From positions 372,001 through 436,000 of the forward strand of contig NW_021826031.1 of assembly GCF_006345805.1 (NCBI RefSeq): DNA of 64,000 nucleotides, in the 5' to 3' direction. The translations under genes and the position numbers were made by a program. The notes beneath the pieces are model-generated. The model ran no database searches. It was not told the DNA's origin and worked only from the letters and a program-made list of their open reading frames with translations. Of this stretch, positions 1-64,000 are shown piece after piece. Within the stretch, counting starts at the first letter, position 1. Each line of letters begins with the position of its first letter. Source of the stretch: Octopus sinensis (Eukaryota).

Positions 1-1330
1 GAGAAAGGAAATCTAAACAGCCTACGCCCGGTTACGCTAATGAATACGCTAAGGAAAATACTTTCCCTTGTTGTGCTGGATCGTATTTCAGGACCTTTAA
101 ATAAGTTCCTAAACCCGAGTCAAAGTGGATTCAGACCTGGAAGGTCGACAGCAGACGTAGTATGGAGCCACAGATGGCTGTGTGCAATGTGCCAGAAACA
201 CAAAGAAGAAATCTCAATCCTTGGAATTGATCTATCCCGTGCCTTCGATACAATCAACCGCAAAAAGCTGATGCATGTATTGGAAGGCATCCTAGATGGG
301 GATGCATTACGTATGATCAGATTCTTACTCGCCAACACATCGCTATCCGTGCGTGTGGGAAACTATACCTCGATGAAGTTTAAAACCGACACTGGCGTAC
401 CTCAGGGCGACTCGTTATCTCCGGTTCTATTCATAATCTACCTGGAGGCAGCCCTAAGACCTCTTCGGAGGAATAAATGCTTTACCAACGTGATGGAAGT
501 AATTTACGCCGACGATATTGATTTCGTCTCCCGAGATCAGGACTCACTGGAAAACTTATTAAAAGTGATCCCTCATTCGTTGAAGGACTGGTCCCTTGTA
601 ATAAACCCGGACAAAACGGAAAGAACTACCATATCCCGCCTGGGGACGAGAAACGAGGAGAAGTGGAGAATATGCAAGAAAGTTGGATCTCTCCTTGGGG
701 ACTCGGAGGACGTTATTCGAAGGAAAGTGCTGGCTGCTGCATCCTTCAAAAAAATGTGGATGATCTGGATGAGGCGCAAGTACATAGGAACCCGCCTTCG
801 AATTCGGCTGTACAGCTCCTTTGTCGAACCAATCTTGCTTTACAACGCGGGGACCTGGGGCCTAACCGCTAAAGAACTGGAGCAGCTCAACTCTTTCCAC
901 AGAAAACAACTACGACTACTCCTGGGAATTCACTGGCCAAAAAAGATGACCAATAATGAACTCTACAGAATCACCCATACATCCGAGATTGCAAAGAAAG
1001 TGATTTTCACGAAGTGGATGCTCTTTTGACATGTCCTAAGAGCCTCGGAAATAACGCCGGCCAATCAGAACATGGAATCCTACTTCTGCTCATTAAATAA
1101 AACGGCATATAGGGGCCGACAAAGAACAACATTACCGACTACGCTCGACCATGATCTCACGTCGATTGAAAGGAAACTGAAATCGGCCGATGATCTGGAC
1201 GAACTGAGATACCTCGCACGTAACAGGGGAGCGTGGATACGACTAACAGAGCGTATCCTGAGTCGGATGGCAAAAGTGGAATCTTAATTAACTTTTTGAT
1301 TCCGCGAGATTGCTTTAATAATAATAATAA
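1..1330 (+). mobile_element. RTE-clade non-LTR retrotransposon, 3' part (RT and C-terminus) with a (TAA)5 tail; cut by the window start
   Basis: RT motifs QSGFRPGRST, GIDLSRAFD, GVPQGDSLSP and YADD in ORF 40-1029. The frame continues past one TGA (1027-1029; LF*HVLR vs the usual FGHVLR) through ORF 1072-1287. The tail taa x5 is at 1316-1330. Confidence 0.85.
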
Positions 1331-1894
1331 GCAAAAGAAGTTGGAGATTTAGTATTGGTTGAAAAAAGGACCTAACGACGATTTAAAATATTACAAATTT
1401 AAATTAGTTTATGAAGGTTTTTTTTGAATTTTATTACAAAAAATCTTTTCGGAAACAAAATTAGAAGCAACAATTCTGAGCAAAAAAAGAAATAGTAAAT
1501 TTTGAATTAAAGTAAATTGTTAAACTTGGTTGGAAGGCTTTTGTGATTGTGATTTTAATGGTGAATTGCATGGATGGAAACTTTCTTGGGCTATTTTGTA
1601 AAGGAACCCTGTTTCGTTTCTTTTTTAGAGCCTTAAATTTCCCATTTTTAAATTCAATACAAATTTTTCAAATGATATTCGAAAAATACACAGTAGATTA
1701 GCCATTTAACAAAAAAATTTAATGAAAATATTCATTTTAAGAAAGTCAATATATTTTATACCTTTTTCCTTAGATAAATTCAAAAATATTTTGTTTGTAT
1801 TGATAAATATTTAAATATATGTATATATTTATTCCGTTTATTTGAGATTTTATTTAAACTAATTTATATTAATTCTGTGGTTTTGTTGTTAACC

Positions 1895-3578
1895 ATGTAC
1901 TCATTTAATTTCACTTTTGAATATGAAATAGGCCAAAAAAAATATAATCAAACAATCCCTACCGAACTTCCTTTAAATAAAACAATAAATGAACATTGCC
2001 TTCATATTATCAAAAAATATGACATTCCCTGTTTTTTATTTGAAAGTAAAACATATTTTAAAACATTTTTTAAAGAATTTAAAACGAATTTTACCAAATT
2101 TATTCGAGAGGTTGAAACAAGTCAATATTTTACAAAAATAAAACCCTTAATTGAGCTAATCAAATTGAATTCTGAAATGATTGACACTTTGTCTTATTCT
2201 TTTGCCGAAATGTACCAAAACGTTTTATTTTGTCGAGAAATGATAGAATTGGGTCAAGTATAACTCCGACTATAAAACAAACGGAATCTCTCAGACAAAT
2301 AACAATTTGAGTTTTCGTGAAAAATTTGATTCAGTTTTGCAGTCAAAAATGGACTCATTGATTCATTTTGAAAATGAACTGGTCAAAGATATAAACAGAC
2401 TTTACCATCAACGTGAGACTGATCTCATTTCCCACAGGTGAATCAACTGAAACAACTTTTTAAGGTCTTCAAAATCTCAAGACGACACTTCTTTGAAAAT
2501 GTGATATATAAACTATATTTTGACTAGGAAATTATTTTGAGCTGGAAACAGAGGGTTGAGTCAAAAAAGGAAAAACAACGCAAAAATTATTATGCCCACG
2601 TTGACAGCCTTGTTTCGGGAAATAACCAAATTCCTTTCACTGTAGGACTTGAGACTGGGATACTTACATCTGAGGAGTACATGGAGGAGTGTTTCACTGT
2701 GTGTACTGGTGATACTCAAACTAACAAATAGACCCTTCCTTCATGTACACGAATAACATAAGACTCATTGCTAACATGCCCATCGACTTTAGCATCCTTC
2801 TAGACTCCCGGGGGTTATTTGGTCATCAATATCCATAGAGAGATCTCTCCTCCGCAGAGGATTGACTCTATTATGTCTTTGTATGCCAACAAGTTCAATG
2901 GACTGTTAGTTTTTACTGATGACATCATTTCTCCTACCTTAGAGACAGCCAAAGGTGACCAATGGTTATTTTAAGTTGATAGATTTGATAAATTCTGCAG
3001 ATCGTTACTGTGACTTTCAGTTCGAAGATATTTATTCACAACTTAAAAAAACGTGATTTAACATGTTTTTAAGATGTAGACCAAAGTCTCCGTGGACAGT
3101 TGGTGATGTTGTGATTACCAAACATTCCAATCTTAACCAAATCCACGTTGCATTTCACGTGCTCTGCAATTCGAATGATCTCGTATTTTGTATTTTTATT
3201 TTTAAGCAATCTGCCTTCATACCTACAACAAGCGTTGCTTTCGAAGCATTAGGAAACGTTCTTCAGTTTTGTGCAAGACAAAACGTGGTGGATTTGACTG
3301 TCCCATTATTTCTGATTGATCCGCCGAAACTTGTAAGTTTTGTTTACAAATGTTAGACTGGACATGAATACGATGATTGGTGCTATACTAGGGCTGATGG
3401 AGTTCTCAAATTTATTCGAGGAACTCTTAGTGATATTGGGACATCTCAGTTGAGCCTGAGATTTGTGATCCCCAGGTAAAGTCGTTGTTGTCATATTTAG
3501 TCGACCACAATTCTTCTGTTTGACCGGATTTCATCGCTTGTAGAGAATATATATAAACAGAGAGTAATCAATGTTTGA
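1895..3578 (+). CDS. FERRY3: C12orf4/FERRY3 homologue, multi-exon
   Basis: Spliced translation gives ECFT..NNIRL, IMSLYANKFNGLLVF, DVVITKHSNLNQIHVAFH and LGNVLQFC..LTVPLFL. These match human C12orf4 ESFT..HNLRL, ALSLYSTSLCGLVLL, EFYITRHSNLSEIHVAFH and LRNILKVC..ISIPLLL. Short GT-AG introns of about 23-25 nt. The 3' end is approximate. Confidence 0.8.
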
Positions 3579-5086
3579 AATTCATTTTTAATTGCCTTCC
3601 TTAACATTTTTTTATTTTTTGATAATAAAAAATTAAAGAATTTTCATAATTGATTTTTTACTAAAAAGTATAAATTTGTCAAGTTAGTAGATTCTGAGAA
3701 TAGATTTTTGTTACATTTCGCCTTTGAAAACATAATCAACAATTACATTTTATTGTAGGGAAAATAATCCATACTTTTAATAACAATTTGAATACATTGA
3801 TTTAGTGATTCCGTTTATTTTTTATATTGTATTGTATCTCCACAAACTAAGAAACCTTCTGAATGTCTATGAAACAAAGTGTCTCACGTAATATTCTTTA
3901 AGCATGTACTAGAGAAAAAATATTTCTAGATCTCCTGCCTGCGCTATGTCCACAGCTTGACCAATTCTCATTAGGAGTCATTTGTTGTGTTAGGTCTGAA
4001 AAAAAGGTAGAATAATTAAATCAAAGACAGTAAGTGGCCCTGTTGATGGTAGAGGCAGGAATGGCGATCCAAGTCATTCTGTGAGATTTGAGATCCTAAT
4101 CTGTGGAAAATGACTTATTTGGGGTCCTTTCTCTAAATAACTGATTCAAGGAACAAAAGGATAACAGAAAGGCGGAAATATGATTCGAGTAAACCAAGAA
4201 AGAGACACTGACTCACTATAGTCCACTTGTGTTTCAAAATCAATTTAATCTTCAATTTGTGCCTGAAGGAGAAGATTACACATTAGACATGTGACTTTTT
4301 CATAGTGGTCTATTAGCTCTTCCACTACCTAAATACTCGTCACATTTAACTATACAAAATCTCTGGACTGCAAACACAGACAGTCTACCTAAATGTAAAA
4401 AGTTTTATAAATTGAGTTAATTTTGTCTGCTGCCAACCATTTATTTTTCAAAAAAAAATTTTTTGTGACCTGCTTCAAAAAATTCAATTATGATTGTTTT
4501 GAAAATAAAGACCGAGAATTAATTTTTTGAAATAAACTCGATAATCAGCTTTATGTTGTTTTAGTAACCTCACTGTTTACGTTTCAAAGGATCCGAACCT
4601 TTAGTATTCTCATGATTAGAAGGATTTGGACTTTCCTAAAAGCAAAAACGAAACTTGATCGTCATAAAACTGTAAGCTTCAAAAATAATACGATGGCCTT
4701 TTAATTTTCGTGAAAGTTTTTTTTTAATATCTACATTGAACGAACCATTAAGGATTTTCGTTCTGGTTAGTCTCCGGGATTGTTTCAAGGATCAAATCCA
4801 TTGATTTGAAAGAATCTATAATCTTGATTTTTTATTTGTCAAAACCAGTTCGATAATTGTTCTGACTTCCGGACATGGATATTGAAACGAAATTTGACAT
4901 TGCATACACTGACTATATAATTCGCCAATTCTGTAACTCTTAAAATTGTGCAAGTCACCACCTTTTTGATAGAGACATCATTTTTCGTATTACAATATAA
5001 TTCACAAAAATCTATTATTCGCCAATAATTTGTTTTTTCTGAAACATCTCAGCGAAAAAGAAAATACAAAAAATTATTTTGAACTG

Positions 5087-5248
5087 CCGGGCTATAAGAG
5101 TTCCCCCGGAAAATCCCAAAGAGACATTTTGAAAAAGATGACGAGTCTCTTTTCATCCTTATTTTGCTTAGCAATCTTCGTCCCCACCCGACCAAGGAAG
5201 AAAAGAAAACGATTGCGGGGCGAATACCCCGATGTCTCCACGGCCATG
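5087..5248 (-). mobile_element. Degenerate 3' end of a CRE-clade non-LTR element
   Basis: With frameshifts the minus strand reads AVETSG...FLGRVGTKIA...GIFRGNS, matching the CRE C-terminus AAETSG...FLRKLGAKIS...IIRGNS of the intact copy at 53878-56799. Confidence 0.55.
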
Positions 5249-6348
5249 AACATTAATACGGAAATTTATAAATTTTTTATATTTATTTTTTCTTTGTTGT
5301 TTCTGTTAAATAAATAATAAATACTCACGCTATTTGTCGTTATTTGTTATGTAAGCATTCTATTAAACATTTGATGCTTGATCAAATGTGAGTCATTAAT
5401 GCTAGAATAATCTTGTTTTAAAATGATTTAAAACGCACATTTCAAAAATAATTAAAAAATTCAATATGTTTCAGCATAGTAGATAGCCCCCATAGAGGAT
5501 TAGTTTGGCTAGAACGGACCATGCTTAAGAGGTCGACAAAGGACAACACTACTGATTATCCTTGACGAGGATTTTAAGAGCATTTGAACCACTTTAGAAA
5601 TGAAAAGTACTCTACATGTTACGGTACGAAATGGAGAAAATTTTCCAGAAATTTGACCTATTGTGCTGCACATGCGTTTTAATGCCCGATGACATCGCGC
5701 AGTGCTGATAATATTATATCTAAAATCAGAAAAAAAAACTTTTTAATTTTATCATGTGTTTGACGCTTTGTATTTTCCTTGTTACTTACATTTTTGTTAA
5801 TTAATATTTTACTTACTTGAACTTCCACCTAAATCTATATTTTAAATTAGCAAGAGAAGTTTTGGATTATTATTAAACTCTCAAAAAGTATAAATAACAA
5901 ACACAAATCTTCTGCAATACTCTGTTCAAAATTTTGACTTGAATTGGAATAAAAAAACTGACATGTGGTCGTAACTCTATCAAATTAAGGAAAAACTTGG
6001 TCATGTTTTCTGAGATTTACAATCTCTGTTAAAATTGATTCATAAAAATATAATATTTACAAATATCTTGTTTAATTGTCATTTAAGATCTTGTGGGGTG
6101 TTTTTGATTGGGTCAACTCCATATTTGAGAGATAATTCTCTAATCAATAATTGTAGTATTTAGGTCGTGTGAAAAGATTCCAAGCTTTTAATTCTAATCC
6201 CATTAAACAGTAAACAATGAATAATATAAATCAATTTGAATTTTAGTCAATTCAATTCTTTTATTTCGTTTCAGATAACAAACGTTTATCACTAAATCTA
6301 TATACAAATTTATTCAAATAATACCGTAAAAATGATAATTTTGAAAGA

Positions 6349-7009
6349 ATGATCAAGTCCAGTGATAACTTAGAAATGGAAAAAAAAGAAATGTGCAATA
6401 TTTGCCATAAAACATTTTTGTCTCAAAAAGGACTGAAACAACATATGAACATTCATTCGAGCTATAGACCATTTACCTGTGAGGTACTTTCACTTAAAAC
6501 AACGCTCCAAGGTCTGTAGTAAAACATATACGCAATACTCCAATTTATGCAGACATAAAAAAAAGCACAGCGTAAAAAAATCTGGTGCTACGATGGATAC
6601 TAGCAGATGGCAAAACTCACTAGAAAATGACGAATCCGAAGAAAAAAAACTAAATGTAAATTATACTATCAGTTGTATTTAAGGAAGAATGTTCGATAAA
6701 GTATGAAAATTATTCAGAGCCATATATTACAAGAGCATGCTAGATGTTATAAAACATAACGAAATGTTAGTTTATTACTATTTCATGTCTTTGGGAATGT
6801 ATAATCTAACCCCATTAATCTATCGAAACAATTTGAATACAATTGAATTCAATAGTGAAAAATGCGATAAATCGGACCAAAAGTGCAAAAACTTATCAAT
6901 TCAAGAAGATAAAAATATTGATAAAAAACTAGATTGCACTTTATGTAAAAGAAAGTATTCAAATACTTCCAACCTTATTCGACATGTTAAAAAAGCTCAT
7001 AAAAAATAA
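6349..7009 (+). CDS. Small C2H2 zinc-finger transcription factor, EVI1/PRDM16/Hamlet/EGL-43-like
   Basis: Removing a 28-nt intron (6484-6511) gives [49 protein letters not shown], close to EVI1/PRDM16 [49 protein letters not shown]. A third finger, CTLCKRKYSNTSNLIRHVKKAH, lies near the C-terminus. Confidence 0.75.
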
Positions 7010-7189
7010 ATTTAAAAAAATAACAGATTAACATATTCAAATTTCATTTTTTGCATTTTTGCTATTTTAATTAATGATAGCTCCGTAAATCCTTTTAATC
7101 TCGAACCGAAAAATTTCGATAAAATAACCTCTATAAAATATTAATTAATAATTATTGTTTTATTTAAAAATTGTTTTTATAAAATACGA

Positions 7190-8339
7190 TGAGTTTGTGT
7201 GAATTCACTAATCATTTATAGACATTCTTACCAAAAATATATCAATAATTAAAAAAACAAGAACACTTTCAGACAGAGTGAAAGGAATTATAACTGAAGA
7301 CACCAAAGAATTAATCAGTTTTGAACGTTCCTCCCCGCACATCCCTCAGAGAGCTACGATAAAAATAAGAAGATTTTTAACGGGGCGATCGACTTTTATT
7401 TACACAAACAAGGCAATTTACGACGCGGCCACGTAGAATTCATTAACAGTGCACTCGAAAACATGAAAGTACTGATTCTCTTTTAATTCATAGAAATTCG
7501 GAATGGAGCAAGATTTAGATTCATATATTAGAATATTGGAGGTTTTTCCTAAAGGGAAGATGATTGCAGAGACAGCTTTTCAGAGGGAACTAGTCCATTA
7601 CCCTAAACAGCAGCACTGCTGTGGAAACATAATCTATCACATGGAAAAGAACGGTATATGAGCGAGTCTTGACTTTTAAGGAGTCGTTCCCAATGAAAAA
7701 GTCGGCGAAATCATTTCCAGTGTATTCGGGCTCAAATCTTTTGCAATGAAGAGATATTTAAGGGCGATGTATTGGATGCCAAAGTTTAAAGGAATGAACC
7801 CCCACTATGTTCCCCCTCTTCCTAAAGAACACGTCAAATCAGATCACTTCCAGCTCACCTTGGCCAGAGTCGCTCTAAAAAGAATGTCGTTTGACATCGA
7901 AGCAGTTATTTCTTGCCACAAACTAAGGAGTCAGCCAAATTCTCTGTTCATAGTCTCCTCACAAAGTCCACTGCAGAAAGAGCTGATAGAAAAGGCTCCA
8001 GCTTGTTCCCAGTTCTGTATTTCTGGGCCGTTCAAAAGTTTTTTGAGAAAACATATGCTTAGCTATTACGTGTTGGGGTATAGGACTGATGCAACTGGTA
8101 GAGTGGAGAATTCGGACGAAAATTTGTTTAATTTTTACTTTGAAAGTGAAGAAGATAGGAAAAAACTAAAACCTGTAAAAACAATACATGAACAAGATGA
8201 TGAAACAATCCTGGCACTGTGTATTTTGGTAGGAAATGAATTGGATTTTGGATCCACTCTCAGTGGGTGGCTGACCTATTTACAGGAGGAAAATCCAAGT
8301 TTAGTTTCCAGACAAGTGAATATACGTCTGTCTGAATAA
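7190..8339 (+). CDS. ECSIT: ECSIT (mitochondrial complex I assembly / Toll pathway intermediate)
   Basis: Exons encode RRGHVEFINSALENMK, LEVFPKGKM..HYPKQQHC..MEKNG, WMPKFKGMNP and SGPFKSFLRKHMLSYYVL, following the ECSIT motifs RRGHIDFIY, HYPRQQEC, WFTRFKNINP and EGPF. The start is approximate. Confidence 0.85.
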
Positions 8340-8485
8340 AACTAATCTTCCATTGTTGCATCAATAATTTTCAAGCAGAGATTTACAATTTTTTTAATAA
8401 CAACTTTTGTACATAGTCTTGAAATGTTATAAAATCGAGGATAAATTCTTAAAGGAAAATGTTTTTTTAAGTAAGAATTGGGAAT

Positions 8486-8664
8486 GGCAGAGTGTTTGTC
8501 CCCTTGGCTGTTGAGACGTCAGGAATACAGGGGCCTTCTACTCGACTCTACTCCAGCGGATTGGCTCACTAATCGAAAGGGTTACCGGCGACCCGTGTGA
8601 GCACCGGTATTTAACCGAACGAATATCTATAGCCATAATCAGAGGCAGTACTCTGGCTATCTGA
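8486..8664 (+). mobile_element. 5'-truncated CRE-clade 3' fragment
   Basis: Reads FVPLAVETSGIQGPST (frameshift) RIGSLIERVTGDPCEHRYLTERISIAIIRGSTLAI*. Confidence 0.75.
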
Positions 8665-8782
8665 CAATGACGATTTCTCTCTTGTCCTTTTATTAATTTT
8701 GCATTAATAATTAGATAGAAAAGAGTTATTGGCAGGATATATAAAAATAATGTAAAATAAAACTATCCAGGTTAATATATAA

Positions 8783-11248
8783 TCATCTCATCAGTAAAAT
8801 TTCCCCTGAATCAGATGCAACTAAAATAAGATGATGACTCCGAGAAAGAAAAGTAAAACATTTGATATTCCCTTTAAATAAATTGACAGGCAATTCCATC
8901 GGCTGATAGCAACTCTAGAGAAATCAAAAATTTAATTGTACTTTTTTGCCCGTAAACGACCCGTACCACCCAAGACGATGATTTGCCGACAGAGTGACCA
9001 AATCATTATTGTGGACTTCCATCTGAGATATGACATCCTGATGACCTCAAAATATACCAAAGTGTCAAACCACTGAGAATAAAATCTGATTTGACGTGGT
9101 CTTGGTAAACATTCAAACCAATAAGAGGCTTGTCAGAACCAGAAGCCATCAACAATGAAGAAACATTGACCTTCTTTATTTCAAAGGGAGTGTGATATGT
9201 TCCTCCATAATCCTCCCAGAACGAATATCCGTGATGTACAAAAGTCCCGCAGATGAAGAAACAGCGACCCAATTATCAGATGGATCCACAGACACACTAT
9301 TCACAGAACCAGAACTAAAACGGTCGACAAGTCGAAAGAACAAAGAGGGGCTCTTTGCTCGAATGTCATACAAACTAGCACATACAGGAAACATGAAACC
9401 CAATGTTAAGTCGACTGGTAGCCAATAGTATAGTAGACGAGGGAGAATGCAGGGACAATATCAGCGATGTCAAACATGGGATCATAAACCGCACAACTCC
9501 CCCCTGAGAGTAATCCAGTGTCTGGAAAAGTGATTTCACATAAAAAACGTGAAGACTTCCATCACAAGAAACGGCCTGCTCTCTTGACTGTCTTGTCATG
9601 GGAAACACTTAAAATCGATTTTCAGCACCAAGTGCTTGGATTTTGACACCGCTTATTTCGTTAATTTCAAATTAACGGATCAGTAAAAAACTAGGGAATA
9701 CATTCGTCGGGAGATCAGGAATAGAGACGAGACAGTGAGTTGGGATATTCCTTGGGAACCAACCGCTGTCTGGGAATACAGGACACGTTATACCTCACAA
9801 TGGAGCATAGGATGAACTTGGGAGTCCTCCTGGCCATATACATGTAGTATGTAACGTCTGATTGCATCCCAACAATTTGATGAGGCTTATGTTTATTCAC
9901 AGAAAATTCATTTTCGTATACAGTTTTGAAAAATCCATTAAAAGTGACATCCAACTGGTCGTCTCCCTTGCATAATCTGTACGGTACTTTTGTCGAAGTG
10001 GTCGCAGTTTTTTAGAAGATAATTAAAATTAATTAATTTTTTTAGTGAAAAATAGATTATTTAATTTATAACCCTCTATCAATAATTTAAATGGTTATTA
10101 AAATTATTTAAAAATTTATTTAACCAATTTAGTCATTTTTAGTAAAAGTACCATCTGTACTTTGATTTTGTCAGATCTCGCAAATTCCCATCCTCTGTTT
10201 CAAAGTCAGAGACCCACGGAAATATTGGATGGACATGGGCAGATTCCATTTTCCTTCCAGCCATCGAGTTTAGCAACATCAAGTAATCGTAGTTTGACAT
10301 TTTACCACACTGTCAGTCCTTCACGGCGGAATAAAAATTTTTTTTGGGCAAAGTGCCCTCATTGAAATTTTCAATCGGAGAACAAAAGTCTCCTTCATCC
10401 ACGAATTGCGAACTCTCCGCAAAAAAGGCGGAAATGTAAGCCCAAAAGAGGAACTGACGTGAATATCAGAACAAGAAAGGGCAGGTAATTCAAGTCCATT
10501 TTTACTTAAAATCGAATTTAGGTGAAAAGTTGATAAATAAAATAACTCAGCAAAATTCCGCCATTTTTACGGAATTCCGTGGGACAGAATGCAAACATAT
10601 CCTACAGACTTGGATTTCCACGGAGTTCTACAAAAACCTCAAATCCGTCGACCGTGAATTCAAAAATAGAGGGAATTAAACTGCCGGGTAGATAACCTCG
10701 ACATTGCTGAGCGTACAAAGCGAGACTGTTCCTCTAATTTTAATAAACGTGTCCTCAACTGTTGTTGTGGCTTGGGAAGACTTTTCTTTGAGTGCTTTCT
10801 CCAAACCAAAGTGTCTGGAAATGTGAGGACAACTGTCGAGAACTTTTGCATGTCCCTCTGCTGGCTTTCCAAAACTCGTGTCCTCAGCAATTCACTTACG
10901 AAATAGAGTCAGTTGTTGAAGAAACGCGACTTTTTGATTGAGTACAAATTCGTACTTTTCAGATTTTTGAGGTCGTGTTTTAAGGAAAAATGCTCTCAAT
11001 TTTATCGTTTTATCCGCAATGATGGATTCACGGGAATATCCGAATTCTTGTAATATTTCTGTTAAAAATTGCATGTCGAACTTTTCGTTGTTTAATCCTT
11101 TTCTGTCATAAAACGAATATCGGCCTAGGAGATATATTATTGGGGGTGTACTTCGATGTCGAATACTGAAATTTCGCCATTTGATCGTTCTTTGTTCAAA
11201 AATGTTGAATTTGTACTGAATCCACATTTTTGAAGAATTTTCTGACAT
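8783..11248 (-). pseudogene. WDR81: WDR81 (BEACH plus WD40) pseudogene
   Basis: BEACH motifs D*QCGKMSNYDYLMLLNSMAGR..HPIFPWVSDF, LRDLTKSKYRLCKGDDQLDVTF, SDVTYYMYMARRTP..EYPNS and YS*SPDECIP*FFTDP; WD motifs AVSCDGSLHVF and FKGNIKC..LVASDSGEILLMR*. It has at least four in-frame stops, frameshifts, a large deletion between BEACH and WD40, and a Merlin insertion in an exon. Confidence 0.8.
9983..10152. mobile_element. 170-bp Merlin-family MITE
   Basis: Starts with the family TIR ggtacttttgtcgaagtggtcgcag and ends aaaagtacc. It has a perfect 8-bp TSD atctgtac (9975-9982 and 10153-10160). Removing it restores the WDR81 BEACH frame. Confidence 0.9.
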
Positions 11249-11399
11249 TCATTGACATCAATACTCATATTGACTACTTAGACCACAAAATTTAATTAAC
11301 ATTTAAATAAATTTATATATAAATATCAAAATCACCATAATTTAATTTTTCCACAATAACAAACACAACGATGGGGCAGTATATTCAATACCAAGCCTC

Positions 11400-13157
11400 T
11401 GCTAAACTCGATCCTCATAGATTCATTGCTTAGTAAGAATTTAATGATGACACTTCATTCAACCGGTCACAGATCCCACACCGCACTAGCTTAATTCCAA
11501 AGACTGATTTTTAAATTTTGACCTGATTCCTTTTGGCATGTTGATTTTTATGTTGAAAGAAATCCATACTTTGTCAACCAATGAACACTCAACCATCCCA
11601 GACTAATCGGAATACGGAAGAGAAAAAGGTAAATGAAGTTATAGGAAACTGTCATGGAAGACAAATAACACGTGAGAGCAAGGTTAACTAAGAAAACCAA
11701 AATTTTTGGGTACTTTTGTCGAAGTGGTCGCAGTTTTTTTAGAAGATAATTAAAATTAATTAATTTTTTTAGTGAAAAATAGATTATTTAATTTATAACC
11801 CTCTATCAATAATTTAAATGGTTATTAAAATTATTTAAAAATTTATTTAACCAATTTAGTCATTTTTAGTACGCGGCATCCAAATTCCAGGACTGTAGAA
11901 GGAATTTATGTCTTTTACAATCTGTGCAAAAGATTCCTTATAGTTCTGTATTTGTTTTCGCCACATAAATTCTGAAAAAATAACTAACTAAAAAAACCTG
12001 CGAAATAAGATCCCAGATGATGTCTTACAGCTCCTCTTTGAGCTTTATTCTTGCATTTTGCACTTCCCCACATTCGTTCTACTGTCTGGGTGTGCACTCC
12101 CGTCGTTGGATCCAAAAAAAAAAAATGCACTGCATCCTCCTTACTTATTGGAGCTGTCGGAATTTGATGTTGCATAAGTCCACAACAGAATTTTCCATGT
12201 GACCTATAGTGCCAGTTTATATCAATATTAGGTACATGCTCGCCATAATATTAAAAAAATTAGAAAATAAATTAGTAAAAATTTAATAATATTTTAAATT
12301 ATTGATAGAGCGACTTAAATAAAATATAATATTCCACCTCAAAAATTATTAGATTTTTTAAAAGGCCTAAAAAAACTGCGACCACTTCGACAAAAGTACC
12401 AATTTTTGTGACAGATTGATAGATTTGTGCCTGAAATGAGTAAACTCTGTTTGAGAGTTGGGTCAACGAAAGGGGAACAATATAATCGAAGGAAAAGGCC
12501 ATGCCTTCGAATCTGTAGAAAAAAATGAATAGAGAATCCCGACTTGGTAAAGCACGTAGTAAGGGGTTTAAGGCCTTTCGTTTTGGCTTGAAGAACGGTG
12601 ATGACTGTTCTAGAAAGCCATAGATTTAGGCAGCTCGGAATCCTACGAAGCATGTCGTAGGTTGGTGATTTTTCTGTTTTCGAAGCTAGTTAACTTATTC
12701 TAAGCATGAGGGGGAAAATAAAAGATCTCATTTAACTCCAGAAAGTAGTCGGTGAGGGTTTGTTCCATGCATCTATTGATAATTTGAACTACGTTGGAAA
12801 GGTATAATAAAATAAGTTTTTTTGAATTTCTTTGACTGTCCATAGAAGTACCCAAAAGCGCTCAAAAAGCGTTCAGATTGTTTTGTTTAAAAACAAATTG
12901 TTTCACTTAAGGACAGAAAACAAACACAGGTCAAAATCGAAAACCGGAAGCTACGACCTAATAGGAGTCGTTTTCCATGGATATATCTGGACCGATTTTG
13001 AATTGACGGCAATCGATGTTTTGAGTGTAAGATTGCAGTCATTAATGAAAAAACTTAATGATATAACTTTATTCCTGAACGAAATTTCTAGGCAACCAAC
13101 ATAAGAAGGCAGAGAAGAGCATTTGTAGGACGAGAGAGTCCTAAGTTTCAGTGCCAT
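11400..13157 (-). pseudogene. TUBGCP2 (gamma-tubulin complex component 2)-like decayed copy
   Basis: The minus strand encodes GMAFSFDYIVPLSL..NR (GCP2: EAFSFDYIVKWPLSLIINR), then YQ, and across the Merlin insertion VECSL..KVWIS (GCP2: VERQLCSVWIS). Stops and deletions are present; outer boundaries are uncertain. Confidence 0.55.
11709..12400 (-). mobile_element. Internally deleted Merlin (IS1595/IS1016-like) DNA transposon
   Basis: About 33-bp TIRs beginning ggtacttttgtcgaagtggtcgcag and an 8-bp TSD aatttttg (11701-11708, 12401-12408). Transposase C-terminal remnant FLDPTTGVHTQTVERMWGSAK..HLGSYF at 11984-12175. Confidence 0.9.
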
Positions 13158-13380
13158 TTAATAAATCTCCATGTTTTGTTATTAAACAAAACATGTTTGA
13201 TCCGGTTTGTGGACATTTAATGGCATATATGTACACCGAAATTTGAGAACTAGTAAATATAAATTGGCGATAAATAGGCCACCCCAGCATTTTTTCATTT
13301 CCACGTCAATCTTTGTGGCATTATTAAATAGTTTAAATGTTAATAAAAGTTGTAAACTAAATCGTTTTAGTCTGATTAAG

Positions 13381-16300
13381 TCACTCTTGGATAATCCCCA
13401 ACGAGTATAAAACTTGCTTTTCTTCTTCTAAGAATTTATTGTATTCCAGCTTCATCCTAGCTTCAATCTCCTCTTTACTAAGAACAACGAAGGGGCCATC
13501 TACATTATTCAAGTCTAATAAAATTCACCCCGGCCTGTTTTTTTTTTCCTCATGCTCTTTTTGCTTTTCATCCTCCCTGATGTCGTATCTTCTTTTTACA
13601 AAGATTCGTCTTTTTATTTCTCGGTCAATGTAATTTTTAAATTGATTTAACTATTTTAACAACAAAACAAAACCTCGTTTGAGTGTGGAATACATAGACC
13701 GGTAGGAATCTTGATTATATGCAGAGTGGCCTGTTCATCCCCAACTGCCATCAAATGCTGTTTTTCTGGGAAAATTACATAAAAAGAGAACTATTAGCAG
13801 TCGTGATGTTTATCGATGTTATGTTAGACAGTGATATACTCTGAGAAGCAGTGGGCTCGTGAGACTTGTCCAGCAAATCCCAAATGTCGATGGAGCCATC
13901 ATCACGTCCGATATAAAATACTGCGGGCCTGGAAGGCGACCATTCGGCTGATGTGAGTCGTCGGCTAAACTTTTTGCTCTTTATAAGAGGTCCCAACTGT
14001 GGTTAGAAATATCAGATACATGAAAGTTTTCCTTCCAAAGAGAAAAGTTCCAGCCTCCGACACACAGAAGCAAGTCTCTCAAAAATGGAGATCTGACTAA
14101 GGCAGTGACCGGACCGTAGTGCTCTTGTGCCGTGAATTCAGGTTTCGGAGCTATACTTTTACTCAACAAATTATCACTTTCAATTTTCCCGACTCAAAAT
14201 CCTTTTCTGGAATCCAATTTAAATAAATAAGTTCCCCGTCCTATAAGATTAGGACAGCTCGTAAAACATCTGCTCCAACATAAAACATGGTAGCAATTGA
14301 GTTCAAAACTATTTTGTCTGATGTGTATAATTTTTGTGAACATTCCTGCACTGTTAATGGGGGATTCTGGGGTTTTCTGTGATTTTCTACAAAGTCTTTA
14401 AAGATCATAAACACCCATATTTGTGCATTCGTGGATCGAGAATTTGACTGGATAGTAGAATTTCCCATTCTCCTTGTGATGAGTCGTTACCTCAATTTAC
14501 TTAATTATCATTCGATACTTTAAGAAAAGGCTTCCATATCAAATTGAGATAGTCGAAAGTATTCGTTCTGGCAGGAGAATCCACCTTCTCCCGCTCCCAT
14601 TGATGTAGTCGATAGTTACGAATGTCGAATAAGAATAATGTGCTAATCTAAGTCATAATATCCCCACCTATCAAGTCCACATGACATTATTTGTGATGAA
14701 AAATTCATTGAATTCTCCATTGGTTCACCATTTTTGCTAATCTGAAAATTATATTTTACAAAACATCACTTCAAAATGACTTGGAATCCAAATCATGTCC
14801 GTGACCGCACATGTATGGGACGAGCCAATGGCTGTGGAAGAAAAGCAGTCAACACACGGAGTTGTAAAAGCTGAATCATTGTCATGACACACTGCAGTCT
14901 GAATTGGATATTTTTAAATTTTTTACGAATGCGTCAACAGGTTTTTGAGTGGCTGCCTGTGGTTGTAGTACATGAGAATATTCTGAAATGTCCCATATGA
15001 CGATTGTCCCGTTCATACACCCAGCGGCCACATAATTGGGATTTGAAGGGTTAAAGTCAAAGACTGTCACGTCGTTGGGTGCTTCAAGTATCAACTGAGA
15101 AATGTCTGAATCACGTTTACTTGAGGATTTATTGGGTCAGAAAAACACCAAAACAAAATAAGGGATTTTTCTACCAAAAGTTTGTGTTCATTGTTTATTT
15201 TGTAGTCGAAAGTGTTTCCATGAATCAAAGAAACCGCGATGACGCCTGAAATGCTGAAGTGAACGAAACCTGAGTAAAGCGGGTGCCACCTAATGCAACT
15301 GACAATTTGTGCTCTCGTGGATTTGAGGTCAGAAAATGATTGATACTCCTAAATGAATTATTATATAAGAAAGACTCGCAGATGGATATCCAGCTTGTTG
15401 TCAAAGGTCTTACCTACGTCTCCAAGAGACCACCATTCGTCTTTAAATATGTCGAATAATTCATTTTGCTGTAAAGAACAAAACAGTCTAAGATAACAGA
15501 AAAGTCAAAATTTACTCTTTCTCTTTAGAACGTACAGTTTGACTAAATTCTTCAGTTTCCTGGATGATTTCTTTTTCTGAGATCTCGAATTCTCGGGATT
15601 TATATTCTGTAGCTTTGTTGAGGGGATATTTCCACTCTACTTGACTTGTCCCGTCCAACTTTGTGTTGATTGTCTGCCTTTTTAAAACATCAATTCACAA
15701 ACATTAGTTCCTCTATGAAAAAGTGGGATTTTTATAGAAAAATCATCACATTTTGAAGACTTTATATTAATCAGCCCGTCCCTCGCTTTCTCGACATCTC
15801 TGTCTTGGAATTGCCGATTCTCGTTGAGCAGTTTATTTGAACAAGAAATTAAGACTGTAATCTAAAATACACCTCATTGATGGCAACTGGCTTTGAATAT
15901 TGTCTTATGTTTTCTTCCTCGATCTCCTTCTCACTTCCGTATGAAAGCCATCTTTTAGATACTGGAGGAATGTACACCAAGGAATTTCTTCTGAACTCTC
16001 CTCAGAAAGTACATTTTCAGTCTGGCGACTCAATCAATTGGACCAACCCCATCCGTGAGTGTGTTTGCTGCCTCGAGTGTGGTTGCCATATAAAAGTTAT
16101 TTCCATATTAAAGTTAAAGTCATAGCAAATGAGGATTTCGTCCTCCGGATAATTAACAATGACGTCTTTGAAAGGTTTAAAGTCGGAGACCGCAGCTCGG
16201 TTAAAAATGTCTTTCATAATTTCCTCTTTTTTAATTTTTTTCATCCAGTTTGTTGATGTAACGTCTTCTTCGACACGTAGATTGAATATGGCCTGAGTGC

Positions 16301-16450
16301 TTGATGTCAGTAATAGCGAAATGATTCCATCGGGGACTGAATTGTAAATTATATCCTTTAACCTGGTTTCTCAATGTCAATTGATAAAGCATTTTTCTTA
16401 CTTTGTCTTGATGCTCTTGTTTTTTTTACGTTTAATGTGAATGAATTTCC
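13381..16450 (-). CDS. DNAI3: Axonemal dynein intermediate chain WDR63/DNAI3 (IC140), many short introns
   Basis: Exons PDGIISLLLTSSTQAIFNLRVEEDV, DIHLREYQSFSDL, SLILFWCFSDPINPQLILEAPND..FNPSNPNYVAAGCMNG, HYGPV..RSPF..LCVGGW and WSPSRPAVFYIGRDDGSIDIWDLL match WDR63 in order. The start is approximate. Confidence 0.85.
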
Positions 16451-16880
16451 TCGACTCTTAAATAAATTGGTTATCTTAAACTAACAGATTTTTTGCTTGC
16501 AAAAGACATGTTTAGTTAATATTTCCATGGATTTTGGAAATTATATTCTGGATACTTTATATTTATAGGTAGAAGAGCATAAAAAATTAATAAAATAATT
16601 TTATTAATTATAAAATCGCCGAGCGTATTGGTCAGTTGAATATGACCTTATTTTCCTCCGGAATATGTAACAAAAATACTTGTATGTAAAATCCATTTAT
16701 TCACAGTATTAAATAAAAATACCATGTTAGTTATTGAATATTAAATTATTACTTAATACGAAAAAGTAATGAATCTTTCTTAGTGAATGGGGGAACTATA
16801 AAGTTCAAAGAAACAAGTCACTTTCTTAATTAAAAGAATAATCTTTATCATCAAATAATAATCAGGATATTAACATACAT

Positions 16881-19540
16881 TTAATCTCTCCAATCGTATT
16901 TGAAGCATTGGTGTATTCTTTTGAAAAATATTCCAAATTTCGCATGTAATTTTCAATTCCACCAGCAAGATCGTTTATCGAACCGGCGACAATACTTTCA
17001 ACAACTCTATAACACATAATTCGACAAATTTATACTGTAGAGCTTGCAGTTCTTGCTTTTGCAGGGTTTTAATCGTTTCAAGAAGCATTCCATGTTCATT
17101 ACAAATCAATTCGTCAACAAAATCAGCCTTTATCTCATTTTCTCGATCGAACTCATTGTGAGAAAAAACATCTTCCACATCATAGGACTCTTTTGAATGT
17201 AATTCGCTTAAATTATCAACATTCACTTGTTCGAGTCGAGATATTACAGAAAGATATTCAGAATTTTGAAGATTTATAAAATATAGATTTTTTTCAAGTT
17301 CAGCGTTACGGAATTTTAATAAATCCAGTTCTTCATCTTGCAGTACAATTCGTCATTTGTACATTTCAGTTGATGGCATTGGAACATTGTGGTGCTGAGA
17401 TTTTCCTCAGTCAAATGTAACTGTGCCTTGATGGTGTCATTTTCTTCCCGTAAGAACCAGACATCACGGTGGACTTGAGCTTGCTGTTGGTTAACTGCCT
17501 TTAAATGAGATTCCAAAACCATATTTTGCTGTTGTAGAGAATTAACACGCTCACTAATCTCATCCTTCTCAGTATTTAAACGGCTGTTCAACTCATTAAT
17601 TGATTTTCTATCTAATTCGAGCTTGTGAAGCAATTCTTTGTACTGAGTGTTCTCACTCTCAAGTTCATCCACTTTAAACGAGAGAGTCTCTTTAGCTTTG
17701 TGCGTCCACAATATCTCCACCTGTAAAGAATCGTTCAAATTGCTCAATTGATCAATCTCGACTCTTTCTTGGCTTAGTTTACAGAAATTTGTATGCAACT
17801 CTGCAAATTCCTGTTTGAGTGTTTGAATTTCATTTTGTAATTGTGTCGTAAACTGACTATTTTCCACTTGTGATCTGAGATAGTCAGCTTTCGTTATTTC
17901 TAAAATCTGTTTGAGATCATTTCGTTCCAATATAAGTTTTTTCGCCTTTTCAAATTCCTCGGCCTGAAATCTCTTTAGTTGAGCTCTAACAGAGTCCCTT
18001 TCTTCATGGAGATTGCTTATTATCGCTCCAGTATCAGTCCTAAGTTGTTCCAGGCGACTTATCTCCTCCCCAGCTTTAATTTTGTCATTTTCTAAGCCTT
18101 GTACAACCTTCTTTAACATTTCCATCTCTGTGTTTAATGTTTGAACTTTTTTCGACAAGTCATTTTTGATTTGATTGCATTTCCAGCTCAGCTGTTTGTT
18201 TTCCTCGTTCAATAGCCCCAAAGTCTGTTGATCGTTTTCTCTTTTGGACTGCAAATGTCCAAACTGGGCTTCTAATGAGTAGTATGCGTTCTCCCAATCA
18301 GAATTTCTGCTATTGATTTGTTCAAAATTGTCTCTCTCCTTGGTTATTTTGTTCATTAATTCGTTAATTGTGACATTCTGGGAGGACAAGGTCAAATTTT
18401 GAGCAGCCAGAGAATCATTTTGATCTCTTAATTTGGAATTCGTTGTTTTTTCAAGTTCGAAATTTTTTAGCAACTGTTCCTTGGCACTTTGGCAACTTTC
18501 CAATTTACAAGTTAACTGCTTCTGAAAATCCATTTGAGACTGCATTTGATTCACGAGGCACGTTTTTTGTTCGTTTATTTGATTAACTTCACTTTGTAAG
18601 CGATGGACAGTCATTTCAAGGTTAGTATAGTCTATTTGGCGTTCTTTAATAACTTTATTAAGATTGGTCCGCTCTTTGTCAAGTTCAGCAACTTTTTGAT
18701 CGCAAAGATTTTTCTGATCTTTTAAATCAAAAAATTGACTTTCCAGGATTAAAAATTGTTTGATAGTGAATCAAAATCTGAAGTTTTTTGAGTCAAGTTT
18801 AGGGCGACAGTCTCCCTTGATTTATTTATTTCATCCAATTCAGACTGCAGTGTGTCAACAAGTCGAGATTTTTCTATACATTTTGTCAATTCAGCCTCAA
18901 GCTTGGCAATTTTGTCTTCATTTTCCTTATCTTTTTGCTTCATTTGATCATTGATTTTTACAAGAGAAACATTCTCAACACTCTTTTGGTCTCTCTCTGC
19001 CACTAAAACACCGATTTGGTTTAATTTATTGGAAATAGGTTCATAAAAATCTCCTTGTAATTGAGCAGTGTCCTTTTTGTCACACAAACTAATGCCAAAT
19101 AAACAGGACCACCAAACCCTATCGCTTCTCAGGCCAAGGGCATCAATCTTGCCACTAAGAACACACATTTGTGATTTGAATCGATTGTTTGAATTTTCCA
19201 AATAATTATTTTGAAGGGAAAAGTTTCCAAGTTGAGTTCGAAGTTGTTCGATTTGGGCTTGTTGGTTATTTATGGTAAAGTTTAAACGCCCGATAGTGTC
19301 GCCCAATATGGTTTTGGAATTCATCGCAGAATGGAGCTGAAAAATAATTTTTAGTTATACTTCAAAATATATTTCGGCAATTTTAGATTTAAGGGCGTGA
19401 ATTGTTTCGTCTCGAGTTTCCACTTGTGCGGATTTAGCAGATAATTCTCCTTCTAGACTGAATTTACTGATTAAACGAATAGCTCAACCGAAATAGCTTT
19501 TGGAACATTTCTGATTGATTGTCGAGAACCGACATTGGAA
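16881..19540 (-). CDS. Long coiled-coil protein of unknown family, multi-exon
   Basis: Consecutive E/Q/K/L-rich heptad ORFs of 191, 432 and 83 aa on the minus strand, separated by short introns. Confidence 0.65.
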
Positions 19541-20386
19541 ATGTTAATTTACCACTAAATCAAATATTAAATTGAATAATTTTAAATTAATGTCGCTATT
19601 TTGTTTAAAATGGACAAATATTTTATAAATGGAGTATTTTTATTCAGGATTTCTGTAAACAGAGTCGACTTAAATCAATTAGTTTAATAGATAAAGAATA
19701 TTTGAATAACGAATGGTTTTTAAGATTGGCTTGTCTACGAATTTTTGTTTAAACTGTAAATTGTATTTTTCGGATTTAAAAAATCATCTAATCAGTCAAA
19801 ACATGGTCCAACGATTATATTTTCAGATTATGTTTAGGGGTGATTCATAACGCATTGATTTGCAGTTGTAGTCCACCAAAAACTACAAATAAAATACCCC
19901 GCCCGACCTTATATGAGAGGGAGACGTCCGGTGGCAAGAATACTGTTTCTATCAAGAAACAGATTCACGACCCGAGAAAACTATGTTAAATCTGCTTGTT
20001 TCCGAATGTTGGGAAAACTCTCCAGAATGCTCAAAGTGAAAGTCGATTCTTCATTTGTGTTTCAATCGTCGTGTTGTCCAATTGGTGTGCGAGTTCACTA
20101 AAGAAACGGGCTAAGGACCCTCTTTTGGCCCAAAGGGAAAACTGATCTGCTATTACGCCTTCATGATGGCTAATGCGAGCATAAAAACAAAACCTTTTGC
20201 ACAAAAATAGCGGAATTTGAAATATTTAATTTGAACTAATTTATTTTTAATGAATTTCATAAATCTATATTGGGGTCGAAATCTAATTTTTGTTAGTTGA
20301 AAATGAACAAATCATTGAAAATTAAAATTGCTTAAAAAATTTTGAAAAATATTCAGCCAGTTTTTTAATTGAAAATGTCAAAATTT

Positions 20387-20491
20387 CACGATCCTCAGGA
20401 GGTGGACTGGTCATTGCAACGGTTCTCAATCGCCGTTATCCGGGGAAACAGTTTGGCAATCCGCCAGGCTGCTGCCCTTCCCTTCGATTAA
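20387..20491 (+). mobile_element. ~105-bp extreme 5'-truncated CRE copy, close to the intact element's family
   Basis: Shares ccggggaaacagtttggcaatccgccaggct (31 nt, identical) and flanking similarity with the 3' end of ORF 53878-56799. Confidence 0.8.
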
Positions 20492-21769
20492 TCGATATTA
20501 ATTGATAACGAATCTTTCATTTCAGCCAGTTATTATTTTCGAAATAATATTACATTTTTTCGGAGTATTGAGATCATTTTGAGTCTTAAATCATTCATTT
20601 TAATTTAAAAATATTTCGGGTTTCAAAGATTTTTTGCTTTTTATGTGACTTACACTATACTATTTTTGCCGAATAATTTTCAGTCTTTTTAAAAATGGAA
20701 TCCAATCTTATATCTAAACTTTAGCCCTATGTTTGAATAGCTAAACTACCTATTTTATTTTTATGGATTATAAAAATTTTTTGATATGACTCACGATTGA
20801 AATTTTTTGTTGAATAAAATCGTTAACATCAAAAATTTCGACATGTAGTATCCAATAAACTTTACAGACAATTCTTGCAGTTGATTTTTTTATTAAGGGT
20901 ATGAATTTAGGCTATTTTTATTTTTGGGTCAATGGCCTGATTAAAATTCAAATTATCTATCCTGAATAGAAATGAACTCAGCTTGAATATCGAAAGTGTT
21001 ATTTTAATCCAGAAAAAATGTTAGATTAAAGAATAGGAATCCCGACTATCACAGACTTTTATCAAAAAACATGTAATCCATGTCCGTTTTGCAGCGAGCA
21101 CAGTCCGTGGCCATTCTCGTCAAAGACTCTAAATCGTCATATTGTTCTTTAATGACTTCGGAAAGAAAATTTTCGAACTAAACTCATTATTAACAATCCA
21201 ACGTCGGTGTCCTTTTTTTCTGCAGCAAGTGAACAAAAATACTCTATTTTTTCCGTAATTTGTTTTTCAGTATTTAATGCAAAACGAATTATTTCGTCGG
21301 TTTTTGTCGAATTTACGTGCATGGGCTTTTCTAAGTTATGAATAATACTTCGATTGGTGTATAAATGACGTTTCCTCCTCGTCTTTGTTGGTATTGAATG
21401 AATTTTCTGGCATGTGACAATTCCTCGTCTGCCATTTTGTCGAAGAACTTTGCCAGTTTAGGAAGATTTACAGTTGTTTGACTAAAATGAGTGGCCTAAA
21501 TTTTTTATAATAAAAGATTCTACTATGTTCAAGTAAGTGTAAAAAGCTCTTAGTTCATAATTAATTTGAATGTTTATCTGGTCCTCAATTTCAGAAGAGA
21601 AATTAAATTTTCCATCAATTGGACTGCTCATTGGCGGTGCACTAGTAGAAAATGTGTTAATGTAAAACTATTGCGTCTATCATAAAATGGTTATCCATTA
21701 TCAAACAAAATTATTTTTCGTAAAATTAATAACTTTATTTTAAAGTTCTAATATTTCATTTTCAAAATT

Positions 21770-22620
21770 ACTATTCTACCACTCGGAGGATTTTTTATGG
21801 AGCGACTGGTTAACATATTTTGGGGTAGGACATTCCAAGGTAATTCAGGAGGCCATTATCCGATACATTTAACGTGCTCAAAAGTCTTTGCCGAGAAGCC
21901 GAATTCTTTTTAGATTTATCTTTAACTTCATTTTCATTCCACGAGGGAATAACAGGCTTAAATGAAATTGGTTCCTCCGGGAAATCAACATAATGCGGGA
22001 CTGCTGAATGACGCATCCAATTCTCTGAGTCGTCGTGTAGACTCCGAAAATGACTTTTTACTATTTTCTCCACAGGAGAAATGTCGGTAAAATCCATTTT
22101 GGCGGGAACAGTCAATTTTTGGTTGATTTGAGTTTTGTTTGGAGTAACAGTTTTTTGGAAATTTTCCATTTTGACAGACGGGATGTGTGGTTTTGTGGAC
22201 CAAATTCTCCTTCATTGTCTCTCCAGTGTTATTTTGAGCATTTTTTGCTCCTTCTGACTTGACGGCACGAATTTGGTGAATGTTTTGAGGTCTATTAGGA
22301 GGGTCGAGATATCCAGTAAGGTAGTTACTGATCGTACTGTCGTAAATCCTCCCGCTCTTTTGGATAATTGGTTTGAAAGTTGCATTCGATTGTTTTTGAT
22401 CAAGTCTGTTTATGTGAGGAATTTCAATGCATCTTTTTTCTATTGCTATTTCACGAGGTTTTAGCACATTTTGCGATTTTATTTTCTTGTTTTTAGGAAT
22501 CTTTTCGAAGATTTTTGTACCTGGAAAGTGTTTATTTGGTTGTTCTATAATGCATCGTGGATTGCTTCGATAGGATAAATTGGATAAATCTAAGGGCGGA
22601 ACAAATACCTTTGGTTTCAT
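21770..22620 (-). CDS. Lineage-specific protein, copy 1; frameshifted relative to copy 2
   Basis: ORFs 21985-22620 and 21810-22169 together match the single ORF 29967-30812. The differences are 1-bp homopolymer indels, so this may be a pseudogene or a consensus error. Confidence 0.5.
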
Positions 22621-22977
22621 AACACTCGTTTCCTTGGTTTTTTAATTTTTCTTCATTTTAAAATTAGCAATTTAAACCATTTATTATAAACAAAAAATAT
22701 CGTTTATTTTTCGAAAGATTAAGTGATCATTGCCTTTTGTTGCGGCTGTAGACATCGGCACTTTGTGGACGACGTCACGGTCAGGAATGGTATATGCTTC
22801 CGACTCGGTGACTCACTGTAGGCTGTGTAGGAGAATCAGGAATGAACTGAGTTAAGTGAAAGAAGTCGTATTAGGATTCGGAAATTTTCATTTTGTTTGA
22901 AACTTTTTCAGTCTTTTCAATACGCTGGATTGATGAGAGTAGGGAGTTATTTTATTTAAGGTTGGAAATTACTATTA

Positions 22978-25694
22978 CAGTGAAAACTCTCGAATCCGCC
23001 GCTTCTCGAATCCGCTTGTTTTAATCAAAAATTTGAAATTTCCTATGAATGATTCTTGAATCCGCTTGTTTCTCGAATCCGCTCCTCAAGTATTATGAAA
23101 AATAATTTTTTTATCTAATTGTAAGTTAAATTAATTAACATTTTAAAATTCTCATTACACGTAAATTGTATTTTTGTGATGCGTCGCTGTGTTAGACTTT
23201 CTATCAACGAAAAAATTTCGGTACTTTTGTCGAAGTGGTCGCAGTTTTTTTAGAAGATAATTAAAATTAATTAATTTTTTTAGTGAAAAATAGATTATTT
23301 AATTTATAACCCTCTATCAATATTTAAAGGTTATTAAAATTATTTAAAAATTATTTAACCAATTTAGTCATTTTAGTACGCGGCATCCAAATTCCAGGAC
23401 GTAGAAGAATTTATTTCTTTTACAATCTGTGCAAAACATTCCTTATAGTTCTGTATTTGTTTTCGCCACATAAATTCTGAAAAAATAACGGTACTTTTGT
23501 CGAAGTGGTCGCAGTTTTTTTAGAAGATAATTAAAATTAATTAATTTTTTTAGTGAAAAATAATTATTTAATTTATAACCCTTATCATAATTTAAATGGT
23601 TATTAAAATTATTTAAAAATTTATTTAACCAATTTAGTCATTTTAGTACGCGGCATCCAAATTCCAGACTGTAGAAGGAATTTATGTCTTTTACAATCTG
23701 TGCAAAACATTCCTTATAGTTCTGTATTTGTTTTCGCCACATAAATTCTGAAAAAATAACGGTACTTTTGTCGAAGTGGTCGCAGTTTTTTTAGAAGATA
23801 ATAAAAATTAATTAATTTTTTTAGTGAAAAATAGATTATTTAATTTATAACCCTCTATCAATAATTTAAATGGTTATTAAAATTATTTAAAAATTTATTA
23901 AACCATTTAGTCATTTTTAGTACGCGGCATCCAAATTCCAGGACTGTAGAAGGAATTTATTTTCAAAATTATTAGATTTTTTAAAAGGCCTAAAAAAAAC
24001 TGCGACCACTTCGACAAAAGTACCAAATTTCTATACTACGTTATATTTCTGAAAACCCATTCGTTTCTGCACCTCAAATTTCCAGGATTTTTTCTTCACG
24101 GTTAAAAAAGAAAATTTCTCCGAGAACTATAAACGACCTTAAATCAAAAACGGACCTTTTGAATAGGACTGACATCAAAAATTAAACCTAACGAGAATTC
24201 CAAACTCAAATTTAATGAAATTGATGTAGCGATGATAACATGGATTAACTTAATGGAATCTAGTGGAGCAATTCTATCAGATTCGATGTTAATTGCAAAA
24301 GCTCTTAAGTTTGGAAAAATTTTCCAGAATTTAAAGCAAGTCGTGGGTGTCTAGAAAAGTTTAAATTACGAAATGGTATCAAGTTAAGAAATTTCACGGA
24401 GACAGTGGATCAGTAAATCATGATGAAAAATCTATTACTGATTTTAATGAACAATGAGTTTAAAAATTGAACAATATGGATTGGACAATGTTTATAATGC
24501 AGATGAAACTGGTGTTTTTTACAAGGCGATTCCTTCCAAAAGTGTATGTACCAAATCACGGCCTGGAATAAAGTTGTCGAAGGATCGATTTTCGTTACTA
24601 TTATGCGCAATTGTTCTGGTTCCGATAAAAGAAGCCTGTGATGATAGGAAGATTCAAAAGTCCAAGGTGTTTTAAGAATTTCAACATTGGAAAATATGTT
24701 ACCTACACCCATTCAAATAAGGCATGGATGAGCCGTGAAATTTTTAACAAGTGGCTCAGTGATTTTGATTGTGAACTTGCGAAGAAAAAAAGAAAAATTC
24801 TACTTGTAATAGATCAATGTTCATCTCATCAAATTATTGTCACGTTAAACTCAATTGAAATTCTTTTTTTGCCTTCTAGAACATCCTCGCTCTTGCAACC
24901 AATGGATCAAGGAATCATAAAATGCTTTAAAGCCGAATTTACCAATTTGAAAATAAATGATATAATCGAAAAGGTTGAGGCAGGGAAAAATTGTCAGAAT
25001 GCAATTAATGGAATCACCCTTAAAACTGCTGCGACATTAACATTCTTCGCTTGGAATAAAGTTACTCCTACGACCATCAAAAATTGTTTCCGTCATGCAC
25101 AATGGATAAAATGTGAAACAATCACAATCAACAGTGAATCTAAGAACTACGAAAATAATTATGAAGAAATAATTAAGAAATTTCAAATTGACGATCCAAT
25201 ATCTTATAGTGAATTTGTTGATTACGGATATACTGAAAATGAAGAGCTAATCGAATTTTTAGACAAATCTGAACAAGCTGGTACATTACAGTCAAAAAAA
25301 AGTTCAATCAGTTAGTGATTTTATTTAATAATTATAGTTAGGAAACAATTATTCAAGAGGAATCAAATGCGAAAAAAGTTGATCTCTCAGAAGCCTTCAG
25401 AGCTCTAGAGATTATTAAATTAAAACTTATGCTTCTCAGGTAAATGCAGATATAGATGATCATGAAAATATTATGCGAATTGGGGAAATGTTAAGAAAAT
25501 CAATTAAAAAAATAAAATTTCTGATTTTTTTGAATATAAATAATTTTATGTATTCAGTCATTTGTATATAAAAAGAAATACTTAATCTATATTGTAAGTT
25601 CATGTTTCAACTATAAAATATTATTTAAATTGCCTCTCGAATCCGCCGATTTTTTGGTCGGTCCCAAAATCGGCGGATTCGAGAGGTTTTACTG
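22978..25694 (+). mobile_element. pogo/Tigger DNA transposon 1 (CENP-B HTH plus DDE_1), defective
   Basis: About 24-bp TIRs (cagtgaaaactctcgaatccgccg and cggcggattcgagaggttttactg) with a TA TSD. The empty site is visible in duplication copy 2 (ttactatta/atttc near 31168). Transposase motifs RLSINEK, FKASRG, VYNADETGVFYK and LQPMDQGII. Confidence 0.95.
23220..24024. mobile_element. Merlin element with three tandem ~270-bp left arms, nested in pogo 1
   Basis: The TIR starts at 23220, 23490 and 23761; a single right TIR ends at 24024. aaatttc flanks both sides (7 of 8 bp TSD). It splits the transposase HTH (RLSINEKI/SILRY). Confidence 0.9.
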
Positions 25695-26267
25695 TAATTT
25701 CTTTCCACCCATTGGAATCAAGGATGGGCAGTGCTCATGTTCATCCTGATATTATTTTCATTCACCTTGACCAATTATCAGTAATTGAAAAGAATTTCGG
25801 ACTTCGCTGATTGCTATGCTAATAAATCTTATTTCCAATCCACTCACATTAGTCCACCCAATTTTGCTTTTTCTTGTTTCTACGTACTTTTTATGTTATC
25901 TCAGTTGTTAATAATTTACAAATAGGCCGCTTTGTCATCTGAAGGATGAATCAATATCTCAATGGTGATGTGTTAACACGTGATCGAGTTATCTGTCATA
26001 AAATTGTACATGCAGGTTGATTGCGGAGACAAACATGTTCTCAAATACGATTCCACCTTGTTCAGTCGTGTAGCAGATATTTATTGTTTTGAAAGAAATG
26101 AACTGAGATCGGAGAAAAATATTGAGTGATATCTTATGGAGATTAACCTTAGTCAAAGACAAAAGCAGAAAATTAGTCTGTGACAACCTGTATACAATAA
26201 TGCAGATTTATATTTCCTTGATGTACACACTAATGTCGATTCCAATCTTAGAGTGCAGTTTTTTACT

Positions 26268-28852
26268 TTATAATTTTTTTTTGGTAAAATAACAAGTAAA
26301 ATAGAGAAGTTAACTAATTTAGATGAGTCGCCGAGCGGATGGACAGACAATTTCCGCGTAATATCGCGAACGATATCCGCTGAAAAAGCCAGCTCGTTTC
26401 GCGACTGTCGTGACTCCTCCTCGAGATGATTAAACCAATCTCTGAGAGGAGTTGGAGGGCTTTGGGTCCAATTACCCCACTGGTCTCGAAAGCCAGGGGA
26501 ATGAAGCAGCAGGTATCGGTCAAAGAGGCATATTTTGCAGTTTTCCTAGATTCGGCAAGGGCAGATGCAGATCCAGGACGAGAAGCGGAGTCAACCAACG
26601 AAGATGAGAAAATGAGTCTACGCAGGTAACATCCCACACGAGTGCCATTCCCTTCCTGAACGGGAATAAGGTCGACCCGTCAGGGCGTTTTCTATCTCCA
26701 CGGTCTAGTCCTATCGGTTCTAGAAATCCAGCGGCGTCAAGCGCGCGCTTCACAACGTTATTCAATGAGGCGTGCCTGGGGATCCTGCCGGCACTGAGGC
26801 GACAAGAGAGAGGGTGTAAACCTCTCCTGTCAATGAGTTGTCCACATCTGCAATGGTGCGGCTGGCAAATCTCTATGCCAAGCCGTAAACAGATTCCGAT
26901 GCGGACAGATTCGTCGTCCAGCAACATTCCAGCAGAGAAAATCGGCAAAGCGTCAAGCCAATCGGCCGAGTGGGGTTGACAGGCACAATTGATGCTTGCC
27001 AACTGAAATTGGTCAGCACGTAGGCGGATATCTTCGAGTACATTGGAACAATGTATATCATCCCAGTTCTTTTGACCTGAAGGGACGTCCGGGATTTTAA
27101 GCCCACGAGAAATCCACATGTTGACACCCGCCGTATATTCCAACAACTCGGGCTGTTCAGGGGAGGGGAAGAGAACAGAGTTGAAGGAACTAGCAGAGGC
27201 AGACAACGAGGAAAGGTAACATGGGAGGGATAAATCAGCACAAGAACGAATGCCGATGCCCCCGTAGCGAATAGGTAAATTAACCCGTCGCATGTCTGAA
27301 GGTTTGAATTTGATATTTACGAGAAGCTCAAGAGCTTTGGAGACCATGTTGTCGAGACGAGTGATTTTGTTCGAGAAAGCAGGGTGATGAGCGCATGAGA
27401 TAAGTTAGCTTCGGTATAAAGAGATAGTTCTTGAGCAAGAAAAGGCCCAAATGGGATTCAAGTTTGGAAATGCGGGAGATTAGAGTTTCCAATTCTTCGA
27501 GCCTGTCACATAAAGCCTTCTTAGCAGCCTTGCTATTGATTGAAGAACCCAGAATGATAAGGTCATCAAGCTGGGTGATGCCCAGGCCTTCAATATGGTG
27601 AGATAAGGTGGAAAAAATAAGTTTGAATTCCGAAGGGCTCGCAGACAAGCATATCAGCTCGGATTTGGATCCATTCAAAGCGAGCCCAATGGAGGCAAAA
27701 CCAGAAATAATTTTTTCTATATCATTCCTGACGGTCTCCAAAGCCCCGCCGAGAGTAACATCATCGAGGTACCAAATGTTTACCTCAGAGGACAATTGGC
27801 GGGCAATGTGATCAACACCGAGAGAGAATAAAAGGGGCCCAAGAGGGTCGCCTTGTTGAATACCAGTTTCGGACATAATAACATTGTCGCCAAACAAGAG
27901 ACAGCTGGGGGAGGCGTAAAACAGATGGACGATCGGGTATAAGGCAGGGAAACAACATCGGACAGTTTCAAGGATATGATCGCGCCGAATCGAGTTAAAC
28001 GCGTTTTTGACATCAATTTTAAGGAGGAATGGGATTTCAATACATTTTGCAGAAGAAAGCTGCCGTATGCCATGGGCGGCTGCTTCGCAGGCTCCTTTCA
28101 CGCCCACGCCCAGTTGAATTGGCATAAGCTTAGCACTTGCTTCCGGAACCACTGATTGACAAATAATTTTAGCAGCAAGGCTTCTGAAGATGTTGCCCAC
28201 AGCGATAGGCCGTACACCACCATCACTTTTGTTAAGAGCAGTCAGATTTGCGGAAAAGAGTACGTCCCTAGCGAAAGGAGGGATCGTACCAGAGATGATT
28301 CTTGAGCAGAGGGAAGTGATGGCCAACAATAAGCGTCTTCCACCCTCTGCAGTCACAGGGGAAATCAGATCTTTTATATGAATCGGTTTCAAGCCATCGA
28401 TACCCCCACTGCTACTGAATGGGAAAGAGCTGAGGGCGGCAGTTACTTCCGTCGAAGAGACGGGATATATAGAATGGGAATCAGTGACAAGATCTGGGAT
28501 TTCAGATAGATCATCCGGGGCACCGGAGTGTTTAGAGCGCAATTGGTCGAGGATTTTATCGGAAGGGGGGGCAATTGTGGTGTTCGAGGAAGTGACACGT
28601 ACTGCACTCCGAACGTCGCCTTGCATAAGCTTGCTGCGAACCATTCGAGAAATGTCTTGAGTGTTCCGAATTGGACGAGGGAGCCTTTCAGCAGCATGAA
28701 GAGAAAAATAACTGATATCAAATTCTGAATTGTTGAAAAACTCGCAGTTTGTTTTAATTTGCTGCGAGACGGACAAGCGGTCACCACGAAGAGTGCCGTT
28801 TAAAGGGCTGCCCAGACAGACAGGGACAAATGAGAGAAACTTGAGCCAATCG
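26268..28852 (-). mobile_element. 5'-truncated CRE-clade non-LTR retrotransposon (RT plus RLE), frameshifted
   Basis: Motifs RPIAVGNIFR, GIQQGDPLGP, WYLDD, CRCG..HPLSC and RPDG..WDVT..AVETSG. There is an A9 tract at the 3' end (T-run 26274-26282). Coding similarity (DWLKFLSF) runs right up to 28852. Confidence 0.92.
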
Positions 28853-31739
28853 CACTATACTATCTTTGCCGAACAATTTTCAGTCTTTTTAAAAATGGAA
28901 TCCAATCTTATATCTAAACTTTAGCCCTATGTTTGAATAGCTAAACTACCTATTTTATTTTTATGGATTATAAAAATTTTTTGTTGAATAAAATCGTTTT
29001 TGAATAAAATCGTTAACATCAAAAATTTCGACATGTAGTATCCAATAAACTTTACAGACAATTCTTGCAGTTGATTTTTGTATTAAGGGTATGAATTTAG
29101 GCTATTTTTATTTTTGGGTCAATGGCCTGATTAAAATTCAAATTATCTATCCTGAATAGAAATGAACTCAGCTTGAATATCGAAAGTGTTATTTTAATCC
29201 AGAAAAAATGTTAGATTAAAGAATAGGAATCCCGACTATCACAGACTTTTATCAAAAAACATGTAATCCATGTCCGTTTTGCAGCGAGCACAGTCCGTGG
29301 CCATTCTCGTCAAAGACTCTAAATCGTCATATTGTTCTTTAATGACTTCGGAAAGAAAATTTTCGAACTAAACTCATTATTAACAATCCAACGTCGGTGT
29401 CCTTTTTTTCTGCAGCAAGTGAACAAAAATACTCTATTTTTTCCGTAATTTGTTTTTCAGTATTTAATGCAAAACGAATTATTTCGTCGGTTTTTGTCGA
29501 ATTTACGTGCATGGGCTTTTCTAAGTTATGAATAATACTTCGATTGGTGTATAAATGACGTTTCCTCCTCGTCTTTGTTGGTATTGAATGAATTTTCTGG
29601 CATGTGACAATTCCTCGTCTGCCATTTTGTCGAAGAACTTTGCCAGTTTAGGAAGATTTACAGTTGTTTGACTAAAATGAGTGGCCTAAATTTTTTATAA
29701 TAAAAGATTCTACTATGTTCAAGTAAGTGTAAAAAGCTCTTAGTTCATAATTAATTTGAATGTTTATCTGGTCCTCAATTTCAGAAGAGAAATTAAATTT
29801 TCCATCAATTGGACTGCTCATTGGCGGTGCACTAGTAGAAAATGTGTTAATGTAAAACTATTGCGTCTATCATAAAAATGGTTATCCATTATCAAACAAA
29901 ATTATTTTTCGTAAAATTAATAACTTTATTTTAAAGTTCTAATATTTCATTTTCAAAATTACTATTCTACCACTCGGAGGATTTTTTATGGAGCGACTGG
30001 TTAACATATTTTGGGGTAGGACATTCCCAAGGTAATTCAGGAGGCCATTTATCCGATACATTTAACGTGCTCAAAAGTCTTTGCCGAGAAGCCGAATTCT
30101 TTTTAGATTTATCTTTAACTTCATTTTCATTCCACGAGGGAATAACAGGCTTAAATGAAATTGGTTCCTCCGGGAAATCAACATAATGCGGGACTGCTGA
30201 ATGACGCATCCAATTCTCTGAGTCGTCGTGTAGACTCCGAAAATGACTTTTTACTATTTTCTCCACAGGAGAAATGTCGGTAAAATCCATTTTGGCGGGA
30301 ACAGTCAATTTTTGGTTGATTTGAGTTTTGTTTGGAGTAACAGTTTTTTGGAAATTTTCCATTTTGACAGACGGGATGTGTGGTTTGTGGACCAAATTCT
30401 CCTTCATTGTCTCTCCAGTGTTATTTTGAGCATTTTTTGCTCCTTCTGACTTGACGGCACGAATTTGGTGAATGTTTTGAGGTCTATTAGGAGGGTCGAG
30501 ATATCCAGTAAGGTAGTTACTGATCGTACTGTCGTAAATCCTCCCGCTCTTTTGGATAATTGGTTTGAAAGTTGCATTCGATTGTTTTTGATCAAGTCTG
30601 TTTATGTGAGGAATTTCAATGCATCTTTTTTCTATTGCTATTTCACGAGGTTTTAGCACATTTTGCGATTTTATTTTCTTGTTTTTAGGAATCTTTTCGA
30701 AGATTTTTGTACCTGGAAAGTGTTTATTTGGTTGTTCTATAATGCATCGTGGATTGCTTCGATAGGATAAATTGGATAAATCTAAGGGCGGAACAAATAC
30801 CTTTGGTTTCATAACACTCGTTTCCTTGGTTTTTTAATTTTTCTTCATTTTAAAATTAGCAATTTAAACCATTTATTATAAACAAAAAATATCGTTTATT
30901 TTTCGAAAGATTAAGTGATCATTGCCTTTTGTTGCGGCTGTAGACATCGGCACTTTGTGGACGACGTCACGGTCAGGAATGGTATATGCTTCCGACTCGG
31001 TGACTCACTGTAGGCTGTGTAGGAGAATCAGGAATGAACTGAGTTAAGTGAAAGAAGTCGTATTAGGATTCGGAAATTTTCATTTTGTTTGAAACTTTTT
31101 CAGTCTTTTCAATACGCTGGATTGATGAGAGTAGGGAGTTATTTTATTTAAGGTTGGAAATTACTATTAATTTCTTTCCACCCATTGGAATCAAGGATGG
31201 GCAGTGCTCATGTTCATGCTGATATTATTTTCATTCACCTTGACCAATTATCAGTAATTGAAAAGAATTTCTGACTTCGCTGGTTGCTGTGCTAATAAAT
31301 CTTATTTCCAATTCACTCACATTAGTCCACCCAATTTTGCTTTTTCCTTTTTCTACGTACTTTTTATGTTGCCTCGGTTGTTAACAACTTACAAATAGGC
31401 CCATAGTCATCTGAAGGATGAATCAATATCTCAATGGTGATGTGTTAACACGTGATCGAGTTATCTGCCATAAAATTGTACATGCAGGTTGATTGCGGAG
31501 ACAAACATGTTCTCAAATACGATTCCATCTTGTTCAGTCGTGTAGCAGATATTTATTGTTTTGAAAGAAATGAACTGAGATCGGAGAAAAATATTGAGTG
31601 ATATCTTATGGAGATTAACCTTAGTCAAAGACAACAGCAGAAAATTAGTCTATGACAACCTGTATACAATAATGCAGATTTATATTTCCTTGATGTACAC
31701 ACTAATGTTGATTCCAATCTTAGAATGCAGTTTTTTACT
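28853..31739. repeat. Copy 2 of the ~2.9 kb direct duplication, without the pogo
   Basis: Direct sequence comparison with 20653-26267. Confidence 0.95.
29967..30812 (-). CDS. Lineage-specific basic protein, copy 2; 281-aa exon, probably with further exons toward ~29000
   Basis: An uninterrupted ATG-initiated ORF of 281 aa in AT-rich DNA, with no recognisable domain. Confidence 0.55.
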   Translation of the reverse strand: MKPKVFVPPLDLSNLSYRSNPRCIIEQPNKHFPGTKIFEKIPKNKKIKSQNVLKPREIAIEKRCIEIPHINRLDQKQSNATFKPIIQKSGRIYDSTISNYLTGYLDPPNRPQNIHQIRAVKSEGAKNAQNNTGETMKENLVHKPHIPSVKMENFQKTVTPNKTQINQKLTVPAKMDFTDISPVEKIVKSHFRSLHDDSENWMRHSAVPHYVDFPEEPISFKPVIPSWNENEVKDKSKKNSASRQRLLSTLNVSDKWPPELPWECPTPKYVNQSLHKKSSEW

Positions 31740-31873
31740 ATTTGAGGAGGCAAATAATATTGTTCAAAAAGAACACGTTTTTCATTTTTTATGGCGACAA
31801 TTGTTTTTGTAACAAATTATTTTTCTGGCAAATAAGTAAATAAGTTTATTATTGTGAGTTGTATGTTAAGTAG

Positions 31874-31983
31874 TATGTAACATGGGCGGCGCTTTACGTA
31901 TGGGGAGCCTGTTACATTTTTTAACTTTGAAAATTTCTTGATTATCAGGCTGCCCATAGGTATCGCGTAGCCCATGTGACATA
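31874..31983. other. 110-nt GC-rich imperfect hairpin (MITE or structured RNA)
   Basis: tatgtaacatgggc/gcccatgtgacata (13 of 14 paired) and tatggggagcctg/caggctgcccata (12 of 13 paired) form one ~40-bp stem around a ~33-nt AT-rich loop. Confidence 0.6.
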
Positions 31984-31988
31984 TTAAA

Positions 31989-33250
31989 TTATTTCCGACG
32001 TTTTTTTATTTTTGCTGCATTGGCCTTCTGGATTTGCTGGAATAATTCTTGGCTAATTCGATGAGTCGTTTTCACAAGGCATTTGTTGAGTTTGACTGAT
32101 AAATTAAACAAAAAACAACTTTTTGGTCTTTTTTTCAAATCGGCAATGATCTGAGAAGAGGCTGAACAACCTGCAAAGTTTTCCGATAAGTCAAGTTCTT
32201 TCAAATGCCTGCTCAGGGACAACAATTCAGAAATGTTTTGAAAAAGCTCGATTGTAGAAATATCCATTCCCGCCAAAGCCTCGTCAATTTCGTTGTTTGC
32301 CAAATTAAGCCGTTCGATCCACGGAAGAACAATTTTCACTTTTGGTAAATCCCGTTTTTGTTTTTTTCGTTCTTTGTGTAAAAATTATAAATTTCACTTC
32401 TTGTTTTTGGTTTTGAAATTTGTTTTGAATTTTCTACTTTTTCAGATTCGACAAGTGAGGATATGATCGAGATGGTCCCGCAATTTCTCAGCCTGTTGCC
32501 CTCCAAATTGAGGTCCCTGACATGTTTAAGAAAAATAACAATATGGACGTCGAAAGGATCAGCTTTGATATATTCTTCCCACTTGTACTTGTCAAATCGC
32601 AAAAACGTAGACTTAAATTATTCAAAGAGGTGTTTCCCGCCAATTGATTTGCTATGACAGAACAACCCGCGTCTCCAAATCTGATTGAGTGAAAAATATC
32701 ACAACTTATTGCAGTCAAGGTTGACCGTTTTTATGCAATCGAGGGAAGACAAAGCACTGGGAAGTCACAACTGACAAACCTCGCTAATTTCGCTACTTTA
32801 AAACTGTCAATATCAGTCTTGACAAGCACGACTTGGGTCAACTTAAAGTACCCGTCTTTAATCACCCTGTTCTGGTAGTAATGGACCATGATCACCAGTA
32901 GTTCTACGCATTGGTAGGTTAGGGGGATATTAAAAATGTGGAGGACGTTGATATAAGAGTAGCAGGACTGCTTTACTGCAAAACAGAGAGGGAAGAGTCG
33001 AGTTGTTTCTGTCGTTTTTGGATCTGATCTTTCGTCTAGAATTATCTAACTCGAAGTTGAAATAAGCTAAAACCTCAGTAATGACTTTTTGGTTCGAAAT
33101 GGAGTCTTTTAAAGATTTTAGAATTTTTTGGTTAGGAGTAGTGTTGTGATACAGGCACTGGGATTTATAAGTCTGCATTAATCGTTTCATTACACTGGGC
33201 ACTGTTTCGGCCATTCCAGGGGCAAAGGTAGACTTTTGTTGGTTTCTCAT
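31989..33250 (-). CDS. RNI-like leucine-rich-repeat protein, multi-exon
   Basis: LRR units FGDAGCSVIA..LNNLSLRFCDL, DLNLEGNRL, RLNLANNEI and ELDLSEN. Confidence 0.7.
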
Positions 33251-33623
33251 TTAAGACTCGAGTCTCTTGACGATAATTTAACAGTTTATTACGTCAATAA
33301 ATTAAAAAATAATTTAACTTAATTAAATAAATTAAAAAATTGAAATCGATTTGCTAAAAATAATTTATGGACTTAAATGAATTAATATAGAAATTTTTAT
33401 AATTAGATTTTCTTGGTTTTTAATATAATTTTAATTAATTAATAGGTAATAATAATATTTTATATCGGTTAACATTAAATAGTATTAGACAATCATAGAA
33501 TATCGTGAACTTTCTGTTTCTTGTTGTGTTTTGTTTGTGTTTGCTTGTTGTTTGACTGATGATTTGAATGATGAATGGTGTGACTAGTGTTTAATTTTAA
33601 AAATAAAATATTTTTTTTAGAAT

Positions 33624-36600
33624 ATGATTGATACAAACCCAAACATCGACTTTATCGTTGACTCATCAGGATCTCTAAACCTTCCTGCACTCGACGCAGT
33701 AGTAACCTCCCTATACAACGATAGCCCAGACAAAGTAACATCCACACTAATAAACTAGCAAATGCTTGCAGCCAAGGTCCTCGACTGTGTCCTCCAACAT
33801 CCTACCGCTTGGAGAAACGTGGATTCAGTCCTGGGCAGTTCTGCCTCTACAAATACGAAATATTTTGCCCTTCAAATGCTGGAAGAGAGTGTCAAACACA
33901 AATGGAAGTCTTTTGGGACGGAAGCACAGCTCCAGCTAAGGAAATTCATTTTGGGCCTCGTTCTTCAGGAATCAAAACTAGAAAACACCGTTTATGTCGA
34001 TAAATTGAACTTGGTGCTCGTCCAGGTTCGAAATTTGTAGGAAATTTGCAGATCCTTAAACATGAGTGGCCAGAACGGTGGCCTGGGTTTGTGACAGACC
34101 TGATTTCGGTGAGTGTGCAGGACAAGGCGAGGTGTCTCAACACAATAAAGATATTTTCTCTCCTAAGTGAAGAGATTATGTCAGCCCGTTCTCTCACACA
34201 AGTCAGAATAAGGCATATGAAAGACAAATTGAGTTCAAAAGTGTGGGCAATCATAGATTTGTGTCGTTTTATTATGGTTGTTTGATTGTTGTCATTTTTG
34301 TAGGAAAGGTCAGACCAGTCTTCGTTGTTGGTGGAGACTTTGAAGACTTTAAAGTGTTTTGTGACGTGGGTTCCGTTGAATATGTTCCTCGAGTCGGGTT
34401 TGGTGGAGAATTTGTGTGCGGAGTATTTGACGGTGCCTGAATTGAGGAACGGAGCACTGGCATGTCTCACGGAGGTGGTGAGTGGTGATATCGGGGACTA
34501 TGTGGTCAGGATATACGAAAGGGTGATTGAGACCGTCAAAGTGGTAGTTTTCCATAATTTGAGGAAGTAGTTGATCCCCATGGGCATTGATATCCGTACG
34601 GCCTATTCGGAAGGAGGCCACAATGACAGGATATATGTGCAGAATCTGAATTTGTTTCTAACGACTGTTTTGTCGAAGCATATGAGCAGACTGAATGGTG
34701 GAGTGGAGGGGATTCGTTATTTGTTGTTGATATCCCGTGTGGAGGATAAGGAAGTGTTCAGAGTGTCCGTTGAATTTTGGAGTCAGTACGTGTCGGAGGT
34801 GTACGGAGGGAGAGAAAGAGCGCCCGACTGTTTGAATGAACTGAGAATAATAATGATCACCCGAATGGCCCGACCTGAGGAAGTGTTGGTGGTCGAGTTG
34901 GAGGATTCGACTGTAGTGCGGGAGTATATAAAGGACACGGAGTCTGTCACTCTGTACAAGATGATGAGAGAGGTGTTGATCTACCTGACCCACCTCGATT
35001 ATAATGCTACATTGGAATTGATGGTGGAGAGACTGTCCTCTCACCAAGGGGAGTATGGAGTAGTCCACTCCACCACTGACTTGAGCACGACTTGTTGGGC
35101 CATCGGGTCGATTAGTGGCACATTGGTGGAGGATGATGAAAAGAGATTCATCGTGACTGTCATCAAGAGTCTCCTTTCTTTATGTGAGAGTAACCACAAC
35201 AAGAACACAAAGGCCATCCTGGCCGCCAACATAATGTACATTGTCGCACAGTATCCACGTTTCTTGCGTGGGCATTGGAGATTCCTAAAGACGGTGGTTT
35301 ACAAGTTATTTGAGTTTATGCACGGTAAGTGTGTTGGCTGATTGTAGAAATGCACGAGGGAGTGAGGGACATGGCTTGTGACACATTCTACAAATTGGTT
35401 CAGAGGTGTCGGGAAAAGTTTGTTCAGTTGCAGCAAGGACAGTCTGTCCGATTTGTGTTCGAGATTATAAGCAATATGAGTTCGATTGTGAATGATCTGG
35501 CACAGCAACAACTTCTTGTGTTTTATGAGGCTGTGGCCTTTATTGCCAAGCCTGAGCAGTGTTCGATGGGTGTGTCCTTGATTAACAAACTAATGGATTA
35601 TCCCAATAGTTGTTGGAATATTATGTTTGGGAGTATGAACACTGCACAACTCATCAGAATTGTCAGAATCAACATTAGTGTGTGTAAACAGGCTGGAAAT
35701 CACTTTGAAGTGCAGGTTGTCGATTTTTTTGAATGTTTTAGATTGATTTAATTTTGCCTGATTTGATGCGTATATTTGGGCAGTACCAACCGACAATGGA
35801 CTCCCAGTCGGGTATATTGGTGGGGGAGGCACTCCGTTTGGTGTCCACATATTTGGAAGTGTGCAATAACTCTCAATATGTTTTGAGCAATATTGTTCCC
35901 CCTCTCATGTCGACAGTTCTTCCCCATTATTCTGTCCATCATTCCCATCCCGAAGTGATACATTTGATGGCCTCATTGATTGCCTGTCTTAGAGTAGTTC
36001 CTTTATTTTAATTTAAGGAATCCTCCCGGCCTCATTTGTATACTATATTTGGGTCTATTCTGACTGCCACACTGCAAGTGATCAGTGGGGACTTTTCCAG
36101 CTACCCTGAGTATAGAACAGAGTTTGCCGACTTTATATTGTCATGTCTTCGCAACTGTCTGTCTGGAATGATGGAGTTGAGTGAGGACAACCTGGGGATG
36201 ACTATGGACACGATAATGTGGATAGTTCAACACCCAGTTCATGCAGTGTCAGTCAGAGGATTTGACTGTCTGAATGTGCTATTTGGAGGAAAGTTAAAAT
36301 CACATGACATGGGGAAATTCAATGTATTTGTAAAAAAGTACTACATGACGACACTTCAGCATGTTCTCGTCTTAATGTCTGACCCATTGAATACGTCAGG
36401 TATGCACTGCTCTCTATTTTGTAGGAGGAATTAAACACTATTCTCATTTCTTGTCCACTCTTATGGTCTTGGCTGAAGAAATGTCGGAGTCGATTGGTGG
36501 TCAGCCAGATAATGTCAAGTTTGTGTTCGACAGTCTGGTCCATATGATGTCGACCAACAATCCCAATTTCAATATGTATTTGATTGTTGGGTGATCGAGT

Positions 36601-36873
36601 AGTCAGCAGGCGAGGATGTTTGTGGAGGGTTTGTTCAGTTATAACCGAGATTCTAAACGGTTTAAAATGCATTTGAAGGATTATTTAATTCAACTCAGAG
36701 TTTATTCTTGGTTTGTCTATTGTTAGGAGGAGAGGGGTGACAATATACAGGATCTCTATTTGGAGGAGGTTGCTGAAGAGATGGCCAAAGCACGCGAGGA
36801 TAAGAAACTGGCACATTCTAAGGTTCCGGGACTCCTCGATAACGACGAGACTTTTGAAATTAATTTGTGGTGA
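33624..36873 (+). CDS. XPO1: Exportin-1 / CRM1
   Basis: Motifs KLNLVLVQILKHEWP, RMARPEEVLVVE, CWAIGSISG, LCE..NIMYIVAQYPRFLRGHWRFLKTVV.KLFEFMHE.HEGV.DMACDTF and HLKDYLIQ. Resolved introns include 33735-33758, 34026-34051 and 35325-35347. Confidence 0.97.
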
Positions 36874-37229
36874 TTTCTCAGTGTTTTATTCTATTTTGTT
36901 TGATTTTGAGATTAGATTGATCTGCCTTTTTGTAGGGTTCTTTTTAAAGTTACTATTAGCTTTGCCTAAAATTATTTACAGTTTAGATTGCTGTTTTTTA
37001 TTCTTTTTTAAAGCACCATTTCTTTTATTTAAGAAAACGTGTTCGAAAAATTGGTTTCTTAAATCAGCACCTGTCATTATCCCGTTTTTCTTTAATGGCG
37101 GATAACTAGACAATCGAGTTATGTTCTTTCTTAGATTTATTGGTCGTATTTTTACTGTGACAGTCTCCTTAAAATAATAATCGCTTGTAAATGTTTAGTA
37201 TATTTGCGAGTGAAAAAAAGTTCAAAAAA

Positions 37230-37254
37230 GGAAGTAAAAAATAAAAAGGAAGTA
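37230..37254 (+). promoter_or_regulatory. Two tandem ETS-type AGGAAGTA sites upstream of the ETS gene
   Basis: ggaagta at 37230 and 37248 (18-bp spacing), 60-85 bp before the ATG at 37314. Confidence 0.3.
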
Positions 37255-37313
37255 CCGAATGCTAGAACGTTTAAAACCAGGTATCCGTAATACGCAACAA
37301 TTCAAAATCAGAA

Positions 37314-37913
37314 ATGGGTGTAAAACGAACAATACTTTGGAAATTCATTATCAATCTTTTAAAAACCAAAAACAAAGCAATTGAATGGAAAAATAAATCT
37401 ATGGGAATATTTGTAATCACCGATGGAGATTTGTTGGCATATTGGTGGGGACAATGCAAGCAAAACCCTTCCATGAACGAACAAAAACTTTCGAGGGCTC
37501 TCAGAACATACTACAAATATCCAAAAATTCTTAAAAAAGTACCTCATTCAAGAAATACCTACATGTTCCTCAATAGAAGAACAGAACAAATCCTAAAACA
37601 TATGTCACCGGAGCAGACTAAACAAATAAATATCCCCGATATGTCGTATCCCCAATACACTGAAGAAATCCAGCCACAAATCTGTCAGTTTTATATGCCA
37701 TTTGAGGATCCTTTTTATTCATATTATGAGCCAAATAATTATTTTCCGAATTATACATCATATGACTACAATTATTCTGAAGATTCAAATTGGCACAATT
37801 ATTATTCAAAGGAATTGGATGATATTCTTTTTCCCCTCGAAAACGGATGTGGTTCTACAATTAATGACCAGGCTCTAACAGAACCAGATTTCTACATATC
37901 ATACTATAAATAA
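37314..37913 (+). CDS. Single-exon ETS-domain transcription factor with a Tyr/Asn-rich tail
   Basis: ILWKFIINLL..IEWKN..GIF..WWG..K..MNEQKLSRALRTYY follows the ETS winged-helix pattern. Confidence 0.9.
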   Translation: MGVKRTILWKFIINLLKTKNKAIEWKNKSMGIFVITDGDLLAYWWGQCKQNPSMNEQKLSRALRTYYKYPKILKKVPHSRNTYMFLNRRTEQILKHMSPEQTKQINIPDMSYPQYTEEIQPQICQFYMPFEDPFYSYYEPNNYFPNYTSYDYNYSEDSNWHNYYSKELDDILFPLENGCGSTINDQALTEPDFYISYYK

Positions 37914-39029
37914 TTTGTAATTTTGTTTATTGGCTTTTGTAATAAAATTTATTAATATTTTTCTAAAATATTCAAAATATTCAAAATTTTTGTAATATTA
38001 AACAAATTACTAAGTTTAATTAATTAATCGATTTACTAGAAGTTATTAATCGATTTTATATATTTCCTTCCGAAAAAATAGTATTTTAATCAATATCTTA
38101 AATTCTAGAATTTATACAAAAAAGCAATTAGAACAGTTTAATTTTAGAAAAATTAAATAACTATTCGAAAATAATTTGATAAATATTTAAAATCTCTGTT
38201 GGGCCGCAATAACTCAAGGAATTTGAAATGTTACCTGATAAATCTTTCGAAAAAGCCACAGTAGACATGTCTATACGACAAGCAAATACACAGCTATTAA
38301 GAAAACATAGAATTTGAGACTCAGTACTAAGAATACAAAATGCCCATCTAAGAAAAGAAACTATCTTTCGTGACATAAAGAAAAAAGTAAAAAAAAACTT
38401 ATCATACATGACATCCTACACATAAGAAAAAGAAAAACAAGTAAAGATCCTGCCTACAATTAGTTTAAAGATCATTCCTTGTCCTACCTGCGATTATTTA
38501 AAAATTAACTCTCTTCTTAAAATGAAGTGCGAGCCCGGAGCTATACCATGGCTTCTTCGCAAAAATTGCTTTGTGAAAAACTTATATTATTAGATAACAT
38601 CATATGCATTTAATAAAAATTCTTAAAGAATCTTGGATTTTTTAAGTTTGCAATAATCAGAGAAGTTAAGCATTCTCCTTCATATGAAAAACAAAACATA
38701 ACGGTTATGAAGCCTTACTCGCTTTTGTGTTGCCTTTGTTAGTTTTTGTATTCGAATGTTAGTTTCCTTTTTTATTATTAAGATATGTAATTTTCTGGAT
38801 CAAAGAACAATGTCAAGAAATGTATTTTGCAAATAATTATACTTCAATTTTACGGATTCAATCCATATTATCATTCTCATATGTTTAATGAAAACTATTA
38901 ATTTCCTAAAAAAGCAATTTACGGGGATTTGTAAAAATTGGCATTCTCGATGTGAAATGGATTTCAATGAAAATTAAGTTTATTTATGAAAACAAAAAGA
39001 CTTTTTTTGACCAAAAACGACATTTTCGT

Positions 39030-40130
39030 TAACGTAATCCAGAAAAGAGAACTCACCACGACCTCAAGGTCCCTACGATTTCCAAACTATCACATTGAAC
39101 GACTGGACAGACCCTCCGGCCGCGGAGGCGGTCTCATGACACTTATTAAGAAGGGTATTAAATACCAGGAGTGTTTCGCATTTAACAACTCTAAACTAAA
39201 CCGAAATGGATGCTTGGAGGCTTCTGCAATTACAATACCCACTCTGGTTGGAAATTTACTTATTTTCAATATGTAAATTCTGCCAATTCGATCATGCCTG
39301 AAAAACTTTGCTCCAGATCTTCTCCCAGTTGGCCATCTTGACAACTTTCTTATTTGCAGAGACCTGAACGCAAAGCACCCGCAGTGGCTTAAATCACAAA
39401 CACCTGACTCGTGAGGAAAGTCCCTGGTTGAGCAACTTAACAACCTAGTCATTCTCAACAATCCGTCTTCGAACACAAAAACCCCACACAACCGAAAGGA
39501 AACTTACTTCGTCCGACTTGACTCTTTGCTCTGCTAGCCTGGTGTGACTGACTAATTGGAACGTTATCTCGAACTTACAGAGCGACCATAACCCGATAGT
39601 TATCCAAGTCAAATCCACTTTCAGAAAAGCAGATCAATACGACTACAATTATGCCGATTGAATTAACTTTACTCGCTACATTGATAAAGCACTGACAACT
39701 TTTGATGTATTACGACTCAATTGACAATGCTGTTAAACACTTCAACCAGATAATCCTGATTGGTCTGAAGCTTTGCGTAAAAATGCGGAATATCGGGTTA
39801 AACACCGTAAAAATTCTCTTCTCGAATCCTACCCCTAATCGAAGAAGGAAATTCGTTAAAAGACCGCAAGCATCTCGCAAGAGACAACCGGGATTGGATA
39901 AGAGAACTAAATAAAGTCAATCGGCAATAGCGAAACAGATCGGAAGGGCTGAAAATTTCGCTAGGAAGTTAAATGCCAAGAATCTACTAACAAAATTATG
40001 GGAATTCCTAAGAAGATGCACAAACCCTGAGAAATTCCAAACAAGAAAGGATAATGCGATTCCAATTGCCAACAAATTAATAAAATTTTATTGCGGGATC
40101 AGCCATATTCCTTACAGAAAATACGATGGA
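39030..40130 (+). mobile_element. Degenerate APE-type LINE (endonuclease region; Jockey/I-like)
   Basis: LRFPNYHIERLDRPSGRGGGLMTLIK, RDLNAKHPQW, SDHNPI and YNYAD*INF, with stops and frameshifts. Confidence 0.75.
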
Positions 40131-40189
40131 CCATGTCTGAAGTCTTTTAAACATTGGAGAACTCGTGATATAATAATCTTTACTTTGAT

Positions 40190-40560
40190 AATAGACCATA
40201 CTGCTCACTGTGTAATAAATCATTATCAAATGATGCAATGAAACCGTTCAAATTGTTGGATCATCTTAGAAAAAAATATTCGGATAAAAAAGATAAACTA
40301 TTAGAGTACTTTGAAGAACTAAAAGATTCTCTTCGTAAAAAATAACAATTGACTGTTTTTACAAATAGTAATGAAAGAAACAATAGTTGCTATTATTTAT
40401 ATCGGTCATCAAAACATCTATATCAGTAATTCTATCAGATCTGATAAGTTTAAATCCTGACGAAATTTTAAAATCTGTGCTAATTAGCAATGATTCAATT
40501 TGCCACAGGATTGACAAAATGTCTGATAATGTTGAAATTTTATGTGAAGGCTTCACTTAA
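40190..40560 (+). mobile_element. hAT Buster/ZBED5-like transposase fragment
   Basis: PYCSLCNKSLSNDAMKPFKLLDHL (BED finger) and ISNDSICHRIDKMSDNVE. Confidence 0.7.
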
Positions 40561-40638
40561 ACTTTCAACGATGTGGAGATACTATTCAAAAAATCGCAAA
40601 ATTAAATTTTTTAATTGTATTTTTAAATCGTGTTTGTT

Positions 40639-41324
40639 AATGTCACGTGCTTCTTCTGGAATAAAAAAGAAACGGTGCTTGAAAGATGATCGGAGAGTGT
40701 TTCAAGATAAATGGGAACTTCTCTATTTTTGCACAATGATTGTGAAAAAATATATTGTTTGATATGTAACAAGTTTATCGCTATACCGAAAGAATACAAC
40801 CTAAAGGGGCATTATCAATCTAATCATTTATCATAAAATTATTTCGAAGGTATTAAGTTGCTTATTAACCAAGAAGGTCCAATACGTGTTTCAAAGCTAA
40901 ATGAATTGCGAAAAAATTTATCTGCGTTAAAAACTCATTTCACAAAAATCATAATCGAAGTAAAGCATTAGTCACTGCAAGCTATGAAATCAGCAGAATG
41001 CTTGCAGTAAATGGAAAATCATATTGTGATGGTGATTTCATTAAGCAATGCCTTGTAAAAACAGCGAATATTATTTGTCCAGACGACGCCTACTTGTTTA
41101 AAGATATTTCATTAACAAGAAATACTGTTGTCGAACACATTAATGAAATGGCATTGAATTTGAAACACCAATTAAAGTCTGATTTGTTAAAATTCGAATA
41201 TTTTTCAATTGCAATCGATGAAACAGTCGACGTCGTTGGAATCGCACAATTAGCAATCTTTTTTAGAGCCTGTGATTCAGATTTTAATATTTATGAAGAA
41301 ATGAGTTTGACACCCCTGCTCTAG
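40639..41324 (+). mobile_element. hAT SPIN/GTF2IRD2-like transposase, 5' fragment
   Basis: RVFQDKWELLYF..CLICNK..KEYNLKGHYQSNH, DGDFIKQCL, SLTRNTV and FSIAIDETVD..AQLAIFFR. Confidence 0.8.
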
Positions 41325-41437
41325 AAGAACCAAACGAACAACTAAATGTTGCCACTTTTGAGGAGATATTGTGAAGAAGCGGGGGGACGACATTCTCAAT
41401 GTTGAGGATCCGTACTACTCATATTATCAACCAAATA

Positions 41438-44204
41438 CAGTTTACCCTCTATTGCAGCGGTTCTCAACCTTTTTTAGACTGGGGACCACTTTTGCACTAT
41501 AAAATTTTGTGGGGACCACCTTAAATAAAATAAACATTTTTTGGTATTAGCGCACAATTTTTGGCCTCGTCAGGGCCAGGTTTAGACATGTTCGAATATT
41601 TATTATAAAAATAACATGAACATTATGAAAATAACAGAAAATTTAATAGTAATTTAGTGAGATTTCTGATCTTGTTTGCTCAGAATAATTTTACTTATAT
41701 CAGGCTCTATGTTCGACAAAGCTACTCGCATATCATCTTGTACCCGTAGTCGATTTCTATATTTTGTTTTTAGAAAAGTCAGACACGACATCGCCATTTC
41801 ACAGTGATAAGTAGTGGAGAATGCAGGTATTGATTCCAATGCAGTTTTACTCAAAATGGGGAATTCTTTCGCCATCTTTGTGGCGCCTAAGTTGAGAAGG
41901 TTTCAGTGAATTGTTTCCCAAAATTTTATGGCAAATCATGCATTTTGCCTTTATTTCATTATTTGGGGAAATGAATTTAGTGAATCCAAATTGTACGTAA
42001 GAATCCGACCAAAGACGACGATTCTTGTTAACCATAACTAGAATGATAAACCACGCTAATCAAATCAGATTAATTTCAATGTTTTTGATTTATACTTAAT
42101 TGTACAATTAGTTTTAAATTTAATATATTGTTATTTTTCGAAAATTCCTGGGGACCACTAAAAATTTTCTGGAGACCACGATTGAGAACCGCTTGATTAA
42201 TTTCAATGTTTTTGATTTATACTTAATTGTACAATTAGTTTTAACTTTAATATATTTTTATTTTTCGAAAATTCCTGGGGACCACTAAAAATTTTCTGGG
42301 GACCACGGTTGAGAACCGCTCCTCTATTGCTCGCCATTTTTATAACTCGCCACTTTTTTGGAAAAAATGCCATTTTTACTAAGGAATTCCATTGCTCGCC
42401 AAATTCTCTTACTCGCCACGTTTTAGCATTAAAAAATTAAAATTTATTATTAAAAAAAATAATTTTTTCAAATATTTATACCGCGTGTTTTTTTTGTAAC
42501 ATGAGGAAGTGCTCAAGATTATCTTATGATCAAAAAAGAGAAATTATAAATTATCTTATTGATAATTCTTCTCTAAGTCTAAGGCGTGTTTCAGAAAATC
42601 AATTTCGAGACGTGCAATTAACGATCTTAAATTGAAAAAACAGAAGATTCTTGGAATTAATCCAATTTATGGGAGAAGTTCTCGTTTTTCGAAACTTAGA
42701 TATTCAGCAATTGATTCTGAAATCATTGCCTGGATAGATTACATGGAATCTATTGGAGTTTGCCTCAATGATGAGATAATTTTGTCGAAAGCAACTGAAA
42801 TTGCTGCGTTAAACGGTCTCTTCGAATTTAAAGCCAGTAAAGGATGACTTGAAAAGTTCAAAAAAAGGCACAATGTAAAACTAAGAATTTTTCATGGTGA
42901 GTTGGGATATACTGCGGATGAGTTCAAAGACCAAATCGAAGACTTTAAAAAAATTATCTCTTCTAAAATAAATGAATATGGTTCAGAAAATGTTTATAAT
43001 GCCGACAAAACCGGCGTATTTTACAAGACCATTCCATCAAAAAGTGTCTGCAGGAAACGCCGACCAGGACAAAAATTACTTAAAGATAGGTTTAACATTT
43101 TTAGCCAATTTTCAGATTTTCATTAATGCTTTGCGCAAATATGACTGGATCCGATAAAAGAACCCCTTTGATGATCGGGCAGTTTAAGAAACCAAAGTGT
43201 TTTAAAAACTTGAACGTTGATGAATATTTACAATACCGGAATTCTTCAAAGGCTTGGATGAACATGGAAATATTTAACGAATGGTTGTATAATTGGAACA
43301 AGACTCTCAAACAAAAACAAAAAAAGATACTTTTGGTTGTAGACCATTGTCCTTCGCATAGAATAACAATCGAATTAAGTATGATAGAAGTTTTATATTT
43401 ACCAAAAAACACGACTACTGTGCTTCAACCGATGGATCAAGGAATCATTAGATCATTCAAATCTCATTTCAACAAATTTAAATTTAAACATATAATTGAA
43501 CAAATAAACTACGGTGACGCAACTATTGAATGCTATAAAAAATTAACCCTGAAAGATGCAGTCTTATTTTCTTATCTAGCCTGGAAAGATGTGTCAGTGG
43601 ATACAATATCAAAATGTTTTCAGCACGCCAAATGGGAAAACAGAATTGAAGAACCTATTATGGGAGACCATAAAATAAAAAATTTCGAACAAATTATATA
43701 AAAATTAATGATCACAGATCCCATAAAAGAGGAGGACTTTATAGACTTTACGTACTCTGAAAATGACGAAATTCATGAATTTGTTCAAAACAATAACTAT
43801 GAAAATAACGATGAAAATGCAATTTTAGACAGTTCAATTACTGAAGATTGTGAAAGAAACAACTGTATTACACATCGAGATGCGATAAAATGTATTTCGG
43901 ACCTCAAAAAATATTTTTCACATAACGATAATTTTGATGTGAATATGCTAGAAAGTTTATTAAAAATGCAAAAAAATATAGAGAAAAGATCATACAAAAA
44001 AACTATAAATGATTACTTTACTTAAAATTTTGGTTTTTTAAATAAATGTTTCGGCTATTTATTTAAATGTTTAGATAGTTAAAAATTATAGAAATTTTTT
44101 GTTGATAGAAAATAGGATATTGATTATTTCTCTTACTCGCCAAATTCTCTTAGTCGCCAATTTTGGCTTGGTCCCAAAAATGGCGAGCAATAGAGGGAAA
44201 ACTG
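41438..44204 (+). mobile_element. pogo/Tigger DNA transposon 2, defective
   Basis: TIR cagtttaccctctattg[insertion]ctcgcca and tggcgagcaatagagggaaaactg, with a TA TSD. Transposase at 42501-44025 with FKASKG*LEKFKKRH, VYNADKTG, VDHCPSH and LQPMDQGII. Confidence 0.93.
41455..42321 (-). mobile_element. Non-autonomous hAT Buster/Charlie element nested in the left TIR of pogo 2
   Basis: TIR cagcggttctcaacc and an 8-bp TSD ctcTAttg (41447-41454, 42322-42329). The BED-finger N-terminus (41847-42035) is fused to the dimerisation C-terminus (41654-41875). A ~128-bp terminal segment is duplicated (about 42065-42193 and 42195-42321). Confidence 0.92.
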
Positions 44205-45169
44205 TATGTATTTTCCGCATTATACTTCATATGGTTACAATTATACAAAAAAACTCAAATTGGCTCGATCAGTGTTCAAAGAAATTGGACAAGGGAAGAA
44301 CGTCAGGAAAAATAAGAACCCTCCTTAGAGAAGGTGGCACTACCTGATTAGTTATTTTGAATAATAATTCTTGCAAGATCTTCATCCAAAAATAATTTTA
44401 CTTGATTATTATATCAAAATCTCTAGAAATGTATCATACTATAGAAAACGGCGTTTTAAATGGACAATTGATAAAATCAAACGATTAAAATACACCAAAT
44501 ATCCATCAGCAAAATTAAATTTTAAAAAAATTCAAAAATAGTAGATTAAAAAAATAAAATTAAAAAATTTCAAAAACAAGTAAAATAGCCAGATTAGAGG
44601 AATAAAATCAACAAATATCTCAAAAATGATGCAATTTCAGATAACTTAATCACTAAAAGAAACTGCATCACGAAATATTCCTTCTGAATCCAATTAAACA
44701 AAAAAATTAATATGAAATAGAATAAAAACAAGTACAACAAAATAAAAATAACAAGTATGAGAGTTTATCATGTTTATATTAAAAATTCATTTAATTAAAC
44801 AATTTTTAATTAAAAATAAAATTTATTTATATTAAAAAAGACAAACTAAAAGTTTACTAAGGGACCACAATTGAATCCTATGGGCCACTTTTAGCCCCAA
44901 GGCCGCACACTAGAGAATCAGTGGTATAAACAGTAAATTATTGGGCGGGAATAGTTGATCCCAATAGATTTTGGCAAGAGAAATAGAGCAAGCAATTCTT
45001 AATCAGTGGATCTACAGACTCACCATCTCTGTGTGTATCAAACGGCTTGTGACTCAAATTCTTAGGTGAGGTACCTAAAAACTGTGGAATAAAGGAGTTT
45101 GATTTTAAAATGGAAAATTGATTGAAAATGGAGAAAAAATACAACAGAGTAACTCTGTTAAGGAATATT

Positions 45170-45622
45170 TGGTGGCCCCACACCGGCATTTGTGAGTCCG
45201 GCAAATCTCCAGTCCAAGTCTGGTGCTGATGTTAATGCGGACAGTATCGTCGTCAAGGTGGGTTCCGACACTATCAACGGGGAGTGCATTTATCCAAGCT
45301 CCACTCGATTCGCATCTTCCAGACACTAGACAGGCATGTCTGTGTTGGTTTGATTGGTTCAGAAGCCTCTCGTATTTATCCTCGCAGATGGTCTTGTAAC
45401 GATTTTTCTGCTCAGGCATCATCCTTCTCGAATCATTCCCATCTCTGTGATTTCGGATGATTCAGTTTGGAGTTGGAGAATCATCCTGATCAGCAGTTGG
45501 CTGGAGTCCAAAGAGGATAGATATGCGGGGCAAGCCACATCATTCGGAGAAGGGATTCCCAGTCCGCCCAGGTTAACGGGTAGGGTCGCTTGGTCCCACC
45601 CTTGGTCGTCGAATTTGTGCAA
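45170..45622 (-). mobile_element. Internal CRE fragment (thumb to zinc knuckle)
   Basis: FDDQGWDQATLPVNLGGLGI..PAYLSS and SGAWINALP..LDDDTVRINISTRLGLEIC..CRC. Confidence 0.8.
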
Positions 45623-45839
45623 AAATCAATCATATTGAATAAAAAATAAACATCAAAATCTGTCGCTTAGTAAGATTTTAGAAAGTGTTAAAAAAGAATA
45701 AAAGGAAGAAAGAAATCAAGCAGTTTCAAACGAATTCTTTAAAGTTATCGTAATAACAGTTGAGTAGTCGGGCCAAATAGAGAATTAAAAAGGAAAGAAA
45801 AATTAAATATCAATTATATTTATTAGAAATCAATTATAA

Positions 45840-46780
45840 TTACGAAAGAATGTTAACAAGTGCATCTCTGAGACTCAGAAACGCCAATTCTCCAAACCTC
45901 CGTTCATTCTGAAAACTCATTTTTTCAAAAAAGCTGAGAATTTGGTCAAAATCCACCGTCTCTTGCCCACAAGCCATCAACTCAGCAGACATGTAGACTC
46001 CCCTCACCCAGACTCTCTCTCCAATAGATCTGGCATTGGCCAAAGAGCATATCAGTTCTGTCAGATTGGAATACATCCGGCTTGTGGTAGTTATATTAAA
46101 GGGAAGACACATAAGTGCAAATGCCTTTAAAATGTGTATTAATATAACAAACATCTTTCCAGTGAATATCTTTAATATAATTCATTTTAAATCGAGTAAG
46201 CATTATTGAAGGCAATAAATCAAATTTAAAAGTACTAATATTATATTTTATTAAATTTATTATACTTTTGTTCTTGTTGGTTGATTATTTTTTCAAGTTC
46301 AATGTTGCATTTCATGCTAAAATGGTAGGCAATTGCCACAGGGCCGGCAGGTAGGAGAACAGAGAGGGCAGAACACGGATAGCCCAAGACATGACAGCTT
46401 TTAACAAGGTTATCCTGTGTCCAGCCATAGTCAGGGAGCAGTTCAATGGACTTGTTTAGTATTTTGTTCTTAAGCTCTATTTAATTATAAAATAAGTTAT
46501 TTTACCGTCTGATGACAAGATAGTTTTTGAAAAATTGTTGAAACATGTTTTTGTGACGCAAAATTGGCTTGCTGCACGCCATTTTGTGGCAACCCACATG
46601 AATTAATTATTTAAAAATGTTAATTTATGTTTTTTAATAAAAAATAAATTTTATTCAATTAAAACCCATGTGGATACATTCTATTAAATTCTGGATTTTG
46701 AACTAGCAACAGGCAAATTATCTTTTCCCATTTTTCATAGCTCTATTAAGCCACTTAAACCACTTTCGAAGCATTTTCAG
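45840..46780 (-). CDS. COQ9: Ubiquinone biosynthesis protein COQ9
   Basis: SIELLPDYGWT..LG..IAYHFSMKCNIEL and AFALMCLPFNITTTSRMYSNL..GVYMSAEL..DFDQILSFFE, against COQ9 ALEFVPAHGWT..LILHFVTQCNTRL and ALSILMLPHNI..AIYNTTEL..DFEDTWRFLE. The start is approximate. Confidence 0.75.
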
Positions 46781-47576
46781 CTTTAAAATAAGCTTTAAAC
46801 CAAAATCGAATTAATTTAATGTCCACAGCCCTCTTAATTGATGTTATTAATTAAGAATTTAGAATTGCCTCTTGAAATAGGCCAGAAAATCCCAAGTAAA
46901 TGACGAAATAAGTATAATCACATCTAAGGCGATTACTTAAAGTGACCTTATAGTCTCTAAATCCCCAAAAAATAATTTTTGTATCTCCGAACAACTTTTT
47001 TTACTTAATCAAAAAATCCCTGACCGAATAGACCTCATTATTTAATTCTTTAAAAAACTAGACTATAAGGAACTTGACTAAATAAAAATTTAAAAGGTCA
47101 TTTTGGTAGGATTTTGTAGTAAAAGTGGCTTATTGGGGCATAAATGTCAAGAAATATAAATTTCCGCGTGATTGTTCAATGAAACCGTCCATAGTGATTA
47201 TAACAAACAGCCATTGAAATTATGATAGGAAATCAATAATCGATTTAATTATATAATTGAAACACAGCAGTAGACTCGATATTGCTCAATTTTGATGCAG
47301 ATTAGCATCGATTATTGATAATTTTGATCTTAAATATGTCGAACATTTAAAAGCGAATTAGTGCAAAAATATGCTATTAATTGGTGTTGATTATACATTT
47401 ATTTTGTCTCTGTTCTGCACAGCTAATTCCAGTCCTCCCTACGCAATGGCCGTGCTCGCCTCTTCGTGTGAGAATTAGATTTAATTCGCTTTTGCCGCAG
47501 CAGAGAATTCAACGCTGCGTTTTCTTTCCTTAAATTTGACTGGTAATTCCTCCAAATATAAAATAGATTTTATTAA

Positions 47577-49982
47577 ATGCAGTCTCGAAGACAAAATTTC
47601 TATCCAGAAGGCTCACCTGCTAATAATTTTGATTACATGTGGAGTCCTCAGGGTTATCGTAATGGTCCTGTGGATCATAATAACATATCTGATCAAAGAC
47701 CCTTCTTTCCACTTCAAAGCTCTCAAACTTCGGGACAGTTTCGATATGTAAGTTATGTATGACTCAGTCTTTAGGATTCTCAGTCGGGTCCTTCTTATGA
47801 CTTGATTTCCCAACCCGGCGGAGATCCTTCTTATGTAATTTAATTATTTCTTATTTTAGACTCATTTAAGACCAACAAATGTCGACCGAGGTCATTTTGA
47901 ACCTCCAGATCCAGCCAATGAGGCTGCTATTGCTGCTGCCTATGCTGCCATTAGGGATGCTACGAATTCTAGTTGGGTCAAACTGGGTGGTCGGGCTCCA
48001 CAGCCTTCTCACTACCCGGAAATGTCTCCCAGACCTCGAATTCCTACCCCCACTGAAGGTCAATCTCAATTTGCCCAGTATGGGGTCAATGGACCATATT
48101 GTCCACCCAGGATGGTACCTCGTCCTCCCTGTTCTTCTATTTATATATTTATATTAGGTCGGATGCCCAATCCTGACATTCCCAGAGAGTCTACAAGCAA
48201 ATGTGACCTCGAAAGGCTTTTATATATGGGAAAGGAGAGTGATCGGGGGGAGTTTGTGAACAGATTGGCCTCCCTTTATGAGGAAACTGGGGCTTCTATT
48301 TCTTCTCTTCCAATTGTTTCTAAGAAAGTGCTGGATTTGTACATTTTCTACAAGACAGTGAAGGAGAATGGGGGATGTCTAGAAGTACATGCAAAGAAGA
48401 AATGGAAGGATATGTCCTTACTTCTCACTGGTTCTACAAACTCCAGTTCTGCCTACAGTATGAAGAAGAATTATATAAAATACTTGCTTGCCTACGAGTG
48501 CAAATATGATCTCAAAAATGCGGATATTGATTCGATTAAACAACATCTTGAGCCACGGAGAGACAGGAGAACCATTTCCAAGGGAGATGAGGACGACTCT
48601 GCCTCACGAGTGACTTCTCCTTCTGTTTGTTCTGAGAGACCTTTTATACCTACACCTGACATTCGTACAAAGCGTTTTTCTCCTAAGCCTATTCAATGCA
48701 ATTCAAACGTGGGATCTCACGCTTTATCGGTTTGTAAAAATAATTCTACGAATGGCTTGGTTTCTAAGAGAATGAAATGTATGGATCATTCCCATACAAT
48801 GAAGTTTCTCAGATCTGGACTCCCAATACATGTTTCTGTGGCTGTTTCCTCTCTGGTTAGAGTATCGTCCCAGATTTCCAATCCTAATGAAGTTCCTAAA
48901 CTACTGTTGCTTGTTCAGAATGGAAATCTGCTCAGCCTTTTACTTGAGAGAATGCTTGATTCCCTCAAATTTTTGTTTCCTGGGAATTTGAAGATATTTG
49001 TGATTCGGAAAGTTTATTTTTTAACTGCAAAGTGAATTCGAATCCTTCTAAAAGGGTTCTGGATTTAAAATGCTTTGACGACTCTTTTTTGGGCTTAAAA
49101 GATTCTGTCTGTTCAAAAATTCCGGAAAATGTTGCTTTATGTGAGTCTATCTCTCGGATTGTAAGGAATATATCATTTATCGGAGAGAATGTTCCTCCTA
49201 TGGGTCACAGTTCTTCACTTCTGGCCATATTTAGTCGAATTATATATTTCTCATATAGCGATTCTTTATCCGACTTGAGAATATCACTTTTGGAAGATTC
49301 TCTGGTGGTTTTTTCTAATTTAATGCATCTTGTGAACTTTGAAATGGTCCCTGGGTTGGTTCCAGTTCTTGTTGGTTGGATAACCTGCAGAAGTGATTTG
49401 GTTTTTTTGCATCCCCCATTTTCGGTCACTCCACTCAGACTTGCCACAGAATGTCTGATCAAATTTGGTTCAAATAATCGGAATTTGAAGTTTATGTTAA
49501 CAAGTATACCCCGTGGAGATTTCCCGTGTGTTCTTCGTACAATATCAAAGCAGATTCTTACTAAAGATATTGTAATTCGTGAGATGAATTCTTCTCTTTT
49601 ATGCATGCTGGTGGATGGACTTTATAAAGTACCCGAATTGAAGGATTGTTGTGATAATGTGGTGAGTTCTGTGTGGGAGGATTTGGCCGAGTCGATTGTA
49701 TATTTTCTTGAGATTTGTGAGAGTATCAGAGATGATATTCAGAGAGGTTTTCCTCGCAGTGATATGATGATTTGTCTGAGTAAAAGTCTTATTGAGAAGG
49801 CTGCAAGGATTCTTCGTATGTTGGTTGAGTCAGTTTTCACTAATCGAGGAGGACTTTATTCTGATAAAATTTTTATTTGTAAACGACTTCTGGCGAAGAG
49901 AATTTTTCCCTTGCTGGTTGGTGACAGTTTCAGTTCTGAAATTCGTTCGGAATTGGAATTTTCGGTTTTTTTGGTGTCATAA
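47577..49982 (+). CDS. ARID1: ARID1/osa (BAF250)-like SWI/SNF subunit, compact
   Basis: ARID domain LPIVSKKVLDLY..GG..V..KKKW..SSSAYSMKKNY; BAF250_C motifs LRSGL, SRIVRNISF..N and TPLRLATECLIK. The frame changes near a GGG run at 48982-48984, probably a 1-bp indel. Confidence 0.85.
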
Positions 49983-50445
49983 TGTGATACGTGCTCAAAA
50001 ATATATTTTGCTTACACTTGGTTGTCAATAATTTTGTGTATTTTTAATAAATTTGGTTTTGTTAGGTATGAGTTATTCAAATTACTGATGAACTAGAATT
50101 CTGTTTTGTTATTGTATGTATGCTTTTTAGCAAGGACACTTGTTCATGTGGGTTTTAAATTAAAAAAATTTCACTAATAGGAAAATTTTTTTTTTGCATC
50201 TAATTAGACACGTTTAGCACATTTGATGCTGTTTTGGTAAATAGAATTTGTTGATTTTTGGCAAGTCATTTTGAAATTTGTTTGAGTTTTACTTTAAAAA
50301 TGCTTACAAATACGTTTTATTTAAGCAAAGTAATCAAAGTCTGTTTTTTTCTATTAGGCAACTCAATATGGCTTCGATACAATTCTAAACCTAACAGAAT
50401 TAATAAACCTTAAATTCTTCCGGTACATTTTTGGCACTTAAATTA

Positions 50446-53400
50446 TCAAAGTACAACTTGATTCGATAATTTCTGATTTTTAATGATCCCTGATTTGATG
50501 ATTCCTACATTTAAGACAACATGAATACTTTTGCTAAAAGATCTGCGAATAATTCCAATTCCTTCAGCACAATAGACGATATTCTTGATAATAAATTACA
50601 ACATCTACCTCGATGCTGAGAAAGCCTCATTTAGTGCAGATTCTATTTGTTGTCTGATCAACGTCAGTTCTGAACGGAGACTTTTAATTATTTTTTTGTC
50701 TCGTATTCCTTCCTCATCTTTAAAGCGGACGTACTATTTCTAATACACAATTTTAAGCAACATTTTCTAATTCTTTGATTTTTTGTTGTTCCAGGCTCTG
50801 CGATTCGGTACAAGGTTTTTCCCTGGTTTTTAAAAGAGCAATATATTCTTTTTGGTTTGAAATTTGGTCCTTTAATTTCATGTTTTCCATGTTATTCGCT
50901 TTTAGTTGCGCCTGAAGCTTGTTCAATTCTGTGTTTGAATTTTTCTAAAAAATAAATTTTCTTAAAAACTTGTTTTTGGAGCTTTTCTATTTCCTTTTCT
51001 GATGCATTCAGCATTTTTTCAAAATCGTTAAACTTGGCCAGTTTTTTAATTAAGTAGTCCTTTTCACACTTGTGATCCCTTTCCATACCCAAGAGTCTGT
51101 CGATTTTACATTCGATTCGTCCCCAAAGTTCCTTTTTTAAAATAATGTTCGTTACAGTAATTTTATCTCTGCAATCCGGAAAGTAATAAATTTCAGTATT
51201 CACAGGAGACGTAAATTCAGCGCAAATTTGATTGGTTATTTCTCGCCATTTTTGAGCACATAAATTGTTTTTATATTTTAATTCTATTTTTATTTGATTT
51301 TGAAAATACTTTTCGATTTAATCATAATAAAGATATTTTCGTTTAGATCGAGATATTTTTTGAGGTCTGGGACTTCATCATTTCCATCTATACAATCAGT
51401 CATATTTGTAAACTTCATTTAAAAATTTTAATTTTCAATATTTAATTACCTATTAATTTAATATTTCTTGAAATGAAATTTAACAAATTGCACGCCGTTT
51501 GATTTTGGCGGGATACATTATTCGAAAGTCGTATCATAAATATAATAGCAGTTGTAACTGTTTTGAACTTATTAATTTTTGTATTTCTGATTTCTCCAAA
51601 TTTGGATAAAAGTTTTGAAAAATAATGTTTTGTTTCCAAAAATTCAGTTTTCTATTTTTATTAACAAAAACTCAAACTTGTAGATTTTTCGAATTAAATT
51701 CCTTCATTTTTAGAGTTTTTATTATTCTAACAAACAAATAAATCGACAAAAGCAATTTTTTATTTGTTTTTTGCATTTCTTCTACCTGTTCCTGCAAAGA
51801 TTGGACCATTTCTTGGTTAATGTTGTGCATGTTGTTCGTGGAATCCAAACATTCGATCATTTGTTCTTCAACGAGAAACATCTAATTAAATTATTTAAAG
51901 TATTTTAACATTTTTATTTTTGATTAAATTCTCGATCATTTGTAGCTGACCATCCAATTTTCCAATTGTATTTTTTGCGGTAATTATGTTATTAGTTTTA
52001 TAAGTTTCTAATTCTTCGATTTTATTTTCTTTTTCGTTTAAGATTTTCACAAGACTGCAAATTTTGCTCATGATTGTTTGTGGAAATTCATTTTTATAGC
52101 ATTTTTTGGAGAATTTTGTTATATTTTTGTCCAAAACTGAATTCAATTCTGCTTGAAAACGTCCTTCTCTTACTTTCTGAAATTCAATGTTAAAAAAACA
52201 TTTTCTTTTAAGTTTTTATGTTCACTGACCAAACGTCCCACCCTTTCAAGCAATTCTACAGTTCTCGGATCTTTGACATTGTCCAAATGCTCTGCAGTGT
52301 AAAATGAGAATTCGACCTGGTTTAATACCCGCAGACAAAATATCATTAAATTTATTGACGAGAAGAGAATGTTCTGTTTTATGTGATGGCTTTTTATATT
52401 CTTGAAGATCTTTCTTGGGTGTTTTTTGGTCTTGTTTTTTCAACTCGGCAATTTCAAAAACGATTTTTGATAAATCTTTTTCAAGTTGTTTTCGTTTTTT
52501 TTCTTCTAAGAGAAATCCTTTTTCATATTCACTAAAAATCTAAAACTTGGATTAACTGTAGTTCCAGACATTTGTTTTCGAGGACTTTAGTTGTCACATT
52601 TAGCTTTTCTTCGGACTTTTTATGTGATTTCTCAAGTTGAAGAATATTCAACTAAATATTCTGAATAAAAAGAAGAACGTTCAACAATTCGACATCAGCT
52701 TGTGCCTGTGAATAGAGAATCTCTTTATCTGATGCAGCATTTCTAAGATTTTCAAACTCGAGAGACATTTTCTACAGGAGAGCACTAAAAATACTTCAAG
52801 TTGATCTGATAGCTGTTCGATTTGAATTCTAGCTTTATTAATTTCCATTTGCTGCATTTCATTTTGGTCGGTCTTTGTTTTTACCGCAGCTAAAAAGTAT
52901 TTTTTTAAACCGACCTTTTTCAATTAATAATTCGTTGTGTGAAACAATTTTCATTCTAAAATAGTTTTTGCTATAAAACTCGTTCATTTTTTCTGTCAAC
53001 TCAATCTGATTGATTTCGATCTTGTCCAATTTATGAGTCAGCTCGTCCACAAGTTTCGACAATTTTTCCTATCGTCAAAAAACTAACAGACAAACATTAT
53101 TTTGGAAGAATTCCTTTAATTTAGTATCTTTTTCTGCGATCGTTTCGGTTTGATTTTTCACTTCTAATAAACACGACTCTAATTTTTCTAATTTGAAATG
53201 AATTTTATTATAAAAAACGTTTGAGAACTTCGATAGTTTCGTTTGCTTTTTTTGTTGTTTTGTCGTTTAATTCTACCAAACTGAAATGTTCTGCTTTAAG
53301 TTTGGTGAATTCAATATTTTGTTGATCAAATTCTGCTCGTGACTCCTCTAACTGAGCTTCAGATCTTGACAAATCAACGTGAAGTGAATTAATCTAAATA

Positions 53401-53597
53401 AACGACCTTCTTTTACTTTTTGGTTATGATCCACTAATAATTCAATGTATTTGCTTTCAATTAGCTGTAAATCTACTTTGGCTTGTTCCAATTTTTCTGT
53501 GTATGTACAAAATAATAATCATACGAGTTAAGCAATTCCTCTCATCATCCCTGAGTTTAATTTCCTCGGTCAAGTATTTTAAATCACTCGCATTCAT
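50446..53597 (-). CDS. Coiled-coil protein of unknown family, many short exons
   Basis: A series of K/E/L-rich minus-strand exon ORFs from 50892 to 53062, with an ATG at 53597. Confidence 0.5.
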
Positions 53598-53801
53598 GTT
53601 GATACTGATGTTGTTTCTATGGTTATTATAAATATATAAATTTATTCAACTAATGAATTTTCAGTCTTTGTTTTGGCTTTTCTTATAAGGCATTTTCAAA
53701 AAAAGTAAGTTTTGAGGTGTACAACATCTGATCAAAGTGAAACTGTAAATTGATATATTTTGAATTTTAGTTGTGACTAATTGGTATTTTTTATTCAAAA
53801 A

Positions 53802-56800
53802 CGAAAAAGCAAGAATGGACAGCTTAGACATAATTTGATATCGCGTGCTGGTTTGTTGACGTGGTGTTCGCAATCTAATGAAAACTTGTATCATTTGCAA
53901 CTCTTCGAACAGTCGTAAGCTTTGGATCTCCTGCGCAACTTGTTCGAATCAATCTCACATGTCCTGCGCCAAAATGACCAAGAAGGCAATGTCCGCTATT
54001 TCCATTTGGAATTGTTCTATATGCCTGGGCACAGCCCGAAGCAATCCCGTGTGTCGTCCAAACCCCTCCGACGTGGCGCCGTTTGATCCAGTTTCCATGC
54101 TGAAGCTCGTTTCGGAGAGACGCAAATCCCGCATCATCCCCGTGAAGATCCCCAAGGCAGCACGAGCTACCGCGGCCGATGCTCTATCATCTTGCATTGA
54201 CGCTGCAATATTGTCTAAAGACGAACAGGACTGGATCCGTCTTCTGACCTTTGCTCCCTGTGCTCTCGGTGGCCCTGTGAATGCTGATCGGGACTCGACT
54301 TCTCTGGCCACTCGTATGAAGAAAAACATTCGCTCCTTTATGGCTCGGGAATACTTTCCAGACTCGCCCCCTCTCAAGTCATCAAAGTTGCACAAACAGT
54401 CTCAATGTCGCAAACATGAGAGCCCAGAAGCCCAACAACTCCGTCTACGCAAAATGATCCATTCTAAACTTAGCGAGGGCGGAGTCCGTGCAGCTCTCAG
54501 AGTTATTTCGTCTGACAATGGACCACTCAACTCGTCTCGGTCAGTCTTTGAGGCCTTGCTCGAAAAACATCCACCGTCTCCTGCGGACCTTCGCGTCTGT
54601 CCCCATCCGGCCAATCAACCGCCTTTACTTTTTTCGGAAGATGATGTCTCTGTCGGGATCCTCTCTTTTGCTCCGTGCACCAGCGGAGGAGCCGACGGCC
54701 TCCGCCCGGGACATTTGAAGGACCTCACCGCTCATACCGTGGGCGAGCCTGCCACTCGTTTGCTCAAATCTATCACTTGCCTGTTAAATGAACTGCTCCA
54801 AGGGAATCTGCCGGATGCTATACGTCACATTCTCTTTTCAGCCAACCTCACCGCTTTTGGCAAAAAATGCGGAGGGATCCGCCCAATTGCGGTCGGCTTT
54901 GTCTTTCGTCGGCTTGCAGCCAAGATCGCATGCAAGAAAATTATCCCAACCATTGCCGCAAAGCTCAGTCCAGTCCAACTCGGGGTCGGCGTGCCTGGAG
55001 GATGTGAATCTGCTGTTCATGCTATCCGCACTTTCTCAGAAGCGTGCAGGAAATCACAATGTCCAAACATTTTGATCAAGCTTGACATCAGAAATGCATT
55101 CAACAGTATCCGACGGGACAGAGTCTTAGAGTCCTGCTCTGAGTACTGTCCTTCCTTATTTGGGCTCGCTTTCCAATCATATGGCCAACCATCTTCCCTC
55201 ATTTGTGATTCCGACACTATCCCGTCTGCTTCGGGAGTCCAACAGGGAGACCCTCTGGGGCCACTTTTTTTCTGTCTTGGAATCTCCGAGGTGACCAAGC
55301 TTCTATCTTCTCCATTGAACCTCTGGTATCTCGACGACGCCACTCTCGGTGGCCCTCCGGACATCGTCTTGCAGGACATAATTAAAATCATCCCGGCTCT
55401 GGAGAAAATCGGCCTCATTTTAAATTCCTCCAAATGTGAAATTACCAACCTTGGATGCTCGGAATCTATTTTCGAAGACGCTGTTTCCTCTTTCTGCGAT
55501 CTTATCCCGGGAGTTCAATCTACTCCCATTGACGAACTTTTTATTCTCGGAGCCCCGGTCGCTGGCAACTCTATCGATGTGGCCCTACGCAAAAAAGAAC
55601 TTTTCCTCGAAGAAGCTTTTGATCGTATCAGACAGCTGGACTCGCACACTGCATTATTCCTCCTACGGAATTGCTTTTCGATCCAAAAGCTCTCCTATTT
55701 GCTTCGCTCTTCTCCGTGCTTTGATTTTCCAGAGAGGCTTTCAGCCATTGACCTCCTTATCCGCACTTGCACTCAGAACGTATGCAATTCCCCCTTCGAC
55801 GACATGGGTTGGAGACAGGCAACCCTCCCGTTATCTTTTGGAGGGCTCGGCATCCGCTCATGTTCCGACCTATCGTTACCTGCTTACCTCTCTTCCGTCT
55901 CCGCGAGCCACACACTTGTCATGGAAATTCTACGCTCCTTTTCTGAATTTTCCTTGGACACAAATGTTGCTCATTTCAGCGAAGTCTGGAGAGAACAAGG
56001 CCTTGACTTTCCGGAAGATCGAATGTTTCAACGAGCCTGGGATCGAATTAGATGCAAGCAAACTTTCAATCTGCTGCTCGAGTCGTCCAACCAGCACCGC
56101 CGCGCCTGCCTTCTGTCGGCAGCATCCCCGGCTAGCGGAGCTTGGCTTTGTGCATTCCCGAACGCCCCATCTGGCACTCTCCTTGACGATGAAGCGGTAA
56201 GGATCGGAGTCTCTCTGCGACTCGGACTAAGGCAATGTGTCCCGCACACGTGCCGCTGTGGCTGCACTGTTGACCCTTTCGGTCTGCACCCTTTATCGTG
56301 CAAGAGGAGTGCCGGACGTTTTCCGAGGCACTCTGCAATGAACGACATCATACGGAGGGCCTTCGACTCGGCGGGATTTCCTTCGGTCCTCGAGCCACCG
56401 GGCCTCGACCGCGGCGACGGGAAACGTCCTGACGGGATGACCCTTTTCCCCTTCGAAGGCGGAAAAGGCCTCGTTTGGGACGCAACCTGCTGCGACACCT
56501 TTTCTGCTTCTCACTTAACTTCGTGTGCCCTGGAGGCCAAATCTGCAGCTAAGAAGGCTGAAGATTTAAAGCTTTTAAAATATTCTGCCCTCTCGGAGAA
56601 GTTTTCCGTGGTGCCGATCGCGGCTGAGACGTCGGGTGCTCTCGGTCCAAAAACTGAAAAGTTCCTTCGCAAGCTCGGAGCCAAAATCTCAATGCGCACC
56701 CATGATCCTCGGGAGGCGAACTGGCTAATGCAACGGCTCTCGATTGCCATTATCCGGGGAAACAGTTTGGCAATCCGCCAGGCTACATATCCACCATAAA

Positions 56801-56842
56801 CATAATTCTATCTTTTCATTGATTATTATTGATTGGAAATAG
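53802..56842 (+). mobile_element. Full-length CRE-clade non-LTR retrotransposon; single intact 973-aa ORF (53878-56799) with PHD, RT, zinc knuckle and RLE
   Basis: N-terminal C4HC3 motif; RPIAVG, GVQQGDPLGP and WYLDD; CRCG..HPLSC; RPDG..WDATCCD..E..K..KY. Candidate 13-bp TSD ttttattcaaaaa at 53789-53801 and 56843-56855. Confidence 0.95.
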
Positions 56843-57419
56843 TTTTATTCAAAAAAAAAAAAAAAATTTAGAACTATCTTTTATCTGCTTTCGTGGTAAT
56901 TAATCAGTTCTAATAAAAATAACGATACATTTTGATTATTATCTTTAGTATTAATTTTATTTAGGCAAAAAACCTATGGTTTTTCAATTATTTCCAGTTT
57001 TTTTGACGATTGTGTCAATGCTAAGGAAACAAATGAGATTCTTGCGGAAGTTAAAAATTTTCCAATTAATTTCTTGCGTTATTTTTTTGTGATTGTAAAT
57101 AATTCAGAAATTTAGTTAGTATTATGTTTATGATGTAGCCTGGCGGATTGCCAAACTGTATCTTGCGTTATTTATTTTATGAATAATTTTAATATAAACA
57201 ATTAATAGACAATAAATGGCATATATTTGAGCATAATTCTGGCTTAAAAACAAATATTTTAAAAAATAATTAGGTCAAATTGTTAAACAAAGTCAACAAA
57301 AATAAACATCCAGCTTTGACGAACTGTTTATCAGCCTAATAGTAAGCTATCCGTTCAATAACCACACAAAATAGACATTTAAACTTTAAATAATATAAAT
57401 TAATAATAGTGACAAATAA

Positions 57420-58505
57420 GATATCTTCAACGATCATCAAAAAAATTTCGGGAAGTTCGTTTATTAGAGGCAGCTACACATGAAAATATACACTACCAAA
57501 AGGATTGTAATCACCCCTCAACACCGGCTGCTCTGCACTCTGGGAATTTTGTAAATTATCTTTAAAGTTAAATAATCAGAAAACTTGGATCACTGGGTAG
57601 AGACTCGTATGGTGGTAGACTGGGTACAAACTCCTCTTCTTTTTTATCACAAGTAAACATTTCCGTACTCCAAGGATCAACAAGTTCACATGAAGACATC
57701 CTTTGTGTCTGACTTGGAGGCAATTCGATTTGAAGCATTTGACTAGGAGCTACCACAATAGCATCAGAGAGGTCCACCAAAGTATTTGTGACCTCATATT
57801 CACTCCGAGAGATTTTAATAGCTTCTTGTAGCATTTTCTCGTCCTCCTTGGTTGCTTCTTCGTTCTTCTTAGCCTCAATCATGCTCAATGAAAGAGCCAA
57901 TTCCAATTGTTCTTGCTCTTCTTGGCGACTTTTTGGAATGCTAATCCCACCTGTCCTGTCAGTCGACGGATCCGTTTCAGAAACTGGACTACACGTCTAA
58001 ACAAGCTCTCTGTGGTACATTCACCAACCGTAAGTCCGGAGACACTATTTCTCGTATTGATTGCTCTAAATCTTGCCTCTTGTAGTCTTTCTGAGTTTTT
58101 GAGTAGAGAAAAAAGGTAATATGTCTTGGATTCCACATTGAAGCCCTTTTCTCCGGCCTTTTCAACGTTTTCTGAGGTAACCAAATCTTCCAGTTGAGAC
58201 AAGTTTTCCAAACAACGAGAAGCCACGTACTGTGACCCAGTAAGTGTTATGTATGTGAGTAAATTCAAAGTTTTATTCACTCGTTGCCAATTTTTGTTCT
58301 CGTCGTTTATGATTTTCCATATTTTAGTCATTATTATCTGGAGTAAATTAGGCTCGTGAGTAAAATCGGCTATTTCTGCCATTAGAGTGCTCGAAGGACC
58401 CCAGGAATCTTTGGAGGTAGCTTCTCTCATTTTTGTACGTACGAGATTTTCACGTTGGTTTCCAGTTAACATGTTTATTCGTGCTTTTCTTAGCAAGTTA
58501 TTCAT
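57420..58505 (-). CDS. Epsin (ENTH domain plus two UIMs)
   Basis: KMREATSKDSWGPSSTLMAEIA..KIW..NWQRVNKTL; 32-nt intron at 57997-58028; UIMs EQLELALSLSM and MLQEAIKISR. The 3' end is approximate. Confidence 0.85.
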
Positions 58506-58663
58506 AACAACGATAATCGATTTTTACCAATTTAATATTTTATTTACATTATTTTTTATTATACAAATAATCAACAAATAATTAATTAAATTAATAAACA
58601 ATTTCATGAAAAAAGTTATTGTTTATTACGAAAAAAAAGAATTCGGTCAAGTGTTCGGAAGCT

Positions 58664-58930
58664 TCATGGACGGGAAGCCGAGGCGATCGAGAAAGAATTA
58701 GAGCGTACTATCGCAAGGGATATCCGCTCGAAAAACCATCTTGATTCGCGGGCGTCGCCTGTGATAGCAGACATGCGGAACCCGATCTCCTGAACGAAGA
58801 TGAATGCCTTACTGCCCAAGGAACCGGAAGTCTCAACCGCGAATGGAAGGAATTGGAACTTCTCCGTAAGTGAGGAGTACTTCCGCATCTTTTTGCATTC
58901 CGCGGTTGTGACAATAGATCCAGGGGCGGA
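58664..58930 (-). mobile_element. 5'-truncated CRE 3' fragment
   Basis: AECKKMRKY..FLPFAVETSGSLG..ESRWFFERISLAIVRSNS. Confidence 0.85.
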
Positions 58931-59042
58931 TTTAATGAGAGATCTAAAGCTTAAATAAAACACTCAAAATCTGATACTAAAAAATGAGCAAGCATGAAAA
59001 GTCTCATAGATATAGAAAGCCTATCATATTTATTAACAGAGT

Positions 59043-60204
59043 TTAAAAAAAAGTGACATTTAGTTTTTTGGCACGTTCATTTTCTCCAAGAAAGGCAGTA
59101 TTATTTAGAGCGTCTACAGCCTGTTCTGCAGAACCAAAATCTCTGAAAGTAACAAAGGCAAATCCTCGATTGTTCTTTGGAGTTTTCTCAATCTGAGAAT
59201 GAAATGTTGGGATAACCTTGTACTTGACGATCTCGCCAAAAGATTGAAAAAGATTAATGAAGGTACTTTCGGGGATTGTCTTATCAAAGTTTTTGACGAC
59301 GAGTGTTGTGCCTTTGTCCACTTCAGTCGTCTTTTTCTCAGATTTAGATGTCAACAGTCGCGTTACAGTCAACACGGAGTCATTCTCCAGATACCCGTCC
59401 ATCTTATCAATGGCCTGAAAGTAATGAAGGGAATCTCACTTTCTCTGCTAGTGCTCTCGTGTCGAATGAGACTAATCCATAAACTGGCTTGTCTTGTTCA
59501 ACAACCTGCAAATATTTGTGTTAGACATACCATGCGAGTTTTGACTGCTCCGAATTTAGAAAACAATTTCCACAACATTTTTTCGTTACATTTCTTAAAG
59601 CCTGTCACTTTGAGGTCGACATTTTCATTTCCCGAAAATGGGAAATAGAGATTGCACAGCCTGCCAATAGATCCCATAATTTACAGTTTTTTTCCGTCTG
59701 TGACAAACCCGTCGAGAGTTTCACAGCATTTGATTGCATCTTCCTCCTCATAAAACTCGGCGTAACACATCTGCTCATTATTCACCGAGGGAAATAGCTG
59801 TGGATACAAACATCAGAATTACGTCGAAAGTCGCGACTTTTCCTGAGTAATTGAGAATGAGCGTCACGTCATCCCGACTGTAATCGGAGGGAATTCCCTT
59901 GACACAAACATGTTTGCTTTTCTCCCTGCTCGCTCTCATCACTCGTAGAGGCAATCCTTTGAATAAACTATAGTCGAATTGTTCTATTGCCCTGACGGCT
60001 GATAGCATGCGATCAACTACTCAAACCTGCCCTGTCTGTCGAATAATCTGCAAAGGCCTGTTTCGAATCGAAATCAGTAGAATAGTCCGCCATTCTGACT
60101 GCCATGAGTCCCGGAACTGTGGAAAACAGTTCCGACAAATCTCGTTCTTCCGTATTAGGGTGTATTCCAGAAATGTAAAGAGTTATGGGCTGAATGTTTG
60201 CCAT
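59043..60204 (-). CDS. Divergent four-RRM protein resembling cytoplasmic PABP, with no linker or MLLE domain
   Basis: LYISGIHPNTEERDLSELF and AVRAIEQFDYSLFKGLPLRVM (PABPC RRM1: [33 protein letters not shown]). The last RRM is LVVKNFD..RGFAFVTF, followed by a stop. Confidence 0.65.
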
Positions 60205-61379
60205 TTCCTTAATTTGACGCAAATCTTATTTAAAAAACTGGCATTAAATTTGCGTGTATCAATTTGTATATTTAGCAGACTACTCAATAATGGAATTAAG
60301 ACTTGTTACTAATAATAATTCGAACGTAATTTTATTGTGGTTTCGAAGTGCCCCACATAATTTAATTATATTGATAATTTTTGAGTGGATTATCTTTACA
60401 GTCTGTAGTGTAATAGGTCAATAATGTTGATTACGTAGTTTGATAACTAATCAATAAACAATTAAATTAAGGTTAATTGACTGGTCTGTGTCAGATATAA
60501 CCAAATTTTGTTTATGGTGGAACAAGTTATGTTAGGAATGAACAAAAAGGAATCTCCGAGGGGCTAAGGCACGCGACCTCCTGCGGTAAGTACCGCATGC
60601 GTGTTGCCACGGAGAATGGCGATGGATATCCTCTGCAATAGTTACTAAACCTAACCAAATTAGGATGTAAAAATGAAAATGGGATTTTTAGATGTATTTA
60701 TGTCCTTTAGATGCTAGATAACACTTTCAAATACTACTCTCATCGCTTTCGTTGTGGTAAGTTAGGTTCTGGGTTACTAACTTGAGGTTTCTCATGTTGC
60801 AAGAGTTCCAGCAGATACTGGAACCAACTGGACTAAAAACGTGCGGACTAAACACTGGAACCACAGGTCCCTCGCCTGGGATTTTAAATCCACCGACACT
60901 TCCTCATCGGCGATGCTGTTCTCTGATCGAACCTCGAAATGAATCAAATTATGCCTCTCCGAACAGTGTGGAATTCATTCCACAAAACAAGTGGTATCCT
61001 CAGTGAGAAGACAAACCGATTTTACATTCTTTGAATAAATCGATTTTGTTAAAAAATTAGTTATTAAGAAATTTTATCTAAAAAAGTGACATAGAACGAA
61101 CACTAGTCAATATTTTTCGATCTATTTCTATATTTAATCAATTTAGTGAAGCATTCTCTTAAAGATTATTTTTTGACCTATAAAATATACAGAACTCGAT
61201 TATTTAAAAAAAACGACGATTTAAATGTAAAACTTGAAGAATTGTTAAGTTCTTTAAAAGTATCGATATAATTCTTTACTTAAGTCCCATATGGAATCTG
61301 GAGAACTAATCTAAATATGAAATAAATCAATATTTTTTTTAAACAAACAATTTTGTCAATAAAACATAATAATTTATAA

Positions 61380-61978
61380 CTAAATTAACCCAGCCGAACG
61401 GATTGCTTGCGCGTTCCCGCGCACGATTGCGAGCGAGATCCTCTGCCTCAACTAAGAGGACTCGCAAGCATCCATCTTCTTCCGAGCAATGAGGATACCG
61501 AGGTCTTTTAAGAAGCATGAGGTCAGCGGACCGGAAGCGCCTGATGTCTCAAAAGCCACAGGCACGAAGGAATGTCGAGTGGCATGATTCTTGTATTTTT
61601 CTACTTTGCGGGCTTCCGCCAGGGCCGCGACCGAGCCGGAAGAAGAAGCAGATGACAGTAGAGCGGATGGGGACCACGTGTCTGCGCACGTGGCGTCCCA
61701 GATCAGCCAATTGCCATTCCGGAATGGGAAGGTGGTCATCCCGTCCGGGCGTTTGCCGTCCCCTCTGTCTAATCCGGCTGGTTCAAGCACGTTGGGGAAG
61801 CCAGCAGCGTTGAGAGCTCTTGAGATTACGTTGTTGATTGCTCCATGGCGAGGCGAGCGGCCTGCGCTCCGGCGGCAGGAGAGGGGGTGAAGGCCTTTCA
61901 CGTCGACCGTACCTCCGCATCGACAGGGATGAGGGGCGCAGACATCGAGCCCCAGCCGAAGAGCGACCCCGATACGTA
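61380..61978 (-). mobile_element. 5'-truncated CRE fragment containing the RLE
   Basis: RLGLDVC..CRCG..HPLSCRRSAGR..RPDG..WDATCAD..AFETSG, with a premature TAG at 61452 in the position of the conserved Trp (S*LRQRISLAIVRGN). Confidence 0.88.
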
Positions 61979-62714
61979 GTGTTTCGTTGTCTAATAGGGA
62001 ACCCGTCGATGACGTTGGGTAATCAATATTTTATTAAATGGATCTTTAGTTGAATTTGAGAAAAACCAAATTCCAATTTATCTGAAAAACAAAGAGGCTC
62101 AATTCCTGTATTTCAAATATTAACAAGAGAGATCTCGGTATTCCAAATACGTCGTTAAACCGAGAATGAGTAATAAATTTGCAATCGAAAAAATTCTTTA
62201 TGAATGTAAGAACGTGTGTTCAACAAAAGTCCGGCGGAGGACAAAGTCAACGCTATTAACCAGCCTCCGAAATGGCCCCGTGGTGGATTGGGAGGTTCGT
62301 TTCTAGAACATGTTCCAGATCAATAGACGTATTTAAAATCACCGTCAACGAGCGGGACATGATGACATTAAGAATCAATAGAAGTTTTTCAAACCGATAG
62401 TAAGGAGACAACCAGAGAAGAAAAATAAGATGTGGGATGAAAAGAAAATTCTTAGCACGAAGCAGTCAACCTACGATTGATTAAAATGTCGTTAATTGAC
62501 TGTTCTGTGTGATTGATCGAATCAGCAATATTCAAAATGTTAGAGAAATCCTGGAACGCCGTTTTTAAACTTGCTGATCCAGTCTCCCGTGAATCCAAAA
62601 GAATCAAATTAGGATTTAAAAAGTAAAATTAGTTAGATAGATAGTATGTCGCGATCCTAGAATCAAACAGTGTTATGAATTTTGACAGCCACCACAATTT
62701 GGCATAAAATAATA

Positions 62715-64000
62715 TGTCGCGACCCACGCTGGCGACCATCCCACGCTGGCGACCAGAGCGACCTTCATTGTTGACAAGATTGACAGGGCGACCTACATAG
62801 TTTGACACTAATTACTAACTAAAGATAATTGCTAAAAAATCAAAAAACTTAACATTTTTTATCTCTATTCATAGTAACTATTTCGTAATTCGAACTAAAT
62901 GTTTGTTAGGAAAGACAACAATTAATCTGTATTTAGACATTATATTTTTTACTTTTCCCTTTTCTTCATATGGGGATTCAATGACGGATTCGTCCCACAA
63001 TCTTTTATTATTCATTTCTAAAATAAATACATCGTAAATTTACCATTAAGTTCATCTTCGACAAACGATGCCTCGTTATTTTCATCTAAATTATAAATAA
63101 GATTATAACCTGGGATCGCCGAGTGGTGTGTCGTATTATAGGAAAAAGTTACTTTGTCTAAAATTGTTTCCAATTTTTACGTATTTTTTTATCTAGAGAA
63201 ATTGTACAATAAGACCGGTTTCAGTAGCATTTTGTATATTTGATTTTTAGAGAGGTCGAAATTTGTTCGTAATATGTCCGCCGTATTGTTTCCAATTTTT
63301 AGTTCCTTCTTTATCCATCAGTTTTGCCATACCACGTGTCAATATTTAGTTAAAGCGCTCAATTACACCCTAATTATTTCAAATTTAATCCTCGCATAGT
63401 TGAGCCATAAGTTGGTTTTTGAATTCCAACCCGTTGTCCGTTTGCAAGATCTGACAATATCCAATTTGATAAAACAATTTTTGAAATTTATTCACCACTT
63501 CTTCAATTAAATTTCAAGTCTTACCAGAAGCAGTTTTATTTTTTAAAGATTTGCAGACAACAAATTCGCTGTAGATGTCAATAATTGTCAGTATCCAATT
63601 AGATCCATCGTTAAACTCTTTATATCTTCTAACATCAATAAGATCCGCCTGGAATCTTTCATTGGGTTTTCCTGCAGTTACATGGTAATTAGAATCCGAC
63701 ACCTAGGTATATTTTTTTAAATACTTTCAATGGTAGGGCAAATTTACAAATTTCGCAGTCTTTTATAATTTGTTCGATGATTGGACGTTTTACAGTGAAA
63801 TAGAATTCACTGCACTTTTTCTGAAGCTTTCGTATTCCCCAGTGGGATTCTTGGTGAATGGCGAATGCTAGTGTCCTCATCTCGATTTCATTGTCCAGAC
63901 AAATGACCAATTTGTGTTTTTGGTTATTCTCGTCTTTAGATAAAGACTGAGTTAGGAGTCGCAAATATACCGATCATTAATAATGATAAATTGAGTCGCT
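62715..64000 (-). mobile_element. Degenerate rve-integrase DNA transposon (Ginger2/KRBA2-like); cut by the window end
   Basis: HHCC-type motif IHQESHWG..CEIC, RFQADLID..LTIIDIYSE, QTDNGLEF and GVIERFN. Putative TGT terminus with two cccacgctggcgacca repeats at about 62723-62754. Confidence 0.7.

Follow-up and report, generated by a model that had tools for sequence, protein, structure and literature searches.

How a single retrotransposon copy came to lie between two direct copies of a gene-bearing unit, abutting both without any intervening base (26267/26268 and 28852/28853), is the question raised by this locus. The window examined, the whole stretch of 64 kb (64,000 nucleotides), includes all the features listed in the table. 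The order target-element-target, which was proposed in the original prediction as the geometry of a target-site duplication (TSD), holds at single-base resolution. As the origin of this arrangement we favor, at a rough probability of 0.58, one retrotransposition-coupled event, which would have generated a TSD of 2.9 kb with the element in between.

Features of the duplicated locus and of related elements in the window
Feature	Position	Strand	Remarks
Copy 1 of the unit, part A	20653-22977		counterpart in copy 2, 28853-31169
Copy 1 of the unit, part B	25697-26267		counterpart in copy 2, 31170-31739
Copy 2 of the unit	28853-31739		2887 bp, no interruption
Non-LTR retrotransposon, 5'-truncated, with RT and predicted CCHC/restriction-like endonuclease	26268-28852	-	by Pfam, sibling alignment and motif reading
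Pogo/Tigger-like DNA transposon	22978-25694	+	2717 bp; 24-bp TIRs CAGTGAAAACTCTCGAATCCGCCG; DDE_1 ORFs
Ferritin gene, copy 1	21049-21631	-	within 21040-21631, identical base for base, introns included, to 29230-29821 of copy 2
Ferritin gene, copy 2	29239-29821	-	168 aa, four exons
Orphan ORF, copy 1	21810-22620	-	split by three 1-bp homopolymer indels
Orphan ORF, copy 2	29967-30812	-	281 aa, intact
CRE-like short 3' fragment	20365-20521	+	candidate TSD of 11 bp, TTCAGCCAGTT; lies beyond the left end of copy 1, at a distance of about 130 bp
Intact full-length sibling	53802-56842	+	973-aa ORF with PHD, RT and CCHC/RLE; candidate 13-bp duplication TTTTATTCAAAAA

The duplicated unit was delimited by self-BLAST together with a repeat finder. 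Part A of copy 1 is 99.1% identical to its counterpart over 2328 alignment columns, the right-hand homology (25689-26267 against 31161-31739) shows 96.0% identity, and no further match to either copy was detected by self-BLAST within the 64-kb window. The left edge of homology, 20653/28853, is marked by the sequence cactatactat, preceded by tta and tcg, respectively, and the right edge, 26267/31739, by gttttttact, followed by tta and att, respectively. The duplication flanking the retrotransposon, the end of homology at 26267/31739 and the start of copy 2 directly after the element at 28853 had all been predicted, and each proved exact. The expected copy length of about 2.9 kb was found for copy 2, but copy 1 extends over 5.6 kb due to the DNA transposon inside it.

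Each unit carries not one host gene, as was originally supposed, but two, ferritin and an orphan ORF. The ferritin was identified by Pfam (PF00210, Ferritin; 1.2e-26, profile positions 2-141 of 142) and by end-to-end alignment with solved invertebrate ferritins (7e-23), in which the ferroxidase-site residues can be seen (E, Y, E-E-x-x-H, E and Q). Its introns in copy 2, all of the GT..AG type, are located at 29713-29686, 29566-29544 and 29443-29419. For the 281-aa ORF, no homologue was detected in an index of 5.8 billion proteins or when 1.84 billion representatives were scanned exhaustively with HMMER. The indels that split this ORF in copy 1 (T4 against T3 at 22191, C2 against C3, and T2 against T3) are possibly consensus errors, because the ORF shows no substitutions. 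The neighboring host genes, ECSIT and a coiled-coil gene on the left and CRM1 and ARID on the right, are all read through; the CRM1 exon gave no protein match above 51% identity, and an exact 38-mer from ferritin was absent from metagenome contigs. The two-gene content, together with the transposon in copy 1 and the uneven divergence between the copies, had been overlooked in the original prediction.

The interruption of copy 1 is a pogo-like transposon (Pfam DDE_1, 1.7e-30) with an internal 271-bp tandem repeat (23209-23960). It is flanked by a TA duplication (22976-77 and 25695-96), and copy 2 retains its precise empty site at 31168-69; the transposon either entered copy 1 after the duplication or is polymorphic. 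The two copies differ by about 1% overall, but the differences are distributed unevenly. Divergence from copy 2 is about 3.4% in the outer block 20653-20890 and 3.5% in the outer block 25697-26267 (20 substitutions and a single 1-bp indel relative to 31170-31739), whereas the central block of 2087 bp (20891-22977) is free of substitutions and shows four 1-bp homopolymer indels only (Fisher p = 3e-14 for the zero-substitution central block against outer blocks of about 3.5%). This unevenness points to an older duplication, which may have been homogenized later by gene conversion. The equal divergence of the outer blocks fits a single date of duplication, and the zero-substitution block stops exactly at the transposon heterology, as would a conversion tract. 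Purifying selection was rejected as the cause of the zero-substitution block, because the block holds about 700 bp of non-coding DNA as well as introns. The copies differ by six 1-bp indels in all, four of which fall within short homopolymers in the block that is identical apart from them; these four look like consensus errors, in a stretch that is hard to assemble or polish.

The same pattern bears on an artefact of assembly, which we consider unlikely. In this case, the locus would be single-copy and heterozygous or polymorphic, and contigs of two alleles would have been joined without a gap, the first carrying the pogo-like transposon and an ordinary retrotransposon insertion at 26267 and ending at the far repeat edge, the second starting by chance at the equivalent of 20653. 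The flush geometry is reproduced exactly by such a join, since homology starts with the second contig and stops at the insertion, and the divergence of about 1% with the clean presence or absence of the transposon resembles two haplotypes; however, the matching 3.4% and 3.5% of the outer blocks would be a coincidence between alleles. The concentration of 1-bp homopolymer indels in the duplicated block is in agreement with a faulty join, but the window includes no Ns, and the sequence quality is unchanged across the join. If the host is a dicyemid, as we infer, the published assembly was made from pooled animals with 1.24% heterozygosity, and short-read and PacBio assemblies were merged, the further steps being scaffolding, closure of gaps and merging of haplotypes (PMC6736024). 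A graph assembler, however, would normally collapse the identical 2.1-kb block and use it once, while an overlap-based assembler would be without a read path from the 5' end of the element to the start of the unit. The host genes on both sides (ECSIT, coiled-coil, CRM1 and ARID) read through with only canonical introns of 19-31 nt and without frameshift, and the flanking models, which also include the LRR gene, need a frameshift on neither side, the models being intron-aware so that spurious tiny introns could mask frameshifts.

The retrotransposon between the copies is 2585 bp in length. Its RT domain was detected by Pfam (RVT_1, 4e-15, 27328-28776 on the minus strand), with 397 RT homologues at E<=1e-10, and the element shares 45-46% amino acid identity with the intact 973-aa sibling in the same window. 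C-terminal to the RT and within the same ORF, the region 26520-27347 of the minus strand reads CRCGQLIDRRGLHPLSC ... RH ... KRPDG ... VWDVTC, including CCHC and PD...D motifs that align at 46% identity with those of the intact sibling. On this motif reading of the nuclease, made alongside the sibling alignment, the element is assigned to the RLE-type non-LTR retrotransposons, and is called CRE-like by likeness: as in CRE1/CRE2, SLACS and CZAR, a single ORF carries the RT followed by the CCHC/restriction-like endonuclease.

The two ends of the element are different in nature. At the copy 1 junction, the stop codon (26314-16) is followed by a 3' UTR of 46 nt, with the terminus ACC-A9-TTATAA at 26268. 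The predicted A-tract directly following 26267 is indeed present, the plus-strand T-run starting there being the A9 tract of the element; as a tail, however, it is not pure, since TTATAA comes after A9. At the copy 2 junction, the minus-strand frame is open and homologous to its relatives up to 28848-28851, in agreement with the prediction that the coding sequence extends to 28852. The truncation point corresponds to residue 118 of the intact sibling and to about residue 142 of three other relatives. The copy lacks its 5' UTR and about 120-140 residues of the N-terminus. Truncation at the 5' end is the usual state of LINE copies. Frameshifts are located near 27372-27376 and near 26600-26607. 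An LTR-like structure was rejected, since what lies between the copies is a non-LTR element possessing its own 3' end, and such repeats are lacking in the intact sibling. Also rejected were 5' or 3' transduction and a chimeric retrocopy of a host transcript: no A-tract exists at 28852/28853, and copy 2 keeps all three ferritin introns and is collinear with copy 1.

For comparison, at least eight CRE-like copies were identified in the 64-kb window, at eight unrelated and varied unique sites. These eight share a C-terminal/3' end but differ in the point of 5' truncation, carry no LTRs or TIRs, and belong to different families. The intact sibling provided the standard for the order of domains, the length of the 3' UTR and the usual size of a TSD; against solved R2 proteins it gave a weak RT match (E of about 1e-8 over the RT core), indicating its distance from R2. 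The 3' UTRs of the siblings are roughly 40-50 nt, and candidate TSDs of 10-13 bp were found for four of them, whereas no short TSD of its own is present at the element between the copies. None of the siblings has flanking repeats long enough for detection by self-BLAST of the window. A kilobase-scale duplication accompanies none of the seven other copies, and thus one of eight overall, making the copy at 26268-28852 exceptional. The classical CRE members are specific to spliced-leader genes, whereas the sites here are eight unrelated unique ones without a small-RNA gene (target specificity is not a formal criterion of the clade). Site-specific targeting of a small-RNA gene was rejected, as neither Rfam families nor tRNA genes were found in the window. 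The closest relative in Octopus sinensis is without kilobase flanking repeats, an observation of little weight as it concerns one locus of a family 59% identical.

The density of these copies is relevant to non-allelic recombination, a standard origin of tandem duplications between dispersed repeats. Two independent insertions of the same family and in the same orientation, at the two edges of the unit on homologues, might have recombined by a crossover within the elements, giving unit, hybrid element and unit with element-free outer flanks. One CRE-like fragment indeed lies close to the left edge, but on the opposite strand. The eight copies come from different families, and self-BLAST detected no DNA-level relative of the copy at 26268-28852 on the outer flanks or elsewhere in the window; after the usual intrachromosomal exchange, elements would be expected on those flanks. 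Since three events are required, namely two insertions placed precisely at the two edges of the unit and a subsequent crossover, this origin appears improbable.

Insertion and duplication in one step is the most economical reading because of the canonical 3' terminus at one junction, the truncation of the ORF at the other and the lack of a 10-13 bp duplication; this combination of A-tract end, 5' truncation and no separate short TSD bears the hallmarks of retrotransposition. The one-step part of the mechanism originally proposed is thereby retained, while a second-strand nick 2.9 kb away is not separable from replication- or repair-based variants. The order of events might be as follows. The CRE-like element would have been inserted by target-primed reverse transcription in the spacer downstream of the LRR gene, with the first nick in the plus strand between the bases that are now 31739 and 31740. 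Reverse transcription would start at the A-rich 3' end of the element and halt or be interrupted within the ORF. The new copy would then be joined by its 5' end 2887 bp away (now 20652/20653), unlike the 10-13 bp of the siblings, the likely cause being a remote nick, a broken or stalled replication fork, or the sister chromatid. The intervening 2.9 kb would be copied by fill-in or break-induced synthesis, yielding unit, element and unit, and doubling the two-gene cassette of orphan ORF and ferritin at once. Afterwards, the copies would have diverged to about 3.5%, the pogo-like transposon would have landed in copy 1, and gene conversion would have re-homogenized a 2.1-kb block with both genes, halting at the transposon.

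Two other routes can be judged from the same junctions. The unit might have been duplicated in tandem by any route, and the retrotransposon inserted later, exactly at the junction between copy 1 and copy 2. Insertions are tolerated in the spacer that separates the ferritin 3' end from the upstream region of the next copy, and a later arrival of the element is compatible with the data, but one particular phosphodiester bond had to be hit within about 1.3 kb of permissive spacer, and the insertion had to leave neither a 10-13 bp duplication, as in the siblings, nor a deletion; this succession of unrelated steps is very improbable. Even less credible is template switching of the FoSTeS/MMBIR type, in which the duplication would be accompanied by filler copied from a distant DNA copy of the element, with no retrotransposition. 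Events of this type are known to leave templated insertions at the junctions of duplications, but here one end of the filler lies within a few bases of the canonical 3' terminus and A-tract of the element; this is expected of an RNA-derived copy, whereas a random piece templated by DNA would be unlikely to end there.

By analogy with L1 and Dualen, the mechanism proposed here has direct precedent, and its description as an under-described route was overstated, since kilobase-scale TSDs of LINEs have been published for both. Tandem duplications of 1-10 kb by L1 are "regarded as large TSDs" (bioRxiv 10.1101/2024.12.14.628481), large TSDs are described for NER-deficient cells, duplicated exons being mentioned explicitly (PMC5223499), and one L1-bridged duplication reaches 22.6 Mb (PMC7058536). 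As at this locus, the two units of a direct tandem duplication meet at a polyadenylated, usually 5'-truncated LINE copy. L1 carries an APE-type endonuclease, however, while that of the present element is of the RLE type, and the L1 cases are somatic or experimental, mostly in repair-deficient or tumor cells, while the present case comes from a germline assembly, is old enough for 3.5% divergence and duplicates intact genes. In mutation-accumulation lines of Chlamydomonas reinhardtii, heritable de novo insertions of Dualen-4b_cRei show a median duplication of 900 bp, and more than half carry duplications over 50 bp (PMC9977147). The Dualen insertions are likewise flanked on both sides by duplicated target, but long duplications are routine for Dualen-4b and exceptional here (one of eight copies). 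The authors suggest that the long duplications result from the dual nuclease of Dualen, which has an RLE as well as an APE (PMC9977147); the present element shows RLE only. R9 of bdelloid rotifers, likewise a non-LTR element of the RLE type, makes an unusually long TSD of 126 bp (as cited in PMC9977147 and PMC3636483). R9 is rDNA-specific and this length is fixed for the family, whereas the duplication here is a one-off and about 23 times longer. Insertions of the CRE clade produce TSDs, indicating a second nick downstream of the first (PMC3636483).

If real, the locus shows that whole functional genes were duplicated in the germline by a LINE insertion itself, and that the product was retained in evolution. 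Earlier kilobase-scale TSDs of LINEs come mainly from L1, in somatic or experimental settings, and from new mutations caused by a single Dualen family of an alga, and the phenomenon would be extended to an RLE-only element and to a very reduced animal genome, in which each gene gain is conspicuous. It would also be a dated example, with 3.5% divergence, then transposon insertion and then gene conversion. To the full proposition, that an RLE-only CRE-like LINE made a germline TSD of about 2.9 kb in a compact animal genome with tiny introns (probably of a dicyemid), and in one step gave a tandem of a complete, promoter-bearing gene pair (ferritin and orphan ORF) since evolving in concert, we assign an even chance. 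A genome-wide screen for LINE copies with flanking direct repeats of at least 100 bp is suggested for estimation of the retrotransposon-driven share of tandem gene duplication. If an artefact, the locus is a useful warning that a heterozygous TE insertion combined with a contig join mimics the same geometry exactly. As a minor feature of the unit, the 10-nt motif TCCAATCTTA occurs near both of its ends, probably by chance, being offset by 48 and 17 nt from the boundaries.

Self-comparison of the window identified 20653-22977 as a direct repeat of 28853-31169 (99.1% identity) and 25689-26267 as a direct repeat of 31161-31739 (96.0% identity), and no third match to either copy was detected elsewhere in the 64 kb. 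Base-by-base alignment placed the outer homology limits at 20653/28853 and 26267/31739. The downstream copy (copy 2) is an uninterrupted 2887 bp, the upstream copy (copy 1) is split by a transposon, and a CRE-like retrotransposon lies between the two. The duplicated unit starts 250 bp past the stop of an upstream LRR gene and extends 386 bp past the ferritin stop, indicating that the unit is a self-contained two-gene cassette. Both genes, an orphan ORF and a complete ferritin gene, are on the minus strand, and the original prediction of one whole gene within the duplication was thus correct, even understated. A 10-nt motif, TCCAATCTTA, is present at 28901-28910 and 31713-31722, and also at 20701-20710 and 26241-26250, lying within the unit at 48 nt from its left end and 17 nt from its right end; since it is offset from the junctions, it is probably there by chance and not as recombination microhomology.

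Features of the duplicated unit, its inserts and the CRE-like copies in the window
Feature	Coordinates	Length	Strand	Description
Left outer block, copy 1	20653-20890	238 bp		8 substitutions and a small repeat-length indel, about 3.4%
Identical block, copy 1	20891-22977	2087 bp		0 substitutions
Right outer block, copy 1	25697-26267	571 bp		20 substitutions, 3.5%
Orphan ORF, copy 1	21810-22620		-	broken by three 1-bp length changes
Orphan ORF, copy 2	30812-29967		-	281 aa
Ferritin gene, copy 2	ATG at 29821, stop ends 29239		-	four exons, reconstructed gene model
Pogo/Tigger-type DNA transposon	22978-25694	2717 bp		insert splitting copy 1
RT/RLE element	26268-28852	2585 bp	-	RVT_1 4e-15
Apparently intact full-length CRE-like element	53802-56842		+	973-aa ORF: PHD finger, RT, CCHC/RLE
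Six further CRE-like fragments	8431-8667, 20381-20482, 45144-45619, 58667-58942, 60579-60641, 61389-62021			mostly 3' ends

The 281-aa ORF, in which K, P, N and S are abundant, had no homologue among 5.8 billion indexed proteins or 1.84 billion representatives, exhaustively scanned. An open frame of this length is far beyond what chance would give at about 34% G+C, and the gene is either restricted to its lineage or evolving very fast. The ferritin gene contains three GT..AG introns (28, 23 and 25 nt), and its 168-aa product covers the whole Pfam Ferritin profile (1.2e-26) and can be aligned over its full length with invertebrate ferritins of solved structure. A stretch of 592 nt including the entire ferritin gene with its introns is identical between the two copies.

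The insert in copy 1, absent from the original prediction, is an ordinary DNA transposon of the pogo/Tigger type that invaded this copy alone: its terminal inverted repeats measure 24 bp (CAGTGAAAACTCTCGAATCCGCCG), TA is duplicated on either side, it has ORFs for a DDE_1 transposase (Pfam 1.7e-30), and the exact empty TA site is found in copy 2 at 31168-69. Within this transposon, a 271-bp tandem repeat (2.8 copies) was detected at 23209-23960; the repeat recurs in the window at two places with 95-99% identity and as an inverted copy of about 78% (9981-10144, 11695-11984, 12265-12400), and could represent a satellite or a MITE-like module that this transposon family carries or gave rise to.

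The differences between the copies are strongly clustered along the alignment (0/2087 vs 20/570 substitutions, p = 3e-14 by Fisher's test), and the end of the identical block coincides exactly with the transposon insertion. Equal divergence of the outer blocks, with a central identical tract at the heterology, would be expected from one older duplication followed by recent gene conversion. Within the identical block, the copies differ only at four homopolymer runs (2-5 bases), each by 1 bp in length, and three of these changes disrupt the orphan ORF in copy 1. Four indels without a single substitution make an unnatural mutation spectrum, and these would most simply be consensus errors in a sequence whose two-fold presence makes polishing difficult.

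The retrotransposon lying between copies 1 and 2 is clearly of the RLE type: a CCHC and a PD...D nuclease motif, 'CRCGQLIDRRGLHPLSC...KRPDG...VWDVTC', were read directly from its translation C-terminal to the RT. Its relationship to solved R2 proteins is distant, and the spliced-leader specificity typical of classical CRE members is absent from it. Its three ORF pieces are collinear with the intact sibling ORF (53878-56799; 45-46% identity); the reading frame shifts twice, near 27372-76 and near 26600-07, and is free of in-frame stops. Beyond the stop codon at 26314-16 lie 46 nt that finish with ACC-A9-TTATAA at 26268. This length is close to that of the 3' UTRs in three sibling copies (roughly 40-50 nt), indicating that the element meets copy 1 with its genuine 3' terminus. 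Towards copy 2, the frame stays open to 28851 and homology with relatives reaches 28848-28851, indicating that the element is truncated inside its ORF, at the point equivalent to residue 118 in the intact sibling and to about residue 142 in three other relatives. Template switching, with the element as filler at the junction, is highly improbable because one end is the exact 3' terminus of the element.

By a protein-level scan, at least eight CRE-like copies were detected in the window, mostly short 3' fragments, and the six further fragments represent several diverged families. Candidate TSDs of 10-13 bp were found for four sibling copies (AATAAAACTA, TTCAGCCAGTT, TTTTATTCAAAAA and AAAATATTGATT), including 10-12 bp for three of the fragments and 13 bp (TTTTATTCAAAAA) for the intact sibling. 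The fragment at 8431-8667 lies shortly after the stop codon of ECSIT, and the candidate TSD of this fragment, from 8335, overlaps the stop. None of the other CRE-like copies had flanking repeats of sufficient length to be picked up by self-BLAST of the window. The element at 26268-28852 is without a short duplication, the 2.9-kb unit being its sole flanking repeat. The intact sibling, with neither stops nor frameshifts in its ORF and with UTRs of 76 nt (5') and 43 nt (3'), may still be active, and the A-run that follows it could belong to the target DNA and not be a tail. A 22-nt reverse-complement copy of the final CRE-like ORF codons (acagtttggcaatccgccaggc) is located at 57139-57160, some 280 bp beyond the full-length element.

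The most economical reading of the order unit, element, unit is a single retrotransposition-coupled event (probability about 0.58). The first strand would be nicked at 31739|31740, priming would take place on the A-rich 3' end of the element, cDNA synthesis would remain incomplete, and the 5' end would be attached 2887 bp away with synthesis over the interval. The one-step, insertion-coupled duplication of the original prediction is thus retained; its second nick stands beside a broken fork or a sister chromatid as alternatives for the distal end, which cannot be told apart from the sequence. Insertion of the element at the junction of a pre-existing duplication is quite unlikely, since it must have hit a single bond, leaving neither duplication nor deletion. 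A crossover between two same-family insertions on different homologues is slightly less unlikely; it needs same-family copies, and a DNA-level relative of the element is absent from the window. Both schemes require more coincidences than the one-step event.

The main rival, itself doubtful, is a false join, in which the contig of one allele, carrying a normal insertion at 26267 and stopping at the far edge of the repeat, was concatenated with the contig of the other allele from the equivalent of 20653. Such a concatenation gives exactly the observed layout, and both the overall divergence of about 1% and the presence or absence of the transposon would then be allelic. However, the window is without Ns, a graph assembler would use the 2.1-kb identical block once, and no path of reads would lead an overlap assembler from the 5' end of the element into the beginning of the unit. 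The join also leaves sequence quality unchanged: the genes to its left (ECSIT and a coiled-coil gene) and to its right (CRM1 and ARID) can all be read through canonical tiny introns, free of frameshifts.

The description of the one-step event as an under-described route, proposed originally, is too strong, because kilobase-scale duplications beside LINE insertions are already established (PMC5223499, PMC7058536, PMC9977147). TSDs of more than 100 bp made up less than 10% of L1 insertions recovered in HeLa cells and most of those in NER-deficient cells, and according to the authors large TSDs can duplicate exons and may recombine later (PMC5223499). In PCAWG, a 22.6-Mb tandem duplication bridged by L1 was explained via sister-chromatid break invasion (PMC7058536). 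New Dualen-4b insertions in mutation-accumulation lines of Chlamydomonas were flanked by duplications of more than 50 bp in over half of the cases (median 900 bp); the earlier record TSD for an RLE element was 126 bp, for rotifer R9 (PMC9977147). CRE and R4 elements yield duplications, not deletions (PMC3636483). Additions over these cases would be an RLE-only element, an animal germline, retention to 3.5% divergence and the duplication of complete genes.

The host genes are metazoan (ECSIT, ETS, ARID1/Osa and CRM1), with GT..AG introns of 19-31 nt (e.g. 29713-29686, 7646-7672 and 35325-35347). The host proteins are very divergent, the best database identity of a conserved CRM1 exon being 51%, and the G+C of the window is about 36%. 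Together, the tiny introns, divergent proteins and G+C would suit a strongly reduced animal genome of the dicyemid kind. For comparison, published values for Dicyema japonicum are 36.7% G+C, an average intron length of 38 bp, a repeat content of 49% and a heterozygosity of 1.24% (PMC6736024). The RT of the element is 57-59% identical to two Octopus sinensis proteins (P0001 and P0002), above the best value for the CRM1 exon; if the host genome is that of an octopus parasite, this would hint at an old TE exchange between host and parasite. At the DNA level, the match to the Octopus sinensis locus of its closest relative (L001) is patchy, with only about 76% identity. Elsewhere in the window are a separate RT ORF (40-1029, plus strand) sharing about 25% identity with the RTs of the CRE-like copies, another DDE_1 transposase ORF, unrelated to the first (43126-43701, plus strand), and a 126-bp tandem duplication (96.8%) at 42068-42320.
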